Below, piece by piece: positions 1 to 64,000 of a DNA stretch of 64,000 nt. The stretch is from an uncultured Thermoleophilia bacterium (lineage in GTDB: Bacteria; Actinomycetota; Thermoleophilia; UBA2241), in assembly GCA_963715985.1 (NCBI GenBank), contig CAVQSP010000011.1:160001-224000 (forward strand), in the 5' to 3' direction. The translations under genes and the position numbers were made by a program. Position 1 is the stretch's first letter. Each line of letters starts with the position of its first letter. The notes under the pieces are model-generated. The model did no database searches. It had not been told where the DNA came from and was given only the letters and a program-made list of their open reading frames with translations.

Positions 1-102
1 GCGCATGTGACCGTTGCGAAGGAGGCGGATGGGGGACTGCCGCGGAGGCCGCGGAGAGCGTAGTGTGAACGTCGACAGAAGAGGCGGACTCAAGGGAGCC
101 CC

Positions 103-366
103 ATGACTGAGCCGATTTGCGCGAGCTGTCCATGGTGGCAGCGGCATCCTGACCGCGTGCGCTGCGAGGCCGTGACACCGGGCGGCCCGGCGGTGGAGGA
201 ACGCACGCCGAGCGAGGGCGGCGAGTGTCGCAAGCTGCCGCCGCTGCACGTCCTTCTGGACGATGGGTCCGGCGGCCTGACGGCCGGGCACACCTTCCCG
301 GTCACGGACGCCGAGACGTGGTGCGGCGAGCACCCGGACCGCCGCCGCAGCACGCCTTCGTCCTGA
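103..366 (+). CDS. small Cys-rich hypothetical protein (mobile-element type)
   Basis: 87 aa ORF with GGGAG RBS; CxxC...C...PP...FP...WCGEH pattern like small phage/prophage hypothetical proteins. Confidence 0.55.
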   Translation: MTEPICASCPWWQRHPDRVRCEAVTPGGPAVEERTPSEGGECRKLPPLHVLLDDGSGGLTAGHTFPVTDAETWCGEHPDRRRSTPSS

Positions 367-701
367 GTAGCACCGCCGCCTACGGCAAGCCGGCCGTCGG
401 CGCGGGGACAGACGAGCACCGGCCCAGGCGTCGACAAGCGGCCGGCGGGATGGAGGCGTCCGACCACTCCGCCCCACCGGCCGCTCAGTCACCATACAGC
501 GCCTCGCGCGCGTGACAGGGTGACGATGGGGGCGCCTGGGCGACGATGCCCCAGACGCCAGCGGCCCTGCTCCGGACCGCTGCGCTGGACTCCTCAGCCA
601 TGCCGCCACCCCAGTCCTCGGCACAGACGGATGCGAGGACCGTCTGTACGCAGTCTGAACTCCGCCCGTGCTCCCACCGTGCGCCGACAGCACCGGACGG
701 C

Positions 702-752
702 CTCGGCACACGGAACCGAAGGCCGCAGGTTCGAGTCCTGCCGTGCGCGCCA
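702..752 (+). repeat. degenerate 3' half of a tRNA-Arg (att-like remnant)
   Basis: T-arm GCAGG-TTCGAGT-CCTGC (725-741), acceptor 3' strand CGTGCGC, G, CCA (750-752), preceded by CTCGGC..ACG.AACCGA like the tRNA-Arg(ACG) anticodon arm; no D-arm or full 5' acceptor strand. Confidence 0.65.
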
Positions 753-987
753 CTCCCTCCTCCGTACCCAAGCACCCGTCCGCGTCTGGCCGCAGTCCGC
801 CCGCACGTCGGCCGCCGCCGCAAGTCCCGGGTCTTCGGCCCCGCCATCGTGCCCCCCTGTCGCGACAGCGTTCCGGGCGCAGGCGGGCGTGGCCTATACT
901 CGCGAGGACCGCGACACGACCTGGAGACGCCGCAGGGCCCGTCCCCAGCCCGCCGAGAACGACCACCGCTCTCAGAAGGAGGCACAG

Positions 988-1362
988 ATGCCGATCACAC
1001 CGATGTCCGAGCTCGTCGAGGTCTGGCTGTGGGAGCCCGACGCGAAGCGTGAGCCCTTCGCTCACGAATCTCGACCGCTGGAGTACATCCCGGCCGCGCC
1101 GCTCCCCCGGAACGGGGACATCATCCACCTGCCTCCGAACCTCACCGGCGACACCACGGAGCAGGCGTTCGGCTACGGCGGCACGCGTACGCCGTTCAGG
1201 GTCATGGAATGCTCGCACGTGTACTCCAGGGAGAAGGACGAGAAGCTCGACGTCGGCAGCCTCATGCCTGCCGTTTACGTGAAGACCCTCATCTTCGTCG
1301 AGCGTCTCAGCCCCAAGGAGTTCTACGATGACCGTGGCTGGACTCGGGAACCGGGGGTGTGA
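988..1362 (+). CDS. hypothetical protein
   Basis: AGGAGG RBS before ATG 988; codon usage matches the genome; 124 aa. Confidence 0.6.
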   Translation: MPITPMSELVEVWLWEPDAKREPFAHESRPLEYIPAAPLPRNGDIIHLPPNLTGDTTEQAFGYGGTRTPFRVMECSHVYSREKDEKLDVGSLMPAVYVKTLIFVERLSPKEFYDDRGWTREPGV

Positions 1363-1418
1363 GCGGCGCCCGCAGCGAGTCACTTCACATACCCGCCGGC
1401 GGCCGCGCCGGAGGGAGG

Positions 1419-2693
1419 CTACTCCAGCAACTTCGCCTTCATGGCCGAGAACTCGGCGTCTGTGATCGAGCCGGCGAGGCGTAATGCCGTGAGCCGTTCC
1501 ACCGCCGCATCCACGGCAGGTCTGGGCACCGGCCGCGGGCCCGGCGCAGCGCCCGTCTCCTCCGCCGGCGCGGCCTCCGTGACCACCGGCCCGAGGAGCG
1601 CGCGGAACTCGGCGTCCGAGAGCGAGCCCTCGGCGTGCTGCGTGGCCAGCCGCTCGACCTCGTCGATCATGCCGGGAGCCGGCGGTCCGTCCGCCGGACC
1701 GGCGAACGGCACGCCGGCCAGGGCGAGGACGGGCCCGACCGCCGCACGTACCTTGTCGGGGCTCATGCGATCGATCGCGTAGGTCGCGCCGCCGCCCGCC
1801 TCGGGGCACGCCACGAGGAACGTGCGGTCGATCGATCCCTTCGCACCGAGGCTGACGTTGCCGACGCTCACTGTGGCGACCACCGGTGACGTGGCCACCT
1901 GCTCGCCGAGCACGCGGACGCCGGCGAGGCTCGCCATCCTGAGCGAGGCGACCACGCTACCGTCGGCGACCTGGATACCGACGTACTCGGTGGTGACCCA
2001 CAGTCTGCCGTCGACGGCGGCGCCGAGCTCAGGCGGACCGCAGACGTAGTGCGCGCGGTCGAAACAGCAGGCGACCGGCGGAGTCGCGCCCGGCTGCGCG
2101 AGCGAGCCGACCCAGGCGCGCGTGCCCTGCATGGCCCAGACGAGTGGCACGGCGCGGTCGAGGGCGACCACCTGGGCGGCGGAGACGGGCCCGGAGCCCT
2201 CGAGCACGAACTGACCGTCCTCGTGCGTGATCTTCTTGCCGGCCCACCCTGTGCCCGGCCCGAACGTCGCCACAAGCACGGCTCCCCCTCTTCCCCTTCG
2301 GCTTCCGCCGTGAGACGGCGCCGTCCTCAGGCGGGCGCCGGCCACTCCTGCGAGCTCGCCCAGGCTGCTCAGCACAGCCGCGAGCGCGTCGTGGTCGAGC
2401 TCGTAGAAGGTCCACTTGCCGCGCACCTCCTCCGTCACCAGGCCCGCTTCCTTGAGGACGCGCAGGTGATACGAGGTGCGCGACTGCCCCAGCCCGAACT
2501 GCTCCTGGAACTCGCACACGCAGATGCCGGCCGGCGTGCCGGCGCCGGGGACCTTGCGCGTGCAGGGATCCGCGAACGCACAGCAGTCGCGCCCCGCTGC
2601 GAGGATGCCGATCATCTTCAGGCGGATGGGGTCGGACAGAGCCTTGGCGACGCGCGCGAGCTGCGTGACGTCCGCGGTCTCGACTGGCATCAT
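1419..2693 (-). CDS. ArsR/SmtB-family regulator read in frame into a SHOCT-domain protein (possibly two genes)
   Basis: N-terminal ALSDPIRL..CC..ICVCE..SQSRTSYHLRVLKEAGLV HTH; two C-terminal SHOCT-like motifs (GSLSDAEF, GSITDAEFSAMKAKLL); internal RBS plus GTG at 2279. Confidence 0.75.
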   Translation of the reverse strand: MMPVETADVTQLARVAKALSDPIRLKMIGILAAGRDCCAFADPCTRKVPGAGTPAGICVCEFQEQFGLGQSRTSYHLRVLKEAGLVTEEVRGKWTFYELDHDALAAVLSSLGELAGVAGARLRTAPSHGGSRRGRGGAVLVATFGPGTGWAGKKITHEDGQFVLEGSGPVSAAQVVALDRAVPLVWAMQGTRAWVGSLAQPGATPPVACCFDRAHYVCGPPELGAAVDGRLWVTTEYVGIQVADGSVVASLRMASLAGVRVLGEQVATSPVVATVSVGNVSLGAKGSIDRTFLVACPEAGGGATYAIDRMSPDKVRAAVGPVLALAGVPFAGPADGPPAPGMIDEVERLATQHAEGSLSDAEFRALLGPVVTEAAPAEETGAAPGPRPVPRPAVDAAVERLTALRLAGSITDAEFSAMKAKLLE

Positions 2694-2726
2694 GCCTCCC
2701 TCACAACAAATCCCGATGATTTGGTC

Positions 2727-2775
2727 TTGACATCAAGCTCTTCTGATGGGAGCATCATACCATCAAAACGTGATG
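2727..2775. promoter_or_regulatory. arsM promoter region with probable ArsR operators
   Basis: TTGACA at 2727-2732; inverted repeats CATCA-N8-TGATG (2731-2748) and CATCA-N5-TGATG (2761-2775) between divergent arsR and arsM. Confidence 0.5.
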
Positions 2776-2791
2776 TGGGAGAGTGGGAGCC

Positions 2792-3664
2792 ATGAGCGAC
2801 GACACGATGATAGGCGAGAGCACGGACCTGAAGGAAGAGATCCGCGAGCGCTACGCCGAGCGGGCGCGGGAGGTCACCGAGTCGGCGCGTCCCGCGAGCT
2901 GCTGCGGTCCGTCCGCCACTGCAGCCTCCTGCTGCGGCGCCACGGAGGTCGTTCCCAACGACGAGTTCGCCCACGGGCTGTACAGCGTCGAGGAGACCGG
3001 GGAGCTGCCCAAAGAGGCGGTGCTCGCGAGCCTCGGCTGTGGCAACCCGACCGCGCTGGCGGAGCTGCACGCGGGCGAGGTCGTGCTCGATCTGGGCAGC
3101 GGCGGCGGCATCGACGTGCTGCTCTCCGCCCGGCGCGTGGGCCCGACGGGCAAGGCCTACGGTCTCGACATGACCGACGACATGCTCGCCCTGGCGCGCG
3201 AGAACCAGGCCAAGGCCGGCGTCACCAACGTCGAGTTCCTCAGGGGCGAGATCGAGGCGGTCCCGCTCCCCGACGCGTCGGTGGACGTGATCATCAGCAA
3301 CTGCGTCATCAACCTCTCGCTCGACAAGGACAAGGTGCTCGCCGAGGCGTTCCGCGTGCTCAGGCCCGGCGGCCGCTTCGCGGTCAGCGACATGGTCTTC
3401 AGAGGCGACCTCAGCGCCGTCCCCGACGAGATCATGCGCAGCGTCGAGATGTGGGGCGGCTGCATCGCGGGAGCGCTCGAGGAGCGCGACTACATCGCCC
3501 GCCTCGAGCGCGCCGGTTTCGTCGACGCCGAGGTGGTCCAGACGCGCGACTACCGGGAGAGCTACGGCGCCGAGATCGAGCAGCAGTGCGGCGCCTCGAT
3601 CCCGGCCGACGTCAACCTCATCGGCGCGTTCATCCGGGCGACGAAGCCCGCGACGGGCGCCTGA
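2792..3664 (+). CDS. arsM: arsenite S-adenosylmethionine methyltransferase
   Basis: SCCG pairs, SLGCGNP, VLDLGSGGGID, DVIISNCVINL and WGGCIAGA motifs of ArsM. Confidence 0.93.
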   Translation: MSDDTMIGESTDLKEEIRERYAERAREVTESARPASCCGPSATAASCCGATEVVPNDEFAHGLYSVEETGELPKEAVLASLGCGNPTALAELHAGEVVLDLGSGGGIDVLLSARRVGPTGKAYGLDMTDDMLALARENQAKAGVTNVEFLRGEIEAVPLPDASVDVIISNCVINLSLDKDKVLAEAFRVLRPGGRFAVSDMVFRGDLSAVPDEIMRSVEMWGGCIAGALEERDYIARLERAGFVDAEVVQTRDYRESYGAEIEQQCGASIPADVNLIGAFIRATKPATGA

Positions 3665-3882
3665 GCGCGGGCCGGACCGGCATCCTCCGCCGTCTATCGC
3701 GGGCCTGGAGTCCCTCGTGGCTTCACGCCCGTTGATCATCGACCCCGGGGATCCCCGCTCTGCAGGCGGCTCACAGCTCACGCTGCGCCTCGAATCTCGT
3801 GGGGTGCCATCGCTCCAGGCGCTCCCCGTCCTGGGAAGACGGCCAAGCTTCTGCTCTCTGCCGTGACGCCAGCGTGACAGGC

Positions 3883-4112
3883 CTAAGTCAGCCTGGATGT
3901 CTCCATGACCGGGCGCATCTCCCTGCAGGGGATGCAGCCGTTGGAGTCGAGCTCCACGAACGTCACCATCGCCGTGCCGTTCGAGCGCCCGCAGATACGG
4001 GAGAGACGGAGGACCCGCCCGCGCTGCCGCAACCGGCCAGCGCGATGACGCCCGCCAAAGCGACAGCGAGCGTTGCGAGGACGCGCAGGCCGGTCGCGCG
4101 CCTGCGGGTCAT
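3883..4112 (-). pseudogene. truncated, frameshifted thioredoxin-like lipoprotein
   Basis: ATG overlaps the upstream TGA; signal peptide with LAGC lipobox, then after a frameshift VTFVELDSNGCIPCREMRPVME (CIPC thioredoxin motif); degenerates afterwards; absent from the ORF track. Confidence 0.65.
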
Positions 4113-4363
4113 CCCTGCGCGGCCAGCGCCGTCGTGATCATCGAGGTCACCTCAGCCTGCGACGGCACCTTGCCGCTCATCACGACCTTGCCGTCGATGA
4201 CCAGGGCCGGCGTCGACATCACGCCGTACGCCATGATCTTCGGGAACTCCTCGACCTTGACGAGCTCGGCGTCGTCGATGCCGAGGTCGCGTACCGCCGC
4301 CTCCGTGACGGCCATGAGCTTCTGACAGTTGGCGCAGCCTGAACCGAGGATCTCGAGCTTCAC
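4109..4363 (-). CDS. small redox-active disulfide protein (thioredoxin family, MTH895-like)
   Basis: ILGSGCANC and YGVMSTPALVIDG motifs; typical ars-operon companion. Confidence 0.9.
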   Translation of the reverse strand: MKLEILGSGCANCQKLMAVTEAAVRDLGIDDAELVKVEEFPKIMAYGVMSTPALVIDGKVVMSGKVPSQAEVTSMITTALAAQG

Positions 4364-4376
4364 GGGTGTCTCCTTC

Positions 4377-4766
4377 TCATCTATGACGCGTTACGTTTCG
4401 CGGGCGGTTGACGGTGACGGCGCAGGCGCTGCCCGCCCGTTCGAGGTCCGGCGGCGCGCTGCGCAGCCGCTCCACGTAGGCCAGGAACCCCTGGAGGTCG
4501 CCGTCGAAGCGCTCCCAGTCGATGGAGTAGTAGGTGCGCGTACCCTCGTTGCGCATCTTGACCAGCCCGGCGCTGCGGAGCAGCGCGAGGTGATGCGAGA
4601 CCAGCGGCTGGCTCTGGTCCAGCGGCCCCGTCATCTCGCAGACGCAGCGCTCGCCGCCCAGCAGGAACTCGATGATCTGCGCGCGTAGGGGGTTGCAGAA
4701 CGCCTTGAAGAAAGGCACGAAGTCGACAATGCTGCCGACCTCGGCCGGATCGCGGGCGATCTTCAT
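4377..4766 (-). CDS. arsR: ArsR-family transcriptional repressor
   Basis: ERCVCEM, SQPLVSHHLALLRSAGLV HTH; co-oriented with acr3. Confidence 0.88.
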   Translation of the reverse strand: MKIARDPAEVGSIVDFVPFFKAFCNPLRAQIIEFLLGGERCVCEMTGPLDQSQPLVSHHLALLRSAGLVKMRNEGTRTYYSIDWERFDGDLQGFLAYVERLRSAPPDLERAGSACAVTVNRPRNVTRHR

Positions 4767-4767
4767 C

Positions 4768-5883
4768 TCAGCTCCTCGGTGGGTCGCAGGCGACCTCGTC
4801 GACGCCGGCGGCGACCGCCGCCGGCACGGGTTCGTCGGTCATGTGCCAGTACTTGCGGCCCATCCACAGCGAGACGTTGACGAGACCGATGAGCACCGGC
4901 ACTTCGACGAGCGGGCCGATCACGCTGGCGAAGGCCTGGCCCGAGTTGAGGCCGAACACGGCGATGCTCACGGCGATCGCGAGCTCGAAGTTGTTGCTCG
5001 CGGCCGTGAACGAGAGTGTCGCCGTCTTGGAGTAGTCGGCGCCGATGCGTCGTCCCATGTAGAAGCTCACGAAGAACATGATCACGAAGTACAGCAGCAG
5101 CGGGATGGCGATGCGCACGACATCGAGCGGTAGTTTGACGATGAGCTCACCCTTGAGGCTGAACATCACGAAGATCGTGAACAGCAGGGCGATCAGCGTG
5201 AGCGGGCTGATGCGCGGGATGAACTTCTGCTCGTACCAGTCGCGACCCTTGGTCTTGAGCCCGATGTAGCGCGTGAGCATGCCGGCCAGGAAGGGGATGC
5301 CGAGGTAGATGAACACGCTCTTCGCGATCTGCCCGATGGAGACGTCGACGGCGGCGCCCTCGAGGCCGAAGAGCGGCGGCAGCTTGGTCACGAAGACCCA
5401 GGCGAAGACGCTGTAGAACAGCACCTGGAAGACCGCGTTGAAGGCCACTAGGCCGGCGGCGTACTCGGTGTCGCCCCTGGCCAGCTGGTTCCAGACGATG
5501 ACCATGGCGATGCAGCGCGCCAGACCCATCATGATGAGACCGACCATGAACTCGGGGTAGTTGTGCAGGAAGATGATGGCAAGGAAGAACATCACGAACG
5601 GGCCGATGATCCAGTTCTGCACCAGCGAGAGCCCGAGGATCTTGTAGTCGCGGAACACGTCGCCGAGCTCCTCGTAGCGCACCTTGGCGAGGGGCGGGTA
5701 CATCATCACGATGAGGCCGATGGCGATCGGGATGTTGGTGGTGCCCACCGACCAGCGCTGGATGAACTCCGGGATGCCCTGGTACGCCCAACCGAGGCCC
5801 ACGCCGACGAACATGGCGAGGAAGATCCAAAGCGTCAGGTAGCGGTCGAGAAACGAGAGTCGCTTGGTCACTCCCTGGGCCAT
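4768..5883 (-). CDS. acr3: Acr3-family arsenite efflux transporter
   Basis: [39 protein letters not shown] and GPLVEVPVL motifs. Confidence 0.95.
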
Positions 5884-5922
5884 GCCGCGTCTCCTAGTCG
5901 ATCGGCGTTGGTGTTCCTCGTG

Positions 5923-5979
5923 ACCTTACATTGACATATGTTTATGGTCAAGGTAGCTTGATATAAACACCTGTCGATG
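5923..5979. promoter_or_regulatory. divergent overlapping sigma70-type promoters with an inverted-repeat operator
   Basis: + strand TTGACA(5931)-N17-TAGCTT; - strand TTGACC-N17-TAAGGT; 17-bp imperfect inverted repeat 5929-5945 / 5963-5979. Confidence 0.6.
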
Positions 5980-5992
5980 AAAGGGACGCGCC

Positions 5993-6739
5993 GTGAGGAC
6001 ACTCGAGATGACTACGCCCTTCGCCGTCTTCAGTGACGTGCACGGCAACCTGCCGGGGCTCGAGGCTATTCTCGCGGACATCGAGCGCCGTGGGGTGCCG
6101 CACACGCTCTGCCTCGGCGACCTGGTCGGCTACGGCCCCTCCCCGAACGAAGTAGCCCTTCTCGTCCGCGACCGCGGGATCCCCAGCCTCATGGGCAACT
6201 ACGACCAGGGCATCGGCTTCGAGACCGGCGACTGCGGCTGCGTCTACAAGACCGACGAGCAAAGGGCCGAAGGGGCCGCCTCGCTCGCCTGGACGCAGGA
6301 GGCGGTGCGCGACGAAGTCAAGGCCTACCTGCGCACGCTCGAGGACCACTTCGTGCTGGCGACGCCGACCGGCGAACTGCTCGCCGTGCACGGCAGCCCG
6401 CGGCGCATCAACGAGTATCTCTTCGAGGACCGGCCGGCGTCCGCCATGGAGCGCATGGCCCGCGAGTACCCGTACCCGGCCATCCTCTTCGGCCACACGC
6501 ACGTGCCCTACGCGAGGCCTGTCGGCCAGACGACCTTCGTGAACGTGGGCAGCGGCGGCCGCCCCAAGGACGGCGACTGGCGCGTCTGCTACGCCGTCGT
6601 CGATCCCGCGCAGCTGGGGACGCCCGGCTTCGTCGAGTTCGTGCGCGTCCCCTACGACTACGAGCGCCTGCAGCGCGACCTGGCTGCGACGCCGCTGATC
6701 ACCAGCTTCGCGGCACCGCCACCCGCGGCGCAGGAGTGA
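5993..6739 (+). CDS. metallophosphoesterase (calcineurin-like, ars-associated)
   Basis: SDVHGN, LGDLVGYG, GNYD, HGSP and FGHTH motifs plus CGC; start may be ATG 6008. Confidence 0.88.
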   Translation: MRTLEMTTPFAVFSDVHGNLPGLEAILADIERRGVPHTLCLGDLVGYGPSPNEVALLVRDRGIPSLMGNYDQGIGFETGDCGCVYKTDEQRAEGAASLAWTQEAVRDEVKAYLRTLEDHFVLATPTGELLAVHGSPRRINEYLFEDRPASAMERMAREYPYPAILFGHTHVPYARPVGQTTFVNVGSGGRPKDGDWRVCYAVVDPAQLGTPGFVEFVRVPYDYERLQRDLAATPLITSFAAPPPAAQE

Positions 6740-6749
6740 TCCGCCATGA

Positions 6750-7916
6750 GTGAGCACGCCCTCGAGGTCAAGCAGGCCGTCCCGGCAGCCGGGGAGGCTG
6801 GCCGCGCCGGCCGCCGTGCCTACGTGTGCCTGCGACTCCACGCCCGCGTCGCCGGCGGAGGGCGCGGACGCCGCCGCCTCGCGGCGCAGGCTCACGCGGC
6901 TCTGGATGCGCCTGCCCATCTGGGCGCGGCTCGTGCTCGGCGTTGGCGCCTGGGCGCTCGTCTACCACTTCTGGCTGCCGTTCGTCGTCTGGCTCTTCCA
7001 CGGCGTCCTGCACGTCCCCGACACGCGCTGGGCCTCCGCGCTCGAGTTCTTCGTCTACGACACCGTCAAGGTGATGCTGCTGCTCACCCTCGTCGTCTTC
7101 GGCGTCGGCGTCGTGCGCTCGTTCTTCAGTCCGGAGCGGACCCGTGCCCTGCTGCGCGGGCGCCGCGAAACAACGGGCAACGTGATGGCCGCGAGCCTCG
7201 GCATCGTCACGCCCTTCTGCAGCTGCTCGGCGGTACCGCTCTTCATCGGCTTCGTCGAGGCCGGCATCCCGCTCGGCGTGACCTTCTCCTTCCTCATCGC
7301 CGCACCCATGGTCAACGAGATCGCGCTGGTGCTGCTGTACGGGCTCTTCGGCTGGTGGGTCGCGGCCCTCTACCTCGTCACCGGCCTCGTCATCGCCATC
7401 GTCGCCGGCTGGGTCATCGGCCACCTCGGCATGGAGCGCTACATCGAGGACTGGGTGCGCGAGGTGAGGATGGGCGAGGCGGCCGCGGGTGAGGAGTTGT
7501 CCTGGGCGCGTCGTATGAGCTACGCCTGGCAAGCCGTCAAGGACATCGTCGGCAAGGTCTGGCCCTACGTCGTCGCCGGCATCGCCGTCGGCGCCCTCAT
7601 CCACGGCTATGTCCCTGAGAACTTCATGGCCGGCATCATGGGCGCCGACGCCTGGTGGAGTGTCCCGCTCGCCGTCCTTCTCGGCATCCCCATGTACTCG
7701 AACGCCGCCGGCATCATCCCCATCGTCGAGGCGCTGCTCGAGAAAGGTGCCGCCCTGGGCACCGTGCTCGCCTTCATGATGGCGGTCATCGCGCTCTCGC
7801 TGCCCGAGACCATCATCCTCAAGAAGGTGCTGAAATGGCCGCTCATCTTCACCTTCCTGGGCGTGGTGGGTGTCGGCATCATGTGCGTCGGCTTCCTCTT
7901 CAACGCCGTGCTCTGA
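6750..7916 (+). CDS. ArsP/DUF318-family permease
   Basis: TPFCSCSAVPLFIG, APMVNE, GIPMYSNAAG and ALSLPE motifs; multiple TM segments. Confidence 0.88.
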   Translation: MSTPSRSSRPSRQPGRLAAPAAVPTCACDSTPASPAEGADAAASRRRLTRLWMRLPIWARLVLGVGAWALVYHFWLPFVVWLFHGVLHVPDTRWASALEFFVYDTVKVMLLLTLVVFGVGVVRSFFSPERTRALLRGRRETTGNVMAASLGIVTPFCSCSAVPLFIGFVEAGIPLGVTFSFLIAAPMVNEIALVLLYGLFGWWVAALYLVTGLVIAIVAGWVIGHLGMERYIEDWVREVRMGEAAAGEELSWARRMSYAWQAVKDIVGKVWPYVVAGIAVGALIHGYVPENFMAGIMGADAWWSVPLAVLLGIPMYSNAAGIIPIVEALLEKGAALGTVLAFMMAVIALSLPETIILKKVLKWPLIFTFLGVVGVGIMCVGFLFNAVL

Positions 7917-7937
7917 GTCGAGGACGGGGAGCGCCGT

Positions 7938-8741
7938 GTGGACACGCTGACCACCTTCAGCGACCGCCGCGAGTTCGAGCGTGCCGTGGCGCTGCTGCAG
8001 CGGCTCGGCCTTGCGCACGAGGTCGTCTCCCCCGAGCCCGGCTTCGCGAGCGTTGGGACGCCGGCCCTGGCGTTCTCGGCCGAGGCGCGGGCGAGCTTCC
8101 TGGAGGGCGGCGGGGTCGATATCGTCGACGCCGGCTGGGTCGACTACCGGCTGCCTGCCCAGGCCGTCCCCGAGGAGCCTCCGCGCGAGTTCGTCGAGGA
8201 TGTCGTTGGCAGGGTCGCGATCGTCGTCCTCGCGACCTGCATCGCCGATGCCGCTCGCCTGCGCCTGATCGCGCACTTCTCCGGCGACGTGGCGGAGGCC
8301 CTGCCGTACCTCAACGGCGAGCTCCTCCAAGGCTCCTACGTGCCGGCGATGCCGGTCTTCACCTACATGGACGGCCACCGCATGGTCTCGCTCTTCCGCG
8401 ACCGCATCGGGATCGCCAAGGCCGACGACATCGTCGACGCCTGGGCCAGCCTGGAGCGCGTGCGTTGCCTCGTCAACGACGTCTGGGCGCGGCGCGCAGA
8501 GATCACACCCTCGACGGAGACGCGCCGCCGGCCGCCGGCCCTCGAGATCTACAAGCGTCTGCCGGGCACCAACTGCAGGCAGTGCGGCGAAGCCACGTGC
8601 ATGGCCTTCGCCTGGGCGGTGTGGCGCGGCGACGCTGAGCCCCGGGACTGCCCGCCCGTCTTCGAGGGCGAGCGCGCAGATCTCAAGGATGCGCTGCTCG
8701 CCATCTGTGCCGGTCTCGGGCTGGGGGAGGACGACACGTGA
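7938..8741 (+). CDS. (Fe-S)-binding protein with C-terminal FeS domain
   Basis: LPGTNCRQCGEATCMAFA...CP 4-Cys motif. Confidence 0.75.
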   Translation: MDTLTTFSDRREFERAVALLQRLGLAHEVVSPEPGFASVGTPALAFSAEARASFLEGGGVDIVDAGWVDYRLPAQAVPEEPPREFVEDVVGRVAIVVLATCIADAARLRLIAHFSGDVAEALPYLNGELLQGSYVPAMPVFTYMDGHRMVSLFRDRIGIAKADDIVDAWASLERVRCLVNDVWARRAEITPSTETRRRPPALEIYKRLPGTNCRQCGEATCMAFAWAVWRGDAEPRDCPPVFEGERADLKDALLAICAGLGLGEDDT

Positions 8742-8947
8742 CGGCGGTCGCCGCCATCACATCGCCGTCCCCGGTCTTCTGAGCCCGCCGGCAGCGGAGG
8801 CCTCCACGATCCATGTACTGCTTCCATGAAGAGCGGACCAGATGATCAGCAGGCGTTGATGAAACGGGCCGCGGCGTGCCTCTCGAGACGCCGCTGCGAA
8901 CACGGTCCTCGACCTCGTCGCGAGGACGTCTCCCGAGGAGGGGCGCC

Positions 8948-9358
8948 ATGACCACGCTGCATACACCACCGGACTGGGCCTTCGAGTTCCACGGCCATCG
9001 CTGCCCGTTCATGCCCATCGGCTACCGCATGGGCAAGCTGGCCATGGAGCGCCTGGGCGTCGGAGGCGGCAACTTCGTCGTCCCCGCGCTCGTGTGGCTC
9101 GGGCTCGACGCAAAGCGCGCCGCCGGCACCACCGCCTTCGTCGTCGTCTTCGCCTCGTTCACGGGGTTCCTCGGCCAGGCCTCCGTCGCCTCCATCGACG
9201 TGGCACTGCTCGCCTGGACCGCCGCGGCCTCGATCATCGGCGCCCTCATCGGCTCGTGGCTCATGCACCGCAAGCTGCAGGCGGCGCAGGTCAAGACGTC
9301 CATCGGCGTGCTGCTCTTCTTCATCGCCGCCACGATGGCGTGGAAACTGCTGACGTGA
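8948..9358 (+). CDS. chimeric ORF: FmdE N-terminus fused to the C-terminal half of a TauE/SafE exporter
   Basis: [16 protein letters not shown] (FmdE) joined at LGV to [17 protein letters not shown] (TauE/SafE). Confidence 0.7.
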
Positions 9359-9418
9359 CCGAGCGAAATGGATCGGCCACAGTGACTGATAGGACAGTGC
9401 GACGAGAGGGAGGCGACT

Positions 9419-9760
9419 GTGCAAGCGCGAGCTGAGATCGATCCCGGCACCTGCGGCTTCACGGCGGTGGTGACCGCCAGTGTGGAGGGAGGGCGGAAGG
9501 CTCACTTCACCATCGAATCGCAGTGCGAGCACGTAGCAGTGCTGGCCGCGGCGCTGGAGGAGCACGAGGCGTTCGACGCCTACGATGAGATGGACTGGCG
9601 CACGGAGAGCCCGCTCCACACCCTGATGAGGGAGAGCCTCAAGGGGTCCTACGCCTGGTGCCCGGTCCCGCTGGGTCTGCTCAAGGCCATGCAGGTCGCT
9701 GCTGGCCTCAGCCTGTCCGATTCGATGTCCCTCACTGTGACCTCCGGAGAGACGACGTGA
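9419..9760 (+). CDS. conserved hypothetical protein (DUF6951-like)
   Basis: IDPGTCGF...SQC...CPVP motif; GGAGG RBS. Confidence 0.65.
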   Translation: MQARAEIDPGTCGFTAVVTASVEGGRKAHFTIESQCEHVAVLAAALEEHEAFDAYDEMDWRTESPLHTLMRESLKGSYAWCPVPLGLLKAMQVAAGLSLSDSMSLTVTSGETT

Positions 9761-9824
9761 CCGTCTGCGCGACAGACCGCCGACCGCCGGCCGAGACCAC
9801 CACGACAGCCGAAGGAGACTCACG

Positions 9825-10163
9825 ATGAGCGATGCTCTGCAGCCGAACCCCATGGAGATCATGCGCGGCGCCGCCCCCGAGGGAGCACGCACCTACCTTG
9901 AGCACCGCGCGGCCATCATGGACAACCCGGAGCTCCAGGCCGTCCCCCTCAAGTACAAGCTCCTCGTGGGCATCGGCGTGGCGGCGGCGCTCCAGTCGAG
10001 CACATGCACCGTCCAGTGGAGCAAACAAGCGGTGCAGGCCGGCGCCACGAAGGAGGAGATCGTCGAAGCCATCCTCGTCTCGCGCCTGATGAAGGCGGCG
10101 ACCGTCAATGACACCGTCGCCGACGCGCTGGTGTGGCTGGCCGAAGCGGAGTCGCGTGACTGA
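9825..10163 (+). CDS. carboxymuconolactone decarboxylase / AhpD-like protein
   Basis: KYKLLVGIGVAAAL...C...AVQAGATKEEIVEAI pattern. Confidence 0.8.
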   Translation: MSDALQPNPMEIMRGAAPEGARTYLEHRAAIMDNPELQAVPLKYKLLVGIGVAAALQSSTCTVQWSKQAVQAGATKEEIVEAILVSRLMKAATVNDTVADALVWLAEAESRD

Positions 10164-10301
10164 GGTCCTGTCCATGACGTCGGACTGCGGCAGCTGGTTC
10201 GCAAGCGTAGACTCGGCTGGGCGGGCGAGTCCGCCGAGGCGCAAGCGGATCAAGAACGTCGCCCGCGCGGCTGGACTCTACGACACAGGAGGGCGAACAG
10301 G

Positions 10302-10556
10302 ATGACAGCTGCACATGAAGCGGGCCAGGACTTCGTATGGGGTCCGACCCTGGACGAGTCGGCGTGCCGCGAGGACTGCAGCACCTGCATCGACTTCTGT
10401 CAGAACGGCGTGTACGACTGGGTCGACGGTCGCGTGCGCGTTGTGCAGCGGAGCGCGTGCATGGAGGGCTGCTCCCACTGCGCCACGCTCTGTGAGGCGG
10501 GTGCGCTGACGTTTCCCTCGCTCGAGGAGCTGCGCGCCGCCCGACGGACGAGCTGA
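10302..10556 (+). CDS. 4Fe-4S dicluster ferredoxin-like protein
   Basis: C-x3-C-x2-C-x3-C twice (CREDCSTCIDFC, CMEGCSHCATLC). Confidence 0.82.
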   Translation: MTAAHEAGQDFVWGPTLDESACREDCSTCIDFCQNGVYDWVDGRVRVVQRSACMEGCSHCATLCEAGALTFPSLEELRAARRTS

Positions 10557-10561
10557 CAGCT

Positions 10562-11711
10562 GTGGAGCATCCCGACGCCGACCGCCTGCGCAAGGTCTAC
10601 GTCGAGCCCACCAACGCCTGCAACCTCGCCTGCACGACGTGCGTGCGCCACGCCTGGGACGAGCCTGAGGGCTTCATGGCGTGGGAGACCTTCGCGGCGA
10701 TCGTCGATGGGCTCGCGGAGGCGCCGGCTGAGAGGCCCGCCGGCACGACGGCGGGCGAGCAGGGCACGGTCGCATTCATGGGCCTCGGGGAACCGCTCCT
10801 GCACCCGCGCATTCTGGACATGGTGCGGCTCGCCAAACAGCATGACCTGCGCGCCGAGGTCACGACCAATGCGCTGCTGCTGGATGAGCGGATGGCAGCG
10901 GGCTTCCTCGCCGCCGGCCTCGACCAGCTCGTCGTCAGCATCGACGGCGCCTCCGCGGAGGCCTTCGGCCGCGTGCGCTCCGGCGCCTCGCTCGAGCGCG
11001 TCGTCGAGAACGTGCGCCGGCTGCACGACGCGCAAGGCCCCAACTACGGGCCGGGCACGCGCATCGGCGTCGAGTTCGTGGCCATGCGCTCGAACGTGGG
11101 CGAGCTGCCGGGGCTCGGCCGGCTCGCGGCGCAGCTCGGCGCCACCTTCATCGTCGTCACCAACGTGCTCGCCTACACGCCCGAGCTGCAGGCTGAGACC
11201 CTGTACGACCACCGCGCCAGCTCTCTGAGTCGGCGCCGAGACCTCGGCGGCGCCGCGCTGGCAGTTGCCGGCTTTCGACTGGGACGAGGAGGTGGGCGCC
11301 GCGCTCGGCGAGGCGCTCACCCGCTCCGGCCCCGTGTCGTTCTTCGGCGCCGACCCGGAGGACACCCGCAGCCGCTGTCCCTTCGTGCAGGCCGGCGCTT
11401 GCGCGGTCGCCTGGCACGGTGGCGTGAGCCCCTGCCCGCCGTTGCTGCACACGTACACCTGCTTCGTGCGCGGCCGCGAGAAGAGGATGACGCGCTGGGA
11501 GGTCGGACGGCTGCCGGACGAGCCGCTGGCGGCGATCTGGGCGAAGCCAGACTACACAGCCTTCCGTGATCGTGTCCGCAGCTTCGACTTCCCTCCCTGC
11601 ACCGACTGCGGCTGCGAACTCGCCGAGGCCAACGAAGAGGACTGCCTCGGCAACCCGCACCCCACGTGCGGCGACTGCCTGTGGGCGCGCGGCATCGTGC
11701 GCTGCGCCTGA
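10562..11711 (+). CDS. radical SAM/SPASM protein resembling tungsten-cofactor oxidoreductase maturases (frameshift ~11230)
   Basis: CNLACTTC, GLGEPLLHP; continues in a second frame with CPF..VSPC..FPPCTDCGC..DC.GN..CGDCLWA..C. Confidence 0.8.
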
Positions 11712-11833
11712 CGCCGCGACACCTCGCCCCTTGACCGGCCGCCGTGGTGGCATACCGTCTAGGCGACATGGTCCGCGCTTCGCCGCGGCGACGGCCGCCG
11801 GCGCGACTCATTCGGACCGCTGAAGGATGGCGC

Positions 11834-14095
11834 ATGCGTTCCGACCCGCGCAGCCGAGAGACGAATCAGGGTGACGCGCGCAGCCCCGTGGTCCTGCGGG
11901 CGCTGCGCGAGGGCCGCGACGCCCTCGACGAGCGCGAAGCCAAGGCGCTCCTCGCCGCCTACGAGATAGGCACGCCCCTGGGCACGGTGGTCCACTCGGC
12001 CCAGGAGGCCGCGCAGGCCGCAGAAGCGTTGGGGCGGCGCGCCGTGTTCAAGGCGCTGGGCCCGGACATCCAGCACAAGAGCGACGCCGGCCTCGTGGAC
12101 CTCGACGTACACGACGCCGACACGGCGCGGACGGCCTACCACCGCATCGTCGACCGCGGCGCGGGCCGCGCCACGGGCGGCGTCCTGGTGGAAGAGTGGG
12201 TACCGCACGAGCGCGAGTTCCTCGTGGGCATGCGCCGCGACGAGCAGTTCGGCCCCGTGGTCGCCTTCGGCCTCGGCGGCATCTTCACCGAGGCCGTTGC
12301 CGACGTCTCCTTCGCCCTGCCGCCCCTGGACGACGACACCTGCGCCGAGATGGTGGACGGCCTGCGCACGCGGCAGCTGCTCGGCCCCGTGCGCGGGCTG
12401 CCGCGCGTGGACATGGCCCGGCTCACGCAGATCATCCGGGCCATCGCGCGGATGGCGCAGGACAACCCGGAGATCGCCGAGATCGACGTCAACCCCCTGC
12501 TGGTCGCCGGCGGCGACCTGGTCGCCGCCGACGCGCTGGTGATCCTGCGGCCGCCTGGGGCGGCGAGCGAAGACGCGGCCGTCGGCGAGGGCGAGGCGAC
12601 GGACACGCTGCCGCCTCGCCGCCGCGACCTCGAAGCGGTCTTCGAGCCGCGTTCCGTGGCCGTGATCGGCGCCTCGGAGGACGCGACCAAGTGGGGCGGC
12701 TCGGTGCTGCGCAACCTCATCGACGGGGGCTTCGCCGGCACGCTGTACCCGGTGAACGGTCGGGGAGGGAGCGTCCTCGGATTACCGGCCTACGCCGCTC
12801 TCGCCGACCTGCCCGAGACCCCGGACCTCGCCATCGTGGCGCTGGGCGGCGCGCACGCCGCCGAGGTGGTGGCAGAGGCCGGCCGCCTCGGCGTGCGCGC
12901 GGCCATCGTGATCGCCGCCGGGTTCGGCGAGGCCGGCGGCGAGGGCGAGGGGCTCCAGCGTCAGCTCGCCACCGAGGCCGGCCGCAGCGGCGTCACCATG
13001 GTCGGCCCCAACTGCATGGGCGTGCTGTGCACCAGTGCCCGCCTGAGCGCGATCGGCTTCGTGAAGCTGCGGCCTGACCCCGGCCCGCTCAGCGTGATCT
13101 CGCAGTCCGGCAACATCGGCACCCAGCTCCTGATGAGCGCGGAGCGCCGGGGCGTGGGCGTGGAGAAGTTCGTCAGCAGCGGCAACCAGGCGGCCACCGA
13201 CGCCAACGACTTCCTCGAGTACTTCGCCGGCGACCCGGAGACCGGGGTCGTGATCATGTACCTGGAGAGCGCCGGCGACGGGCGGCGGCTCTTCGACCTG
13301 GCGCGGGCGACGACGCCGCGCAAGCCGGTCATCGTGCTGCGCGGCGGGCTCAGCGCCGAAGGCCGGCGCGCCGCGAGCTCGCACACCGGCGCGTTGGCCG
13401 GCTCCGCGGAGGTCTTCGCGGCGGCGGCGCGGCAAGCGCGCGTCATCACCGCCGCCGACCCCGACGAAGCTCTGGACGTGGCCGCGGTGCTCGCCTACCT
13501 GCCGCGGCCGGCCGGCCCCCGCGTGGCCGTGGTCACGCTCGGCGGCGGCTGGGGCGTGCTGACCGCGGACGCCGTCGCCGCCCACGGACTGCAGCTCGCC
13601 GAGCTCCCGCCGGACGTGCTGGCCGCGGTCGGCGAGCACCTGCCTCCGTTCTGGAGCCACGGCAACCCTGTGGACCTGGTGGCGACGGTCGCGCACGGCG
13701 TGCCCGAGCGCGTCATCGAGCTGGTCGCGCGCAGCGAGGCCGTGGACGCCGTCCTCACGCTGGCCCTCATCGGCAGCCCCAGCAGCGGACGCGCCGGGCA
13801 CGGCGTCGCCGGCGAGTCCGCGGCGGACGGCGCGTTCCCGGAGCTCAACGCCAGAGAGAAGGCGCTCCTCGCGCATGTCGCCGCCGTGATGGACGCCACC
13901 GGCAAGCCCGTGATCAGCGTGCCGCTGACCCCGCTGGACCGCTCCGTCTTCCCCGGCCTGGGAGGCTTCGCGCCGGTGCTCCTCCCCACCCCGTCCGCGG
14001 CGGTGCGGGCGCTGGCGGCGGCGACGTGGTACGCGACGCGTGTGGGCGCCGCCACACCCCAGCGCCTCGACGCCGGCGGGCCGCCGCGCCGCTAG
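11834..14095 (+). CDS. ADP-forming acyl-CoA synthetase (acetate--CoA ligase family), beta-alpha domain order
   Basis: N-terminal ATP-grasp (QHKSDAG, FGPVVAFGLGG, EIDVNPL) then CoA-binding (VAVIGAS, GPNCMG, SQSG, SHTGALAG, NPVDL). Confidence 0.9.
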   Translation: MRSDPRSRETNQGDARSPVVLRALREGRDALDEREAKALLAAYEIGTPLGTVVHSAQEAAQAAEALGRRAVFKALGPDIQHKSDAGLVDLDVHDADTARTAYHRIVDRGAGRATGGVLVEEWVPHEREFLVGMRRDEQFGPVVAFGLGGIFTEAVADVSFALPPLDDDTCAEMVDGLRTRQLLGPVRGLPRVDMARLTQIIRAIARMAQDNPEIAEIDVNPLLVAGGDLVAADALVILRPPGAASEDAAVGEGEATDTLPPRRRDLEAVFEPRSVAVIGASEDATKWGGSVLRNLIDGGFAGTLYPVNGRGGSVLGLPAYAALADLPETPDLAIVALGGAHAAEVVAEAGRLGVRAAIVIAAGFGEAGGEGEGLQRQLATEAGRSGVTMVGPNCMGVLCTSARLSAIGFVKLRPDPGPLSVISQSGNIGTQLLMSAERRGVGVEKFVSSGNQAATDANDFLEYFAGDPETGVVIMYLESAGDGRRLFDLARATTPRKPVIVLRGGLSAEGRRAASSHTGALAGSAEVFAAAARQARVITAADPDEALDVAAVLAYLPRPAGPRVAVVTLGGGWGVLTADAVAAHGLQLAELPPDVLAAVGEHLPPFWSHGNPVDLVATVAHGVPERVIELVARSEAVDAVLTLALIGSPSSGRAGHGVAGESAADGAFPELNAREKALLAHVAAVMDATGKPVISVPLTPLDRSVFPGLGGFAPVLLPTPSAAVRALAAATWYATRVGAATPQRLDAGGPPRR

Positions 14096-14314
14096 GCGCC
14101 GGCGGCGTCCGGCGCGGGCTCAGCGGCGGCGTCCGTACTCCGCCGGCGCCTCCGCCGACCGTTTGGGCAAGGCGGAACGTCATCGCACCCTCAGCCTCAG
14201 AAGGACCACCTGACGACCTCTGGCTCGAGCCACATGGCAGGCTTCGTATTCGACCCTGCGACAGCGTTGGGGTCGCGGCCGGGATGAAGCCGCGCCGGGT
14301 GTGCACTACCATGG

Positions 14315-15604
14315 GTGAGCTTCGTCCTCCGGCAAAGGACCTGTGTGAGACGCTGGATCTCGAGGAGTGCCGCCACGACGACGACCCTGGCCACAGTGGT
14401 CGTGGCTGCGCTCGTCGGCGTGGCCGGGCTCGCCGCCTGCGGGCACGCCGACATCGTCAAGTCGAGCCGCAGGACGCCCGACCCCATCCACATCGGCGCG
14501 ATCTACTGCCTCACGGGCACGCAGGCCTCACTGGACAGCCCGTCCCTGGACGGGGCCCGCCTGGCCGTGGACCGCATCAACTCGGCGGGCGGCCTGCTGG
14601 GTCGCCGCGTGGAGCTCTTGGAGCGCGACGGCCAGTCCAACGCCGGCATCGTGCGCTACGACGCCCAGACCCTCGCCGCGCAGCACGTCACCGCCATGCT
14701 CGGCCTCAGCGACAGCGACCTGGTGCTGGCCGCGGCTCCCGTGGCGGCTCACAACTTCATCCCGTTCGTCACCAGCGGCGCCACATCACCCCAGCTTCCC
14801 GAGGACGTCCCCAACTGGCTCTTCCTCGCCTGCTTCGGCGACAACGAGCAGGCGGCCGCCGGGGCCGAGTTCGCGGTCACCGAGCTGGGCACCCGCCGCA
14901 TCGCCATCCTGTACGACGACGAGATGGACTACACGCGCCTGCTGGCCAGGTACTTCACCAGGAGCATCGAGGCCTACGGCGGCAAGGTCGTCTTCGTGCG
15001 CGCCTTCCACAGCGGCGAGCGCGACGTCACCGAGCTGATGGCACGTGACGCACAGGAAACGGAGGCAGGCGGCACGGCGGAGGTGGGCAGGATGCCTCTT
15101 CGCGCCCACCTCATCTACCTCGCCGCCGGCCCCGGGGACGCGGGGCCGCTCGTGCGCAAGCTGCGCGCCGCCGGCTATGGTCAGCCGATCATGGGCGGCG
15201 ACAGCTTCGACAACTCGCGTCTCGTGAACGCCGCCGAGGGCTCCGGCGGCGGCGTGTACTTCACCACCCACGCCGCCCTGGGCATGCCACACAGCACGGC
15301 GGCCATGCGGCGCTTCTCCACCCGCTACACCTCAGCCTACGGGCGCGCCCCCGAGAACGCGTTCGCGGCCCTGGGCTACGACACCGTCAATCTCGTGGCC
15401 AAGGCGATCCTGCGGGCCGAGTCGGCCGAACCGCAGAAGGTGCGCGACGCTCTGCTCCAGATGCACGCCTTCAACGGCGTGACGGGCGCGATGAGCTACG
15501 CTCGCGACAGCTTCGTGCCGCGCAAAGAGGTGACGATAGTCGCGGTCGGCAACCAGGCCGAACTGGCGGCGCAACTCACGCCCGTCTACATGCCCAAGCC
15601 GTAG
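14315..15604 (+). CDS. LivJ-type ABC transporter substrate-binding lipoprotein
   Basis: LAAC lipobox, INSAGGLLGR, LGYD motifs; start uncertain. Confidence 0.85.
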   Translation: MSFVLRQRTCVRRWISRSAATTTTLATVVVAALVGVAGLAACGHADIVKSSRRTPDPIHIGAIYCLTGTQASLDSPSLDGARLAVDRINSAGGLLGRRVELLERDGQSNAGIVRYDAQTLAAQHVTAMLGLSDSDLVLAAAPVAAHNFIPFVTSGATSPQLPEDVPNWLFLACFGDNEQAAAGAEFAVTELGTRRIAILYDDEMDYTRLLARYFTRSIEAYGGKVVFVRAFHSGERDVTELMARDAQETEAGGTAEVGRMPLRAHLIYLAAGPGDAGPLVRKLRAAGYGQPIMGGDSFDNSRLVNAAEGSGGGVYFTTHAALGMPHSTAAMRRFSTRYTSAYGRAPENAFAALGYDTVNLVAKAILRAESAEPQKVRDALLQMHAFNGVTGAMSYARDSFVPRKEVTIVAVGNQAELAAQLTPVYMPKP

Positions 15605-15703
15605 GCACGGCGCCGGGTCGCGCAGCCAAGCTGGTCCGCGCGCCCGCATGGGCAGCCAGCCGCTCCGCGCATCCGCGCCCGCGCCGCACGACCCCGGCCG
15701 GTC

Positions 15704-16390
15704 TCAGTTCCTGTTGCCGCCGAAGATCGCAAGGAAGTAGATGAGCTGCGCGATGCTGGCGAGCGCGCCGGCCACGTAGGTCATGGCGGCGGCCGTGAGC
15801 GTCTGCCGCACGCCGGCCGCCTCTCCGTCGGTCACCAGCCCGAGCTCCTGCAGCTGCGCCGCCGCGCGCCGCGAGGCATTGAACTCCACCGGCAGCGTGA
15901 CGAGCTGGAAGAGCACCGCGAAGGCGAACACGATCAGCGCCACGGTGATCAGGCCGGCGAACTGGAAGATCAAGCCGGCGATGAGCAGGAAGAACCAGGC
16001 CTGCGAGCCGAAGGCGGCCACAGGCCACAGCGCCGAGCGCACGCTCATGGGCACGTAGGCCTTGGCGTGCTGGATGGCGTGCCCCACCTCGTGCGCGGCC
16101 ACGGCCGACGCGGCCACGGAGCGGCCGGCGAACACGGGCTCGCTGAGGAAGACGGCACGCGTGCGCGGGTCGTAGTGGTCGCTGAGCGGGCCCGCTTTGG
16201 ACGGCTGCACCGGCACGCTGCTCAAGCCGTTACTGTCGAGGATGCGGCGCGCCACGTCGGCGCCGCTGAGGCCGCTGGCCACGGGCAACCGGCTGTTCCG
16301 GCTGAACGTGCTCTTGAGCCACGCCTGCACGGCGAAGCCGACGATCATCGGGACGAGGAAGCAGATCAGGTAGAGGTCGAACGTACTCAT
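15704..16390 (-). CDS. neutral zinc metallopeptidase (YugP-like)
   Basis: LSDHYDP, AAHEVGHAIQ, TLPVEFNASRRA, AAAMTYVA. Confidence 0.9.
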   Translation of the reverse strand: MSTFDLYLICFLVPMIVGFAVQAWLKSTFSRNSRLPVASGLSGADVARRILDSNGLSSVPVQPSKAGPLSDHYDPRTRAVFLSEPVFAGRSVAASAVAAHEVGHAIQHAKAYVPMSVRSALWPVAAFGSQAWFFLLIAGLIFQFAGLITVALIVFAFAVLFQLVTLPVEFNASRRAAAQLQELGLVTDGEAAGVRQTLTAAAMTYVAGALASIAQLIYFLAIFGGNRN

Positions 16391-16542
16391 GCTGCGGACT
16401 CACCTCGCGTCAGTGTCGCGTACGGCGCCAGTGGGGCCGGGTCGGGACGTACTATACCCACGCCGCGAAAAAGGGCGCGGGGCTGCGCGCCCGCTGAGGG
16501 CGGCGTGTTCCGGTCGAGCCGTATTGGGGGGATGATGAGGTC

Positions 16543-17007
16543 GTGGGCGAACTGCACTTCCCCAGACACGAGTACTACATGCGTCTCGCTCTGCGCGAGG
16601 CCGAGCGCGCCGCGGATCACGGTGACGTGCCCGTGGGCGCCGTCATCGTGCTGGACGGCGAGGTCATCGCCGCCGGCGGCAACGAGCGCGAGCTGCGCAA
16701 GAGCCCCCTCGCACACGCCGAGATGATCGCCATCGAGACGGCCGCCAGGTACATGGGCAGCTGGCGTCTGCTCAACACCGTGCTCTACGTCACCATGGAG
16801 CCGTGCCCCATGTGCGCCGGCGCCATCGTGCAGGCGCGCATCCCGCACCTGGTGTACGGCGCCGCCGACGAGAAGGCCGGCGCCGCCGGCACGCTCTACA
16901 ACGTCTGCCAGGACCCGCGCCTCAACCACTGCCTCGAGATCACCAGCGGGGTGCTGGCCGACGAGGCCATCGACCTCCTGCGCGCCTTCTTCGAGGCGAG
17001 ACGCTGA
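16543..17007 (+). CDS. tadA: tRNA adenosine(34) deaminase
   Basis: [24 protein letters not shown]. Confidence 0.92.
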
Positions 17008-17010
17008 TCC

Positions 17011-17955
17011 GTGTACAACCTGCGCGCGTTCGCGGAACCGGGACAGGTCGAGGAGGTCGTGGCGACCTTGGGAGCGCTGCCGCAGGTCCGCCACGTCGTG
17101 CTCGGGGGTCTCACCGCCGACAGCGGCAAGATGCTCGTGACGGCGGAGGTGGAGGCCGCGTCGGTGGACGAGGCGTTCGCGGCCTTGCGTGTGGCCGGCG
17201 TGCCCGTGGCCGACCTCTCCGTGCACCATGTCGACTACGCGCACCCCGTGGAGCGTGAGGAGATCGACCCGGGCACCCGGGAGCACGACGGCGCCCTCGT
17301 GTGGGCCGAAGTCGCCGACGCGGCCGTGGAGAACGTGGGCCTGCGGCCCGCCTACCTGGCGTACATGACGGTGGCCGGCGTCATCGCCGCCTTCGGCGTG
17401 CTCGAGCGCAGCTCCGTGCTCATCGTCGGCGCCATGGCCGTGAGCCCGGACCTGCTGCCGATGTCGGCCGCGTGCGTGGCCGTCGTGGCGCGACGGATGC
17501 GCCTGCTCGGCGAGTCGCTCGCCACGCTCGTCCCGGGTCTGGCGCTCGTCGTCCTCACGGCCTTCGTGCTGACGAGCGCCCTGCGGCTCTCCGGCCAGAT
17601 CTCGCCGGCCCACGACATCAGCTCCGGCGTCATCGGTGCCCTGGCCACCGTCAACATCGCCACGGTGGGCGTCGCCATCGCCGCCGGGGTGGCCGGCATG
17701 CTGGCCTTCGAGACCAGGGCCAGCTACGCGGTGGGCGTCGCCATCTCCGTGACCACGATCCCGGCGGCGGCCTACATCGGCGTGGCCGCCGGGCTCGAGC
17801 AGTGGGACGGCGCCAAGGGCGCCGTCGAAGTCCTGCTCGTCAACCTCGCGATGCTGTTCCTGGCGGGCATCGTCACCCTCGCGCTCCAAGCCCTGTACGA
17901 ACGACGCCGCGGCCACCGGGCACTGCCCTCACGGCACTCGGGCCGTCGCGGCTGA
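17011..17955 (+). CDS. DUF389-family membrane protein
   Basis: IAAFG..S.VLIVGAMAVSP and GVAISVTTIP motifs. Confidence 0.78.
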   Translation: MYNLRAFAEPGQVEEVVATLGALPQVRHVVLGGLTADSGKMLVTAEVEAASVDEAFAALRVAGVPVADLSVHHVDYAHPVEREEIDPGTREHDGALVWAEVADAAVENVGLRPAYLAYMTVAGVIAAFGVLERSSVLIVGAMAVSPDLLPMSAACVAVVARRMRLLGESLATLVPGLALVVLTAFVLTSALRLSGQISPAHDISSGVIGALATVNIATVGVAIAAGVAGMLAFETRASYAVGVAISVTTIPAAAYIGVAAGLEQWDGAKGAVEVLLVNLAMLFLAGIVTLALQALYERRRGHRALPSRHSGRRG

Positions 17956-17976
17956 CCCACCCGACGAGGAGAGCAC

Positions 17977-19320
17977 ATGCACATCGACGACCTGCGCGCC
18001 GAAGTGGCACGCCTCATGCCGCGCCTGCGCGCCGACCTCGACAGGCTGGTACGCCTGCCTTCGGTGGCCTTCCCCGGGTTCCCCGAGGAGCCGGTCCTGA
18101 AGGCCGCGGACGCGGTCGCGGAGCTGTTCCGCGACGCCGGCATGCCAGAGGTCCGGCTCGTGGACATCGGCGGCGCGCCGCCGGCGGTGTTCGCGGCGCG
18201 CCCGGCTGCGCCCGGCGCGCCCACCGCCCTGCTGTACGCGCACTACGACATCCAGCCGGCGGGCCCCGAGGATGCCTGGACGAGCCCGCCCTTCGAGCCC
18301 ACAGAGCGCGGCGACCGCCTCTACGGCCGCGGCGCCGCCGACGACAAGTCCGGCATCGTCATGCACACCGGCGCCCTCACGCTGCTCGGCCCAGGCTCGC
18401 CCGTGGGCATCAAGGTCCTCATCGAAGGTCACGAGGAAGTCGGCGGCAGCGGCATCGAGGACTTCGTCGCTCTCAACACGGACCTGCTGGCCGCAGACGT
18501 CATCGTGATCGCAGACGCCGGCAACTACGCCCTCGGCGTGCCCACGCTCACCACCTCCCTGCGCGGCATGGCCGCGCTTGACGTGCAGGTCGAGACCCTC
18601 GAGGGCGCCCTGCACAGCGGCCTCTTCGGCGGCCCGGCCCCGGACGCGCTCATCGCCCTCTCGCGGATGATCGCCACACTGCACACCGACGCGGGCGACG
18701 TGGCGGTGGAGGGACTCGGGACCGTGCCCTACGACGGCGCCCAGTACGACGAGGCCGCCTACCGCGCCGACGCGGCGATCCTGCCCGGCGTGGACCTCAT
18801 CGGCGGGGGGACGGTGGCCGAGCGCCTCTTCGTGCGCCCGTCGATCAACGTCATCGGGCTGGACGCGCCGGTCGTGGAAGGCGCCGCCAACGCCCTCGTG
18901 CCCAGGGCACGGGCGCGCGTGAGCGTGCGCGTCGCGCCCGGCCTGGACCCGATCAAGGCGCAGGAGGCGGTCACCCGGCACCTCACGTCCGTGGCGCCCT
19001 GGGGCGTCAAGGTGACGATCACGCCGGGCACGATCGGCGAGGGCTTCCTCGCCGGCGCCGGGGGCCCTGCCTACGCGGCGGCGAGTGACGCCCTCTCCGC
19101 CGCCTTCGGCCGCGACGTCGTGCACTTCGGCGGCGGCGGCTCCATCCCCCTCGTGGCCGCCTTCCTCAAGGCCCAGCCCCACGCGGAGCTGATCCTCTGG
19201 GGCGCCGAGGATCCGCAGGCCCGCATCCACGCCCCCAACGAGAGCGTGGACCTCGGCGAGCTGGAGCGTTGCGTGCTCGCCGAGGCCCTGTTCCTGGACG
19301 GGCTGGGCGAGAAGTGGTAG
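17977..19320 (+). CDS. M20/M25/M40 family metallopeptidase (dipeptidase)
   Basis: YAHYDIQP, GRGAADDKSG, EGHEE, HSG, IHAPNES. Confidence 0.92.
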   Translation: MHIDDLRAEVARLMPRLRADLDRLVRLPSVAFPGFPEEPVLKAADAVAELFRDAGMPEVRLVDIGGAPPAVFAARPAAPGAPTALLYAHYDIQPAGPEDAWTSPPFEPTERGDRLYGRGAADDKSGIVMHTGALTLLGPGSPVGIKVLIEGHEEVGGSGIEDFVALNTDLLAADVIVIADAGNYALGVPTLTTSLRGMAALDVQVETLEGALHSGLFGGPAPDALIALSRMIATLHTDAGDVAVEGLGTVPYDGAQYDEAAYRADAAILPGVDLIGGGTVAERLFVRPSINVIGLDAPVVEGAANALVPRARARVSVRVAPGLDPIKAQEAVTRHLTSVAPWGVKVTITPGTIGEGFLAGAGGPAYAAASDALSAAFGRDVVHFGGGGSIPLVAAFLKAQPHAELILWGAEDPQARIHAPNESVDLGELERCVLAEALFLDGLGEKW

Positions 19321-19414
19321 CGCGCGGCGGGGCTCGAGAGGCGCTCCGCGCGTGCTCCGGGACGTGCAAAGTGGAGGCGGGGCGTCCCGGTTCTCCCCCC
19401 GCGCCCCTCTGACG

Positions 19415-19420
19415 TATACT
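19415..19420 (+). promoter_or_regulatory. probable -10 box of the tRNA operon
   Basis: TATACT ~40 nt upstream of tRNA-Ser in very GC-rich context. Confidence 0.45.
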
Positions 19421-19458
19421 GTTCGTCCGCTCTCAGGGCGGGCGTCGCCGGGCATCAC

Positions 19459-19551
19459 GGAGAGGTGTCCGAGTTGGCTTAAGGAGCGCGACTGGAAATC
19501 GCGTGGGCGGGGTTACCTGCCTCGTGGGTTCGAATCCCACCCTCTCCGCCA
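19459..19551 (+). tRNA. tRNA-Ser(GGA)
   Basis: GGAGAGG acceptor pairs with CCTCTCC; CGCGA-CT-GGA-AA-TCGCG; long variable arm; GTTCGAATC; CCA. Confidence 0.96.
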
Positions 19552-19595
19552 TTTCCCCCTCCACGGGGGAGCCGGCGACCCTGAGACCCCCTCGC

Positions 19596-19690
<95 letters not shown>

Positions 19691-19752
19691 GCAGGGCTTC
19701 TTATGGCCAGTGCTGACATTTCTGACGCCCTCTCGGGGGCGTCTTCTGCTGG

Positions 19753-19773
19753 TTTGGGGCCGGTTTTGGGGCC
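19753..19773 (+). repeat. tandem TTTGGGGCC repeat (possible integrase arm-type sites)
   Basis: 9-bp unit repeated at 12-bp spacing just inside the island's left end. Confidence 0.4.
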
Positions 19774-20275
19774 ATTTCATCGCGACTTCTGCAGCTCCTG
19801 GAGTGCTTGAGCGACGGGGCTGCTGCCGCCGTGAGGGTCGAGAGTCCGAGGTGACGGAGGCCGCGCTAGTGCGATGACGGGCTTAGGACGACCGCGCAGG
19901 AGCTCCCGAGACCCAAGACCAGGATGCGCCATATCGAGACGCTTCTAAGGCAATCCAAGGCCTGTATTCTGGAGGAAGGTGGCCTCCCGACACGCACCTT
20001 CCTGAGACTCCATGACCGCGGCCTTGCGCTTCGCCTTCCTAGCGCTGTACCTCGTCCGGTACGTCCGTCATGAACGCCACCTCCTCCGCACTCATGATGA
20101 GCACGTCGTCTTGGTGGCTTCAAGAATGAGGCAGCAGGATACACTTCAGCATGCCCGCCTCGGCCGGGCCGTTGGCGCACTTGTGGAAGCCGGTCGCTGG
20201 TTGAAGGCTCTGCACCGCACGAGCCCGGCGGATCAGACACTCGAGACCCACCGACATGAATCCAGTCAGGAGGAC

Positions 20276-21337
20276 CTAGGCAGGTAGACGGTCTTGCCCC
20301 TCCTCCAATGAGTCGGAGGGGAGGGCCGGCGCCTGTTCGGCAGGGGCTTCCCCATCAGGGGTACGCCTCCGCCGCAGCCACGAGACCAGGTCTTCCAGGG
20401 CGCCGACGAAACCCTGCGGCATTAGCTCGATTGACACCGCAATCATGATGCCGAGCACGATCATCCTGTACTCCTCGAGGGCGTTCAGGTACTGGTTCAC
20501 GAACGTGAACAACAGTGCGCCGACAACCGCCCCCGGATACCGAGCAAGTCCACCCACGAAGAGCATCACCATCAGCAGAATGAAGAAGTCGAGCCCAAGG
20601 GTCTTCTGAGATATGCCACCCACGTAGTGGACATAGAAGGCGCCCGCCAAGCCCGTGAAGAACGCGGAGAGTGCAAACACCATGAGCTTCACCGCGTTCT
20701 CATTCACGCCGAGGCTCTTGACCAGCGCGTCAGCATCTCGGAGGGCTGTCATAGCCAAGCCCAGCCGTGAGTCCATGATGCGGAAGTAGATCGCGTACAC
20801 ACTTATGGCAGCCAGGCCCAAGGCGGCGTAGAACCAGACAGTCGGATCCAACGGGCTGAAGTGGTAGTCCCCGATGCTGAGCCCCGGGACGCCAAAGAGG
20901 CCCGCGGAACCACCCGTGCCGATCCGGTCTCCAAAGAGAATGAACGTCGGCAGGAGCAAGACCAAGGCATACGTGACCAGCGCGACGTACGCTCCCCGAA
21001 TCCTGAGACACGGGAGTCCGATCGCTACGCCGACACCGGCGGCAATGGCCGCGCCCATCAGCATGGTCAGCCACGGCGACAGCCCGAGCTGCAGAGACAT
21101 CATTGCAGAGCCGTAGGCGCCAACGACGAAGAAGGCCACTTGGCCGAAACTGAAGATGCCGGCGTATCCCGTGATCAAGTCCCAGCCAGCCACCACAACG
21201 ATGTAGATGAACGCGAGCACGAACGTGCCCAGTGTGTAGGGGTCACGGGTGACGAGCGGCACAACCGCAAGCGCAGCGAGTCCGAGGATGCTGATGCCGC
21301 TTCGTGAACGCCATCCAGTCAGGAGACGCGATTTCAT
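20276..21337 (-). CDS. branched-chain amino acid-type ABC permease (LivM-like)
   Basis: GYAGIFSFGQVAFF, YVALVT, SRLGLAMTALRD motifs. Confidence 0.9.
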   Translation of the reverse strand: MKSRLLTGWRSRSGISILGLAALAVVPLVTRDPYTLGTFVLAFIYIVVVAGWDLITGYAGIFSFGQVAFFVVGAYGSAMMSLQLGLSPWLTMLMGAAIAAGVGVAIGLPCLRIRGAYVALVTYALVLLLPTFILFGDRIGTGGSAGLFGVPGLSIGDYHFSPLDPTVWFYAALGLAAISVYAIYFRIMDSRLGLAMTALRDADALVKSLGVNENAVKLMVFALSAFFTGLAGAFYVHYVGGISQKTLGLDFFILLMVMLFVGGLARYPGAVVGALLFTFVNQYLNALEEYRMIVLGIMIAVSIELMPQGFVGALEDLVSWLRRRRTPDGEAPAEQAPALPSDSLEEGQDRLPA

Positions 21338-21379
21338 CCTTCCACTCCCACAGCTCCGCCAATCATCCGAAGCCTCACG

Positions 21380-22249
21380 TCAAGCCCATCTGCCAAGAAG
21401 CCCTTGCGGTCTCACAAGAAGCACGACGATGAGGGTGGCGAACCAAAAAGACATCGTGTAACTGGCCCCCAGCCTCCAGGTGATCAGCGCCTCACCGATT
21501 CCTAGGATGAAGGCTGCGAGTACCGCTCCCTTGACGCTCTCGAGCCCCCCCAGCACGACGATCACAAATGCCCTGAAGAAGGGGTCCCAGCCGCTGCTGG
21601 GTGAGATGAGGTAGACGGGGGCCAACAGGATGCCGGCAACTCCCGCAAGGACGGTCGAGATACCGAAGGCCAAGCCGAATATCCTGTTCAAGGGAATGCC
21701 GACGATCTGCGCCCCGATCATGTCCTGCGCGACCGCCCGCATTGCACGTCCCGACCAGGTCGAAGTCAGGTATGCCTCCAGAAGGACCATAGTGACGATT
21801 GCGCCGACCAGCATGGCCAGCGACTGATAGCCAATGACGAAACCGCCAACGCTGATCTGCCCAGTAAAGACCGGAGGCAGGGTCTTAACCAGGGGGCCGA
21901 AGACCAGCATAGCGAGGCTGTCGAGAGCCACGGCCAGCCCAAGGGTGACAATCATCGTCGTGATCTGCCATTGTGGGCGCCAGCGCAGCGGCCTTACGAG
22001 ACCACGCTCGAGCAGCATCCCTGCGACGAAAAGTACCGGCACGCTGAGGATGAACACGAGCGGGTACGGGAGTCCAAGCGCCCCGGCCGATAGCACCCAG
22101 GCGAGGTAGGCTCCCCACGTGAAGAACACGCCGTAGGAGAAGTTGAAGACGCGGGACACCCCGTAGACTAGCGCCAGCCCGATGGCGTTCACCGCGTACA
22201 CCGCCCCCAGGCCCACACCGCTGATGAGAACCTCAACTAGCTGACGCAC
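21380..22249 (-). CDS. branched-chain amino acid-type ABC permease (LivH-like)
   Basis: GLALVYGVSRVFNF, GRAMRAVAQD, VVLGGL, RPQGLLG; GTG start chosen. Confidence 0.9.
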   Translation of the reverse strand: MRQLVEVLISGVGLGAVYAVNAIGLALVYGVSRVFNFSYGVFFTWGAYLAWVLSAGALGLPYPLVFILSVPVLFVAGMLLERGLVRPLRWRPQWQITTMIVTLGLAVALDSLAMLVFGPLVKTLPPVFTGQISVGGFVIGYQSLAMLVGAIVTMVLLEAYLTSTWSGRAMRAVAQDMIGAQIVGIPLNRIFGLAFGISTVLAGVAGILLAPVYLISPSSGWDPFFRAFVIVVLGGLESVKGAVLAAFILGIGEALITWRLGASYTMSFWFATLIVVLLVRPQGLLGRWA

Positions 22250-22286
22250 TCCGTCCCACCATCCTTCTTCAATGACGAAGGCACAT

Positions 22287-22991
22287 TCACGTTCCGAGGA
22301 GCGTGCTCCTGACCCGCTGGTCTTCCAAGGCGAGACAGGCGTCACAGGAGAGGACTATCTCGCCTTCTTCCAGCAGGTAGACGCGGCCCGCCACCTCACA
22401 AGTCTTGGCCACGTTCTGCTCGACAAGCAGGACACCGATGCCCTGGGCGTTGATTGAGGCCAGAGCCGCGAAGATCTGCGAGATCAGCTTGGGGGCCAGG
22501 CCAAGGGACGGCTCGTCCACCGCAAGGAACCGTGCATCAGACATGATGCTGCGCCCGAGCGCCAGCATTTGAGCCTCGCCCCCGGAAAGCGTCCGTGCCA
22601 ACTGCTTCTGGCGCTCTTCCAGCCTGGGGAACAGCTCGAAGACGAGCACGAGATTCGTCGAAACGTTCTTGCGCGCCTTTCGCGTGAAGGCGCCCAGACG
22701 CAGGTTGTCCAGAACGGTCATCTCCGAGAACAGATTCCGCTGCTCTGGGACGTACACGAGGCCCATCTCGACGATGCGCTGGACGGGGAGGTCAGTCACG
22801 TCCATGCCATCGAACAGGACTCGTCCAGCCTTGGCGCGTTGAAGGCCACAGACAGTGCGCAGGAGGGTGCTCTTGCCGTGACCGTTCGGGCCGAGCAATG
22901 CGACGAATTCACCTTGGCCGACCTCGAGATCCACCCCTCGGAGGACCCTGTAGTCGCCGTAGCGCTGCTCCACGTGCTGGACCTCAAGCAT
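22287..22991 (-). CDS. ABC ATP-binding protein (LivF-like)
   Basis: GPNGHGKST, LSGGEAQM, DEPSLGLAP. Confidence 0.92.
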   Translation of the reverse strand: MLEVQHVEQRYGDYRVLRGVDLEVGQGEFVALLGPNGHGKSTLLRTVCGLQRAKAGRVLFDGMDVTDLPVQRIVEMGLVYVPEQRNLFSEMTVLDNLRLGAFTRKARKNVSTNLVLVFELFPRLEERQKQLARTLSGGEAQMLALGRSIMSDARFLAVDEPSLGLAPKLISQIFAALASINAQGIGVLLVEQNVAKTCEVAGRVYLLEEGEIVLSCDACLALEDQRVRSTLLGT

Positions 22992-23739
22992 ATGCTTCCG
23001 TCCCCAAGTAGAGATCCACCACCTGCGGATCTGCCAAGACGCTCTCCGGAGGACCCTCGGTTATGGATTGGCCTTGCTCGAGAATCAGCAATCGATCCGA
23101 GAGCTCTGCTAGCCTCCTCACGTGGTGCTCGATGACCACGAAGGTGATCCCGAGCTGCAATCTCAAGCGAGTAATGAGACTCCCCAATCCGGCGGCTTCC
23201 GAGGGCGCGAGCCCCCCCATGGGCTCGTCCAGCAGGATGAGGGACGGCCCGGTCGACAGGGCTGCGGCTAGAGCCGTCAGCTTCTGTTCGTACAGATTGA
23301 GGTGTTGGGTGGCCACGCATCGCCGCGCGACAATCCCGACCAGATCCATCGCGTCCGCGACGACGTCCGCGGTCTTGCCCCCCCGGTCTCCCCTGCCGAA
23401 CAAGGCCCCGATCTCGACGTTCTCTTCCACCGTCTTGGACGCGCACAGTATGGTCACCTGGAATGTGCGCGCGAGCCCCTTCCTGCAGATCTGATGAGGC
23501 TTGAGGCCGGCGATACTCTCCTCGCGAAAGACGCGCCGGCCCTTGGCGGACAGCTGTCCGCCTATCGCATTGAAGAGGGTGGACTTGCCGGCCCCGTTGG
23601 GGCCGGCAATTCCGAACACCTCTCCCGGCCATACGCTGAAGCTCACGTCATTGAGAGCGACTATTTCGTTGAAGCGGCGGGTGACATGCTCAACGCGGAG
23701 CAGAGGATGCCCGTCCTTTCTGTCTGGAACGCTAGCCAC
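22984..23739 (-). CDS. ABC ATP-binding protein (LivG-like)
   Basis: GPNGAGKST, LARTFQ, LLDEP, YLG. Confidence 0.9.
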   Translation of the reverse strand: MASVPDRKDGHPLLRVEHVTRRFNEIVALNDVSFSVWPGEVFGIAGPNGAGKSTLFNAIGGQLSAKGRRVFREESIAGLKPHQICRKGLARTFQVTILCASKTVEENVEIGALFGRGDRGGKTADVVADAMDLVGIVARRCVATQHLNLYEQKLTALAAALSTGPSLILLDEPMGGLAPSEAAGLGSLITRLRLQLGITFVVIEHHVRRLAELSDRLLILEQGQSITEGPPESVLADPQVVDLYLGTEAYA

Positions 23740-23772
23740 CGGAGTCGTCTCTGACGAGTGCCAAACTGGGTC

Positions 23773-25041
23773 CTATTGCTTGATCCACGAGGTTTCAATC
23801 CAGGGCGGCATCTGAAACTCGCCAGCCTCTTCAGTGCCGAGGAAGATGAGGACGGGCTCGCCGTTCTGGATTTGGTAGAAGTGCATCGGCAGTGTGTCGT
23901 TCCCTTCAGGCACGTAGTTGCCTTCGACGAACGTGTATGTTCCGTTCACCCCCACGTAGTTAAGCGTCTTGATGGTGTCGCAGATTGCCTCGTAGTCGTC
24001 CGGATCGCCGACGGAATTGGCCGCCGCTGCCCACAACATCAGCCCGTCGTAGCAGGTACCCAATATGCTGAGGCCCGGCGGCTCGCCGTACTTGTCTTCA
24101 AAGCGCTGTACGAAGTCATCGTTCTCGGGAATCGGCAAGATGCTGTTAGTCGCGTCTCCGAGGGCTCCGATGCCTGCTTCACCCACGATGTCCGCAAACT
24201 CGGGAATGGACAGGCCGTAGCCGAGCTCAACGATCGATTGTGTGGGCTGCTGTCTAAACTGCTCCATGAAGGTCTTGAGATCCGGCGCTGCCATAACGCT
24301 CACGTTGATCACTGCTGGGTTGATGTCGCGAATCTTCGCAAGCACAGATCCCCATTCACGAGTCCCGTAGGGGAACTTCTGGAACAGCGCTACCTCCCAG
24401 CCTGCCGCCTTTGCGGCCTCCGCTATACCCTCCCCTACTCCGGTGTCCCATTCGAAGTCGGCAGCCAGAATCGCGATCTTGTTATTGGGGAAGTCGAGAC
24501 CGATGCGATTGACGATGAGGTCGAACGTGAGCTCTCCGTATGGTTTCTCCACGTCCCCGAGCATGAAGATGTTCTTGTAGCCGGCCTCCTTGACCATGTC
24601 GACTGTCAGCTGTGATCCATCGAAGTGCAGGTACGGTTGTGGGTACTTGCCGAAAGCCGGAATATCTGGTCCCATACCCCCGTAGCCCGTGACGTTGACG
24701 CTGACCCGATCCTTTCCGTTGAGTTTCTGAGCTGCTGCTACCAGGATCTCGGCCGATTCGTCTTTGATATCGTAGATGTCAAGCTCGAGCTGACGCCCGG
24801 CCACGCCGCCGGCCGCGTTGATGTCTGCTACCGCCATCTCCAGTCCCCGCTGCATGGTTTCGCCGTCGGCCGCATAGGGCCCGGTCAGCGGCAACGGAGC
24901 CCCGACGAGAATCGGCGTCGCGTTCTCTGATGACCCTTCAGACGACGCTGACTCCGTGCTGTCGGAGCCGCAGCCGCCGGCTACGAGCAGCGCTCCGAAA
25001 AGAGCTGCAAGAAGCACCGTGCCTGCCAATCGTAGTCTCAT
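23773..25041 (-). CDS. ABC substrate-binding lipoprotein (LivJ fold)
   Basis: AGGC lipobox, PLTGPYA, INAAGGVAGR. Confidence 0.9.
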   Translation of the reverse strand: MRLRLAGTVLLAALFGALLVAGGCGSDSTESASSEGSSENATPILVGAPLPLTGPYAADGETMQRGLEMAVADINAAGGVAGRQLELDIYDIKDESAEILVAAAQKLNGKDRVSVNVTGYGGMGPDIPAFGKYPQPYLHFDGSQLTVDMVKEAGYKNIFMLGDVEKPYGELTFDLIVNRIGLDFPNNKIAILAADFEWDTGVGEGIAEAAKAAGWEVALFQKFPYGTREWGSVLAKIRDINPAVINVSVMAAPDLKTFMEQFRQQPTQSIVELGYGLSIPEFADIVGEAGIGALGDATNSILPIPENDDFVQRFEDKYGEPPGLSILGTCYDGLMLWAAAANSVGDPDDYEAICDTIKTLNYVGVNGTYTFVEGNYVPEGNDTLPMHFYQIQNGEPVLIFLGTEEAGEFQMPPWIETSWIKQ

Positions 25042-25055
25042 AGCTACCCCCCCAG

Positions 25056-26471
25056 TCAGGCGAACCGTAGGCCGACCTTCTCGAGATTCTCCTTCCGGCG
25101 CTCCCAGAGCCGGACGTACTCATCGGTTGGCGCCAGCTCCGGCAACTCGTAGCAGTCCATGAAGCTCATGCCGAGCGGCGCCTGGCCGGCGGCGATGGGC
25201 TTCTCGTAGCGATTGAGAAGCTGCACCACCATGGCGTTGGCCTCTTCGAGGCCTATGCCTGCGGCCGCCTCGCTGATCTCGCGCAGAATCCGCGCCTCCA
25301 TGCCCGTCACGTGGTCGACTGTCTTCATCTTCGCGCCGCAGGCACCGTACAAGGCGGTCACGCCAGCAGCCGTCTGCGCGATGGCCTGAGCCGCAATCTC
25401 GTCGCAGATCATCTCGGTGCACGGCCCGGCCGCAGGGCCCACGTACATGTCCACCAGGACGGGGACGCCGGCGGCCCTCAGGGCGAGGATGCAGGTGGTC
25501 GCGAACCAGAGCGTCTGGCGATCGGTCGTGGTGCCGCTGTAGAGGCTCTGTGGGTACCAGACGAAGTTGGCCGGGTCGCAGACCACGAAACCGGCGATGG
25601 CTTCTGCCACTCCAGTGATCGCCGTGCCCTCGGCGCCACCGCTGTAGCCACCGAAAAGCGGACAGGAGCACGCCTCGACGATGTTCCCGAGGTACTTGTT
25701 GTGCATGACCTTGCTGATCAAGTCATAGTCCATCTTGAGTTCATTGAGGAAGACGACGAGGTGAGGGTCGCTGGGCCGCAGCCCGCCCGGAAAATCGCCG
25801 GCATCCTGCGCCTCACTTGTGACGCCGGACATGATGCCGACGATGCCGAGCCCCGGCTTGCCGGCGTCCTCCGCTGCCTGCCGAGTCCACAGCGCCTCCT
25901 TCTTGCAGGCGAGGATCTCGATGGGCGTGTGCGCCTTGGTGGGCACACCCAGGATGTCCTGCAGAGCGCCAGTGTGGAGACCATCGACCTCCTCCTGCGC
26001 GACGCTCGTCATGATCGGGAGGAAGTACTCCTCACTCTGCGGACAGCCATTCGGCCCCCCCTTGACCAGGGGCCGGCGAGCATCGCCGATATCTCTCGCC
26101 ACGGCCTCGACGGTTTCAGCACCGGCGCCGAAGAGGTGCGTTGAGGGGGCGCGCCTCAACGCGCTCTCGATCTCGTCACGGGTGATCGAGATGGTCGTTT
26201 CCGTGCTGATGTTGTAGAGGCCCACGCTGGCCAGTAGCTCCACGGCCGCCTCAAACACACGCTTGGCCATCTGCAGGTCCTGCAGGACGACCTCATCTGG
26301 GTCGAAGCGGATCTGGTACTCCTCTTTGAGCTCACGGAGTCTCGCCGGAAGGATCCTGCTGTCGAACTCCTTCTCCGGCACGCTCTTCCCGCCTGTTGAC
26401 CTCAGGTAGAAGTCGGCGACGTTGTCAATATGGTCGTACGAGGATTTCTCGACGTCGATAGCCACGTTCAC
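25056..26471 (-). CDS. mtmB: monomethylamine:corrinoid methyltransferase family protein, non-pyrrolysine
   Basis: MtmB-like motifs (GGPNG, GKPGLGIVG, NELKMDY, GGYSGGAEG, AGPCTEM, TGMEAR); Val where MtmB has Pyl. Confidence 0.82.
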   Translation of the reverse strand: MNVAIDVEKSSYDHIDNVADFYLRSTGGKSVPEKEFDSRILPARLRELKEEYQIRFDPDEVVLQDLQMAKRVFEAAVELLASVGLYNISTETTISITRDEIESALRRAPSTHLFGAGAETVEAVARDIGDARRPLVKGGPNGCPQSEEYFLPIMTSVAQEEVDGLHTGALQDILGVPTKAHTPIEILACKKEALWTRQAAEDAGKPGLGIVGIMSGVTSEAQDAGDFPGGLRPSDPHLVVFLNELKMDYDLISKVMHNKYLGNIVEACSCPLFGGYSGGAEGTAITGVAEAIAGFVVCDPANFVWYPQSLYSGTTTDRQTLWFATTCILALRAAGVPVLVDMYVGPAAGPCTEMICDEIAAQAIAQTAAGVTALYGACGAKMKTVDHVTGMEARILREISEAAAGIGLEEANAMVVQLLNRYEKPIAAGQAPLGMSFMDCYELPELAPTDEYVRLWERRKENLEKVGLRFA

Positions 26472-26477
26472 AGCCTC

Positions 26478-27149
26478 CTAAGCCTGGAGTGACGAGATGC
26501 CGCGCACTTCCAAGGCCATCGCCTCAGCGAGGCGAGCTGCACCCACCGCGTCCTCCGCCGTCCCGTCGGCCCCGATGTGCGCAGCCCACTCCGCCGTCAC
26601 GGGCGCGCCACCGACGATGACAGCGCAGTGTTCCCTGATGCCCGCCTTCGTCGCCTCATCGATGACATCGCTCATGCCCTGCATGGTGCTGGTCATGAGC
26701 GCCGAGATGCCGATGACATCGGCCTTGACCTCGACTGCCTTCTCGACGAACGCCTTCGCCGGTACATCGCGCCCCAGGTCGTGGACCTCGAAGCCGCTGA
26801 CCTCGAGAAACGAGGCCACGATGGTCTTGCCGATGTCGTGCACGTCGAACTGAATGGTCCCGAGCACGACCACGCCTTTGCGCGGTCTCTCACCCGAATC
26901 CGAGTTCTTCAACGCCGGCCCCACGACATCGACGGCCGCCTTCATAGCGTCCGCCGAGAGGATCATCTCCGGGAGGAAGAGCTCCATCCGTTCGAAGCGG
27001 TCGCCGACCTCCTTCATCCCCGGGGTCAACGCCTTGTCGACGATGTCTGCCGCCGTGATGCCGGCGTCCAGCGCCTCTCGGACAGCTTTGGCCAGGCCCT
27101 GTTCATCTCCATCGATGACGAGGCCGCGCATTCTCTCAAGATCATTCAC
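26478..27149 (-). CDS. cognate corrinoid (B12-binding) protein
   Basis: LFLPEM, DVHDIGK, DLGRDV, SALMTST, VGGAP; GTG start after a G-rich RBS. Confidence 0.92.
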   Translation of the reverse strand: MNDLERMRGLVIDGDEQGLAKAVREALDAGITAADIVDKALTPGMKEVGDRFERMELFLPEMILSADAMKAAVDVVGPALKNSDSGERPRKGVVVLGTIQFDVHDIGKTIVASFLEVSGFEVHDLGRDVPAKAFVEKAVEVKADVIGISALMTSTMQGMSDVIDEATKAGIREHCAVIVGGAPVTAEWAAHIGADGTAEDAVGAARLAEAMALEVRGISSLQA

Positions 27150-27363
27150 TCCCCCACCTCCGCTCTCGAGCTGCTCCACCGAGTGCGCCCCACGTGTCGT
27201 AGCGCATCCGTCCGTGAGCCGACCATAGGGACAGTGTCCGCATTGCACCACGACCCAGAGGATGCGGGTGAGCGGGGTATGTGGAGAGAATGACGAGTGT
27301 CGGCCGACGGTCAGGAGGGGGGTCATCGGCCGCCCGAGCGGCAGCCGTCTGGCGGGGGCGTCG

Positions 27364-29067
27364 CTAGCCGGTCGGCGGGGCGGTTCGACTCTTGGGAGAG
27401 ACGATCTGGTACACGACCTCGATCTCCAATGATTCATGACGGCGTCGATACAGCCTGTAGCCAACGAGCAATGCGAACGCGAAACCATAGAGACCGGCAA
27501 CGAGCAGCCACACGTGCATGGGATTGCCGCCGAGAGCGAGCCCGCTGTCCACGGCGAATCGCCAAGCCGAGAACGCGATGAAGGCGACGAACGCGCAGCC
27601 ACAGACGGTGATCAGGGGCACACGCAGAATCTCGTAGGGTGCCGCCGTTGAGTGACGGTACGTTTCTCGACGCGCATAGGGGAGGCAGGCCGCCAGCGCG
27701 CACGTGAGCGCAAAGGCCAACCCATTAAGCAGCGTCTCGGCCATGCTCAGCCGCCAGACATCTGTATAGCAGTACGCAGCAGTCGGCACGAGGCTGAGAA
27801 GGCCAAATGCCAGGACCGCGTGAAGGGGGATGCCGTCGTCACCCGACATCTGGCCGAACCAGCTCGGCAGGCTTCCGTGTCTGGACATCACCATGAGTAC
27901 GCGCGACGCAGCCAGCGGGATGTCGGGCACCCACATCCAGAACATAGCACCGAAGAACGCGAGGAGGCACAGCGCTGCGATACCCGCCGGCCACAGTTCG
28001 CCATCGAAGAACCAGAAGATTGGCAGCGTGGGCAGAGGGAGCGCTGCGGGATCAGTGAGGAACAGGTACGATCCGGCCGCAAGGACGGCGTCTCCAATCC
28101 GCGCTGTCATGAGCCAAACGACACCCGCGGACGCCAGCACGATGATGATCTCCGCACCTAACATCGTGAGTAGTTGGCTCCTGAGCCTCCCCGCATCCCG
28201 CATCTCTCCGACGTGATGGACGCTCCAGGCAGGGTAGATGAGCGGGAATGCAGCCACCGGCAGCAACGCCAGAACCTGACCTACGCCGTGGGGCCCGGCC
28301 ACGAGACGATGGCCATGCTCGCCCGCGGACCGCAGGACCGCAATCGATGTCTGCGAATCGATTATGCCTTTCGCTGGGGCCACGAGAATCATGGCAGAGA
28401 GAATCAACAGCGCAGCGCTGCCGACAGTCCAAAGAAGGCGCTGAAGTCGCACGTAGCTCTTCGGACTGCGGACATTCATGAGCAGCGCCCAAGCGATGAC
28501 GATCAGTGACAGCAGGAGCATCCCCGTGCCCGATTGCACCCAGACCCCAATCGCCTCGAGCCGGGAGGAGCCGACGAGCTGCCCCACGATGACGAACGCC
28601 GGTCCGACGACGACATTGCCGGCCAGCCAACAGGCGATGGCCATCCAGAACGCCCCACCGAATACGATGCACGCGAGGCCGACGACGGAGCCCAATGTGC
28701 TGGAGAACAGGCGGCTTTGGAAGTAGTAGTCACCGCCGCTGTGCGGCATCGAGGAAGCCAGGAACGCGTACACCGTCGCCTGGGCTCCGCAGAACAGCCC
28801 ACCGATGAGGCAAGCGACCGGGAAGCTCCCACCAGCATAGAAGGCGAATGCGGCCAGGAGAGGGATCACCAGCATGATCGCAGGGTTCATCGACATGACG
28901 TTGTACGCGAGGGCGTCGTAGGTTCCCCATGCGCGCAGGACCCGCGGAGCGCGATGGAACGCCACGACAGGCTTGCCAGCTTCGGTGCCGCTGGAGCCCC
29001 ATCTGGTGGCCTCGAACGTCGGCCCCGTTTCGTCTACGGACAGCGTCCCTGGTCTACGTGTCATCAA
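27364..29067 (-). CDS. APC-family amino acid/amine permease
   Basis: ~12 TM segments, MPHSGGDY motif. Confidence 0.8.
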   Translation of the reverse strand: MMTRRPGTLSVDETGPTFEATRWGSSGTEAGKPVVAFHRAPRVLRAWGTYDALAYNVMSMNPAIMLVIPLLAAFAFYAGGSFPVACLIGGLFCGAQATVYAFLASSMPHSGGDYYFQSRLFSSTLGSVVGLACIVFGGAFWMAIACWLAGNVVVGPAFVIVGQLVGSSRLEAIGVWVQSGTGMLLLSLIVIAWALLMNVRSPKSYVRLQRLLWTVGSAALLILSAMILVAPAKGIIDSQTSIAVLRSAGEHGHRLVAGPHGVGQVLALLPVAAFPLIYPAWSVHHVGEMRDAGRLRSQLLTMLGAEIIIVLASAGVVWLMTARIGDAVLAAGSYLFLTDPAALPLPTLPIFWFFDGELWPAGIAALCLLAFFGAMFWMWVPDIPLAASRVLMVMSRHGSLPSWFGQMSGDDGIPLHAVLAFGLLSLVPTAAYCYTDVWRLSMAETLLNGLAFALTCALAACLPYARRETYRHSTAAPYEILRVPLITVCGCAFVAFIAFSAWRFAVDSGLALGGNPMHVWLLVAGLYGFAFALLVGYRLYRRRHESLEIEVVYQIVSPKSRTAPPTG

Positions 29068-29695
29068 GCAGACCCTTGCGCAGCGCCGTGGCTACGGCGT
29101 GTGCGCGATCTGAGACCTCGAGCTTGCGATAGACATTCTCTAGATGGTCCTTGACGGTCGCAATGCTCAGGAACATGAGTTGGGCGATCTGGCGATTGGA
29201 ATGCCCATCCGCAATTAGCCGAAGAATCTCGAGCTCTCGAGAGGTCAGCAGGGTCCTGTCTCGCTGGTGCTCGTCCTCCTTCAGAAACGCCTGGACGACC
29301 ACCTCGTCGAAGCGCTGACCTCCTCGAGCCACACTCCGGATTGCTGAGAGCAGTTCCTCCGGCAACGCACTCTTCAGAACGTAACCATCAGCTCCGCCAC
29401 GCACCGCGCCGAGAACGAGATCATCGTCGCCGTGAGCTGTCAGGACAATGACGTGCGGTGGAGCACGCATCGCTCGAATGTGTGACAGCACCTCGAGCCC
29501 GTTCATCCCCGGCATCTGCAGATCCAAGAGAACGAGATCTGGTGTAGACCGTGTGATCTCCTCCAAGGCATCGGGGCCGTTGCCAGCTGACCCAACCACC
29601 TCGACGTCGGCATAGCCACGGAGAAGCGCCACGAGCCCGTGTCGGACTACGTCGTGGTCTTCTACAACTAGCAGACGAACCACTGGCTCCGCCAT
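29054..29695 (-). CDS. NarL/LuxR-family response regulator
   Basis: VEDH, LLDLQMP, LTSRELEIL..SNRQIA HTH. Confidence 0.93.
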   Translation of the reverse strand: MAEPVVRLLVVEDHDVVRHGLVALLRGYADVEVVGSAGNGPDALEEITRSTPDLVLLDLQMPGMNGLEVLSHIRAMRAPPHVIVLTAHGDDDLVLGAVRGGADGYVLKSALPEELLSAIRSVARGGQRFDEVVVQAFLKEDEHQRDRTLLTSRELEILRLIADGHSNRQIAQLMFLSIATVKDHLENVYRKLEVSDRAHAVATALRKGLLDDT

Positions 29696-29715
29696 GCTTC
29701 GGCCTCCCCACGCCC

Positions 29716-31755
29716 TCAGGCGCGCTGCATCGGCACACGGGCAGCCACCACGGTGCCACCGCCGACCCTGGCTCGAAACTCCATGCTGCCTCCAGCGAGA
29801 GCGGCCTGCTCCTCCATCATAGCCAACCCGAAGTGCTGAGAGTCACTCGGTACCGGTAGATCCATGCCGATGCCATCATCCGCCACCGAGAGCACAAGCC
29901 ATGCCGTATCATCACGGGTCTCATTTCGAAGCGAGACCCAAATGTTGCGGGCCGCAGCGTGCCGCAGCGCGTTCACGAGTGCCTGGCGGGCGATCCTGTA
30001 CAGCGCACTGAGTCTCTCCGGTTCGAGATCGGGAACTCCTTCGAGAGTGCAGTCGACGCGAGACGGTCCCTCGTGATCTGCCCGGGCCGCTAGGGCCCTC
30101 AGAGCCGCCCCGAAGCCGAGCTGCTCCAGCTGCGGCGGCCTCAGGTCGGATATGACGACCCGCGCATCGTCGATTGCGCTACGAAGCACGCTCAGAGGAT
30201 GCTCCATGCTCGCCGAAGCCTCCGGACCCAGCGAGCCGCGCAAACCTTCGAGCTCGTAGAGCACGCCAATCACCGACTGCAGAACGTCGTCGTGCAGTAT
30301 GGTAGCTGCCTCCCGACGCTCATGCTCACGCACCCGGGCGATCCGCTCGACCAGGCCCTCAATGCTGGCGCGACTCTCCGTGAGATCCTTGAAGAGCCTC
30401 GCATTGAAGATCGCCACGGCCGCCTGCTCAGCCACATCCTCGGCCAACGCAAGGTCATTCTGAGCAATGTGCCCCGGCGGCTCCGACGTAAAGAGCAGCA
30501 AAGACCCGACCAGTTCGTTCTGCGCGACCATGGGGAGCAGCACCGCTGATTCCATGTAGATCTTCGAGCGGAAGCCGGGGCTGATCTGCGCACTGTAGAT
30601 CAGTTCGTCAATCGCCAGCTCCAGGTATCCGCCGGCCAGTGACTTGACATCCTGGAAGCGAAGACGAAGGCCGACCAGTTCGTCGTCCGGCTCTGAGGAA
30701 GCCACGGCAACGAAGTCTCGGCTGTCCGAATCAAGCTCGAGAAGGAGGCAGCGACTGCCTGCTATCAGCCTCGTGGCGTTACGCGCGATCTGCTTGAACG
30801 TGTGGTCAAGGTCAAGACTCCTGGAGATGGCACGCGAGACTGCATATGCGGTCCCAAGGACTGCACTGCTCTGCTGGCTGCGCGCGGAGAGGTCTTCGAT
30901 GCGTGCAAAGACCCCAAGAAGTCGGGCGGCCGTAAGTAGACTCTGCCGCTGTTCCGTGGACAGACCACCGGGCACGCGCCGACTCATGGTGAGCACCCCG
31001 TTCACCGCGCCAGCCCACGAGGAGGGAACGAGGATGATCTGGCGCGCTCCGCGGCACGAGACGGCTCTCAACGCCTCGTCACCGCCGTTGTCGTATAGCT
31101 CGAGTATGCGATTGCCCTGTACAGGTCGATAGACCTCCCGGAGGAGGTCGATATCGGGGTAGGGAAAGCCTCGTTTCCTCGTCTTCCCGTAGGCCGCAAG
31201 CAGCTCCCCTCGCTGGCGGTCGGGCGTCAGAAAGAACCCGCCGGCTTCCATCCCGATACTTCGCATGATCCATGGCAGGCTGTCAGTTAGTCCTTCGCCC
31301 AGGTCCGAGCGCGCGCCAAGGAGATCCAGGAGCAAGTCCAGCAGTCCCGTACGCTCCTGGAGGGAGATTCTGTCCTGCAGATCCAAGCGACCGACGCTGG
31401 CTGCGGCAGGCTCAAGCACGAGGCGCCACGTTCCATCGTCGAGTGGACTGAGGGCTGCGAGGAGCATCACGCCGACGCCGGCCGGCCCACGCAGCGCGAA
31501 GCTGCCCGAGGAGGCCGCGCCAGCATCCAATGTGCGTGCAAGGAACTGACGCAGTGCGACAGACCAAGTTGCGACCTGATCGGTGATCAATCGATTGGGC
31601 TGGACAGGAGGCAGAGGCGGCACAATGCCTCGCACGGCCCGCACGACGCCGACTCCATCAAGCACGATCTCAAGCCGGCCGGACTTCGCGGAGGTGCTTC
31701 CCTGATCAGGCCGATCCTGGGTCGGGGGGAAGGGACTCTCTGACTCAGGGCTCAC
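29716..31755 (-). CDS. cytoplasmic GAF-domain sensor histidine kinase (HisKA_3 type)
   Basis: ERR..ILHDDVLQ, NALRHA, DDGIG, FGL..M, GGT; two GAF-like regions, no TM segments. Confidence 0.88.
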   Translation of the reverse strand: MSPESESPFPPTQDRPDQGSTSAKSGRLEIVLDGVGVVRAVRGIVPPLPPVQPNRLITDQVATWSVALRQFLARTLDAGAASSGSFALRGPAGVGVMLLAALSPLDDGTWRLVLEPAAASVGRLDLQDRISLQERTGLLDLLLDLLGARSDLGEGLTDSLPWIMRSIGMEAGGFFLTPDRQRGELLAAYGKTRKRGFPYPDIDLLREVYRPVQGNRILELYDNGGDEALRAVSCRGARQIILVPSSWAGAVNGVLTMSRRVPGGLSTEQRQSLLTAARLLGVFARIEDLSARSQQSSAVLGTAYAVSRAISRSLDLDHTFKQIARNATRLIAGSRCLLLELDSDSRDFVAVASSEPDDELVGLRLRFQDVKSLAGGYLELAIDELIYSAQISPGFRSKIYMESAVLLPMVAQNELVGSLLLFTSEPPGHIAQNDLALAEDVAEQAAVAIFNARLFKDLTESRASIEGLVERIARVREHERREAATILHDDVLQSVIGVLYELEGLRGSLGPEASASMEHPLSVLRSAIDDARVVISDLRPPQLEQLGFGAALRALAARADHEGPSRVDCTLEGVPDLEPERLSALYRIARQALVNALRHAAARNIWVSLRNETRDDTAWLVLSVADDGIGMDLPVPSDSQHFGLAMMEEQAALAGGSMEFRARVGGGTVVAARVPMQRA

Positions 31756-31821
31756 GGCACAGCCCCACCTGTGGGAATCGCAGTGAAACGCTTCCAATTG
31801 CGCAGCTACTCATCGCCGTCC

Positions 31822-32007
31822 TCAGGGAGACGCCGCACGTAGCGGCTCGAGTCCTGGTCGCAGGCGCCGGCACCACTTATGAGGACGGGCGGAATACCCC
31901 GCCAATCCTAGGCTCACCGTGCGGTCTCTGGGTGGCCGGCGCGCAAGGAGGATCCTGCCGCCCTTCCTCAGGATTGCCGCCGAAACGACGGTCACCGGCT
32001 CAGGCAT
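31822..32007 (-). pseudogene. N-terminal fragment of a NUDIX hydrolase
   Basis: VVSAAILRKGGRILLARRP resembles the MutT/NudG N-terminus; the Nudix box is missing. Confidence 0.45.
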
Positions 32008-32194
32008 GCCTTCGTTGCCATCGTGGCGCATCCGCAGTGGTATCAGCATGCGAGCAGCCTCATCGTCGCTTCTTCCGACGCCACTCTACTCGTTGGGCGC
32101 CTCCGGCTCGAGGATGACAATCAGAGGAAGTGCCTGCGGTCAGACGTCACAGGGAGGCAAGGCCATGCCCGAACCAGAATGCCGCACCTACTCG

Positions 32195-34184
32195 CCCGGG
32201 TTCCGCAGCTGTCCCCCCGATAGTCCACGAAACGTGGCGGTTTTGCAGGGCAAAAGCAGGCTGACGCGCGCAGGCGGCGTGTATCTATGCGCCGAGGGGG
32301 CGCGAAGCTCAGGATGATCGCCGGCGTGAGCTCGTGGAGGAGCGGTGGCACGGCGAGCTGCAGCTTGGCGAGGATGGCGCGCTGGGCAGGCGTGACCTCG
32401 GTGCGCTGGCGGAAGCTGCCGGCGGCGCCCCGGAAGCTGCCGAGCTGCAGCTTCTCGAGCTCGCGGCGCAGGTTGGGCCAGGTGTCCCCGCAGCTGGTCT
32501 CGGTGACGCGCACGAGGAGCAGGGCGAGCCAGCAGAGCACGACGTGGGCACGGATGCGGTCCTCCCGGCGGTGGTAGACGGGGCGCAGGTCGAGGACCTG
32601 CTTCATGTCGCGCCAACCGCGCTCGACCTCGCCGAGCTGTCTGTAGCCGAGGGCGATGTCCGCGGCCGAGAGCGTGGGGTCGGAGCAGCGCAGGAGCAAC
32701 TTGCCGTCGAACTGCTCCTCGGCCTTGACGGCCGCCTCGTCCACGCGCAGGAGGCCGCCCGGCGTGGTGCGCAGGAGGCGCGCGAGGCCGGGCTTGGTGC
32801 CGATCGCGCCGCGCAGCTCGGCGCGCTTCGTGGGCGTGAGCTCGTCGGAGCCGGCGATCGTCTCGGCAAGGCGCGCGAGCAGGCGCGCGCGCACCGCGGC
32901 GTCGCGCTCCGCGGCCTCCGGGTTGTGGCAGACGACGAAGCGCTCGTGCGCGCTGACGCGCACCTCCTTGACGCGTAGGCCTCCCGCGACCTCCTGGTAG
33001 CGGCCCGCGCGTGCGAGGGCGGCCTCGGCCTCGGCTGAGCCCGAGCGCAGCTTCTCGGCCATGATGTAGTGCTCGTCCCCGCGGCGCAGGTGGCGGCGGT
33101 TCTTCTCGCGAGGCGAAGCCGCGGTCGGCGACCCAGACGATGCGCGAGAGCGTCCAGTCACGGAGGTCGTCTTTGACCTGGCGGATGAGGGCCGAGTCGG
33201 AGGTGCTGCCGGGCCAGCGACCAGACGCGCACGGGGATGCCCTCACGGGTCACGGCCATGCCGACGACCACCTGGGGCAGGTCGGGGCGGTGGTCCTTGG
33301 AGTGGCCGTAGCTGCGGAAGCCGGCGCGGCGCACGGCCTCCTGCTCGGTCCCGGCGACCAGCAGCTCGCCCGCGTTCGTCGCGGGCCACGGGTTCGTCGG
33401 CCTCGTCGCGCTCGAAGTAGGTCGAGGTGGTGTCGAAGAAGAGCAGGTCGACCTCGAGGCTGAGGAGGCTGGCGACGGCGTGGAAGACCTCCCTCTCGAG
33501 CGTCGCCCTGGACCTCGAAGCAGCCAGTCCATGGCGCGGTAGCAGGCGTCGTCGGTGGTGGCCGGGAGAGCTTCGATGCAGGCGTCCTCGCAGGCCCAGC
33601 GCGCGGCCGCGAGCTTCGAGGAGGGGGCCAGAGCACGATTGGCCGTGAGCGCGAAGAGCACGCGCTCGGCGGCGGCGTCGCGGCGCTTGCCGCCAGCAGT
33701 CGGCGCAGGGCCGCGTCGATCCCGAGCCGTCGCCAGAGGCCGTCGAGGGCGTAGCTGCCGCCGAGGGGACGCGCGCCGAGGAAGTCGAAGCCCTGCGGCG
33801 GCGGCGAAGAGGCTACCCTGGGGATCCTCGGGCGCGGATGAGAGGAAGCGCGCAGCGAGCCCGCGAGGCGCTCCAGCGCGGCCCGGCTCTCGGCGTCCTC
33901 GCGACCGAAGTTGTAGAGCACCTCGGTGCGCGAGCGCTTCTTCACGGGGTCCCAGGTGTTGTGCGCGAGCTGCAGGTAGCGGACGACCGTGCCGTCCTTG
34001 TTGCGCGCGCGGTGTGGTGCGCACGTACATGGACTAGACGTCCTCATGAAGTACGCGCTAAAGCCAGTACCCCAACCCTAGCCGTGTATCTATGCTTTTC
34101 GCGCCGTTTGACCAGGCCGAAACGCTGTGTGCAGGGGCTTCTCTTCAGACGTGGGCCAGAGGGGCGAATAGCTGCGGAACTCAG
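32195..34184 (-). mobile_element. IS1634-family insertion sequence
   Basis: Terminal IRs CCGGGTTCCGCAGCT (32196-32210) / AGCTGCGGAACTCAG (34170-34184), 13/15 match; ACTCG duplication at 32190-32194 and 34185-34189. Confidence 0.88.
32309..34030 (-). CDS. IS1634-family DDE transposase (several frameshifts)
   Basis: YLQLAHN, LLFFDTTSTYFE, GHSKDHRPDLPQVV, VADRG, VERGWRDMK..LRPVYHR..RIRAHV spread over several frames. Confidence 0.85.
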
Positions 34185-34484
34185 ACTCGGTCCGTGAAGC
34201 AGCCAGGGTGCTGGGCCTGAGCGAAGCTCACACCTACGCATGCATCTACCGCGGCGAGATTCCCGCTTTGCGATTCGGTCGGCGCATGGTGGTCCCGAAG
34301 GATGCACTGCACCAGCTGCTTGAGAACCCGAGCATGGTTCGGGGGATCTCTACACCCCCGCCCCGACCATAGTCAGGTCCCGCAGCCACAGGGCTACTGC
34401 TTTCCGCGCCGCTCAGACCTCAGTCGCCGGCCGGGCACGGATACCTGCGGACTGCCGCGGAACCCAAAGGGCCCGATCTGCGAA

Positions 34485-34544
34485 CTCGAAAACCGTCAAT
34501 CCGGCTAACCGGGTTCGGGGGTTCGAATCCCCCCCTCTCCGCCA
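34485..34544 (+). repeat. attR: duplicated 3' part of tRNA-Ser(CGA)
   Basis: Matches 19628-19687 except one T/C; lacks the tRNA 5' portion. Confidence 0.92.
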
Positions 34545-34996
34545 CTTCGCTCGCGCCCCCCGTGCCTCTTGGCGTGCCGGTGTCTTTCGTTGCCTTGGGT
34601 CGAGTGGCGGCTCGCTTGCCACTGCCGCCTCTCGGCTCGTCCGGGCCGTCAGGTCTCTCGGGCCGCCTGCTCCGTCTGGAGGGTTCCCCAGCCGTCATCA
34701 TCGTCTTCGTTCCGCAGCCTGTCGTTGACTTCCTCGGGTTGTGCGCACGGTGGGTCGAACTCGGCCCGCACTGTTTCGTTCTCGCTCGTGATGAGGGTCA
34801 CAGAGCGCCTCGGGTCGATCGATGAGCAGGGCGCGCGAGATCACCCCCGAGCGAGCCTACGACGACGCTGTCGTGGTAGCTGCACTCCCAGATCCTCTCG
34901 GGTGCCGCGACGTCCGCGTTGCGTCCTTGCCGCCGGCCCGACCCGCACCGTGACCTCGATCGGGACGGCACCACCCCGAACGATCGTCTAGGGGTG

Positions 34997-35024
34997 TACA
35001 GAAAGGCCGGGCAGCTGCCGATGA
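34997..35024 (+). promoter_or_regulatory. possible sigma-28 (FliA/WhiG)-type promoter
   Basis: TACA-N16-GCCGATGA versus consensus TAAA-N15-GCCGATAA, upstream of the secreted-protein cluster. Confidence 0.3.
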
Positions 35025-35092
35025 CATGCCACGTACCGGCGCGGGACCGGATTCTCCGTTCCGTCGTCATCGCAGCGTGTAAGGAGACAGGG

Positions 35093-35611
35093 ATGCGTAA
35101 GCACTTGATCATCATGGGGCTGACGGCGGTGTTGTCGTTCGCGTTCGCCGCCCCGGCGTTGGCCGACACCCAGGCCACCGTGAACGCCCAGGTCACCGCC
35201 CAAGTGGTGTCCATCCAGCTGACCAGCGGCAGCAACCTGGACTTCGGCCAGCAGCCAATGGGCGCAAGCGGCGTGGGGCCCATCGACGGGTCTGTGGTCA
35301 CCATCTACAACAACGGCAGCCAGGGAGCGTCCCTGAACCTTCAGGGCAGCGATGCCACGAACGGCGGCATGCCCGGAAACACCTGGTCGCTGAGCAACAT
35401 GGGCGGCATGCCCGGCCCGGATACGTTCTCCTGGGCACTGTCCCCGCAATGGGGAGGCATGTTCACATACTTCTACCGGGACTACGCCAGCTACATGATG
35501 TGGCTGGGCCAAGGTGAGAGCGTGGCCTGCAATCCCTACCTGTACATGCCCACGTCGACGATGTCTGGGGGCACGTACTCCTGGACCGGGACGATCATCG
35601 CCAGCATGTGA
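35093..35611 (+). CDS. secreted beta-rich WxL/pilin-like subunit
   Basis: AAGGAG RBS; Sec signal (APALA), N-terminal beta strand, LDFG, WSL and C-terminal GTYSWTGTIIAS. Confidence 0.6.
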   Translation: MRKHLIIMGLTAVLSFAFAAPALADTQATVNAQVTAQVVSIQLTSGSNLDFGQQPMGASGVGPIDGSVVTIYNNGSQGASLNLQGSDATNGGMPGNTWSLSNMGGMPGPDTFSWALSPQWGGMFTYFYRDYASYMMWLGQGESVACNPYLYMPTSTMSGGTYSWTGTIIASM

Positions 35612-35713
35612 CCATGATGCAGGTGAGGAAGGCCTGCCGACGAAGACCCAACGCGGTAGCACCGGGGCGACGCATGCCCCGGCGTCGGTCCTGCCCGGAG
35701 AAGTGGTCAGCGC

Positions 35714-36375
35714 ATGCGCACGAGCTGGAAGGAACGGATAGGCGCGCCGCTGGTGGCGTTGGCGCTGTCGTTGGCTTGCGCCACGGCCGCTACGCCGGCC
35801 GCGACGCCAGACGCCACGCCGGTCTCCTCGCCTACCTCCTCGCCAGACGCCACACTGTCCGCCTCGCCGGTCGCCACGTTGTCCTCCTCGCCGGCCGCCT
35901 CGCCGGCCGCCACGCCGTCCGCCTCACCTGCGTCCTCGCCGGCCGCCACGCCTGCCACGGAGGATCCGGGTGGTGGGGGCGTGGTGTGCATCCGCTCTGC
36001 ATCGCGGCGCCACGTCTCGACCCGCTGCAGACCGCGAACGGGCGTGCCGGTCAATGCGGCGGTCACCATCTACAACGACGGCGACCAGGCAGTCGTCCTC
36101 AACCTCCTCGGCAGCGATGCCACCAACGCCGAGCCTCCGTACAACACGTGGGCGCTGAGCACGCAAGCAGGCCCGGACATGTTCGCCTGGGGACTTGCGA
36201 TACAGGAGGGGGGAGGCGTGACCGCGCACTTCACCCGGGGTTCCGCCAGCTTCATGAGAGGTCTTCCCGCCGGTCAGAGCGCGACCTGCTGGCCCCTCCT
36301 CTTCATGCCGAGTCGACGTCGCACGCGGGTACCTACGCGTGGAGCGGGACGATCATCGCGAGCGCCGGGCCGTGA
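35714..36375 (+). CDS. paralogous secreted subunit with Pro/Ala/Ser/Thr-rich linker (frameshifted)
   Basis: Shares VTIYN.G, LNL.GSDATN, NTW.LS, GPD.F.W, G.S..C.P.L.MP and GTY.W.GTIIAS with the upstream gene. Confidence 0.62.
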
Positions 36376-36477
36376 CCAGAAGACGGCGACCCGTCGGCCT
36401 CGGCAGGCTCGCGGGGGCGGGCGTCCCGGTCGGAACGCTCGCCGCGTGGAGAGAGCGGCCGTGAGCACCGCGGCACG

Positions 36478-37151
36478 ATGAGCGCGAAGAGAGGCGACAA
36501 GAGCGCCGCAGCGCCCGGACGCAGGCGGGTCCCGCGCTTCTCGCATCTCCTTCTCGCCCTGCTCGCCGTCGCCGTCATCGCCCTTACGGCTGCGCTGCTG
36601 CTCACGACGCGACGACAAGACGAGCGGGTGGCGGGTCTTCAGGAGCGGCTCGGCGAGCTCGCCGATCAGACGGGCCTCCTCGCTGCCCAGCTTGCGGCAG
36701 CACCACCCAAAGGGACGGTCGCCGGCAAAGGCAAGGACCACGTCGCCGTGGCAGACAGCGGAGACGAGACGACGAGCGGGGATCGCCTGTTCGCGCGCAT
36801 CACCGGCGTGAAGGAACAGGCGTACGGCTGGGAGCTGACCACGCGGCCGGCCCAGTACTTCACAGGTGATGCCGCCTTCTCGCTCGCCACGTCTCGCGGC
36901 GAGCTCCCCCGTCACGGCGTGTACATCCTCGACGATTCGGAGACGACCTGACCGTACGGATGGTGAAGGCGACCCAGTGACTCTGACGGGATGGAGCAGT
37001 CGGCAGGGCACATCGGCCAAACGCTCGGCGGCGGACCTCGCCGCAGTGGTCACCGGCGGTGCGACGCGCAGAAGCCTGGAAGAACGGATGGTATTGGCTG
37101 GATGTGCGAGACCGCGTCGTCGTCGAGGTCGTACAACAGGAGGTCAAGTAG
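36478..37151 (+). CDS. membrane-anchored extracellular protein (frameshifted)
   Basis: N-terminal TM and coiled coil; AQYFTGDAA..YILD; C-terminus WYWLDVRDRVVVEVVQQEVK in another frame. Confidence 0.5.
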
Positions 37152-37173
37152 AGAGAGTCTCCCTCGGTCTCCT

Positions 37174-37869
37174 GTGCGACGCGCCCTTCTCGCCTGTGCG
37201 CTGACCGCGCTCGTCGCGGCGCTTCTGCTGTCTTTCGGCGTTGCGTCAGCCAACGCAACGTTAGGCGTGGGTACCGACACCGGCAAGATCCGGCTCACGG
37301 AGGATCTGAGGGCCGGGGCGAGCTACCGCCTCCCGACCTTCAGGATCATCAACACCGGCACTGAGCCGGTCGGATACGTGATGAAGGTGGTGGGGGTAGC
37401 CGGAAGGCAGATCGCGGACGCCTCCTGGTTCGCGTTCGAGCCGAAGACCTTCTACCTCCATCCCAACGAGGAGCGCAGTGTGTCCGTCACCGTGCGCCTG
37501 CCGAGTGGCGCCGCGCCGGAGGAGTACGAGGCGATCCTCGCGGCCGTCCCGACGGTGCCCGGCAAGGGGAGCGGCGCGCATATAGACGTGGGTGTCGGCC
37601 CCCGCCTGATCATGACGGTGAAGTCCGCGGGCTTCTTCCGAGCGCTGTACTTCGCGGTGACCCGGTGGTTCGCCGACCATCAGCTCTGGTCCAGCGTCGC
37701 CGCCGCACTGGTCGTGGCCGGGCTGGCAGCAGGCGTGTGGTGGATCTTCTTGAGGCGTCGCCCTCGCCGGTCGAGCGAGCCGCCGTACGAGACGGCTGAG
37801 CCGGGTCTCGCACGTCGATCCCGCCCACACGGATTCGGCGGACGGACCCAGTGGAGTCCACTTGGCTGA
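37174..37869 (+). CDS. DUF916-like Ig-fold protein with C-terminal TM anchor
   Basis: Signal peptide (ANA), INTG, WFAFEP..F.L.P.E..SVSVTV.LP..A.P..Y; C-terminal TM plus RRR tail. Confidence 0.55.
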   Translation: MRRALLACALTALVAALLLSFGVASANATLGVGTDTGKIRLTEDLRAGASYRLPTFRIINTGTEPVGYVMKVVGVAGRQIADASWFAFEPKTFYLHPNEERSVSVTVRLPSGAAPEEYEAILAAVPTVPGKGSGAHIDVGVGPRLIMTVKSAGFFRALYFAVTRWFADHQLWSSVAAALVVAGLAAGVWWIFLRRRPRRSSEPPYETAEPGLARRSRPHGFGGRTQWSPLG

Positions 37870-38189
37870 ATCGGACACCTCGCGCGGAGCAAATGACGAT
37901 GGCCTCGCCACCGAACCTGGAGCTACTCACACCGTCGAGCCAGGGATCGGACCCCCGAGCACCGCAGGCAGCCCGGACGGTAGGGCGCCCTGGTCCAGGG
38001 ATTCGTCGCCGGCGTGACACCGGGGAACCCCGACGAGGCGGAGTTCTCGGACGCGCTGCCGGGTTGCCTCCGCCGCAGCACTGACTTCCGAGCACGCGGC
38101 GCTCGGGACGGCGAGACCCCGTCGAAGAGGCTCACGCTGTCAACGAGGTGAGTGCGCGGTACCCCGGCGACGGCTTGATCCAACTCGCT

Positions 38190-38439
38190 CGGCTTGTTCT
38201 GGACGCTGCTCCACTCCGACTCCGCTACTTCAAGGACGACGTCGCCACAGAGGTCATGAGGGGCGGAGGATTGCAGGCCACGAAGCTGGGCAGCGACGAC
38301 GTCTAGGTGAACGCCGACCCGCACGGCGCGCTTCACCCGCACCCCCAAGAAGGGCACCCACCCGTCGCACGTATACGCCACCGACCTGGCCGGCGGCACG
38401 CAAGCCAACGTGGCCAAGGCTAGGCTCACGGTGAAGTGA
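38190..38439 (+). pseudogene. decayed C-terminal fragment of a secreted Ig-like protein
   Basis: ...KKGTHPSHVYATDLAGGTQANVAKARLTVK* with an internal stop and frameshift upstream. Confidence 0.35.
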
Positions 38440-40105
38440 CGCGATTCCCGGCAGCCGACCGCGGCCCGCCGAGCGCGCACCGGCAGACAGGACGGCCGAA
38501 GGGCCGCGGGCGCTCCCCGCGCCCACGCGCAGAAGCAGTGGTCAGACGCTCACGCGGCGCGACTGAAGCACGCCTGCGCTCGTTCGGGAGGCCGTGCATC
38601 CCTCCGGAAGTGCCTTCTCGGAGGACGTACCTGACCCACGTAGCGGGGACGCCGGAGGAGCCGGTGTCACACTCGGGCAGTTCGGCCGTCGCGGCGGCCA
38701 GGAGATCGGCAACTCGGTCCAGGACATCCGGATCCACCGCAAGGGGCCGGTGTTCGGCCAGCAGCTCGACCACGGCGCGTTTGGCCGATTCGCCTTCGCT
38801 GGGCGCCCCCTTCTGGACATCCATGTAAGAGGTACGCCGCAGGAGGTCCGGTCGCCAGTGAGCGCCGGCTCTGATGCCGGTTCGCGTCTCCTTCAGGGCC
38901 AGATAGTGCCCGCCGGGGCCGACCCGGGAGACGGAATCGACTGAGACGCCGGCGTCGTCGACCGCGAACCCTCCGCCGACGTACTCGATGTAGCTCACGA
39001 TCTCGGCGTCGAGCAGCATCTTCGGCAGCGACACGGCCTGGCCGCCCTCGAGCGTGCCCAGGCCGGTCATGATGTCCGGCCTCCCCAGCCGTGTGAACAA
39101 GCCGAGGGCCATGTCTTCCATCCCGCCGCGGAAGCTCAATTCGCTCGCATCCGTCACGTATCCGACGCTCAGCGCGGGCATGCCGTACGAATGCGCCAGC
39201 TCGGTCTGCGCGACGTTCATCAGGAGGCTCTCCGGTGTGGAGACGGCGATGCGGGAGGTCCTCATGTCCATGATGCTCGCGTTGGCGGAGTAGATCAGAG
39301 GGCAGCCCGGAGCCACGAGCTGCAACAGTACGACCGCACTCAGCACGTCGCAGTTGGTCTGCATGATCGTCCCGGCCAGCGAGACGGGCCCGGTCGCGCC
39401 GGCGAGCGCCAGGCTGAAGATGTCGATGGGCACGTGCTCCTTGGCGAGTGCCATCGCCGCCTCGAGCGCGGGGCCGTCGTGCTGCAGCGGCGCCACAGGG
39501 CAGTAGATGGCTGAGAAGATCGGGCGCGATCTGCTCCGTCCGGCGCCCTCGAACTGCCTCACGATGTCGAGGGCGTACGGCACTTCTTCCGGGCGCGTGA
39601 CCTGGCCCATGACGTGCTTCCCGGTGTTCTGGAGCATGCAGGCTGTCGCGGCCAGGTCGGAGAGCCCCGAAGGGACGCCGTCCGTCGGACTGATCGAGTA
39701 CCACACGATGCCGAAGGCCTCGAGGGCATCCGCGAGCCGCGTCACCATGGCAAGGTCGTCGAGCCGGGGTGCCCGATATGCACCCGAGTCCAGGTCGACC
39801 ACGAAGGGACAGATGCCGGCGACGGTCGCGAACGTGCGCATGCCGTCCAGCAGCGCGTCTCGCTGCGGGTCGCGGCCGGCGAGCAGCACGTCCCGCGGCA
39901 CCCCGGACAGGGCCCACTCCACGAGTGGCCGGGGAATGCGCACGAGGCCGGTCTCGTGATCCACCGCACAGCCGGCATCCTGCAGCACCGACCTCGCCGC
40001 GGCACTCTGAAACCGTACTCCGACGCTCTCGAGAACGTGAAGCGAGCGATCGTGGATGAAGTCACGGTCGGCGATGTCGAGGATCGAGATGCGCGGAGAT
40101 GGCAT
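38426..40105 (-). CDS. trimethylamine methyltransferase (MttB) superfamily protein, non-pyrrolysine
   Basis: LESVGV, GATGPVSLAG, PGCPLIY, MDMRT, TPE, YGMP, VGPGGHYL; Val at the Pyl position; true 3' end probably nearer 38670. Confidence 0.9.
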   Translation of the reverse strand: MPSPRISILDIADRDFIHDRSLHVLESVGVRFQSAAARSVLQDAGCAVDHETGLVRIPRPLVEWALSGVPRDVLLAGRDPQRDALLDGMRTFATVAGICPFVVDLDSGAYRAPRLDDLAMVTRLADALEAFGIVWYSISPTDGVPSGLSDLAATACMLQNTGKHVMGQVTRPEEVPYALDIVRQFEGAGRSRSRPIFSAIYCPVAPLQHDGPALEAAMALAKEHVPIDIFSLALAGATGPVSLAGTIMQTNCDVLSAVVLLQLVAPGCPLIYSANASIMDMRTSRIAVSTPESLLMNVAQTELAHSYGMPALSVGYVTDASELSFRGGMEDMALGLFTRLGRPDIMTGLGTLEGGQAVSLPKMLLDAEIVSYIEYVGGGFAVDDAGVSVDSVSRVGPGGHYLALKETRTGIRAGAHWRPDLLRRTSYMDVQKGAPSEGESAKRAVVELLAEHRPLAVDPDVLDRVADLLAAATAELPECDTGSSGVPATWVRYVLREGTSGGMHGLPNERRRASVAPRERLTTASARGRGERPRPFGRPVCRCALGGPRSAAGNRVTSP

Positions 40106-40139
40106 GCGAGTCTCCCTGGAAGATTCGAACGGGCGCGTG

Positions 40140-41984
40140 TCAGCCCGCGGGTATCCCGGCCGCACGCTCGGCGGGCGCCACGTCGGCCAGCGCTGTGAGC
40201 TTGGGCACATCCTCGAGCAGCCGGATCGTGTACTCGTCGACGGGGCGCGACAGGACCGTGTCGGTGGGACCACGCTCCACCACGCGCCCCTCATGCAGGA
40301 CGACCACCTCCTGAGCGATGCTGCGGACCAGCGCCAGGTTGTGCGTGATGAACAGGATGCTGAGACCGCGCTCCGTCTGCAGCCTGCGCAGCAGCTCGAC
40401 GATGGCCGCCTGTACGGAGACGTCGAGGGCCGAGGTGACCTCGTCGCAGACGAGCAGTGACGGTTCGATCACGAGCGCCCTCGCGATGGCCACACGCTGT
40501 CGTTCGCCGCCGCTCAGCTGGTCGGGGTATCTGCCGAGGAAGTCCCCGCTGAGTGCCGCCGCCTCCAGCGTCGCGACCACGCGGTCCGTACGCTCGGCGG
40601 CCGAGAGCTTGAAGAAGCGGGTCAGGGGCTGCTCGACCAGCTGCCCCACCGTCTTGCGCGGGTTCAGCGACGTGTAGGGGTTCTGGAAGATGTACTGCAC
40701 GGAACGCAGCACCTCGAGGTCGCGGTCCTTGGCCAGCGGTCCCAGGGCCTGGCCCTGGAACAGGACTCGGCCCGTCCAATTGCCGTGCAGGCCGATGAGG
40801 CAACGCGCCAGCGTCGTCTTTCCCGAACCGGACTCCCCGACCACGGCCACGCACGAGGTGCGGGGGACGTCGAGCGCGACATCGAACAGGATCTGGACCT
40901 CGTTGTAGCTGGCGTCGAGGCCGGTGACCTCGAGCAGGGCCGGCCCGCCTGCGACGCCGGCAGACGACTGACGCTCGGAGGCCAGCTTCTCGACCCCGGT
41001 CGAGATCCGCACCAGCTCCCGGGTGCGGATGCAGCGTGCCCGGTGCTCGGCGCCGTTGACCGGGAGCATGGCCGGGGGAGCCGCTGAACACTCCGGGATC
41101 GCGTGCGGGCAGCGGGGCTCGAAAGAGCAACCGCGCGGGCGCCTCCCGGGGCTCGGCGGCTGGCCCTCCATGCCCTCCAGCACGTGGCAGATCTCCGGTG
41201 AGGGGATGGCCCTCAGGAGCCCGTCCGTGTACGGGTGGCCGGGTGAGTCGAACACGTCCTTGGTCGTGCCGAGCTCGATGAGGCGGCCCGCGTACATCAC
41301 GGCCACGCGATCGGCGATCTCAGCGATCACGGCGAGATCGTGGGTCACGTAGAGCGCGGCGACGCCGTAGGTGCTGCAGAGGCCGCGCACGGTGTCCAGC
41401 ACGTGGCGTTGAGTGGCGACATCCAGGCCGGTGGTCGGCTCGTCCAGAACGATGAGCTCGGGCCGGCACGAGAAGGCCATCGCCAGTGCGATGCGCTGTT
41501 GCTGGCCACCCGACAGCTGATGCGGATACCGGTTCAGGATCTCGGGGCCCGCCGAGAGATCGACCTCGCCCAGTACCTGCGCCATGCGCTCCGTCGGGTC
41601 CGGCAGGTCGGGGTCATCGCCTGCGTGCACCGTCAGGGCTTCGCGCAGCTGGCGCCCGACCTTGAGCGAAGGGTTGAGGGCGCTGGCCGGGTCCTGCGGC
41701 ACGTAGGCGACGCGCCGGCCGCGCAGCCGCCGGAGCTCCTCCTCGCCCATGCTCAGCACGTCCCGCCCTTCCAGAACGACGGTGCCGGCGGCGACGGAGA
41801 GGCCTCGCCGGCAGTGCCCCAGCAGCGCCAGCGCGACCGTCGTCTTGCCCGAGCCCGACTCACCGACCAGGCCGACGACCTCCCCGGCGTCCACGGTCAG
41901 GTCGATATCGTCGACGACGTCGACGGCCGAGCCGGCCAGGACGACGCGCAGGCCGTCGATGACGATGCGAGGCCGGTCGGCCAT
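40140..41984 (-). CDS. Opp/Dpp-type ABC ATP-binding protein (fused OppD-OppF)
   Basis: Two GESGSGKTT and two LSGG motifs; GCSFEPRC. Confidence 0.93.
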   Translation of the reverse strand: MADRPRIVIDGLRVVLAGSAVDVVDDIDLTVDAGEVVGLVGESGSGKTTVALALLGHCRRGLSVAAGTVVLEGRDVLSMGEEELRRLRGRRVAYVPQDPASALNPSLKVGRQLREALTVHAGDDPDLPDPTERMAQVLGEVDLSAGPEILNRYPHQLSGGQQQRIALAMAFSCRPELIVLDEPTTGLDVATQRHVLDTVRGLCSTYGVAALYVTHDLAVIAEIADRVAVMYAGRLIELGTTKDVFDSPGHPYTDGLLRAIPSPEICHVLEGMEGQPPSPGRRPRGCSFEPRCPHAIPECSAAPPAMLPVNGAEHRARCIRTRELVRISTGVEKLASERQSSAGVAGGPALLEVTGLDASYNEVQILFDVALDVPRTSCVAVVGESGSGKTTLARCLIGLHGNWTGRVLFQGQALGPLAKDRDLEVLRSVQYIFQNPYTSLNPRKTVGQLVEQPLTRFFKLSAAERTDRVVATLEAAALSGDFLGRYPDQLSGGERQRVAIARALVIEPSLLVCDEVTSALDVSVQAAIVELLRRLQTERGLSILFITHNLALVRSIAQEVVVLHEGRVVERGPTDTVLSRPVDEYTIRLLEDVPKLTALADVAPAERAAGIPAG

Positions 41985-42956
41985 CAGTCCACCGAGTCGA
42001 GAGGTCTGCCGATGAGCCGCTCCTGCAGGAGCTCCTCTTCGCCGACCGGCCGCTCCACGCCGATGGACACTCGCGCCACCGCGTCCGTGAACGTGTTCAA
42101 GCCGATGGTCAGGAGGGCGATGAGCAGCGCCGGCATCGCCACCCCCCAGGGATTGCTCACCAGGCCGATGCGGTTCTCGTTGAGCATGAGGCCCCAGTTG
42201 GGCGCCGGAGGCTGCAGGCCGAAGCCGATGAAGCTGAGGCCGGCGATGATGACGATCGACCAGGTCATGCGCAGGCCGGTCTCGACCATGAGCGGCGTGA
42301 CGAGGTTGGGCACGATCTCGCCGCGGATGATCGTCAGGGACGGCAGCCGGATGAGCTCGACCGCCTTGACGTGGTCCTTCTCGCAGATGTCCAGAGCGGC
42401 GGAGCGCATGACCCTGGCCACCTGCGGCGCGTGCGTGGCCGCCACCGCCACGACCACCAGCCAGAGCTTGGGCCCAGCGATGCTGACGAGCAGCAGGGCG
42501 AAGACGATGGCCGGGAAGGCCAGGATGATGTCGACGATGCGCATGATGAGGCCGTCACGCCAGCCTCTGTAGTACGCCGCCATCACGCCGGCCATGGCGC
42601 CCACGACGACGCCGAGTGCCGTGGCCGCAGCCGCCACGAGGAGCAGCAGCCAGCCGCCCTCGAGCACCCGCGTGAGCACGTCCCGGGCCGAGGACGTCCG
42701 TGCCGAGCCAGTAGTCGGAGGACGGCGGTGCGAACGTGGTGCTCACGAACTCCGTGGGCGAGTACGGCGCGACGAAGGGCCCGATGACGGCGATCGCGAC
42801 GACGCTCAGCCCCACCGCGAGGCCGATCTTGCCGCGTCTGCTTCGCGCCGCGGCGACCAGCACCGCGAGCCACTCCCGCCGGCGCAGGCGGGCGACCGAG
42901 CCGCCGTCGCGGTCCGCGTCCGGCGCGTCGACCGCGCTTGGCTGCGTGTGCGTCAT
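41984..42956 (-). CDS. Opp/Dpp ABC permease (OppC-like; one extra base ~42687)
   Basis: WLGTDVLG[c]RDVLTR; GLSFIGFG..P.WG. Confidence 0.88.
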
Positions 42957-43972
42957 GAGCGCGGCAGCCGTCGCCGCGGCGATGCGAGCAGCGCGACGAC
43001 GTCCGTGAGGATGTTCATGAACACGTAGAAAGCGGCGAGCACCAGCGTGATGAACTGGATCACCGGGATGTCGCGGGCGGACACCCCGTCCACGAGCCCG
43101 GCGCCGATGCCCGGGTAGGCGAACACGTACTCGACCACCACGATGCCCCCGGCCAGATACAGGAGGTTGAGCCCGATCACCTGGATGGTCGGGGCGATCG
43201 AGTTGGGCAGGGCGTGCACGAGCAGTACACGCCAGCGGGGCACGCCCTTGAGCTTCGCCATCTCGACGTAGTCGCTCTCCAGGGCCTCGATCATGGCAGC
43301 CCGCATCATGCGGAAGATGTACGGCACGATCACGATGACGAGCGTCGCGACGGGCAGCACCAGCAACAACGGTTCCGCCCAGGGCGACTGGCCGGGCGGT
43401 ATGAACGACACCGCCGGCAACCAGTGCAGCACCAGCGAGGCGAGGAGCATGACGAGCCCGATGGCCACGACGAACTCGGGCAGCGACGTGACGGCCAGCG
43501 CGATCACCGAGAGGATGGTGTCGAGCCAGCCGTCACGTCGAGCCGCGGCAAGGATACCGAGACCGACGCCGATGAGCGTACCGATGGCGCCGGCCAGCAG
43601 GACGAGCACGAGGGAGTTGGCGATGCGAGGCACCACAAGCGTAGAGACGGGGTCGCCGTTGGCGAACGACTCGCCGAGGTCGCCGGTGAGCACGCCGGAC
43701 ATCCAGCTCCAGTACTGCACGACCACGGGCCGGTCGAGCTGGAGCTTGGCCTCCAGCGCGGCAACGCGATCGGGCGTGGCGTGCTGCCCCAACACCGCAT
43801 AGGCGGCGTTGCCCGGCAGCACCATCGTCGCCGCGAAGATGACGATGGAGACCAGGAACAGCGTCACCACGCCCAGCGCAAGGCGACGACCGATCATCGC
43901 CGCGAAGGGGTGAGCCTTCTTCGCCGGAGCCCTCGCAGCCGGCGCGGCGACCACTTGGCCGTGCGTGCTCAT
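42953..43972 (-). CDS. Opp/Dpp ABC permease (OppB-like)
   Basis: GDLGES, SDYVEMAKLKG, VEYVFAYPGIG. Confidence 0.92.
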   Translation of the reverse strand: MSTHGQVVAAPAARAPAKKAHPFAAMIGRRLALGVVTLFLVSIVIFAATMVLPGNAAYAVLGQHATPDRVAALEAKLQLDRPVVVQYWSWMSGVLTGDLGESFANGDPVSTLVVPRIANSLVLVLLAGAIGTLIGVGLGILAAARRDGWLDTILSVIALAVTSLPEFVVAIGLVMLLASLVLHWLPAVSFIPPGQSPWAEPLLLVLPVATLVIVIVPYIFRMMRAAMIEALESDYVEMAKLKGVPRWRVLLVHALPNSIAPTIQVIGLNLLYLAGGIVVVEYVFAYPGIGAGLVDGVSARDIPVIQFITLVLAAFYVFMNILTDVVALLASPRRRLPRS

Positions 43973-43998
43973 GCCCGCATCATCTCACCAGTGCCGCG

Positions 43999-45591
43999 TC
44001 AGCTCAGCCAGTAGTTCTTGAAGTCGAAGTTGTTCCAGGCGGCGCCGATCTTGCTCTCCTGGGTGCCCATGATGTTCGGCGAGGAGGCGTCGATGACCGG
44101 CGGGAAGAACGGGATCATCAGGCCGCCTTCATTGTGGTCGATCAGCTGCATCTCGTGGCAGATGTCGGCGCGTTTGGCCTCGTCGGGCGTGGCCAGGGCC
44201 TCTTTGTACAGTTTCTGCGTGCGCGGGTCGTCCCAGTGCGTCTCCCAGTACGGAGACGTGGGCAGCAGCTCCGACTGCACCTGGGGCAGGTAGTACTGGA
44301 AGCCCCAGTAGTCGAAGGCGAACGGGTACTTGAGGTACTCGGGCCCGAAGAAGTCGGTGACCGTCGTCTTGCGGACGTTCACGGTGACGCCGGCGGCCTT
44401 GGCCTGCTCCGCGAACACCTGCGCGGAGGACACCACGCCCATGGCGATGTCGGCGGTCACGAGCTCCACCGTGAGACCTTCCTGACCAGCCTGCTTGAGG
44501 AGTGACTTGGCCTGCTCGATGTCCTGCTCGCGCTGCGGGATGGACGTGTCGTAGGCCGGGTCCCAGCGCGAGAAGACGTCGTTGCCGAGCGTGCCGTTGC
44601 CCTTGAACACCAGGTCCAGCATCTGCGGGCGATCGATGATCAGACGCATGGCCTGCCGCACGCGCACATCGTCGAACGGCTTGACCTGCGTGTTCATGGT
44701 GAACGGGTTCATGCCGCCGCCGGGGGAGATCACCAGCTTCTTGCCCTGACTCTGGAGGGACGCGATCTCGTTGGATGTGATGAGGCTGATGGTGTCGACC
44801 TGACCGCCCAGCAGGGCGTTCACCTGTGCCGTGATGTCCGCGTACTCGATGAGCACGACCTTGTCGACGTACGGCAGCGGCTGGTTCCAGTAGTTCTCGT
44901 AGCGCTCGAAGATCGTCTGCTGCGGCGAGAAGCTCGTGATCTTGAAGGGTCCGGTGCCGTTGGGCTTGTCCGGGTTGTAGTCAACCGGCACGATGGGCAG
45001 GAACCAGGTGGGCTGCACCTGGACGAAGATGCTGTTGGGCTGCAGCATCGGCACCGTGAGCGTGAGGTCGTCGACCTTCTTCATCGCGGGCAGGTCGACC
45101 ACCGAGAGGAACCCGGAGCCGTTCTTGCCCTCCTTGGCGATGTAGTTGTAGGTGTACATCACGTCGTCCACGGTGAACGGTTTGCCGTCTTGCCAGGTGA
45201 TGTCCGGCTTCAGCTTGATCGTCCACTCGCTGCCGTCGGCGTTGGGGATCATGTCCTCGGCGAGCAGGAACTCCATGGTGCCGTCGGGCTTGATCTCCAC
45301 CAGCGCCTCGTAGCACATCACGGTGCGGGCGGCGTCGGAGTTGGTGACCTCCATCGTGACGTCGAGCGTGTTCGAGTTGGAGCCGCCGGTGATGCCGGCG
45401 TTGATCGTGCCTCCCCGGGTGGGCGAGGCAGCTGCGGACGGCGAGGCCGAGCTGGTCGTCTCGCCCTCTCCGCCACAGGCGGCCAGCGACCCCCCGAGGC
45501 CCAGGGCGGCACCCGCGACGGCGGCTCCCTTGAGAACGTCGCGTCGCGTGAACTCGCGCTGCAAGATCGACTTGTCCGTATGTTCAGCCAT
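43999..45591 (-). CDS. Opp/Dpp (family 5) substrate-binding lipoprotein with Tat signal
   Basis: TRRDVLKG, LAAC, GTGPF, PFDDVRVRQA. Confidence 0.92.
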   Translation of the reverse strand: MAEHTDKSILQREFTRRDVLKGAAVAGAALGLGGSLAACGGEGETTSSASPSAAASPTRGGTINAGITGGSNSNTLDVTMEVTNSDAARTVMCYEALVEIKPDGTMEFLLAEDMIPNADGSEWTIKLKPDITWQDGKPFTVDDVMYTYNYIAKEGKNGSGFLSVVDLPAMKKVDDLTLTVPMLQPNSIFVQVQPTWFLPIVPVDYNPDKPNGTGPFKITSFSPQQTIFERYENYWNQPLPYVDKVVLIEYADITAQVNALLGGQVDTISLITSNEIASLQSQGKKLVISPGGGMNPFTMNTQVKPFDDVRVRQAMRLIIDRPQMLDLVFKGNGTLGNDVFSRWDPAYDTSIPQREQDIEQAKSLLKQAGQEGLTVELVTADIAMGVVSSAQVFAEQAKAAGVTVNVRKTTVTDFFGPEYLKYPFAFDYWGFQYYLPQVQSELLPTSPYWETHWDDPRTQKLYKEALATPDEAKRADICHEMQLIDHNEGGLMIPFFPPVIDASSPNIMGTQESKIGAAWNNFDFKNYWLS

Positions 45592-45608
45592 CTTCTCGTC
45601 CCCCTCTG

Positions 45609-46361
45609 TCAGTCCATGAAGGCGCCGCCGTTGATGTTCAGCGCCTCTCCGGTCACGAATACTGCGTCAGGCCCCAACAGGAACGCGATGGTGCGCGCCA
45701 CGTCGTCGCCGCTCTCGACGCGACCGAGCGGCGTGTTGTCGATGAACGTCTGTCTGACCTGCACTGGCGTCATTCCGCGCAGTTCGCCCTCCCAGACGAG
45801 CTCCCGCTCCTGCATGGCCGTCGCGACCCATCCGGGGCACACGCTGTTGACGCGGATCCCGTGGGGGCCCAGCTCATAGGCCATCGCCTGGGTGAGACCC
45901 ACCACCGCGAACTTGGAGGCGATGTAGTGGGAGAGATACGGGACGTTGCCCTGCTTGGCGGCCATGGAGGCGACGTTGACGATGGCCCCGGGACGGCCTG
46001 CCGCGACCAGGTGGCGGGCGAACTCCTGCCCGCAGTAGAAGACGCCCGTCTCGTTCACCGCCAGCATGCGGTTCCACTCTTCGTCGGGCATGTCCAGGAA
46101 GGAGATCATGGAGGACACACCGGCGTTGGACACCCAGCCGTCGAGCGGTGAGAGCGACGCCTCGGCGGCCTTGATGGCCTGCCTGACGGCTGCACGGCTG
46201 GTGACGTCGAGCTGCAGCGCGAGGCCACCGATCTCGCCGGCAACGCGGGCCGCCGCGCGCTCGTCGAGGTCGGTGACGGCGACCTCGATGCCGCGTTGCG
46301 CCAGCAGGCGGGCGGTCGCCTCGCCGATGCCGCTGCCGGCGCCGGTGACGAGAACACTCAT
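45609..46361 (-). CDS. short-chain dehydrogenase/reductase
   Basis: TGAGSGIG, NAG, YIASK, VCPG. Confidence 0.93.
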   Translation of the reverse strand: MSVLVTGAGSGIGEATARLLAQRGIEVAVTDLDERAAARVAGEIGGLALQLDVTSRAAVRQAIKAAEASLSPLDGWVSNAGVSSMISFLDMPDEEWNRMLAVNETGVFYCGQEFARHLVAAGRPGAIVNVASMAAKQGNVPYLSHYIASKFAVVGLTQAMAYELGPHGIRVNSVCPGWVATAMQERELVWEGELRGMTPVQVRQTFIDNTPLGRVESGDDVARTIAFLLGPDAVFVTGEALNINGGAFMD

Positions 46362-47812
46362 CCCAGGACCCCCTTGAGCGTCGGGTAGAGCTCCCGATAC
46401 GCCCGGTAGCTTTCGTCGTACACGTCGTAATGCTGCGGCTCGATCACCTCGTCCACGGTGACGAACCGGTCGATGTCACGCCAGTCCGGGAACACGCCCA
46501 CGCCCCTGCCGGCGCAGAACGCCGCGGCGAAGGCCGACCCGCTGCGCAACGTGACCTTCTCCAGCGGCAGACCGAGCACGTCGGCGGTGATCTGCGTCCA
46601 CACGCGCGAGCGCGATCCACCGTCGGTGACACGCGCGCGCAGCGGGCGGTGCCCGCGTTCCGCGAAGACCTCGAGGTGGTGGCGGAAGCCGAAGGCGATG
46701 CCCTCGAGCACCGCACGGAACAGGTGACCGCGCGTGTGCGTGAGCCGCAGGCCGACGAGGGCGCCGGTGGCCTCCGGGTCGTTGATGGGCGTCTTCTCGC
46801 CGAGGAAGTACGGGAGGCAGAGGACCCCCCCGAGCCGGGCGGTACCAGCTCGGCCTCGGCGTCGAGCTGCGCGAGGCCGGCGCCTGCGGCGCACTCGCGC
46901 TGGAACCACTTGATCAGGCTGCCGCTGGTGGCCATGCAGCCGCTGAGCACGAAGCGCCCCGGCAGCAGGTGGAAGTCGAGGTACAGGCGTTCGTCGACGA
47001 ACGGGTCGTCGACGGCGAGCATGATGTCTCCGGCGCCGCCGAGCTTGACGAGCAGGTCGCCGTCCTCGAGCACGCCGGAGGCGAAGGTGGACCCGATATG
47101 GTCGGCCGTGCCGGCGACCACCGGCACGCCCGTCTTGAGCCCGGTCTCGGCGGCGGCGGCGGCAGTCACGGCGCCGACGACCTCGTCGCAGCGGCGCACC
47201 GGCGGGAGCAGCTCCCGTGCGCCCGCCGCAGGCCTCGAGCACGTCGTCGGCCCAGCGCATGGCGGCGAAGTCCAGGAGGCCCGTCTCCAGGGCCCAGTTG
47301 GCCTCGACCGAGCGTTCGCCGGAGAGCCGCATCGCGATGTAGTCGTAGGACCCCATGAGCGTGCGAGTCTTGCTCCACACCTCGGGCTCGTGCTCCGCGA
47401 GCCACAGCAGACGCGGTCCGGTGGACTGCTGCGTGATGGCCGACCCGGTACGCTCCAGGACGTCGGCGCCGGCGAGACGCCGGCGCAGCTCCTCCACCTC
47501 GGCCACGGAGCGCGCGTCGTTCTGCTGGATCGACCAGCGCAGCGGCACGCCGTGCTCGTCGAGCGGGATCGTGCACGGCACCATGCCGGTGACCCCGACC
47601 CCGGCCACCTCTCCGTCGAAGCCGTCCAGGAGCTCCCGTGTGGTGGCGCAGACGTTGGCCCACCACTCGCCGGTGTCCTCCTCGGCCCAGCCGGCATGCA
47701 GCGAGTGCAGCGAGCTGGGCCGCTCGGCCTCGGCGACCACGCCGCGCTCGGGGTCGAGGAGCAGCGCCTTGGTGCCGGTCGTGCCGACGTCGATGCCGAG
47801 CAGCACGCTCAC
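46358..47812 (-). CDS. FGGY-family carbohydrate kinase (two frameshifts)
   Basis: GIDVGTTGTK, QNDAR, GTADH, LPYFLGEKTP, LEGIAF, GGSRS across three frames. Confidence 0.88.
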   Translation of the reverse strand: MSVLLGIDVGTTGTKALLLDPERGVVAEAERPSSLHSLHAGWAEEDTGEWWANVCATTRELLDGFDGEVAGVGVTGMVPCTIPLDEHGVPLRWSIQQNDARSVAEVEELRRRLAGADVLERTGSAITQQSTGPRLLWLAEHEPEVWSKTRTLMGSYDYIAMRLSGERSVEANWALETGLLDFAAMRWADDVLEACGGRTGAAPAGAPLRRGRRRRDCRRRRRDRAQDGRAGGRRHGRPYRVHLRLRRARGRRPARQARRRRRHHARRRRPVRRRTPVPRLPPAAGALRAQRLHGHQRQPDQVVPARVRRRRRPRAARRRGRAGTARLGGVLCLPYFLGEKTPINDPEATGALVGLRLTHTRGHLFRAVLEGIAFGFRHHLEVFAERGHRPLRARVTDGGSRSRVWTQITADVLGLPLEKVTLRSGSAFAAAFCAGRGVGVFPDWRDIDRFVTVDEVIEPQHYDVYDESYRAYRELYPTLKGVLG

Positions 47813-48630
47813 GCGGCGCCCGCGTAGGTAGTGCCGCGGCCGGCCGCGGCCGTGAAGGCAGCGACGCGGTCGGCCGCGACCTCGTTCCACGTATAGCCGT
47901 CTCGTTTGAGAGCGGACCCGACGATGATGCCGTCCGCAGTCCCGAGGAAGGAGGCTACGTTCGCCGTGTTGGCGCCCGTGTTCGCAAAGACGGGCGCCGC
48001 ACCCGCCAATGTCTCCCTGACCTCGGCCAGGGCCACCATGTCCGGTTCTGTGGCCTGCCGCGGCCCCGAGATGAGAATGGCGTCGGCCAGACTGGACCAC
48101 ACCGCCGAGCGCGCCACCTCGGTGACGCTGCGCGTGCCCAGCGAGCTGGCGAACTCCGGCGTGACGTTCATGAAGGTCGCCACGTGACCCGCGTCGATGC
48201 GGCGGCGCTCGCGGAGCAAGCCGGCGACATCGGTGCTCCAGAGGCCCATGTCCGACTCGTAGGCCCCGACCGGCACGCAGCGGATGAACGACCCCCCTGT
48301 CGCCGCGGCGATGTTGAGGGCTGCCTGCGGGTCCCATAAGAAGTCCACCCCGAAGGGCCGGTCCTTGGGTGCCAGTTCGGCGACGACGCGAGTCATGGCG
48401 GCCACACCCTCGTAGCCGGCCTTGAACGAGTACGGGAGATCGCCTTCATTACAGAAGAGGACCGCGTCGAAGTCGGCCGCCAGGATGATCTCCATGTCCG
48501 CCCGCAGGTCTTCGACGATGCGCGCCAGACCCCCGTTCGCGTCGTACATGGGTGTGCCGGGCAGCGCCCTCAAGTGCGCCATGGCTATCAGGGGCTTCCT
48601 GTCACCGAACAGATCACTGACTCGTCCCAT
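47809..48630 (-). CDS. BtpA/SgcQ-family TIM-barrel protein
   Basis: MAHLRALPGTP, CNEGDLPY, NTGA, IVGSALK. Confidence 0.88.
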   Translation of the reverse strand: MGRVSDLFGDRKPLIAMAHLRALPGTPMYDANGGLARIVEDLRADMEIILAADFDAVLFCNEGDLPYSFKAGYEGVAAMTRVVAELAPKDRPFGVDFLWDPQAALNIAAATGGSFIRCVPVGAYESDMGLWSTDVAGLLRERRRIDAGHVATFMNVTPEFASSLGTRSVTEVARSAVWSSLADAILISGPRQATEPDMVALAEVRETLAGAAPVFANTGANTANVASFLGTADGIIVGSALKRDGYTWNEVAADRVAAFTAAAGRGTTYAGAA

Positions 48631-49391
48631 CAGGCGATCACCACCTCCACGTGCTCTGCCTCAAGCGCGGCCAGGACCTCCGGAGCCGCGCCTCCGTCTG
48701 TCACAAGGACGTCGACCCTCTCGAGAGGGCATATCTGAGCGAATGTCACCTTGCCGAGCTTGGCGCTGTCGGCGACGACGATGCAGCGGCGCACGCAGGC
48801 CAGTGCGGCGCGCTTGACCCGGGCGTCCTCGAGGCTGTACTCGGTGCATCCCGACTCCACATCCACGCCGCCGATGCCCATCACGAACGTGTCGAAGCGC
48901 AGGCGGGAGAAGGCCTCCTCGGCCATGTCGCCGACCAGCGAACCCTCCCCGGCGGTGATCTGGCCGCCCGTGAGCAGCAGGCGGATGCCCCGGTGCCGTG
49001 CCAGGAGGTTGGCGATGTGTATGCTGGGAGTGAGTACCGTGAGGTTGCGACGGTCATGCAGGGCCCGCGCCACCTGGAGCGTCGTGGTGCCGACATCCAG
49101 GATCACCGTCTCACGCTCGCCGAGCATGGCAGCGGCAGCCCTTCCGATGTCGGCCTTGGCGTCGGTGCTCTGCTTGGCACGCACCGAGTAGGGAGCCGCG
49201 TACCCGCGCATGGCCAGGTCGATGGCACCACCGTGTACGCGGCGCAGCACGCCCTCGAGCTCGAGCGCCTCGAGGTCGCGGCGGATGGTCATCTGCGAGA
49301 CCTCGGTGCGGTCGCTGAGATCGGCGACTGCCACCTCTCCCCGCTCCTGGAGCAGGTCGACGATGATCTCGCGACGCGTCTGCACATCCAT
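48630..49391 (-). CDS. DeoR/GlpR-family transcriptional regulator
   Basis: VSQMTIRRDL, RVHGGA, LDVGTT, ADSAK. Confidence 0.93.
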   Translation of the reverse strand: MDVQTRREIIVDLLQERGEVAVADLSDRTEVSQMTIRRDLEALELEGVLRRVHGGAIDLAMRGYAAPYSVRAKQSTDAKADIGRAAAAMLGERETVILDVGTTTLQVARALHDRRNLTVLTPSIHIANLLARHRGIRLLLTGGQITAGEGSLVGDMAEEAFSRLRFDTFVMGIGGVDVESGCTEYSLEDARVKRAALACVRRCIVVADSAKLGKVTFAQICPLERVDVLVTDGGAAPEVLAALEAEHVEVVIA

Positions 49392-49400
49392 TTCCGTGCG

Positions 49401-49470
49401 AATGTACGTTACGTATTGTGAGAGCGCAAGGCCAATGGTAGTTTTTCGTGTGTGAAGTCACACTTCAACA
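49401..49470. promoter_or_regulatory. AT-rich divergent promoter with palindromes (candidate DeoR operator)
   Basis: TGAAGT-CAC-ACTTCA (49453-49467) and AATGTACGTTACGTATT between divergent operons. Confidence 0.5.
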
Positions 49471-49530
49471 GCAGTCATTCGCACATGCGGCCGGCGGCCG
49501 GCGCCCGAGCCGCCGTGAGGGAGGTGGCAC

Positions 49531-50190
49531 GTGGGTGAGCGGTTTGAGAGCCTGACGGCGGCGGTGCGCGACGGCGACCGGGACGTGGTCGCCCACGACG
49601 TGGGGCAGGCGCTGGAGGCAGGCGAACCGCCGCGGACCGTGCTCACCGAGGGTCTCGTCCCCGGCTTGCGGCAGATGGGCGACCTGTTCAAGGATGGGCA
49701 CGCGTACCTGCCCGAGATCCTCATCAGCGTGCGCGCCATGAACACCGGTCTCGAGATCCTGCGGCCGTATCTCGCCGGCGACGAGCCGCGCGGCAAGGGC
49801 GTCGTGGTGCTCGGGACGGTCGAGGGCGACCTGCACGACATCGGCAAGCGTCTGGTGGGCATGCTGCTGAGCGGCAACGGCTTCGAGGTCGTGGATCTGG
49901 GCGTAGATGCGAGCGCCGAGAGCTTCGCCGCCGCCGCCGAAGAGTACGGCGCCGACATCGTCGCCCTCTCGGCGCTCTTGACCACCACCACGCCCGAGTT
50001 CGGCCGCGTGCTGGAGGCGCTCGCGGCCCGCGGCCTGCGCGAGCGCGTGCTCGTCATGGTCGGCGGCGCGCCCGTGTCGCGCGCCCTGGCCGAGGAGATC
50101 GGCGCCGACGGCTTCGCCGACGACTGCATCCTCGCCGTCGACGAGGCGGAACGGCTCTTGGCGGCGCGCCACGAAGGCGGCGCGCCGTGA
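49531..50190 (+). CDS. corrinoid (B12-binding) methyltransferase protein
   Basis: YLPE, GTVEGDLHDIGK, DLGVD, SALLTTT, VGGAP. Confidence 0.93.
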   Translation: MGERFESLTAAVRDGDRDVVAHDVGQALEAGEPPRTVLTEGLVPGLRQMGDLFKDGHAYLPEILISVRAMNTGLEILRPYLAGDEPRGKGVVVLGTVEGDLHDIGKRLVGMLLSGNGFEVVDLGVDASAESFAAAAEEYGADIVALSALLTTTTPEFGRVLEALAARGLRERVLVMVGGAPVSRALAEEIGADGFADDCILAVDEAERLLAARHEGGAP

Positions 50191-51410
50191 CCGCCTTCAC
50201 CCGCCGGCGCTTCCACGAGATCTGCCGCGGCGAGCGCCTCGGCGACTTCGGCATCCTCGGCAACGGCATCCACATCTTCTGGCCGGAGACGGTGCAGGCC
50301 TGGGTCGCCCAGGGTGCGCCGGAGAGCTTCGCCCACGTCGACGAGCTCGAGTACGGCACGCCCAGCCCGGTCGACGAGTACTTCGGCTTCGACCCCTCCC
50401 GCTCCCTCGCCGAGGTCCACAGCGGCATGGACGCCGGCACGTCCATGCACGAATACGTGCCGGGGGTGGTGGCTCACAACCACGCCTTCCTGCTCAACCC
50501 GCCGTTCGAGCCGCAGGTGCTCGAGCAGGACGACAAGAGCATCGTGGTCCGCAACGGCAGCGGCATCACCGAACGGCTGCTCAAGGGCAGGCCTTTCAAC
50601 ATGCCGATGTGGCTCGACCACCCCGTCAAGGACCGGAGCACGTGGGAGCGCCTCCGCAGCCGCCTCGACCCTGACACCCCGGCTCGTTACCCGTCCGACT
50701 GGGAGGCCTATGCGGCGCAGATCAATGCGCTGGACTGCCCGGTCTCCATGGAGGTCGGCGGCTTCTTCGGCTACCTCAACATGTGGGTGGGCACAGAGGA
50801 CCTCATGTACCTCTTCTACGACGACCCGACGCTGGTCGAAGACATGATGGAGACCGTCCTGGAGCTCGAGCTGGCCATGGTGAAGCGCGTGACCCGGGAC
50901 ATCCGCCTCGACTGGGTGTGGTATTGGGAGGACATGGCCTACAAGAGCGGGCCCATGATCGGCCCGGACATGGTGCGCCGCTTCATGCTGCCGCGCTACG
51001 AAAGGCTCAACGAAGTGATCCGCGGGTCCGGCTGCGAGGTCCTCTACCTGGACTGCGACGGCAACGTCGATGAGCTCTTGCCGGTTTGGCTCGACGCAGG
51101 CATCAACCTGTTCTGGCCCCTGGAGGTGGCGGCCGGCACGGACCCGCTGGCCCTGCGCCGGAAGTACGGCAAGCACATCATCTTGGCAGGGGGTCTGGAC
51201 AAGCGCGAGCTGATGCGCGACGAGGAGTCACTGCGCCGCGAGGTCATGAGCAAGGTGCCGGAGCTGGCGAGGACGGGCCCCTACTTCCCCAGCCCCGACC
51301 ACCTCGTGCCCATCGACATGCCCTTCGAGAACTTCTGCACCTACATCGAGCTGCTGCGCGAGATCCGCGGGGACGAACCCCTGGGTCTCCCGCGCGCCTC
51401 GCGGACGTAG
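50187..51410 (+). CDS. uroporphyrinogen decarboxylase-family (MtaA/CmuA-like) methyltransferase
   Basis: WEDMAYKSGPMI, DCDGN, PLEVAAG, GGLDKR, PDH; translationally coupled to the corrinoid gene. Confidence 0.82.
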   Translation: MTAFTRRRFHEICRGERLGDFGILGNGIHIFWPETVQAWVAQGAPESFAHVDELEYGTPSPVDEYFGFDPSRSLAEVHSGMDAGTSMHEYVPGVVAHNHAFLLNPPFEPQVLEQDDKSIVVRNGSGITERLLKGRPFNMPMWLDHPVKDRSTWERLRSRLDPDTPARYPSDWEAYAAQINALDCPVSMEVGGFFGYLNMWVGTEDLMYLFYDDPTLVEDMMETVLELELAMVKRVTRDIRLDWVWYWEDMAYKSGPMIGPDMVRRFMLPRYERLNEVIRGSGCEVLYLDCDGNVDELLPVWLDAGINLFWPLEVAAGTDPLALRRKYGKHIILAGGLDKRELMRDEESLRREVMSKVPELARTGPYFPSPDHLVPIDMPFENFCTYIELLREIRGDEPLGLPRASRT

Positions 51411-51448
51411 ACCGACGGAACCGGACCCCGAGAGCAGGGAGGACGAGA

Positions 51449-52243
51449 GTGAGACGCTTCGAGGACAGGACGGTCATCGTCACCGGCGCCGCCCAGGGCA
51501 TGGGACAGGAGTTCTGCTGGCGGTTCGCGGAGGAGGGCGCCTACGTGGTGGGCGTCGATGTGAACGGCGATGGCCTCGGCGAGACGCGGGCCAAGGGGCC
51601 CGCCGGCCGCATCGAGGCGCTGGTCATGGACGTCAGCGACCCGGCGGCGGTACAGGCAGGCGTCGGCGGCGTGGCGGAGCGGCGCGGCCGCATCCACGTG
51701 CTTGTCAATGCGGCCGCCATCGCGCCCATGGTCGGCGTCCTCGACATCACGCCCGAACAGTGGCAGCGGGTCATCGACATCAATCTCAACGGCTACTTCT
51801 ACATGGCCCAGGCCGCCGCCCGGAACATGGTGGACCACGGCGGCGGCGCCATCGTCAACATCTCGTCCTGCAACTCGTTCATCGTCGAATCGCCCTATGC
51901 CGACTACAACGCCGCCAAGGGGGGCGTGAACCTGCTCACCCAGAGCATGGCGTTCGAGCTGGCCCACCTCGGCGTGCGCTGCGTGGCGGTGGCCCCGGGC
52001 ATGACGATGACCCCGATGATGGACTTCACGAACGACCAGCAGACCTATCGCGGCTACATGGAGAAGATCCCGATGCGGCGTCCGGCGCTGCCGCGCGACC
52101 AGGCCAACGTGGTCCTGTTCCTGGCGTCCGACGAGGCCGCCTACGTCACCGGGATCACGATCCGCGTGGACGGCGGCATCATGCAGGGCTTCTGGGCCGA
52201 CCCGCGGATGGCTCCGCCGGCCCTGCCCGGGGACGAGAGCTGA
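51449..52243 (+). CDS. short-chain dehydrogenase/reductase
   Basis: TGAAQGMG, YNAAK, VAPG; GGAGG RBS and GTG start. Confidence 0.92.
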   Translation: MRRFEDRTVIVTGAAQGMGQEFCWRFAEEGAYVVGVDVNGDGLGETRAKGPAGRIEALVMDVSDPAAVQAGVGGVAERRGRIHVLVNAAAIAPMVGVLDITPEQWQRVIDINLNGYFYMAQAAARNMVDHGGGAIVNISSCNSFIVESPYADYNAAKGGVNLLTQSMAFELAHLGVRCVAVAPGMTMTPMMDFTNDQQTYRGYMEKIPMRRPALPRDQANVVLFLASDEAAYVTGITIRVDGGIMQGFWADPRMAPPALPGDES

Positions 52244-52247
52244 GGGC

Positions 52248-53505
52248 GTGACCGGCGAGCGCACCAGCTGCGGGACCGCAGCCGGCACGTACGACCCCGG
52301 TCTCATGTCGGGCTTCCCGCCGCCGCCGGACCGCCGCGTGGCCGCCGACCAGGTGTACGCCGACCCGCGACACACGCAGTGGTTCATGCAGCACGCGCGC
52401 GAGGTCGTGGGCACGGCCGACGTCTCGGCGCGGCACGAGCCGGTCGCGGAGCTCGGCGCGGCGCCGGCGGACCTCGACGACGTCGCGCTCGTCGACGTCG
52501 GTGACGAGAGCGCCGGCGCCTCCCCCGGCACCTGGTCGTTCGCCGAGATGCTGGCCGCCGGCGAGACGGACGGCGTCCTTGTCTTGCGCGACGGAAAGGT
52601 CCTCTGCGAGCGCTACTTCGGCAGCCTGCGCCCCGAGACGCCGCACCTCTGGCACTCGATCACCAAGTCGCTCGGCTCCTGCGTGGTCGCGCACCTCGCC
52701 GACCGGGGGCTGCTGGGACCGGAGAGCGCCGTCGTCGACTTCGTCCCGGAGCTCGCCCACAGCGCCTACGCGCACGCGACCGTGCGCCACCTTCTCGACA
52801 TGACCGTCGGCATCCGCTACGTGGAGGATCACGAGGACCCCGACTCAGAGGACTCGCGGCTCGACCGCCTCTGCGGCCTCAAGCCGCGCCGCGCCGCCGA
52901 TGAGCCCGGCTCCATCTACGATGACGCCGTCGCCACGGTCCCGGTGGGCGAGCACGGCCGCGTGATGAAGTACGTGTCGCTCAACACCGACGTGCTCGGC
53001 TGGGTCATGGAGCGCGCGACCGGCACGGCCGTGCCGGAGCTTCTGCGCCGCGAGGTGTGGAGCAAGCTGGGCACCGAGCACGACGCATACATCCTGCTCG
53101 ACGGCGCCGGCAGCGCCCTGCTCGACGGCGGCTTCTGCGGCAGCCTGCGCGATCTGGCGCGCTTCGGCCAGATGCTGGCGCAGGACGGTCTCTGGAACGG
53201 GGTGCGGGTCGTGCCGGCCTCGTGGCTCGACGACCTGCGGCGAAACGGCGACAAGGCGGCGTTCGCCGCGTCCGACGACCCCGGCATGCTGCCCGGCGGT
53301 TCGTATCGCAGTTGCTTCTGGGTCGCGGAGCCGGCCGGCCGCGTGGTGCTGCTCGGCATCGGCATGTACGGGCAGATGCTCTACGTCGACCGCGACGCCA
53401 GGCGTGGTCGTCGCCAAGCTCTCAAGCCAGCCACGCGCCGGCCTCGCCGGGCCGATCACCCGTACGTTCTACGCCCTGGAGTCACTGGCCAGGGCGATCA
53501 CTTGA
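52248..53505 (+). CDS. serine hydrolase, beta-lactamase-like (NylB-type; frameshift ~53400)
   Basis: MSGFPPP, SITKS (SxxK), LLDMT, Y.SLNTD.LGW, GMYGQ. Confidence 0.82.
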
Positions 53506-53578
53506 CGATGACGACGTCGTGGGCGGCCGCGCCGAAGGCGACGGCCGCCCGGCAGAGACGAAGGAGGCAGATGCCGCG

Positions 53579-55043
53579 ATGAAACGAGGCGACTACGCCG
53601 GCCTGCCGCGCAGGGAGGGCATCGCCGCCCCCCCGCTGAGCGACGGCGACCTGCACGACATCCACATCGCCACGCTGGAGGTGCTCGAGCGCACCGGCGT
53701 CATGGTCGAAGCTCAGGACGCTCGCGACATCTTCAGGGACGGCGGCTGCGTCGTCGACGAGGAGACCCACCTCGTGCGCATCCCGCCGAGCGTGGTGGAA
53801 GACGCGATCCGCTCCACGCCACCGCTGATCAGGTGGTGCGGCCGCGACCCCAGGCACGACCTGATGCTGGGCGGCGGCCGCCTGGCCTTCATGAACTTCG
53901 GCGAGGCGCCCAAGGTCAACGACCTCGAGACCGGCGAGAACCGGCCGGCTCGCATCAGCGATGTGGCGGACATCTGCACCGTCGTCGACTGGGCCGGCGA
54001 CATCGACGTCTACGAGGCCGCCATCACCCCGCGCGACTGCCCCGAGGACCTCGCCACCGTGCACCACCTGGCGGCGGCGCTCCCCCACGTCAGCAAGCCG
54101 ATGATGTTCGGGCCGCTCAGCACGTTCGAGTCGCAGACGTGCCTCGATCTGGCCGTTGCCGTCGCCGGCAGCCACGACGCGCTGCGCGAGCGGCCGTTCC
54201 TGGGGCTCGGCATGTGCTCGCTGAGCCCGCTGCAACTCACCGCGCAGGGCACCGACGTCTGCCTGTTCGCGGCGCGCAACGGCCTGCCGCTCAGCATCCT
54301 GGCCATGTGCATGGCGGGCGGCACCACGCCGCAGACCCTCGCGGGGACGCTCGTCGTGCACAACGCCGAGGTGCTCGCAGGCATCGTCATGGTCCAGCTC
54401 GCCGAGCGCGGCGCCCCGGTCATCTACTCGTCCTCGAGCACGGCGATGGACCTGCGCCTGGGCACGGCCTCGGTCGGGACGCCGGAGACGGCCCTGCTCA
54501 ACGCCTGCGTCGGGCAGATCTCACGTCAGTACGAGATCCCCTCGTGGGTGGCCGGGTTGTAGGCGGACTCCAAGGTGAGCGACGCGCAGACGGCCTACGA
54601 GAAGACCCTCACCGGACTTGCGCCAGCGCTGGCAGGGGCCAGCCTGATCTACGGTGCGGGGATGCTCGAATCGGGCATGACGTGCGATCTCGGCCAGATG
54701 GTCATGGACAACGAGAACATCGGTCTCATCCGCCAGCTCGTGCGAGGCGTGGCGGTGACCCCCGAGACCCTGGCGGTCGACCTCATCCACGAGGTGGGCC
54801 CCGGCGGCGAGTTCATCTCGTCCGACCACACCATGCGGCACATGCGAGAAGCGAGCATGCCGAGAGCTGTGGGACCGCGACGTGCGCGCCGCGTGGGAGG
54901 AGTCGGGCGCGACCGACCTGCCGGCGCGCGCCCGCGACGAAGCCCGGCGCGTGGTGGCGGAGCACAGGCCCGAACCGCTTCCCGACGACGTTCTCGCTGA
55001 GCTCGACAGGATCGTGCAGGCCGCCGACGCCACCGTGGGCTGA
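53579..55043 (+). CDS. mttB: trimethylamine:corrinoid methyltransferase with in-frame amber codon (predicted pyrrolysine); frameshift ~54865
   Basis: MAGGTTP.TLAGTLVVHNAEVL, GTPE, YEIPSWVAGL-TAG(54560-54562)-ADSKVSDAQTAYEKT, IYGAGMLESG, VGPGGEF. Confidence 0.9.
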
Positions 55044-55099
55044 GGCGCCCGCAGCCTGTCGGCGGACAGACCCCCCAACCCACGATGAGGAGACAGACG

Positions 55100-56197
55100 A
55101 TGGACGAGATCGGCGTCGGCCTGGTGGGAGCCGGGCTCATCAGCGACCAGCATGCATTGGCGTTCCGCCGGGTGAAGGGCGCGCGCGTGCTGGCGGTGGC
55201 CGATCCGGACACGGCCCGGGCGCGCAGACTCGCAGACACGTACGGGCTGGACGCGGCCTACGACGACTTCCGCCGCCTGCTCGAGCGCCCCGACATCGAC
55301 ATGATCTGCATCGGCGCGCCCAACTACGTCCACCGCGAGATCGGCGTGGCCGCGGCGCAGGCCGGCAAGCACATCGTCTGTGAGAAGCCGCTGGCGCGCA
55401 CCATGGCGGAGGGCGACGAGATGCTGGCCGCCGCCGAACTCGCCGGCATCAAGCTCATGTACGCCGAGCTCATCTGCTTCGCGCCCCGCTACGTGCGCGC
55501 CAAGGAGCTGATGGACGAGGGCGCGTTCGGCCGTGTCTTCCAGATCAAGCACGGCGAGACCCACTACGGCCCGCACTCCGACTGGTTCTGGGACGGCGAC
55601 CTCTCCGGCGGCGGCGTGATGATGGACATGGGCTGCCACAGCGTCGAGATCATCCGCTGGCTCTACGACAAGCCCCCCATCGAGTCGGTCACGGCGGAGC
55701 TCGGCACGTTCGTGCACGGCGAGCGCACCGACGTGGAGGACCACGCCTTGGTGACGATCCGCTTCGCGGGCGACCGCCTCGGCGTGATCGAGGGAAGCTG
55801 GGCGAAACCCGGCGGCATGGACGACCGTCTGGACATCCAGGGCAGCCAGGGCACCTGCCACGGCGACATGATGCAGCAGTCGTCGCTGTTCGCCTACAGC
55901 GACGTGGGCTACGGCTACTCCGTGGAGAAGGGCACGAGCCTCGGCTACAGCTACGCCATCGCCGAGGAGTACTACAACTACGGCATGCCGCAGGAGATGC
56001 AGCACTTCACCGACTGCGTCCTCAAGGACAGCGCGCCCTTGGAGACGGGCCTCGACGGGCGCGTCTCCCTCGAGGTCATCTACGCCGCCTACCGCTCGGC
56101 CGCCACCGGCACGAGGGTGCGCTTCCCGCTGGAGCTCTCGGCCGAGGAGGCATCGGAAGCTCCGTATCTGCAGTGGAAGCGCCGGCGGGAACAATAG
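55100..56197 (+). CDS. Gfo/Idh/MocA-family oxidoreductase
   Basis: GLVGAG, CEKPLA, GGGVMMDMGCH. Confidence 0.92.
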   Translation: MDEIGVGLVGAGLISDQHALAFRRVKGARVLAVADPDTARARRLADTYGLDAAYDDFRRLLERPDIDMICIGAPNYVHREIGVAAAQAGKHIVCEKPLARTMAEGDEMLAAAELAGIKLMYAELICFAPRYVRAKELMDEGAFGRVFQIKHGETHYGPHSDWFWDGDLSGGGVMMDMGCHSVEIIRWLYDKPPIESVTAELGTFVHGERTDVEDHALVTIRFAGDRLGVIEGSWAKPGGMDDRLDIQGSQGTCHGDMMQQSSLFAYSDVGYGYSVEKGTSLGYSYAIAEEYYNYGMPQEMQHFTDCVLKDSAPLETGLDGRVSLEVIYAAYRSAATGTRVRFPLELSAEEASEAPYLQWKRRREQ

Positions 56198-56277
56198 GAC
56201 CAGGCGGTGTGAGTCGTCTGCGGTCGGCGAGTCGAGAGATCTGAGGCGCCTGCGTCGGAGGACGCGGGAGGGTCCCG

Positions 56278-56419
56278 GAGCTCAACGTGAATCGCTGTTT
56301 CTGCAGGTACCTGCCGCTACGCCCGCTCGAGGAGATCGAGGCCGACATTCACGGTCGAGACCGAGATCGCGCACATGCTCGGGGAGATCGCGGGGAGCGG
56401 CGCGGAGCAGCGGCGATGA
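56278..56419 (+). pseudogene. C-terminal remnant of a type I R-M methyltransferase (HsdM)
   Basis: ELNVNRCFCRYLPLRPLEEIEADI / VETEIAHMLGEIAG matches the HsdM tail pattern YEINFNRYFY..PRPLEEIEADI. Confidence 0.6.
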
Positions 56420-56457
56420 CGCGCGCCGCCTCCTCGCCCCGTCTCGCCACGGCGACC

Positions 56458-56745
56458 TCAGTCCCAGCCCGGCGGGAGCCTGTGGGTGCGGCGATAGGCC
56501 GTGCTGCGGTGAGCCACGCGCACCACGCAGATCACGATGCGCCCTTCATCGATCGCGTAGACGATGCGGTAGTCGCCGGCCTTCGCCCGATACAGATGGT
56601 CCGTGCCGACGACGCGGCGCGCGCCCGGCCGGCGCGGATTCGCCGCAAGACGCTCGAGCACGCGGCCGATTGTCGCACGCGCCGGGAGCGTCAGGCGCCG
56701 GAGCTCGCGCTCGGCCGCGTCGGTGCAGCCGATGACGCAGGCCAA
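56458..56745 (-). CDS. RelE/ParE-family toxin
   Basis: AEREL..L.ANPR.PG...YRAKAGDYRIVY.I...VAHR. Confidence 0.8.
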   Translation of the reverse strand: MACVIGCTDAAERELRRLTLPARATIGRVLERLAANPRRPGARRVVGTDHLYRAKAGDYRIVYAIDEGRIVICVVRVAHRSTAYRRTHRLPPGWD

Positions 56746-56754
56746 GCGCGCACT

Positions 56755-57064
56755 CTACAGGCCCAGCTCGGCCTTGATGTCGGTCCAGGGCCGCGTCTTG
56801 TCGAGCTCGCCGGCCTCGAGAGCGCGCCTGTACTCCGCTGCGTCTAGCTGGTCCTCCACCACCTGCGCGACAAACATGTCCTCGATCGGGACCACAGCGG
56901 CAAGCGGCTTGCCGTGACGCTTGATCACGAAACGGTCGCCGCCGAAGGCGACACGGTTGTCGGATCTCGGCCAGGTTGGCGCGCAGGTCCTTGGCCGTGA
57001 CGAGGCCGGCGTCGCCGAAGTCGCCCTTTCTGCGTCGCCGGTCGCCGTCCCACTCGGGCGTCAT
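56755..57064 (-). CDS. Phd/YefM-family antitoxin (frameshift ~56958)
   Basis: VTAKDLRANLAEI/NRVAFGGDRFVIKRHGKPLAAVVPIED...WTDIKAELGL. Confidence 0.72.
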
Positions 57065-57374
57065 CTGGATACCGCACGAAGCAGCGGGCGTGGAAGTGGA
57101 CCTTGCCACCAACGATACACCTGCGCTCGGTCGGTGGCGTGAGCGCGTGAGGCGAGTGCGCCGCGCCGAGCCTCGGTCCGGCGCCGGCCACGGCGCGCGG
57201 GAAGGCCGCTCGCGGCGGACAGGGATGACGTTGCTTCCCGCGCTCGGATGACATTCACGGGGCGCCCGGCATGTGCCGCCCGGCGCTTCTCCGCGCCCGT
57301 CGCCGCCACGCGTCTGTAGACTACGCGGGACCGTCCCCGCACCTGCTCCTGCCGGAGCGAAAGCGAGCAGCATC

Positions 57375-58700
57375 ATGGATGACGACACCCCGGCCTTCGA
57401 ACCGCTCCCTCTCGACTGGGACACATCGGCCGTCGCCGAGCGCCGGCGGCGCTACCTCTCCCCCGTGCTCGGCACGTTCATCGGCTACGACGAGCCGGTC
57501 GTCTGGCAGAAGGGCCGCGGACAGTATGTGTGGGACAACCACGGCAGGCGCTTTCTCGACTGCATGGCGCAGAACGTGTGCATCAGCGTGGGGCACGCGC
57601 ACCCCGGCGTGCTGGCGGCGGTGCGCGAGCAGATGGAACAGGTGCCGCACATCACGACGGTCTACCACCACCCGCAGCCCGGGCACTTCGCCGAGGAGCT
57701 CGTCGCGCGGCTGCCCGAGGGCCCCGACTGGGTGGTGCACTTCGTCAACAGCGGCGCCGAGGCCGTGGACCTCGCCGTGATGCTCGCCCGGGCGTATACG
57801 CGCTCCTACGAGATGCTGGCCCTGCGCGACGCCTACCACGGCATGCACTACGGCGCCCAGACGGCCACGGGCATCGGTCACGCCCGGCAGATCGCGCCGC
57901 CGGCCCCCGGCTACGTGCAGGTGATGGCGCCGCACCCGTACCGCGGCCCGTTCGGCGCCGAGGCGGCGCCGTACCTGGAGGAGCTGCACCGCGTGCTGCA
58001 CACCAACACCTGCGGCGCCGTCGCCGGCCTCATCGCCGAGCCCATCCAGGGGTACGGCGGCATCGTCGAGATGCCGCCGGGCTGGCTGCGCGGCGCGGCC
58101 GAGCAGGTGCGCGCGGCCGGCGGCCTGCTGATCGTGGACGAGGTGCAGGCCGGCTTCGCGCGCACGGGCGACCACTTCTGGGGCTTCGAGGCCCACGACG
58201 TGGTGCCCGACGTCATCGTGCTGTCCAAGGGCATCGGCAACGGCTTCCCCATCGCCGCCGTGGTGACGAGGCGCGAGGTGGCCGAGGCGATGGCGGCGCG
58301 CATGTTCTTCAACACGTACGGCTCCAACCCCACCTGCTGCGCCGCCGGCCGGGCCGTGCTGCGCGCCATCGCGGAGGAGGGACTCCAGGCCAACGCGCAG
58401 CGCGTCGGCGGCCTCGTGCTCGACGGGCTGCGGCAGCTGCAGACGGCCCACGAGCGTCTCGGCGACGTGCGCGGCCGCGGCCTGCTGATCGGCGCGGAGC
58501 TGATCAGGGATCCGGACTCGCGCGAGGCCGACGCAGCTGCCGCCGAGCGCGTGCAGCTGGCGCTGCTCGCGCGCGGCGTGGTCGTCGGCCTCTGCGGCCG
58601 CGAGCACAACGTGGTCAAGATCAACCCGCCGCTGTGCGTCACCGACGAGGACGCGGCCTTCTTGCTGGCCGCGATGGAGGATGCGCTCGCCGCACTGTGA
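57375..58700 (+). CDS. class III PLP aminotransferase (AGXT2-like)
   Basis: SVGHAHP, NSGAEA, EPIQGYGG, DEVQAGFARTG, SKGIGNG. Confidence 0.92.
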   Translation: MDDDTPAFEPLPLDWDTSAVAERRRRYLSPVLGTFIGYDEPVVWQKGRGQYVWDNHGRRFLDCMAQNVCISVGHAHPGVLAAVREQMEQVPHITTVYHHPQPGHFAEELVARLPEGPDWVVHFVNSGAEAVDLAVMLARAYTRSYEMLALRDAYHGMHYGAQTATGIGHARQIAPPAPGYVQVMAPHPYRGPFGAEAAPYLEELHRVLHTNTCGAVAGLIAEPIQGYGGIVEMPPGWLRGAAEQVRAAGGLLIVDEVQAGFARTGDHFWGFEAHDVVPDVIVLSKGIGNGFPIAAVVTRREVAEAMAARMFFNTYGSNPTCCAAGRAVLRAIAEEGLQANAQRVGGLVLDGLRQLQTAHERLGDVRGRGLLIGAELIRDPDSREADAAAAERVQLALLARGVVVGLCGREHNVVKINPPLCVTDEDAAFLLAAMEDALAAL

Positions 58701-58746
58701 GGCCGGACCGTGCCGCGCACCCCCGGTCGCGTTCGGCGCAGATGCG

Positions 58747-59142
58747 TCAGGCGTCGGCGGATCGGGTCAGAGTGGGGAACGCGCGGAGCAGACCCCGGTC
58801 GAAGGTGAGGACCTTGGAACCGAGCCGCTCTGCGGCCGCCACGAAGACAGCGTCGTACATGGGGTGATCGTGGCGCAGAGCCAGGCCCACGGCGGCCCTC
58901 CACAGCTGCTCGGTGGGCAGCACGCGCTCGATGAGTGCCTCGGCGTGGTCAAGCGCCCCGAGAAAGTCCGCCACGCCCACGCCCGGCCGACGCGCCCACT
59001 GCCAGACCACGTTGCCGTACTCGGCGAAGAACAGGTCGGGGACGACGACGACATCGACCTCGGCCAGCGCCTGCCACGCCTTCTCGCGGACCTCGGCCGG
59101 CCCAAGGACGGCGTACGCGATCACGTTGGTGTCGACGATCAC
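58747..59142 (-). CDS. PIN-domain (VapC/FitB) toxin
   Basis: MIVDTNV, E..N, YDA, TFD acidic PIN residues. Confidence 0.85.
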   Translation of the reverse strand: MIVDTNVIAYAVLGPAEVREKAWQALAEVDVVVVPDLFFAEYGNVVWQWARRPGVGVADFLGALDHAEALIERVLPTEQLWRAAVGLALRHDHPMYDAVFVAAAERLGSKVLTFDRGLLRAFPTLTRSADA

Positions 59143-59148
59143 CGGCCT

Positions 59149-59373
59149 TCACTCCCGGCCCGTGTCCAGCCACGCGTCGATATCGGCCGCACTCACCTCC
59201 GGCAGATGCTCCCAGCGTTCGCGCACGGTGTCGAGGATCTCCTGCCGCGTCGCGTATCTGGCCGCGAGTGTGTCGCGAAGCTCCTGCTCCAGGGAGTGCC
59301 CGTGCGCAGCCGCCGCGGCCTTGATGCGCGCCACCAGCTCATCCGGGAGACGGCGTATGGTCACTGAAGCCAC
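59149..59373 (-). CDS. FitA-like ribbon-helix-helix antitoxin
   Basis: MASVTIRRLPDE..RIK..AAAHGHSLEQELR. Confidence 0.85.
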   Translation of the reverse strand: MASVTIRRLPDELVARIKAAAAAHGHSLEQELRDTLAARYATRQEILDTVRERWEHLPEVSAADIDAWLDTGRE

Positions 59374-59658
59374 TGGACATCACCGTCTGCATTCTACGGC
59401 GTCTGCAATCATGATGCAATCACTTCGCATGCGGTACGACGGTCTGCCTGTGCCGCTGCGCGCCTCGCTCCCGCCGACCTTGCGGACTTCTCCCATCACA
59501 TCGGGGGACGTTGGCTCATTACCCTGGGGAACCCAGCCGACCGATACCTGACGCAGACACTGGGTGCCGCCGTGCGGGCGTCCGGGCCCTCACCGGTGGC
59601 GCCGTGGCCGCGAGCCTCGCACTGAAGGGGACGGTGAGGCTCAAGGAGGACAGCGGTC

Positions 59659-59700
59659 CGGGCGCCGGGGATGCTGACACCTCCCCATCCCCGGCGCCCG
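59659..59700. repeat. perfect 15-bp inverted repeat
   Basis: CGGGCGCCGGGGATG / CATCCCCGGCGCCCG with 12-nt loop CTGACACCTCCC. Confidence 0.8.
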
Positions 59701-59720
59701 CGCCCCACGCCGGGGGTGTG

Positions 59721-59772
59721 AAAGAGACCCGTTTCGGCAGCGACCCGCGTGGCGACCCGGAACGGGTCTTTC
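59721..59772. terminator. long hairpin with flanking A/T runs (possible bidirectional terminator)
   Basis: AAAGAGACCCGTT...AACGGGTCTTT. Confidence 0.4.
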
Positions 59773-59891
59773 GGCGCTCGCTCCGTCGCCTCGCCCTATC
59801 ATGCGCAGGCACGAGGAGTAGACTCGCGGCAGGCAAGCCGACGAGACAGTACTAAGGTGTTCACATCGGGGCGGACGAAGGGAGCCGACAC

Positions 59892-60957
59892 ATGGCCGTC
59901 ATCACTGGCAAGCACCTCAAGGAGTTCATCGAGCCGTTTCGCGTGCCGCCGGGCAAGAAGGTCGTCCTGGCCAAGGACTTCGATCCCTCGTACAAGGCGG
60001 ACTTCCTGACCAGGGAGGAAGGTGAGGAACTCCTCCAGAAAGGCATCGAGTTCCTCGCCGAGTACCAGGCGCGGCTGGCGGCGCAGGACACCTACGCCGT
60101 GCTCGTCTGCCTGCAGGCCCTGGACGCCGCCGGCAAGGACGGCACCATCCGCCACGTCATGAGCGGCGTCAACCCCCAGGGCGTGGAGGTGCACGGCTTC
60201 AAGGTGCCGTCGGCCGAGGAGCTCGACCACGACTACCTGTGGCGCTACCAGCAGAAGCTGCCCGCGCGCGGCAACATCGGCATCTTCAACCGTTCGCACT
60301 ACGAGGAGGTCCTCGTGGTGCGCGTGCACGAGGCGATCCTCGCCAACGAGAAGCTGCCCAAGGCCGCGCGGCGCCCGGGCATCTGGAGCCGTCGCTACCG
60401 CGCGATCAACGACTGGGAGCGCCACCTCGTCAACAACGGCTACAAGGTGGTCAAGCTCTTCCTCAACCTCAGCAACGAGGAGCAGCGCCGGCGCTTCCTG
60501 GCGCGCATCGACGAGCGCGACAAGAACTGGAAGTTCTCGGCCGGCGACGCCCGCGAGCGGCAGTACTGGGACGACTACCAGAAGGCGTTCTCCGAGATGC
60601 TCTCCAACACGAGCACCGAGTGGGCGCCGTGGTACGTGATCCCCGCCGACCACAAGTGGTTCGCGCGCATCGCCGCAGCCGCCGTCATCGTCGACACGCT
60701 GATGACTATCGACCCCAGGTTCCCGGTGCTCTCCAAAGAGGCGTTTGACCAGCTTGAGGAAGTCAAGAAGGAGCTCGAGGCCGAGGCCCCGCCCGGCGTC
60801 GCACCCGATCCCGTGGAAGAGAAGCTCGAGAAGAAGGCCAGGCAGGAGAAGGGGCCCCGACGACCCCGACGACCCCGACGACCCCGAGGGTGACCCGCCC
60901 GGCAAGAAGCACGGCAAGAAGAAGGGCAAGTCGTCCAAGAAGGGGAAGAAGCGGTGA
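59892..60957 (+). CDS. ppk2: polyphosphate kinase 2 family protein (class III-like); C-terminal tail frameshifted ~60855
   Basis: QALDAAGKDG, GVNPQG, FNRSHYEEVL, WKFS..D..ER, PWYVIPADHKW. Confidence 0.92.
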
Positions 60958-63900
60958 GCGGCGCCGCCCCGCAGGGCGGCGCCGCGACTGAGAAGCCGGC
61001 CACCGGAGGGACGCCGGCGGCCGGCGCTGCGGACGCGCAGGCCGCCGGCGCGTCCGGACCGGCCTGGTACTCGCTCTCCGCCGACGAGGTGGCGCGGCGA
61101 CTCGGCGTTGACGCGGCCAAGGGCCTCAGCGCGGCCGACGCCGACGCCCGCCTGACCAAGAACGGCCCCAACGCGCTGCCCACCGAGAAGCCCACGCCGG
61201 AGTGGCGGCGCTTCCTCGACGAGTACCGCACGTTCATGCAGATCATCCTCGTGGGCGCAGGCGTCGTCTCGCTGGTCATCGCGGAGTGGAGCACGGCGAT
61301 CCTGCTCTTCGTGCTCACCGTGCTCAACGCCATCGTCGGCATGCGCGAGGAGGGCAAGGCCGAGAGCGCCATGAACGCGCTCAAGTCGATGATGAAGGCC
61401 ACGGCGCGCGTGCGCCGGGACGGCGCCGAGGCTCAGCTGCCCGCCGAGCAGCTGGTGGTCGGCGACGTCGTGCTGCTCGCCGCCGGCGACCAGGTGCCGG
61501 CCGACGGCCGCATCGTCGCCGCCAGCGCCCTGCAGATCGACGAGTCGGCGCTCACCGGGGAGAGCACGCCGCGCGCCAAGAACCCGGACACGCCCCCCGG
61601 GCAGGACCTCACCGCCGGCGACCAGGTCGACATGGCGTTCATGAACTGCCCGGTCACCCACGGCAGCGGGGTGATGATCGTCACCGCCACGGGCAAGGAC
61701 ACCCAGGTCGGCACGATCTCCGGGCTCCTCACGGCGACGAAGAAGGAGACCACCCCGCTCATGCGCCAGCTCACGCGCATGACGCAGTGGATCGCCGTCG
61801 CGGCCCTCGTGACGATGGTCGTGATGTTCGCCCTCGGGCTCGCGCGCGGTCAGGAGCCGCGCAGCCTCTTCGTCACCGCCGTCGCCCTGGCCATCGCCGC
61901 CATCCCGGAGGCCCTCCCCACCGTGGTCCAGGTCATCCTCTCGCTGGGCGCCGTCGGGCTGGCCAAGCGCAACGCCATCGTCAAGGACCTCGCCTCGGTC
62001 GAGACGCTGGGCTCCACCTCGGCCATCAACTCGGACAAGACCGGCACCCTCACGATGAACCAGATGACGGTCGTGGAGGTCCTGGACGCCGGCGACCGCT
62101 ACACCGTCACGGGCACCGGCTACTCGCTGGACGGCCAGATCCAGCACGTGGCCGGCAAGTCCCCGAGCATGGACGACGCCATCCTGCCGTTCATCGTGGC
62201 CAGCGACGCCAAACTGCAGGACGGCAAGGTCGTCGGCGACCCCACGGAAGGGGCGCTGCTGGTGCTGGCGGCCAAGGCCAAGATCGACGCGGAGGTCACG
62301 CGCGGTCAGTTCCCGCGCCTGGCCACGCTGCCCTTCGACCCCACGGCCAAGCTCATGGCGGTCTTCGCCGAGGACACCGACACCACCGGCAAGAAGTGGG
62401 TGCGCTGCTTCGTCAAGGGCGCCGCACCGGCGATCATGGACCGCACCAGCGTCGCCCTCGTCGGCGACCAGCACGTGCCGTTCGACGACGAGCGGCGCGC
62501 CAAGGTCCAGGCCCACATAGAGCGCATGGAGGGCGCGGGCCTCAGGGTCATGGCCGCCGCGCGCTGCTTCATCGATCCGGACGCCTTCGATGCCAAGGGC
62601 GACCTGCTCGGCTACGTCAAGGACCTCGAGATCAAGAGCCTCGTGGGCATGATCGACCCGCCGCGCGAATCCTCGCACGCGGCGGTCGTGGCCGCCCAGG
62701 AGGCCCACATCCGCGTGCGCATGATCACCGGCGACGACGTCATCACAGGCGCGGCCATCGCCGCGCAGCTGGGCATCCCCGGGGAGGCCATCCTGGGCGC
62801 CGACTTCGCCGCCCTCAGCGAGGAAGAGCGCCTCACGCGCATCGACGACATCGGCGTGGTCGGCCGCGTCGCCCCCGAGCACAAGGCGCTGATCGCCAAC
62901 ACGCTCAAACAGAAGGGCGACGTGGTCGCCATGACGGGGGACGGCGTCAACGACGCCCCGGCCATCAAGGCGGCCGACATCGGCATCGCCATGGGCACCG
63001 GTACCGAGGTGGCCAAGAACGCCGGCCGGATGATCCTCTCGGACGACAACTTCGCCACCATCGTCTTCGCCGTGGAGCAGGGCCGCAAGCTCTACGACAA
63101 CCTCATGAAGTACGTGCGCTTCATCCTCATCACGCTGGTCGCGTTCGTCGTCTCGTTCCTGCTCGCCAGCGTGTTCAACATCCTCGCCGGACAGCCGTTC
63201 ACGCCGGTGCAGATCCTCTGGATCAACTTCCTCATCGACATGCCTCTGGGCATCGCTCTGGGGTTCGACGCCGAGACGCCCGGCCTCATGAAGCGCCCGC
63301 CGCGGCCGCGCGACAAGGGCATCCTCAACGGGTCGGTGCTGCTCATGTCCGGGCTCACCGGGACCTTCATGGCGCTGAGCATCCTGGCCGGCATCTACTA
63401 CGGCATCCACCAGGCCGGCAGCGCCGCCGTCGGTGTCACGATGGCGCTCACGGCGTTCGCCTGGTCGCGCGTCGTGTGCACCTACGAGAGCCGCAGCATG
63501 ACGGCCTCAGCCATCAAGCTGGCCTCGTTCGACTGCAAGGAGATCAACCGCATCGCGCTCGCCGAGCTGGTGCTCGCCTTCCTCGTCGTGCGGTGGGACG
63601 TCCTCAACCAGCTTCTCGGCACCACGAACACCACGCTGGATCAATCCCTGCTCGCCTTCGTGCCGGCCATCCTCCTCCTGATCCTCTGGGAGATCGGCAA
63701 GGCCGTCGCGCGGGCCACGCAGCACGGCAAGGGCGACGCCGAGGCGGAGCCGGCCGGAGCGCCTGGTGCGACGCCCGCGGCGCCTGCGCCGGCCGACGAC
63801 GAGGGTAAGGCGCCTGTGGCGGGCGAAGCCGAGATCCGGCGCCGCGGCGCGGCGCCGGCACAGGGTGCGACGCCGGCGCCGGCTCGGAGGCGGGCGGGGC

Positions 63901-64000
63901 GCCCGCCCCGGCTGGAGACGCAGGTGAGGCGCCTGCACCGGCAAGCGCCAGGCGCCGCGGAGGCTGCCACGAGACGGCGACGGGGCGGCGGGCGCTGTGC
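60954..64000 (+). CDS. cation-transporting P-type ATPase (Ca2+/P2A-like), open to the window end
   Basis: GTG overlaps the ppk2 stop; LTGES, IPEALP, DKTGTLT, KGA, MITGD, GDGVND; no stop in this frame, so it is missing from the ORF track. Confidence 0.92.
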   Translation, partial: MSGAAPQGGAATEKPATGGTPAAGAADAQAAGASGPAWYSLSADEVARRLGVDAAKGLSAADADARLTKNGPNALPTEKPTPEWRRFLDEYRTFMQIILVGAGVVSLVIAEWSTAILLFVLTVLNAIVGMREEGKAESAMNALKSMMKATARVRRDGAEAQLPAEQLVVGDVVLLAAGDQVPADGRIVAASALQIDESALTGESTPRAKNPDTPPGQDLTAGDQVDMAFMNCPVTHGSGVMIVTATGKDTQVGTISGLLTATKKETTPLMRQLTRMTQWIAVAALVTMVVMFALGLARGQEPRSLFVTAVALAIAAIPEALPTVVQVILSLGAVGLAKRNAIVKDLASVETLGSTSAINSDKTGTLTMNQMTVVEVLDAGDRYTVTGTGYSLDGQIQHVAGKSPSMDDAILPFIVASDAKLQDGKVVGDPTEGALLVLAAKAKIDAEVTRGQFPRLATLPFDPTAKLMAVFAEDTDTTGKKWVRCFVKGAAPAIMDRTSVALVGDQHVPFDDERRAKVQAHIERMEGAGLRVMAAARCFIDPDAFDAKGDLLGYVKDLEIKSLVGMIDPPRESSHAAVVAAQEAHIRVRMITGDDVITGAAIAAQLGIPGEAILGADFAALSEEERLTRIDDIGVVGRVAPEHKALIANTLKQKGDVVAMTGDGVNDAPAIKAADIGIAMGTGTEVAKNAGRMILSDDNFATIVFAVEQGRKLYDNLMKYVRFILITLVAFVVSFLLASVFNILAGQPFTPVQILWINFLIDMPLGIALGFDAETPGLMKRPPRPRDKGILNGSVLLMSGLTGTFMALSILAGIYYGIHQAGSAAVGVTMALTAFAWSRVVCTYESRSMTASAIKLASFDCKEINRIALAELVLAFLVVRWDVLNQLLGTTNTTLDQSLLAFVPAILLLILWEIGKAVARATQHGKGDAEAEPAGAPGATPAAPAPADDEGKAPVAGEAEIRRRGAAPAQGATPAPARRRAGRPPRLETQVRRLHRQAPGAAEAATRRRRGGGRC

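Follow-up and report, generated by a model that had tools for sequence, protein, structure and literature searches.

An in-frame UAG codon at the pyrrolysine position of a predicted MttB-type methyltransferase gene from an uncultured Thermoleophilia bacterium

The mttB gene described here, which begins at position 53579 of the window (the whole 64,000-nucleotide stretch of DNA that was analyzed), most probably encodes a pyrrolysine-dependent MttB-type methylamine:corrinoid methyltransferase of an uncultured high-GC Thermoleophilia bacterium, whose own pyrrolysine (Pyl) machinery would decode UAG codon 328 (rough probability 0.88). Among natural extensions of the genetic code, pyrrolysine is the rarest, and knowledge of it stems mostly from methanogens and a few Firmicutes and Deltaproteobacteria. 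The gene is a member of the MttB family, its TAG lies at the Pyl position, the Pyl machinery is present in the genome, the TAG is conserved among relatives, and the coding sequence is under purifying selection.

The start codon of mttB, ATG 53579, overlaps the TGA of the upstream gene (ATGA) and has a GGAGG 11 nt on its 5' side; four orthologs use the same start, with the N-terminus MKRG.... Codon 328 is an in-frame TAG (54560-54562), and the frame runs on past it as ADSKVSDAQTAYEKTL...IYGAGMLESG. Alignment of mttB with PDB chains (phmmer, 300.6-303.2 bits, residues 6-418) pairs residue 328 with X (Pyl334) of Methanosarcina barkeri MttB 7xcl, the surroundings reading PSWVAGL-O-ADSKVSDAQTAYEKT in mttB and PSYVAGS-X-SDAKVPDDQAGHEKT in 7xcl. 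An earlier, sequence-only reading of this DNA had placed the TAG at the Pyl position of MttB and had the same frame continuing beyond it, and both points hold. Counted along the 7xcl/7xcm alignment, G108, M243 and Y358 of mttB are the equivalents of Gly110, Met249 and Tyr364 of the M. barkeri enzyme. The passages available from PMC9842639 describe Gly110 and Tyr364 as 100% conserved in Pyl-containing MttBs and report that Y364F abolishes activity.

Profile searches agree with this assignment: residues 1-427 alone, with the C-terminus excluded, reach 538.8 bits against the NCBIfam equivalog TIGR02369 (trimeth_pyl; cut-off 525), and Pfam PF06253 matches with 283.9 bits. Alignments to 7xcl and to paralogs from the genome also place Glu109 of mttB at M. 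barkeri Thr111 and Tyr340 at His346; because of these two replacements, trimethylamine (TMA) is not certain as the substrate. The TAG codon is unaltered in those Logan contigs of the wetland runs X2 and X3 that cover the site, so that the check for a sense codon came out in favor of TAG: record 14 of run X2 has 4 differences, 0 of them in the TAG codon, and records 20 and 22 of run X3 have 0 differences. Contigs of a further run, X1, do not extend over the TAG or the frameshift described below. This support from outside the assembly consists of assembled contigs of two short-read runs, not of raw reads. As judged from these comparisons, TAG 54560-54562 is a genuine Pyl codon of a TMA-type methyltransferase gene.

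Genomic neighborhood analysis places mttB in one strand-contiguous operon with a corrinoid protein and a URO-D family MT2 (Table 1), and the operon around mttB is kept across three genera. Directly 5' of mttB, the serine hydrolase recurs in loci L092, L093 and L095 (60-78% identity), as does the GFO/IDH/MocA oxidoreductase on the 3' side (81-87% identity). The C-terminal end of the short-chain dehydrogenase/reductase (SDR) is retained beside the orthologs in L092, L093, L094 and L095, and a piece 84% identical to the URO-D protein sits upstream of the ortholog in L094. The true start of the SDR gene is probably near 51450, since the SDR domain begins at residue 129 of the listed ORF.

Table 1. 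Features of the mttB operon, in coordinates of the window.
Feature	Position	Strand	Evidence
Corrinoid protein, MttC-like methyl acceptor; first operon gene	49531..50190	+	Pfam B12-binding_2 64.3 bits and B12-binding 90.5 bits; stop overlaps the URO-D gene start
URO-D family protein, probably MT2 methylcorrinoid:acceptor methyltransferase (MtbA/MtqA-like)	50187..51410	+	Pfam URO-D 39.5 bits, profile positions 97-345
Short-chain dehydrogenase/reductase (SDR)	51086..52243 as listed	+	Pfam adh_short_C2 199.4 bits
Beta-lactamase-fold serine hydrolase	52248..53582	+	Pfam Beta-lactamase 108.2 bits; stop overlaps the mttB start (ATGA)
mttB codons 1-327, 5' of the Pyl codon	53579..54559	+	PF06253 283.9 bits; TIGR02369 538.8 bits vs 525
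TAG codon 328, predicted to be read as pyrrolysine	54560..54562	+	Aligned to Pyl334 of 7xcl; TAG in 5/5 orthologs (including this gene); same in X2/X3 contigs
mttB codons 329 to ~429, in the frame of the start; holds Tyr358 (= Tyr364)	54563..54865	+	Alignment; dN/dS 0.18-0.39
Extra base, frameshift relative to relatives; placed by the aligner at 54866 within CCGAGAGCTG	54866..54866	+	Missing in X2 record 15; 4 orthologs in frame
mttB C-terminal 58 codons and TGA, in the next frame in the assembly	54867..55043	+	Translation LWDRDVRAAWEE...ATVG*; PF06253 positions 443-493, 22.1 bits
GFO/IDH/MocA-family NAD(P) oxidoreductase, downstream operon gene	55085..56197	+	Pfam PF01408, PF22725, PF02894

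Apart from the UAG, mttB is not one unbroken frame in the assembly. A single extra base near 54866 (CCGAGA[G]CTGTGG) shifts the reading frame of its final 59 codons (LWDRDV...ATVG*), and owing to this base the end coordinate 55043 adopted in the sequence-only reading is out of frame with the start at 53579. That reading had taken the other breaks in the window to be indels and the break in mttB to be an amber codon; it was right about the amber codon and missed the one-base insertion. The frameshift is most likely an error of the assembly, because the base is missing from X2 record 15, the one independent contig that spans this position (20 differences in 576 bases), and from the four orthologs (4/4), which read through the region in a single frame (...HMREASQP[RKH]L[WF].RDV...).

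Of the alternatives, the one that survives best accepts that the gene of this lineage is a real Pyl-dependent mttB and takes the copy in this genome to be a true pseudogene, the insertion near 54866 being real and destroying the C-terminal 59 residues. We regard it as unlikely, though far from negligible. The frameshift is present in the assembled sequence, its GAGAG context is not a homopolymer, and rpoB is unbroken (one 1260-aa frame), meaning that frame breaks do not pervade the assembly; nine further TAG-bearing mttB pieces in the genome could, moreover, make a frameshifted copy dispensable. Besides the X2 contig and the four orthologs, however, a real insertion has against it that the sequence past 54866 is still the conserved MttB C-terminus with no further damage. 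Also contrary to it, pylB is split in this genome and in three other few-contig assemblies and is intact in 41 of the 53 other genomes of the genus, and several further genes of the pyl locus match their families over partial length only.

The genome is a metagenome-assembled genome (MAG) of 4.35 Mb and 70% GC, with a completeness of 88.8% and a contamination estimate of 7.29%. Its pylBCD-pylT-pylSn genes and pylSc all lie on contig C13, and the window lies on contig C11, in line with the earlier observation that the window holds no pylTSBCD genes; the genome-wide search proposed with that observation thus finds pylT, pylS and pylBCD on C13, with pylB split by a frame break. The gene order is pylB-C-D-T-Sn, and pylSc lies beyond a B12-radical-SAM gene and a corrinoid gene, in divergent orientation. 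PylSc (TIGR02367, 316.5 bits, cut-off 178) and PylSn (TIGR03912, 124.6 bits, cut-off 51) score above their thresholds, as PylC (317.9 bits) and PylD (199 bits) do above theirs. PylB lies in two frames (303.8 and 125.8 bits), each piece under the 348-bit cut-off. At face value, the mttB copy and the Pyl pathway would both be broken, mttB by its frameshift and pylB by its split.

Directly 3' of pylD, ARAGORN finds a tRNA-Pyl(CUA) at C13:555126-555198, the only tRNA with a CUA anticodon found in the genome. Folded, this tRNA shows several features that we take to be hallmarks of tRNA-Pyl: the D loop measures 5 nt, the anticodon stem is long, the variable region measures 2 nt and the discriminator is G73; an Rfam search around pylT gave no match at E <= 0.01. 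The pylBCD-pylT-pylSn / pylSc layout recurs in relatives, with a tRNA-Pyl in 17 of 33 loci, many of which are incomplete. Two activases of the RACo/RamA type are encoded elsewhere in the genome (333.8 and 257.9 bits). The tRNA-Pyl, PylSn, PylSc, PylC, PylD and split PylB lend support to the earlier proposal that the organism decodes UAG as Pyl and would thereby demethylate TMA or a related tertiary amine. The closest relatives of the PylSc are encoded on contigs of Thermoleophilia MAGs, which bears out the earlier assignment of the DNA to a probable actinobacterium.

The contamination estimate and the location of the pyl locus and the window on different contigs would also fit a bin that mixes organisms, in which case the organism of the window would be without the machinery; some loci are indeed present twice in the assembly, at ~93% identity. 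We consider this highly improbable. C11 (698 kb, GC 0.696) and C13 (676 kb, GC 0.706) are both large and alike in composition, both contigs carry mttB and mtbB genes with a TAG, and, against a mixed bin, both PylS and Pyl-type MttB homologs are widespread in genomes of related species. Among the 88 other species genomes of the order, 81 have PylS, in 11 of 11 genera, and 83 have Pyl-type MttB homologs. Within a sample of the class, PylS occurs in 73 of 79 genomes of one family, 9 of 61 of another and 0 of 260 of the remaining families; of 400 genomes sampled evenly from the remainder of the phylum, 1 has it.

The TAG codon is conserved among the homologs listed for this order: 150 of 150, from 89 genomes, have it in frame. 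Four of these are true orthologs (77-87% identity, three genera), with TAG at the same codon and a frame that continues. Pairwise dN/dS is 0.13-0.30 upstream of the TAG and 0.18-0.39 downstream, and the TAG is invariant while dS of the upstream part reaches 0.45-0.98. Selection after the TAG resembles that before it and is purifying.

Only 4 of the 88 other genomes in the order have an ortholog of mttB at 77% identity or above, and the best of the remaining listed homologs reach at most 56%. Further marks of this subfamily are the His346 to Tyr and Thr111 to Glu replacements and an operon with its own corrinoid protein, MT2, hydrolase, SDR and GFO/IDH/MocA oxidoreductase. Tentatively, and with rather low confidence, mttB may represent a distinct, rare Pyl-MttB subfamily whose substrate is not free trimethylamine and would instead be a larger tertiary amine, released or processed by the co-encoded hydrolase and dehydrogenases.

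In all, 23 TAG-bearing mttB, mtbB and mtmB loci are present in the genome. TAG occupies the Pyl column in 10 of 45 aligned MttB-family pieces, and all 10 carry the motif ..AG.O.D.K..D.AQ..[HY]EKT; the other 35 have a sense codon there (T, S, A, G, C, L and other residues). The 11 mtbB loci and the 2 mtmB loci contain one TAG each. Elsewhere UAG behaves as an ordinary stop. Release factor RF1 (prfA) is present (479.7 bits, cut-off 423), TAG terminates 444 of 2212 ORFs, and the next in-frame stop follows at a median of 60 codons after TAG and 59 after TGA. Among high-GC3 ORFs the TAG share of stops is 20-21%, versus 23-28% for a PylS-less genome of the same genus and 31-37% for a relative from the class, a small comparison (n=126-220) that gives no clear depletion of TAG stops relative to the same-genus genome.

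The presence of RF1, the use of TAG to end 20-21% of ORFs and the equal next-stop distances of TAG and TGA rule out genome-wide UAG reassignment. An archaeal-type code that reads all TAG as Pyl (Kivenson et al. 2025, as cited in PMC13695967) would be marked by loss of RF1 and by TAG no longer serving as a stop. Because RF1 is present here and TAG ends about a fifth of ORFs, UAG would be recoded locally and site-specifically rather than under a changed code. The genetic-code expansion proposed from the sequence therefore stands as a site-specific Pyl codon and falls as an altered code.

Coding-like continuation follows 79 of 605 TAGs and 111 of 2224 TGAs in the genome. Twenty of these 79 TAGs belong to known methyltransferase loci, and 2 of the remaining 59 candidates, the AcnX and Pyr_redox_2 genes, have a Pfam domain across the TAG; in this non-methyltransferase control, no ortholog among those listed carries the TAG. 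The screen thus returned 0 conserved Pyl sites outside methyltransferases among 59 candidates; since it demands at least 80 high-GC3 codons after the TAG and a Pfam match, it can miss Pyl sites. Pyl use appears, from this screen, to be confined to methylamine methyltransferases.

The frequency of TAG stops and the presence of RF1 also favor simple termination of mttB at the UAG. No Pyl would then be inserted, and the product would end after residue 327, whether or not a C-terminal piece is made from a start of its own. This outcome is very unlikely: truncation at 327 would lose the Pyl site, Tyr358 and the remainder of the TIM barrel, purifying selection is equally strong on the two sides of the TAG, the TAG persists unchanged at the upstream dS given above, and the pyl machinery in the genome speaks against it. 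Equally improbable is readthrough in which a suppressor tRNA, near-cognate or other, places a canonical residue at the UAG, a reading to which the split pylB and the derivation of Pyl328 from sequence lend some room, but against which stand the tRNA-Pyl of the pyl cluster as the sole CUA-anticodon tRNA found, the intact PylSn, PylSc, PylC and PylD, and the lack of any other apparent reason for a TAG at the catalytic position in all the listed homologs.

In the preferred reading, Pyl-dependent decoding of mttB, PylB, PylC and PylD would build pyrrolysine from lysine, the split PylSn/PylSc synthetase would charge tRNA-Pyl with it, and Pyl-tRNA(CUA) would decode UAG codon 328 during translation of a presumably expressed gene. 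The pyrroline ring of Pyl328 would bind a tertiary amine, TMA or another, and activate one of its methyl groups, assisted by the equivalents of Gly110 and Tyr364. The methyl group would then move to the corrinoid protein in its Co(I) state, the gene of which lies four genes upstream of mttB, and the URO-D-family MT2 of the operon would pass it on, probably to tetrahydrofolate, and the RamA/RACo-type activases encoded elsewhere may keep the corrinoid reduced. UAG would remain an ordinary stop in about a fifth of genes, with Pyl insertion competing locally with RF1.

Bacterial Pyl systems such as those of Desulfitobacterium hafniense and Acetohalobium arabaticum have a split PylSn/PylSc and a pylBCD cassette with pylT, and still use UAG as a stop elsewhere. 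A further bacterial Pyl system of this kind is that of the Olavius delta-1 symbiont (PMC1976440). Unlike the systems of Firmicutes and Deltaproteobacteria, the present one belongs to another phylum, has the order pylB-C-D-T-Sn with a divergent pylSc, and serves 23 TAG-bearing loci.

Compared with M. barkeri MttB (7XCL/7XCM/7XCN; PMC9842639), mttB belongs to the same family, has its UAG at the equivalent of Pyl334, keeps Gly110, Met249 and Tyr364, and is likewise partnered with a B12-binding corrinoid protein and a URO-D MT2. In contrast to M. barkeri, the host is bacterial and its synthetase is split (PylSn and PylSc), the subfamily has Glu for Thr111 and Tyr for His346, the operon adds a serine hydrolase, an SDR and a GFO-type oxidoreductase, and tetrahydrofolate presumably takes the place of coenzyme M as methyl acceptor. 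Non-Pyl MtgB (PDB 2QNE/9YCE) has the same fold and belongs to the same superfamily as mttB (201 bits). The genome encodes about 35 MtgB-type quaternary-amine paralogs, including one at 38429-40294 of the window. Their Pyl column is occupied by a sense codon and the HEKT-type motif is missing, whereas mttB has TAG and scores as the Pyl equivalog.

Pyrrolysine in Actinobacteriota has been published before, so the novelty implied by the sequence-only reading was overstated. In a thawing permafrost mire, Actinobacteriota MAGs express Pyl-encoding mttB and mtbB, spotted by truncation at the amber codon, according to the relevant passages of PMC10805028; phylum, peat/wetland habitat and gene types are shared with the present case, and those passages, unlike the data given here, contain no pylS, order-wide distribution or mttB operon, and the order of their MAGs may differ. 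Guo et al. 2022 (PMC9630628, supplementary files 2, 3) catalogue the PylSc of 'Thermoleophilia_bacterium' and of 'Actinobacteria_bacterium_ADurb.BinA094', two Actinobacteria of which one is labeled with the same class as the present bacterium, and motifs, judged by eye and unaligned, are common with the PylSc described here; the table in that source lists no PylSn for either entry, whereas PylSn, pylBCD and pylT are present here. Beyond these two papers, a literature search on Thermoleophilia or Actinomycetota with pyrrolysine or mttB, in which subscription journals were largely uncovered, returned only incidental co-occurrences, as in the passages seen of PMC13503563 and PMC10654671. The trait is therefore not new in kind; the distinctive points of this case are the rarity of the MttB subfamily and its conserved operon.

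For annotation, the gene illustrates two ways in which Pyl methyltransferase genes get fragmented: routinely at the TAG, and additionally through frame errors in assemblies like the present one. As UAG is a common stop and RF1 is present beside the Pyl system, the organism also offers a natural case for how bacteria restrict Pyl insertion to the right sites. Should the substrate of this subfamily indeed be a larger tertiary amine, mttB would be the first pyrrolysine enzyme acting on anything other than mono-, di- or trimethylamine. With 23 TAG-bearing methylamine methyltransferase loci and ~35 non-Pyl MttB paralogs in the genome, these Thermoleophilia are probably wetland bacteria that consume methylamines and quaternary amines without being methanogens, and they would compete with methylotrophic methanogens for methane precursors.

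The mttB gene carries its ATG at 53579, overlapped by the TGA of the upstream gene and with GGAGG 11 nt upstream. When the in-frame TAG at 54560-54562 (codon 328) is taken as a residue, a single frame runs from this start past the TAG into ADSKVSDAQTAYEKTL...IYGAGMLESG, reproducing the continuation quoted in the sequence-only reading of this DNA. The gene end given there, 55043, belongs to a different frame: after ...HMREASMPR the frame from 53579 decays to an Arg/Gly/Pro-rich reading, and the MttB-like C-terminus, LWDRDVRAAWEE...ATVG and its stop, is encoded one base out of phase. Two frames are thus present within mttB, which is therefore interrupted twice, by an amber codon and by a frameshift that had been overlooked. 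Residues 1-427 match Pfam MTTB (283.9 bits) and TIGR02369, the NCBIfam equivalog for pyrrolysine (Pyl)-type TMA methyltransferases (538.8 bits, cut-off 525), and the out-of-phase tail corresponds to MTTB profile positions 443-493. The best matches among PDB sequences are M. barkeri MttB entries 7xcm (303.2 bits) and 7xcl (300.6 bits), and residue 328 pairs with the X of 7xcl (Pyl334), so that the TAG aligns with the canonical Pyl position as had been called. Among the residues singled out in the M. barkeri MttB structure paper (Gly110, Thr111, Met249, His346 and Tyr364; PMC9842639), counting along the alignment with 7xcl/7xcm shows that Gly110, Met249 and Tyr364 are retained as G108, M243 and Y358, whereas Thr111 is replaced by Glu and His346 by Tyr.

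The frameshift is probably technical. True orthologs in other species genomes number four (G068, G102, G104 and G082, 77-87% identity), and all four read ...HMREASQP[RKH]L[WF].RDV... in a single frame to the stop; compared with these, the window carries an additional base within CCGAGA[G]CTGTGG. The sole contig covering this site in three wetland metagenome runs (X1-X3, via their Logan contigs) is X2 record 15, which omits one base at 54866 and shows 20 differences over 576 bases. The odds are put at roughly three to one in favour of an assembly error near 54866 over a real pseudogene in the window. Elsewhere in the source genome, G000, pylB also lies in two frames. It is likewise split in three more assemblies of the genus that consist of few contigs, and 41 of 53 other genus genomes have it intact. 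Further genes close to the pyl locus have family matches covering only part of their length; rpoB, by contrast, is intact.

The amber codon itself is kept in all three Logan contigs that cover it: X2 record 14 (54347-54652), with four differences (54445, 54481, 54490 and 54556), and X3 records 20 and 22, with none; no X1 contig reaches the codon. This support is limited, because these are contigs rather than reads and X2 and X3 possibly stem from one sampling campaign, yet it is independent of the G000 assembly. An in-frame TAG occurs in 150 of 150 homologs from 89 genomes of the order (the 150 matches listed, 205 more lying beyond the list), 148 with one and two with two, and the five orthologs, the window's included, share the TAG at one column. 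Pairwise dN/dS among these five (Nei-Gojobori, dS 0.28-0.98) spans 0.13-0.30 for the part preceding the TAG and 0.18-0.39 for the part following it, so the sequence past the codon is constrained at the protein level.

A genome-wide control screen detected coding-like sequence after 79 of 605 TAGs versus 111 of 2224 TGAs. Known methyltransferase loci account for 20 of the 79, and of the remaining 59 only an AcnX gene (G000:C3:97798) and a Pyr_redox_2 gene (G000:C20:286148) have the TAG lying inside a Pfam domain, both TAGs being found in G000 only. The TAG is absent from all orthologs listed for either gene: none of 18 other AcnX matches has a stop, and most Pyr_redox_2 orthologs have one TGA or TAA, any position counted. 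These two were rejected as Pyl sites, their TAGs being nonsense mutations or assembly errors. Non-conserved TAGs thus occur in the G000 assembly, and conservation is what distinguishes Pyl sites from other TAGs. Genome-wide reassignment of UAG was likewise rejected, since RF1 is present (479.7 bits), TAG terminates 444 of 2212 high-GC3 ORFs, its stop share (20-21%) is near that of G060, a same-genus genome without PylS (23-28%, small sample), and below that of G030, a class relative of 76% GC (31-37%, small sample), and the distance to the next stop is alike after TAG and TGA.

A search of the genome for pylT, pylSn/pylSc and pylBCD, which the sequence-only reading had not seen in the window, located all of them on contig C13, pylB as two frames; the window itself is G000:C11:160001-224000.

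Features of the mttB operon (window positions) and of the pyl locus (contig C13 of G000)
Feature	Location	Strand	Remarks
corrinoid protein	49531-50190	+	
URO-D-family MT2	50187-51410	+	
SDR	ends 52243	+	
beta-lactamase-fold hydrolase	52248-53582	+	
mttB	53579-55043	+	
GFO/IDH/MocA oxidoreductase	55085-56197	+	
pylB	C13:551949-552972		two frames; profile matches
pylC	C13:553014-554180		profile match
pylD	C13:554252-555034		profile match
tRNA-Pyl(CUA)	C13:555126-555198		
pylSn	C13:556301-556558		profile match
pylSc	C13:559328-560053	opposite	behind B12-binding radical-SAM and corrinoid-protein genes

In its cloverleaf fold the tRNA has a single base separating the acceptor and D stems. The D loop is 5 nt and the variable region 2 nt long, the anticodon stem is extended, the discriminator base is G and the CCA is encoded, and these features are the hallmarks of tRNA-Pyl; an Rfam search at the pylT site gave no match. 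The layout of the locus recurs in related MAG contigs, with tRNA-Pyl in 17 of 33 fetched loci, many of them incomplete. The pair of B12-binding radical-SAM and corrinoid-protein genes between pylSn and the divergent pylSc (L013 12243-14042, a piece of C13 equal to G000:C13:557242-559041) recurs in most related loci with sufficient flank. G000 also encodes two RACo/RamA-type corrinoid activases. The interpretation of the in-frame TAG as the Pyl codon of mttB is judged correct. ARAGORN further calls a tRNA-Sec(TCA) at G000:C13:139538-139635, and amino acids 21 and 22 may thus both be in use in this organism; a single TGA is present in several of the MTTB and Dimeth_Pyl match pieces.

G000 contains 23 TAG-bearing mttB, mtbB and mtmB loci. 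Among 45 aligned pieces of its 89 MTTB matches (the 44 best and one fragment), the Pyl column is TAG in ten, all with the P[ST].[VIG]AG.O.D.K..D.AQ..[HY]EKT motif, and a sense residue in the other 35. Eleven mtbB loci have one in-frame TAG each, three of them also split by frame breaks; each of two mtmB genes has one, and no TAG is present in another five MtmB-family loci. One of these five lies in the window (25059-26471, minus strand; PF05369, 378.5 bits); to our knowledge, no function has been described for MtmB homologs of the non-Pyl kind. The window also encodes a non-Pyl MttB-superfamily protein (38429-40294, minus strand; 269.6 bits) whose Pyl column holds Thr, one of ~35 such pieces genome-wide. 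Directly 3' of a TAG-bearing mttB, a paralog at G000:C3:63073-64479 (plus strand; 56-59% identity to Pyl-type paralogs) retains the full Pyl-type motif (..AQSGHEKTLT) with Leu (CTC) replacing TAG, and appears to be a Pyl-clade member in which Leu has naturally taken the place of Pyl. Near-duplicate loci on separate contigs (C3:7432-8833 and C9:168510-169911; C20:285803 and C22:31771, ~93% identical) fit the 7.29% contamination of the bin or strain mixing.

The mttB operon lies on the plus strand throughout, its gene ends overlapping or nearly abutting. The SDR-hydrolase-mttB-GFO order is conserved at three ortholog loci (L092, L093 and L095), and L094, which lies at the end of a contig, has URO-D-SDR-mttB. 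Subfamily orthologs occur in only four of 88 other genomes, all other homologs among the matches listed having at most 56% identity. This rare MttB subfamily and its operon are what set the window apart, and they are the basis for a rather improbable reading, that of a distinct subfamily with a putative substrate other than free trimethylamine. Divergent from the operon, 43999-49391 (minus strand) encodes a DeoR regulator, BtpA, an FGGY-family kinase, an SDR and SBP_bac_5, the binding protein of an ABC transporter, which carries a TAT signal. The set resembles one for sugar or polyol catabolism and may go together with the dehydrogenases of the operon.

The PylSc of the source genome (4.35 Mb, 22 contigs, 69-71% GC, 88.8% complete) matches 33 loci (68-79% identity), labelled Thermoleophilia (29), 'Actinomycetes' (2), 'Actinomycetota' (1) and 'Deltaproteobacteria' (1). 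The last, L063, is 77% identical to the G000 protein, inside the Thermoleophilia range, and is probably a submitter mislabel or mis-binned contig. PylS is found in 81 of 88 other species genomes of the order (one family, f1) and in 11 of its 11 genera. Across the class sample it occurs in 73 of 79 genomes of f1, 9 of 61 of family f4 and 0 of 260 from ten other families, and an even sample of the phylum yielded 1 in 400, an f4 genome. Two same-genus genomes, G060 and G061 (98% complete, 1.7-1.8 Mb, 1-2 contigs), have neither PylS nor a Pyl-type MttB homolog, and G060 also has no PylB match, which suggests that streamlined members have lost the trait entirely. The runs that contain the bulk of the stretch carry the label wetland metagenome.

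In the earlier literature, Guo et al. 2022 (PMC9630628) count PylRS genes in 'two Actinobacteria' and list in their supplement a 'Thermoleophilia_bacterium' PylSc without PylSn, and Ellenbogen et al. 2023 (PMC10805028) report expression of Pyl-encoding mttB and mtbB by some Actinobacteriota MAGs, with pylS unmentioned in the main text. Our search of the accessible literature on pyrrolysine or mttB in Thermoleophilia and Actinomycetota found nothing beyond these two papers. The present analysis makes a modest addition to what was known, namely the order-wide distribution of PylS, the number of paralogs and an unusual operon.
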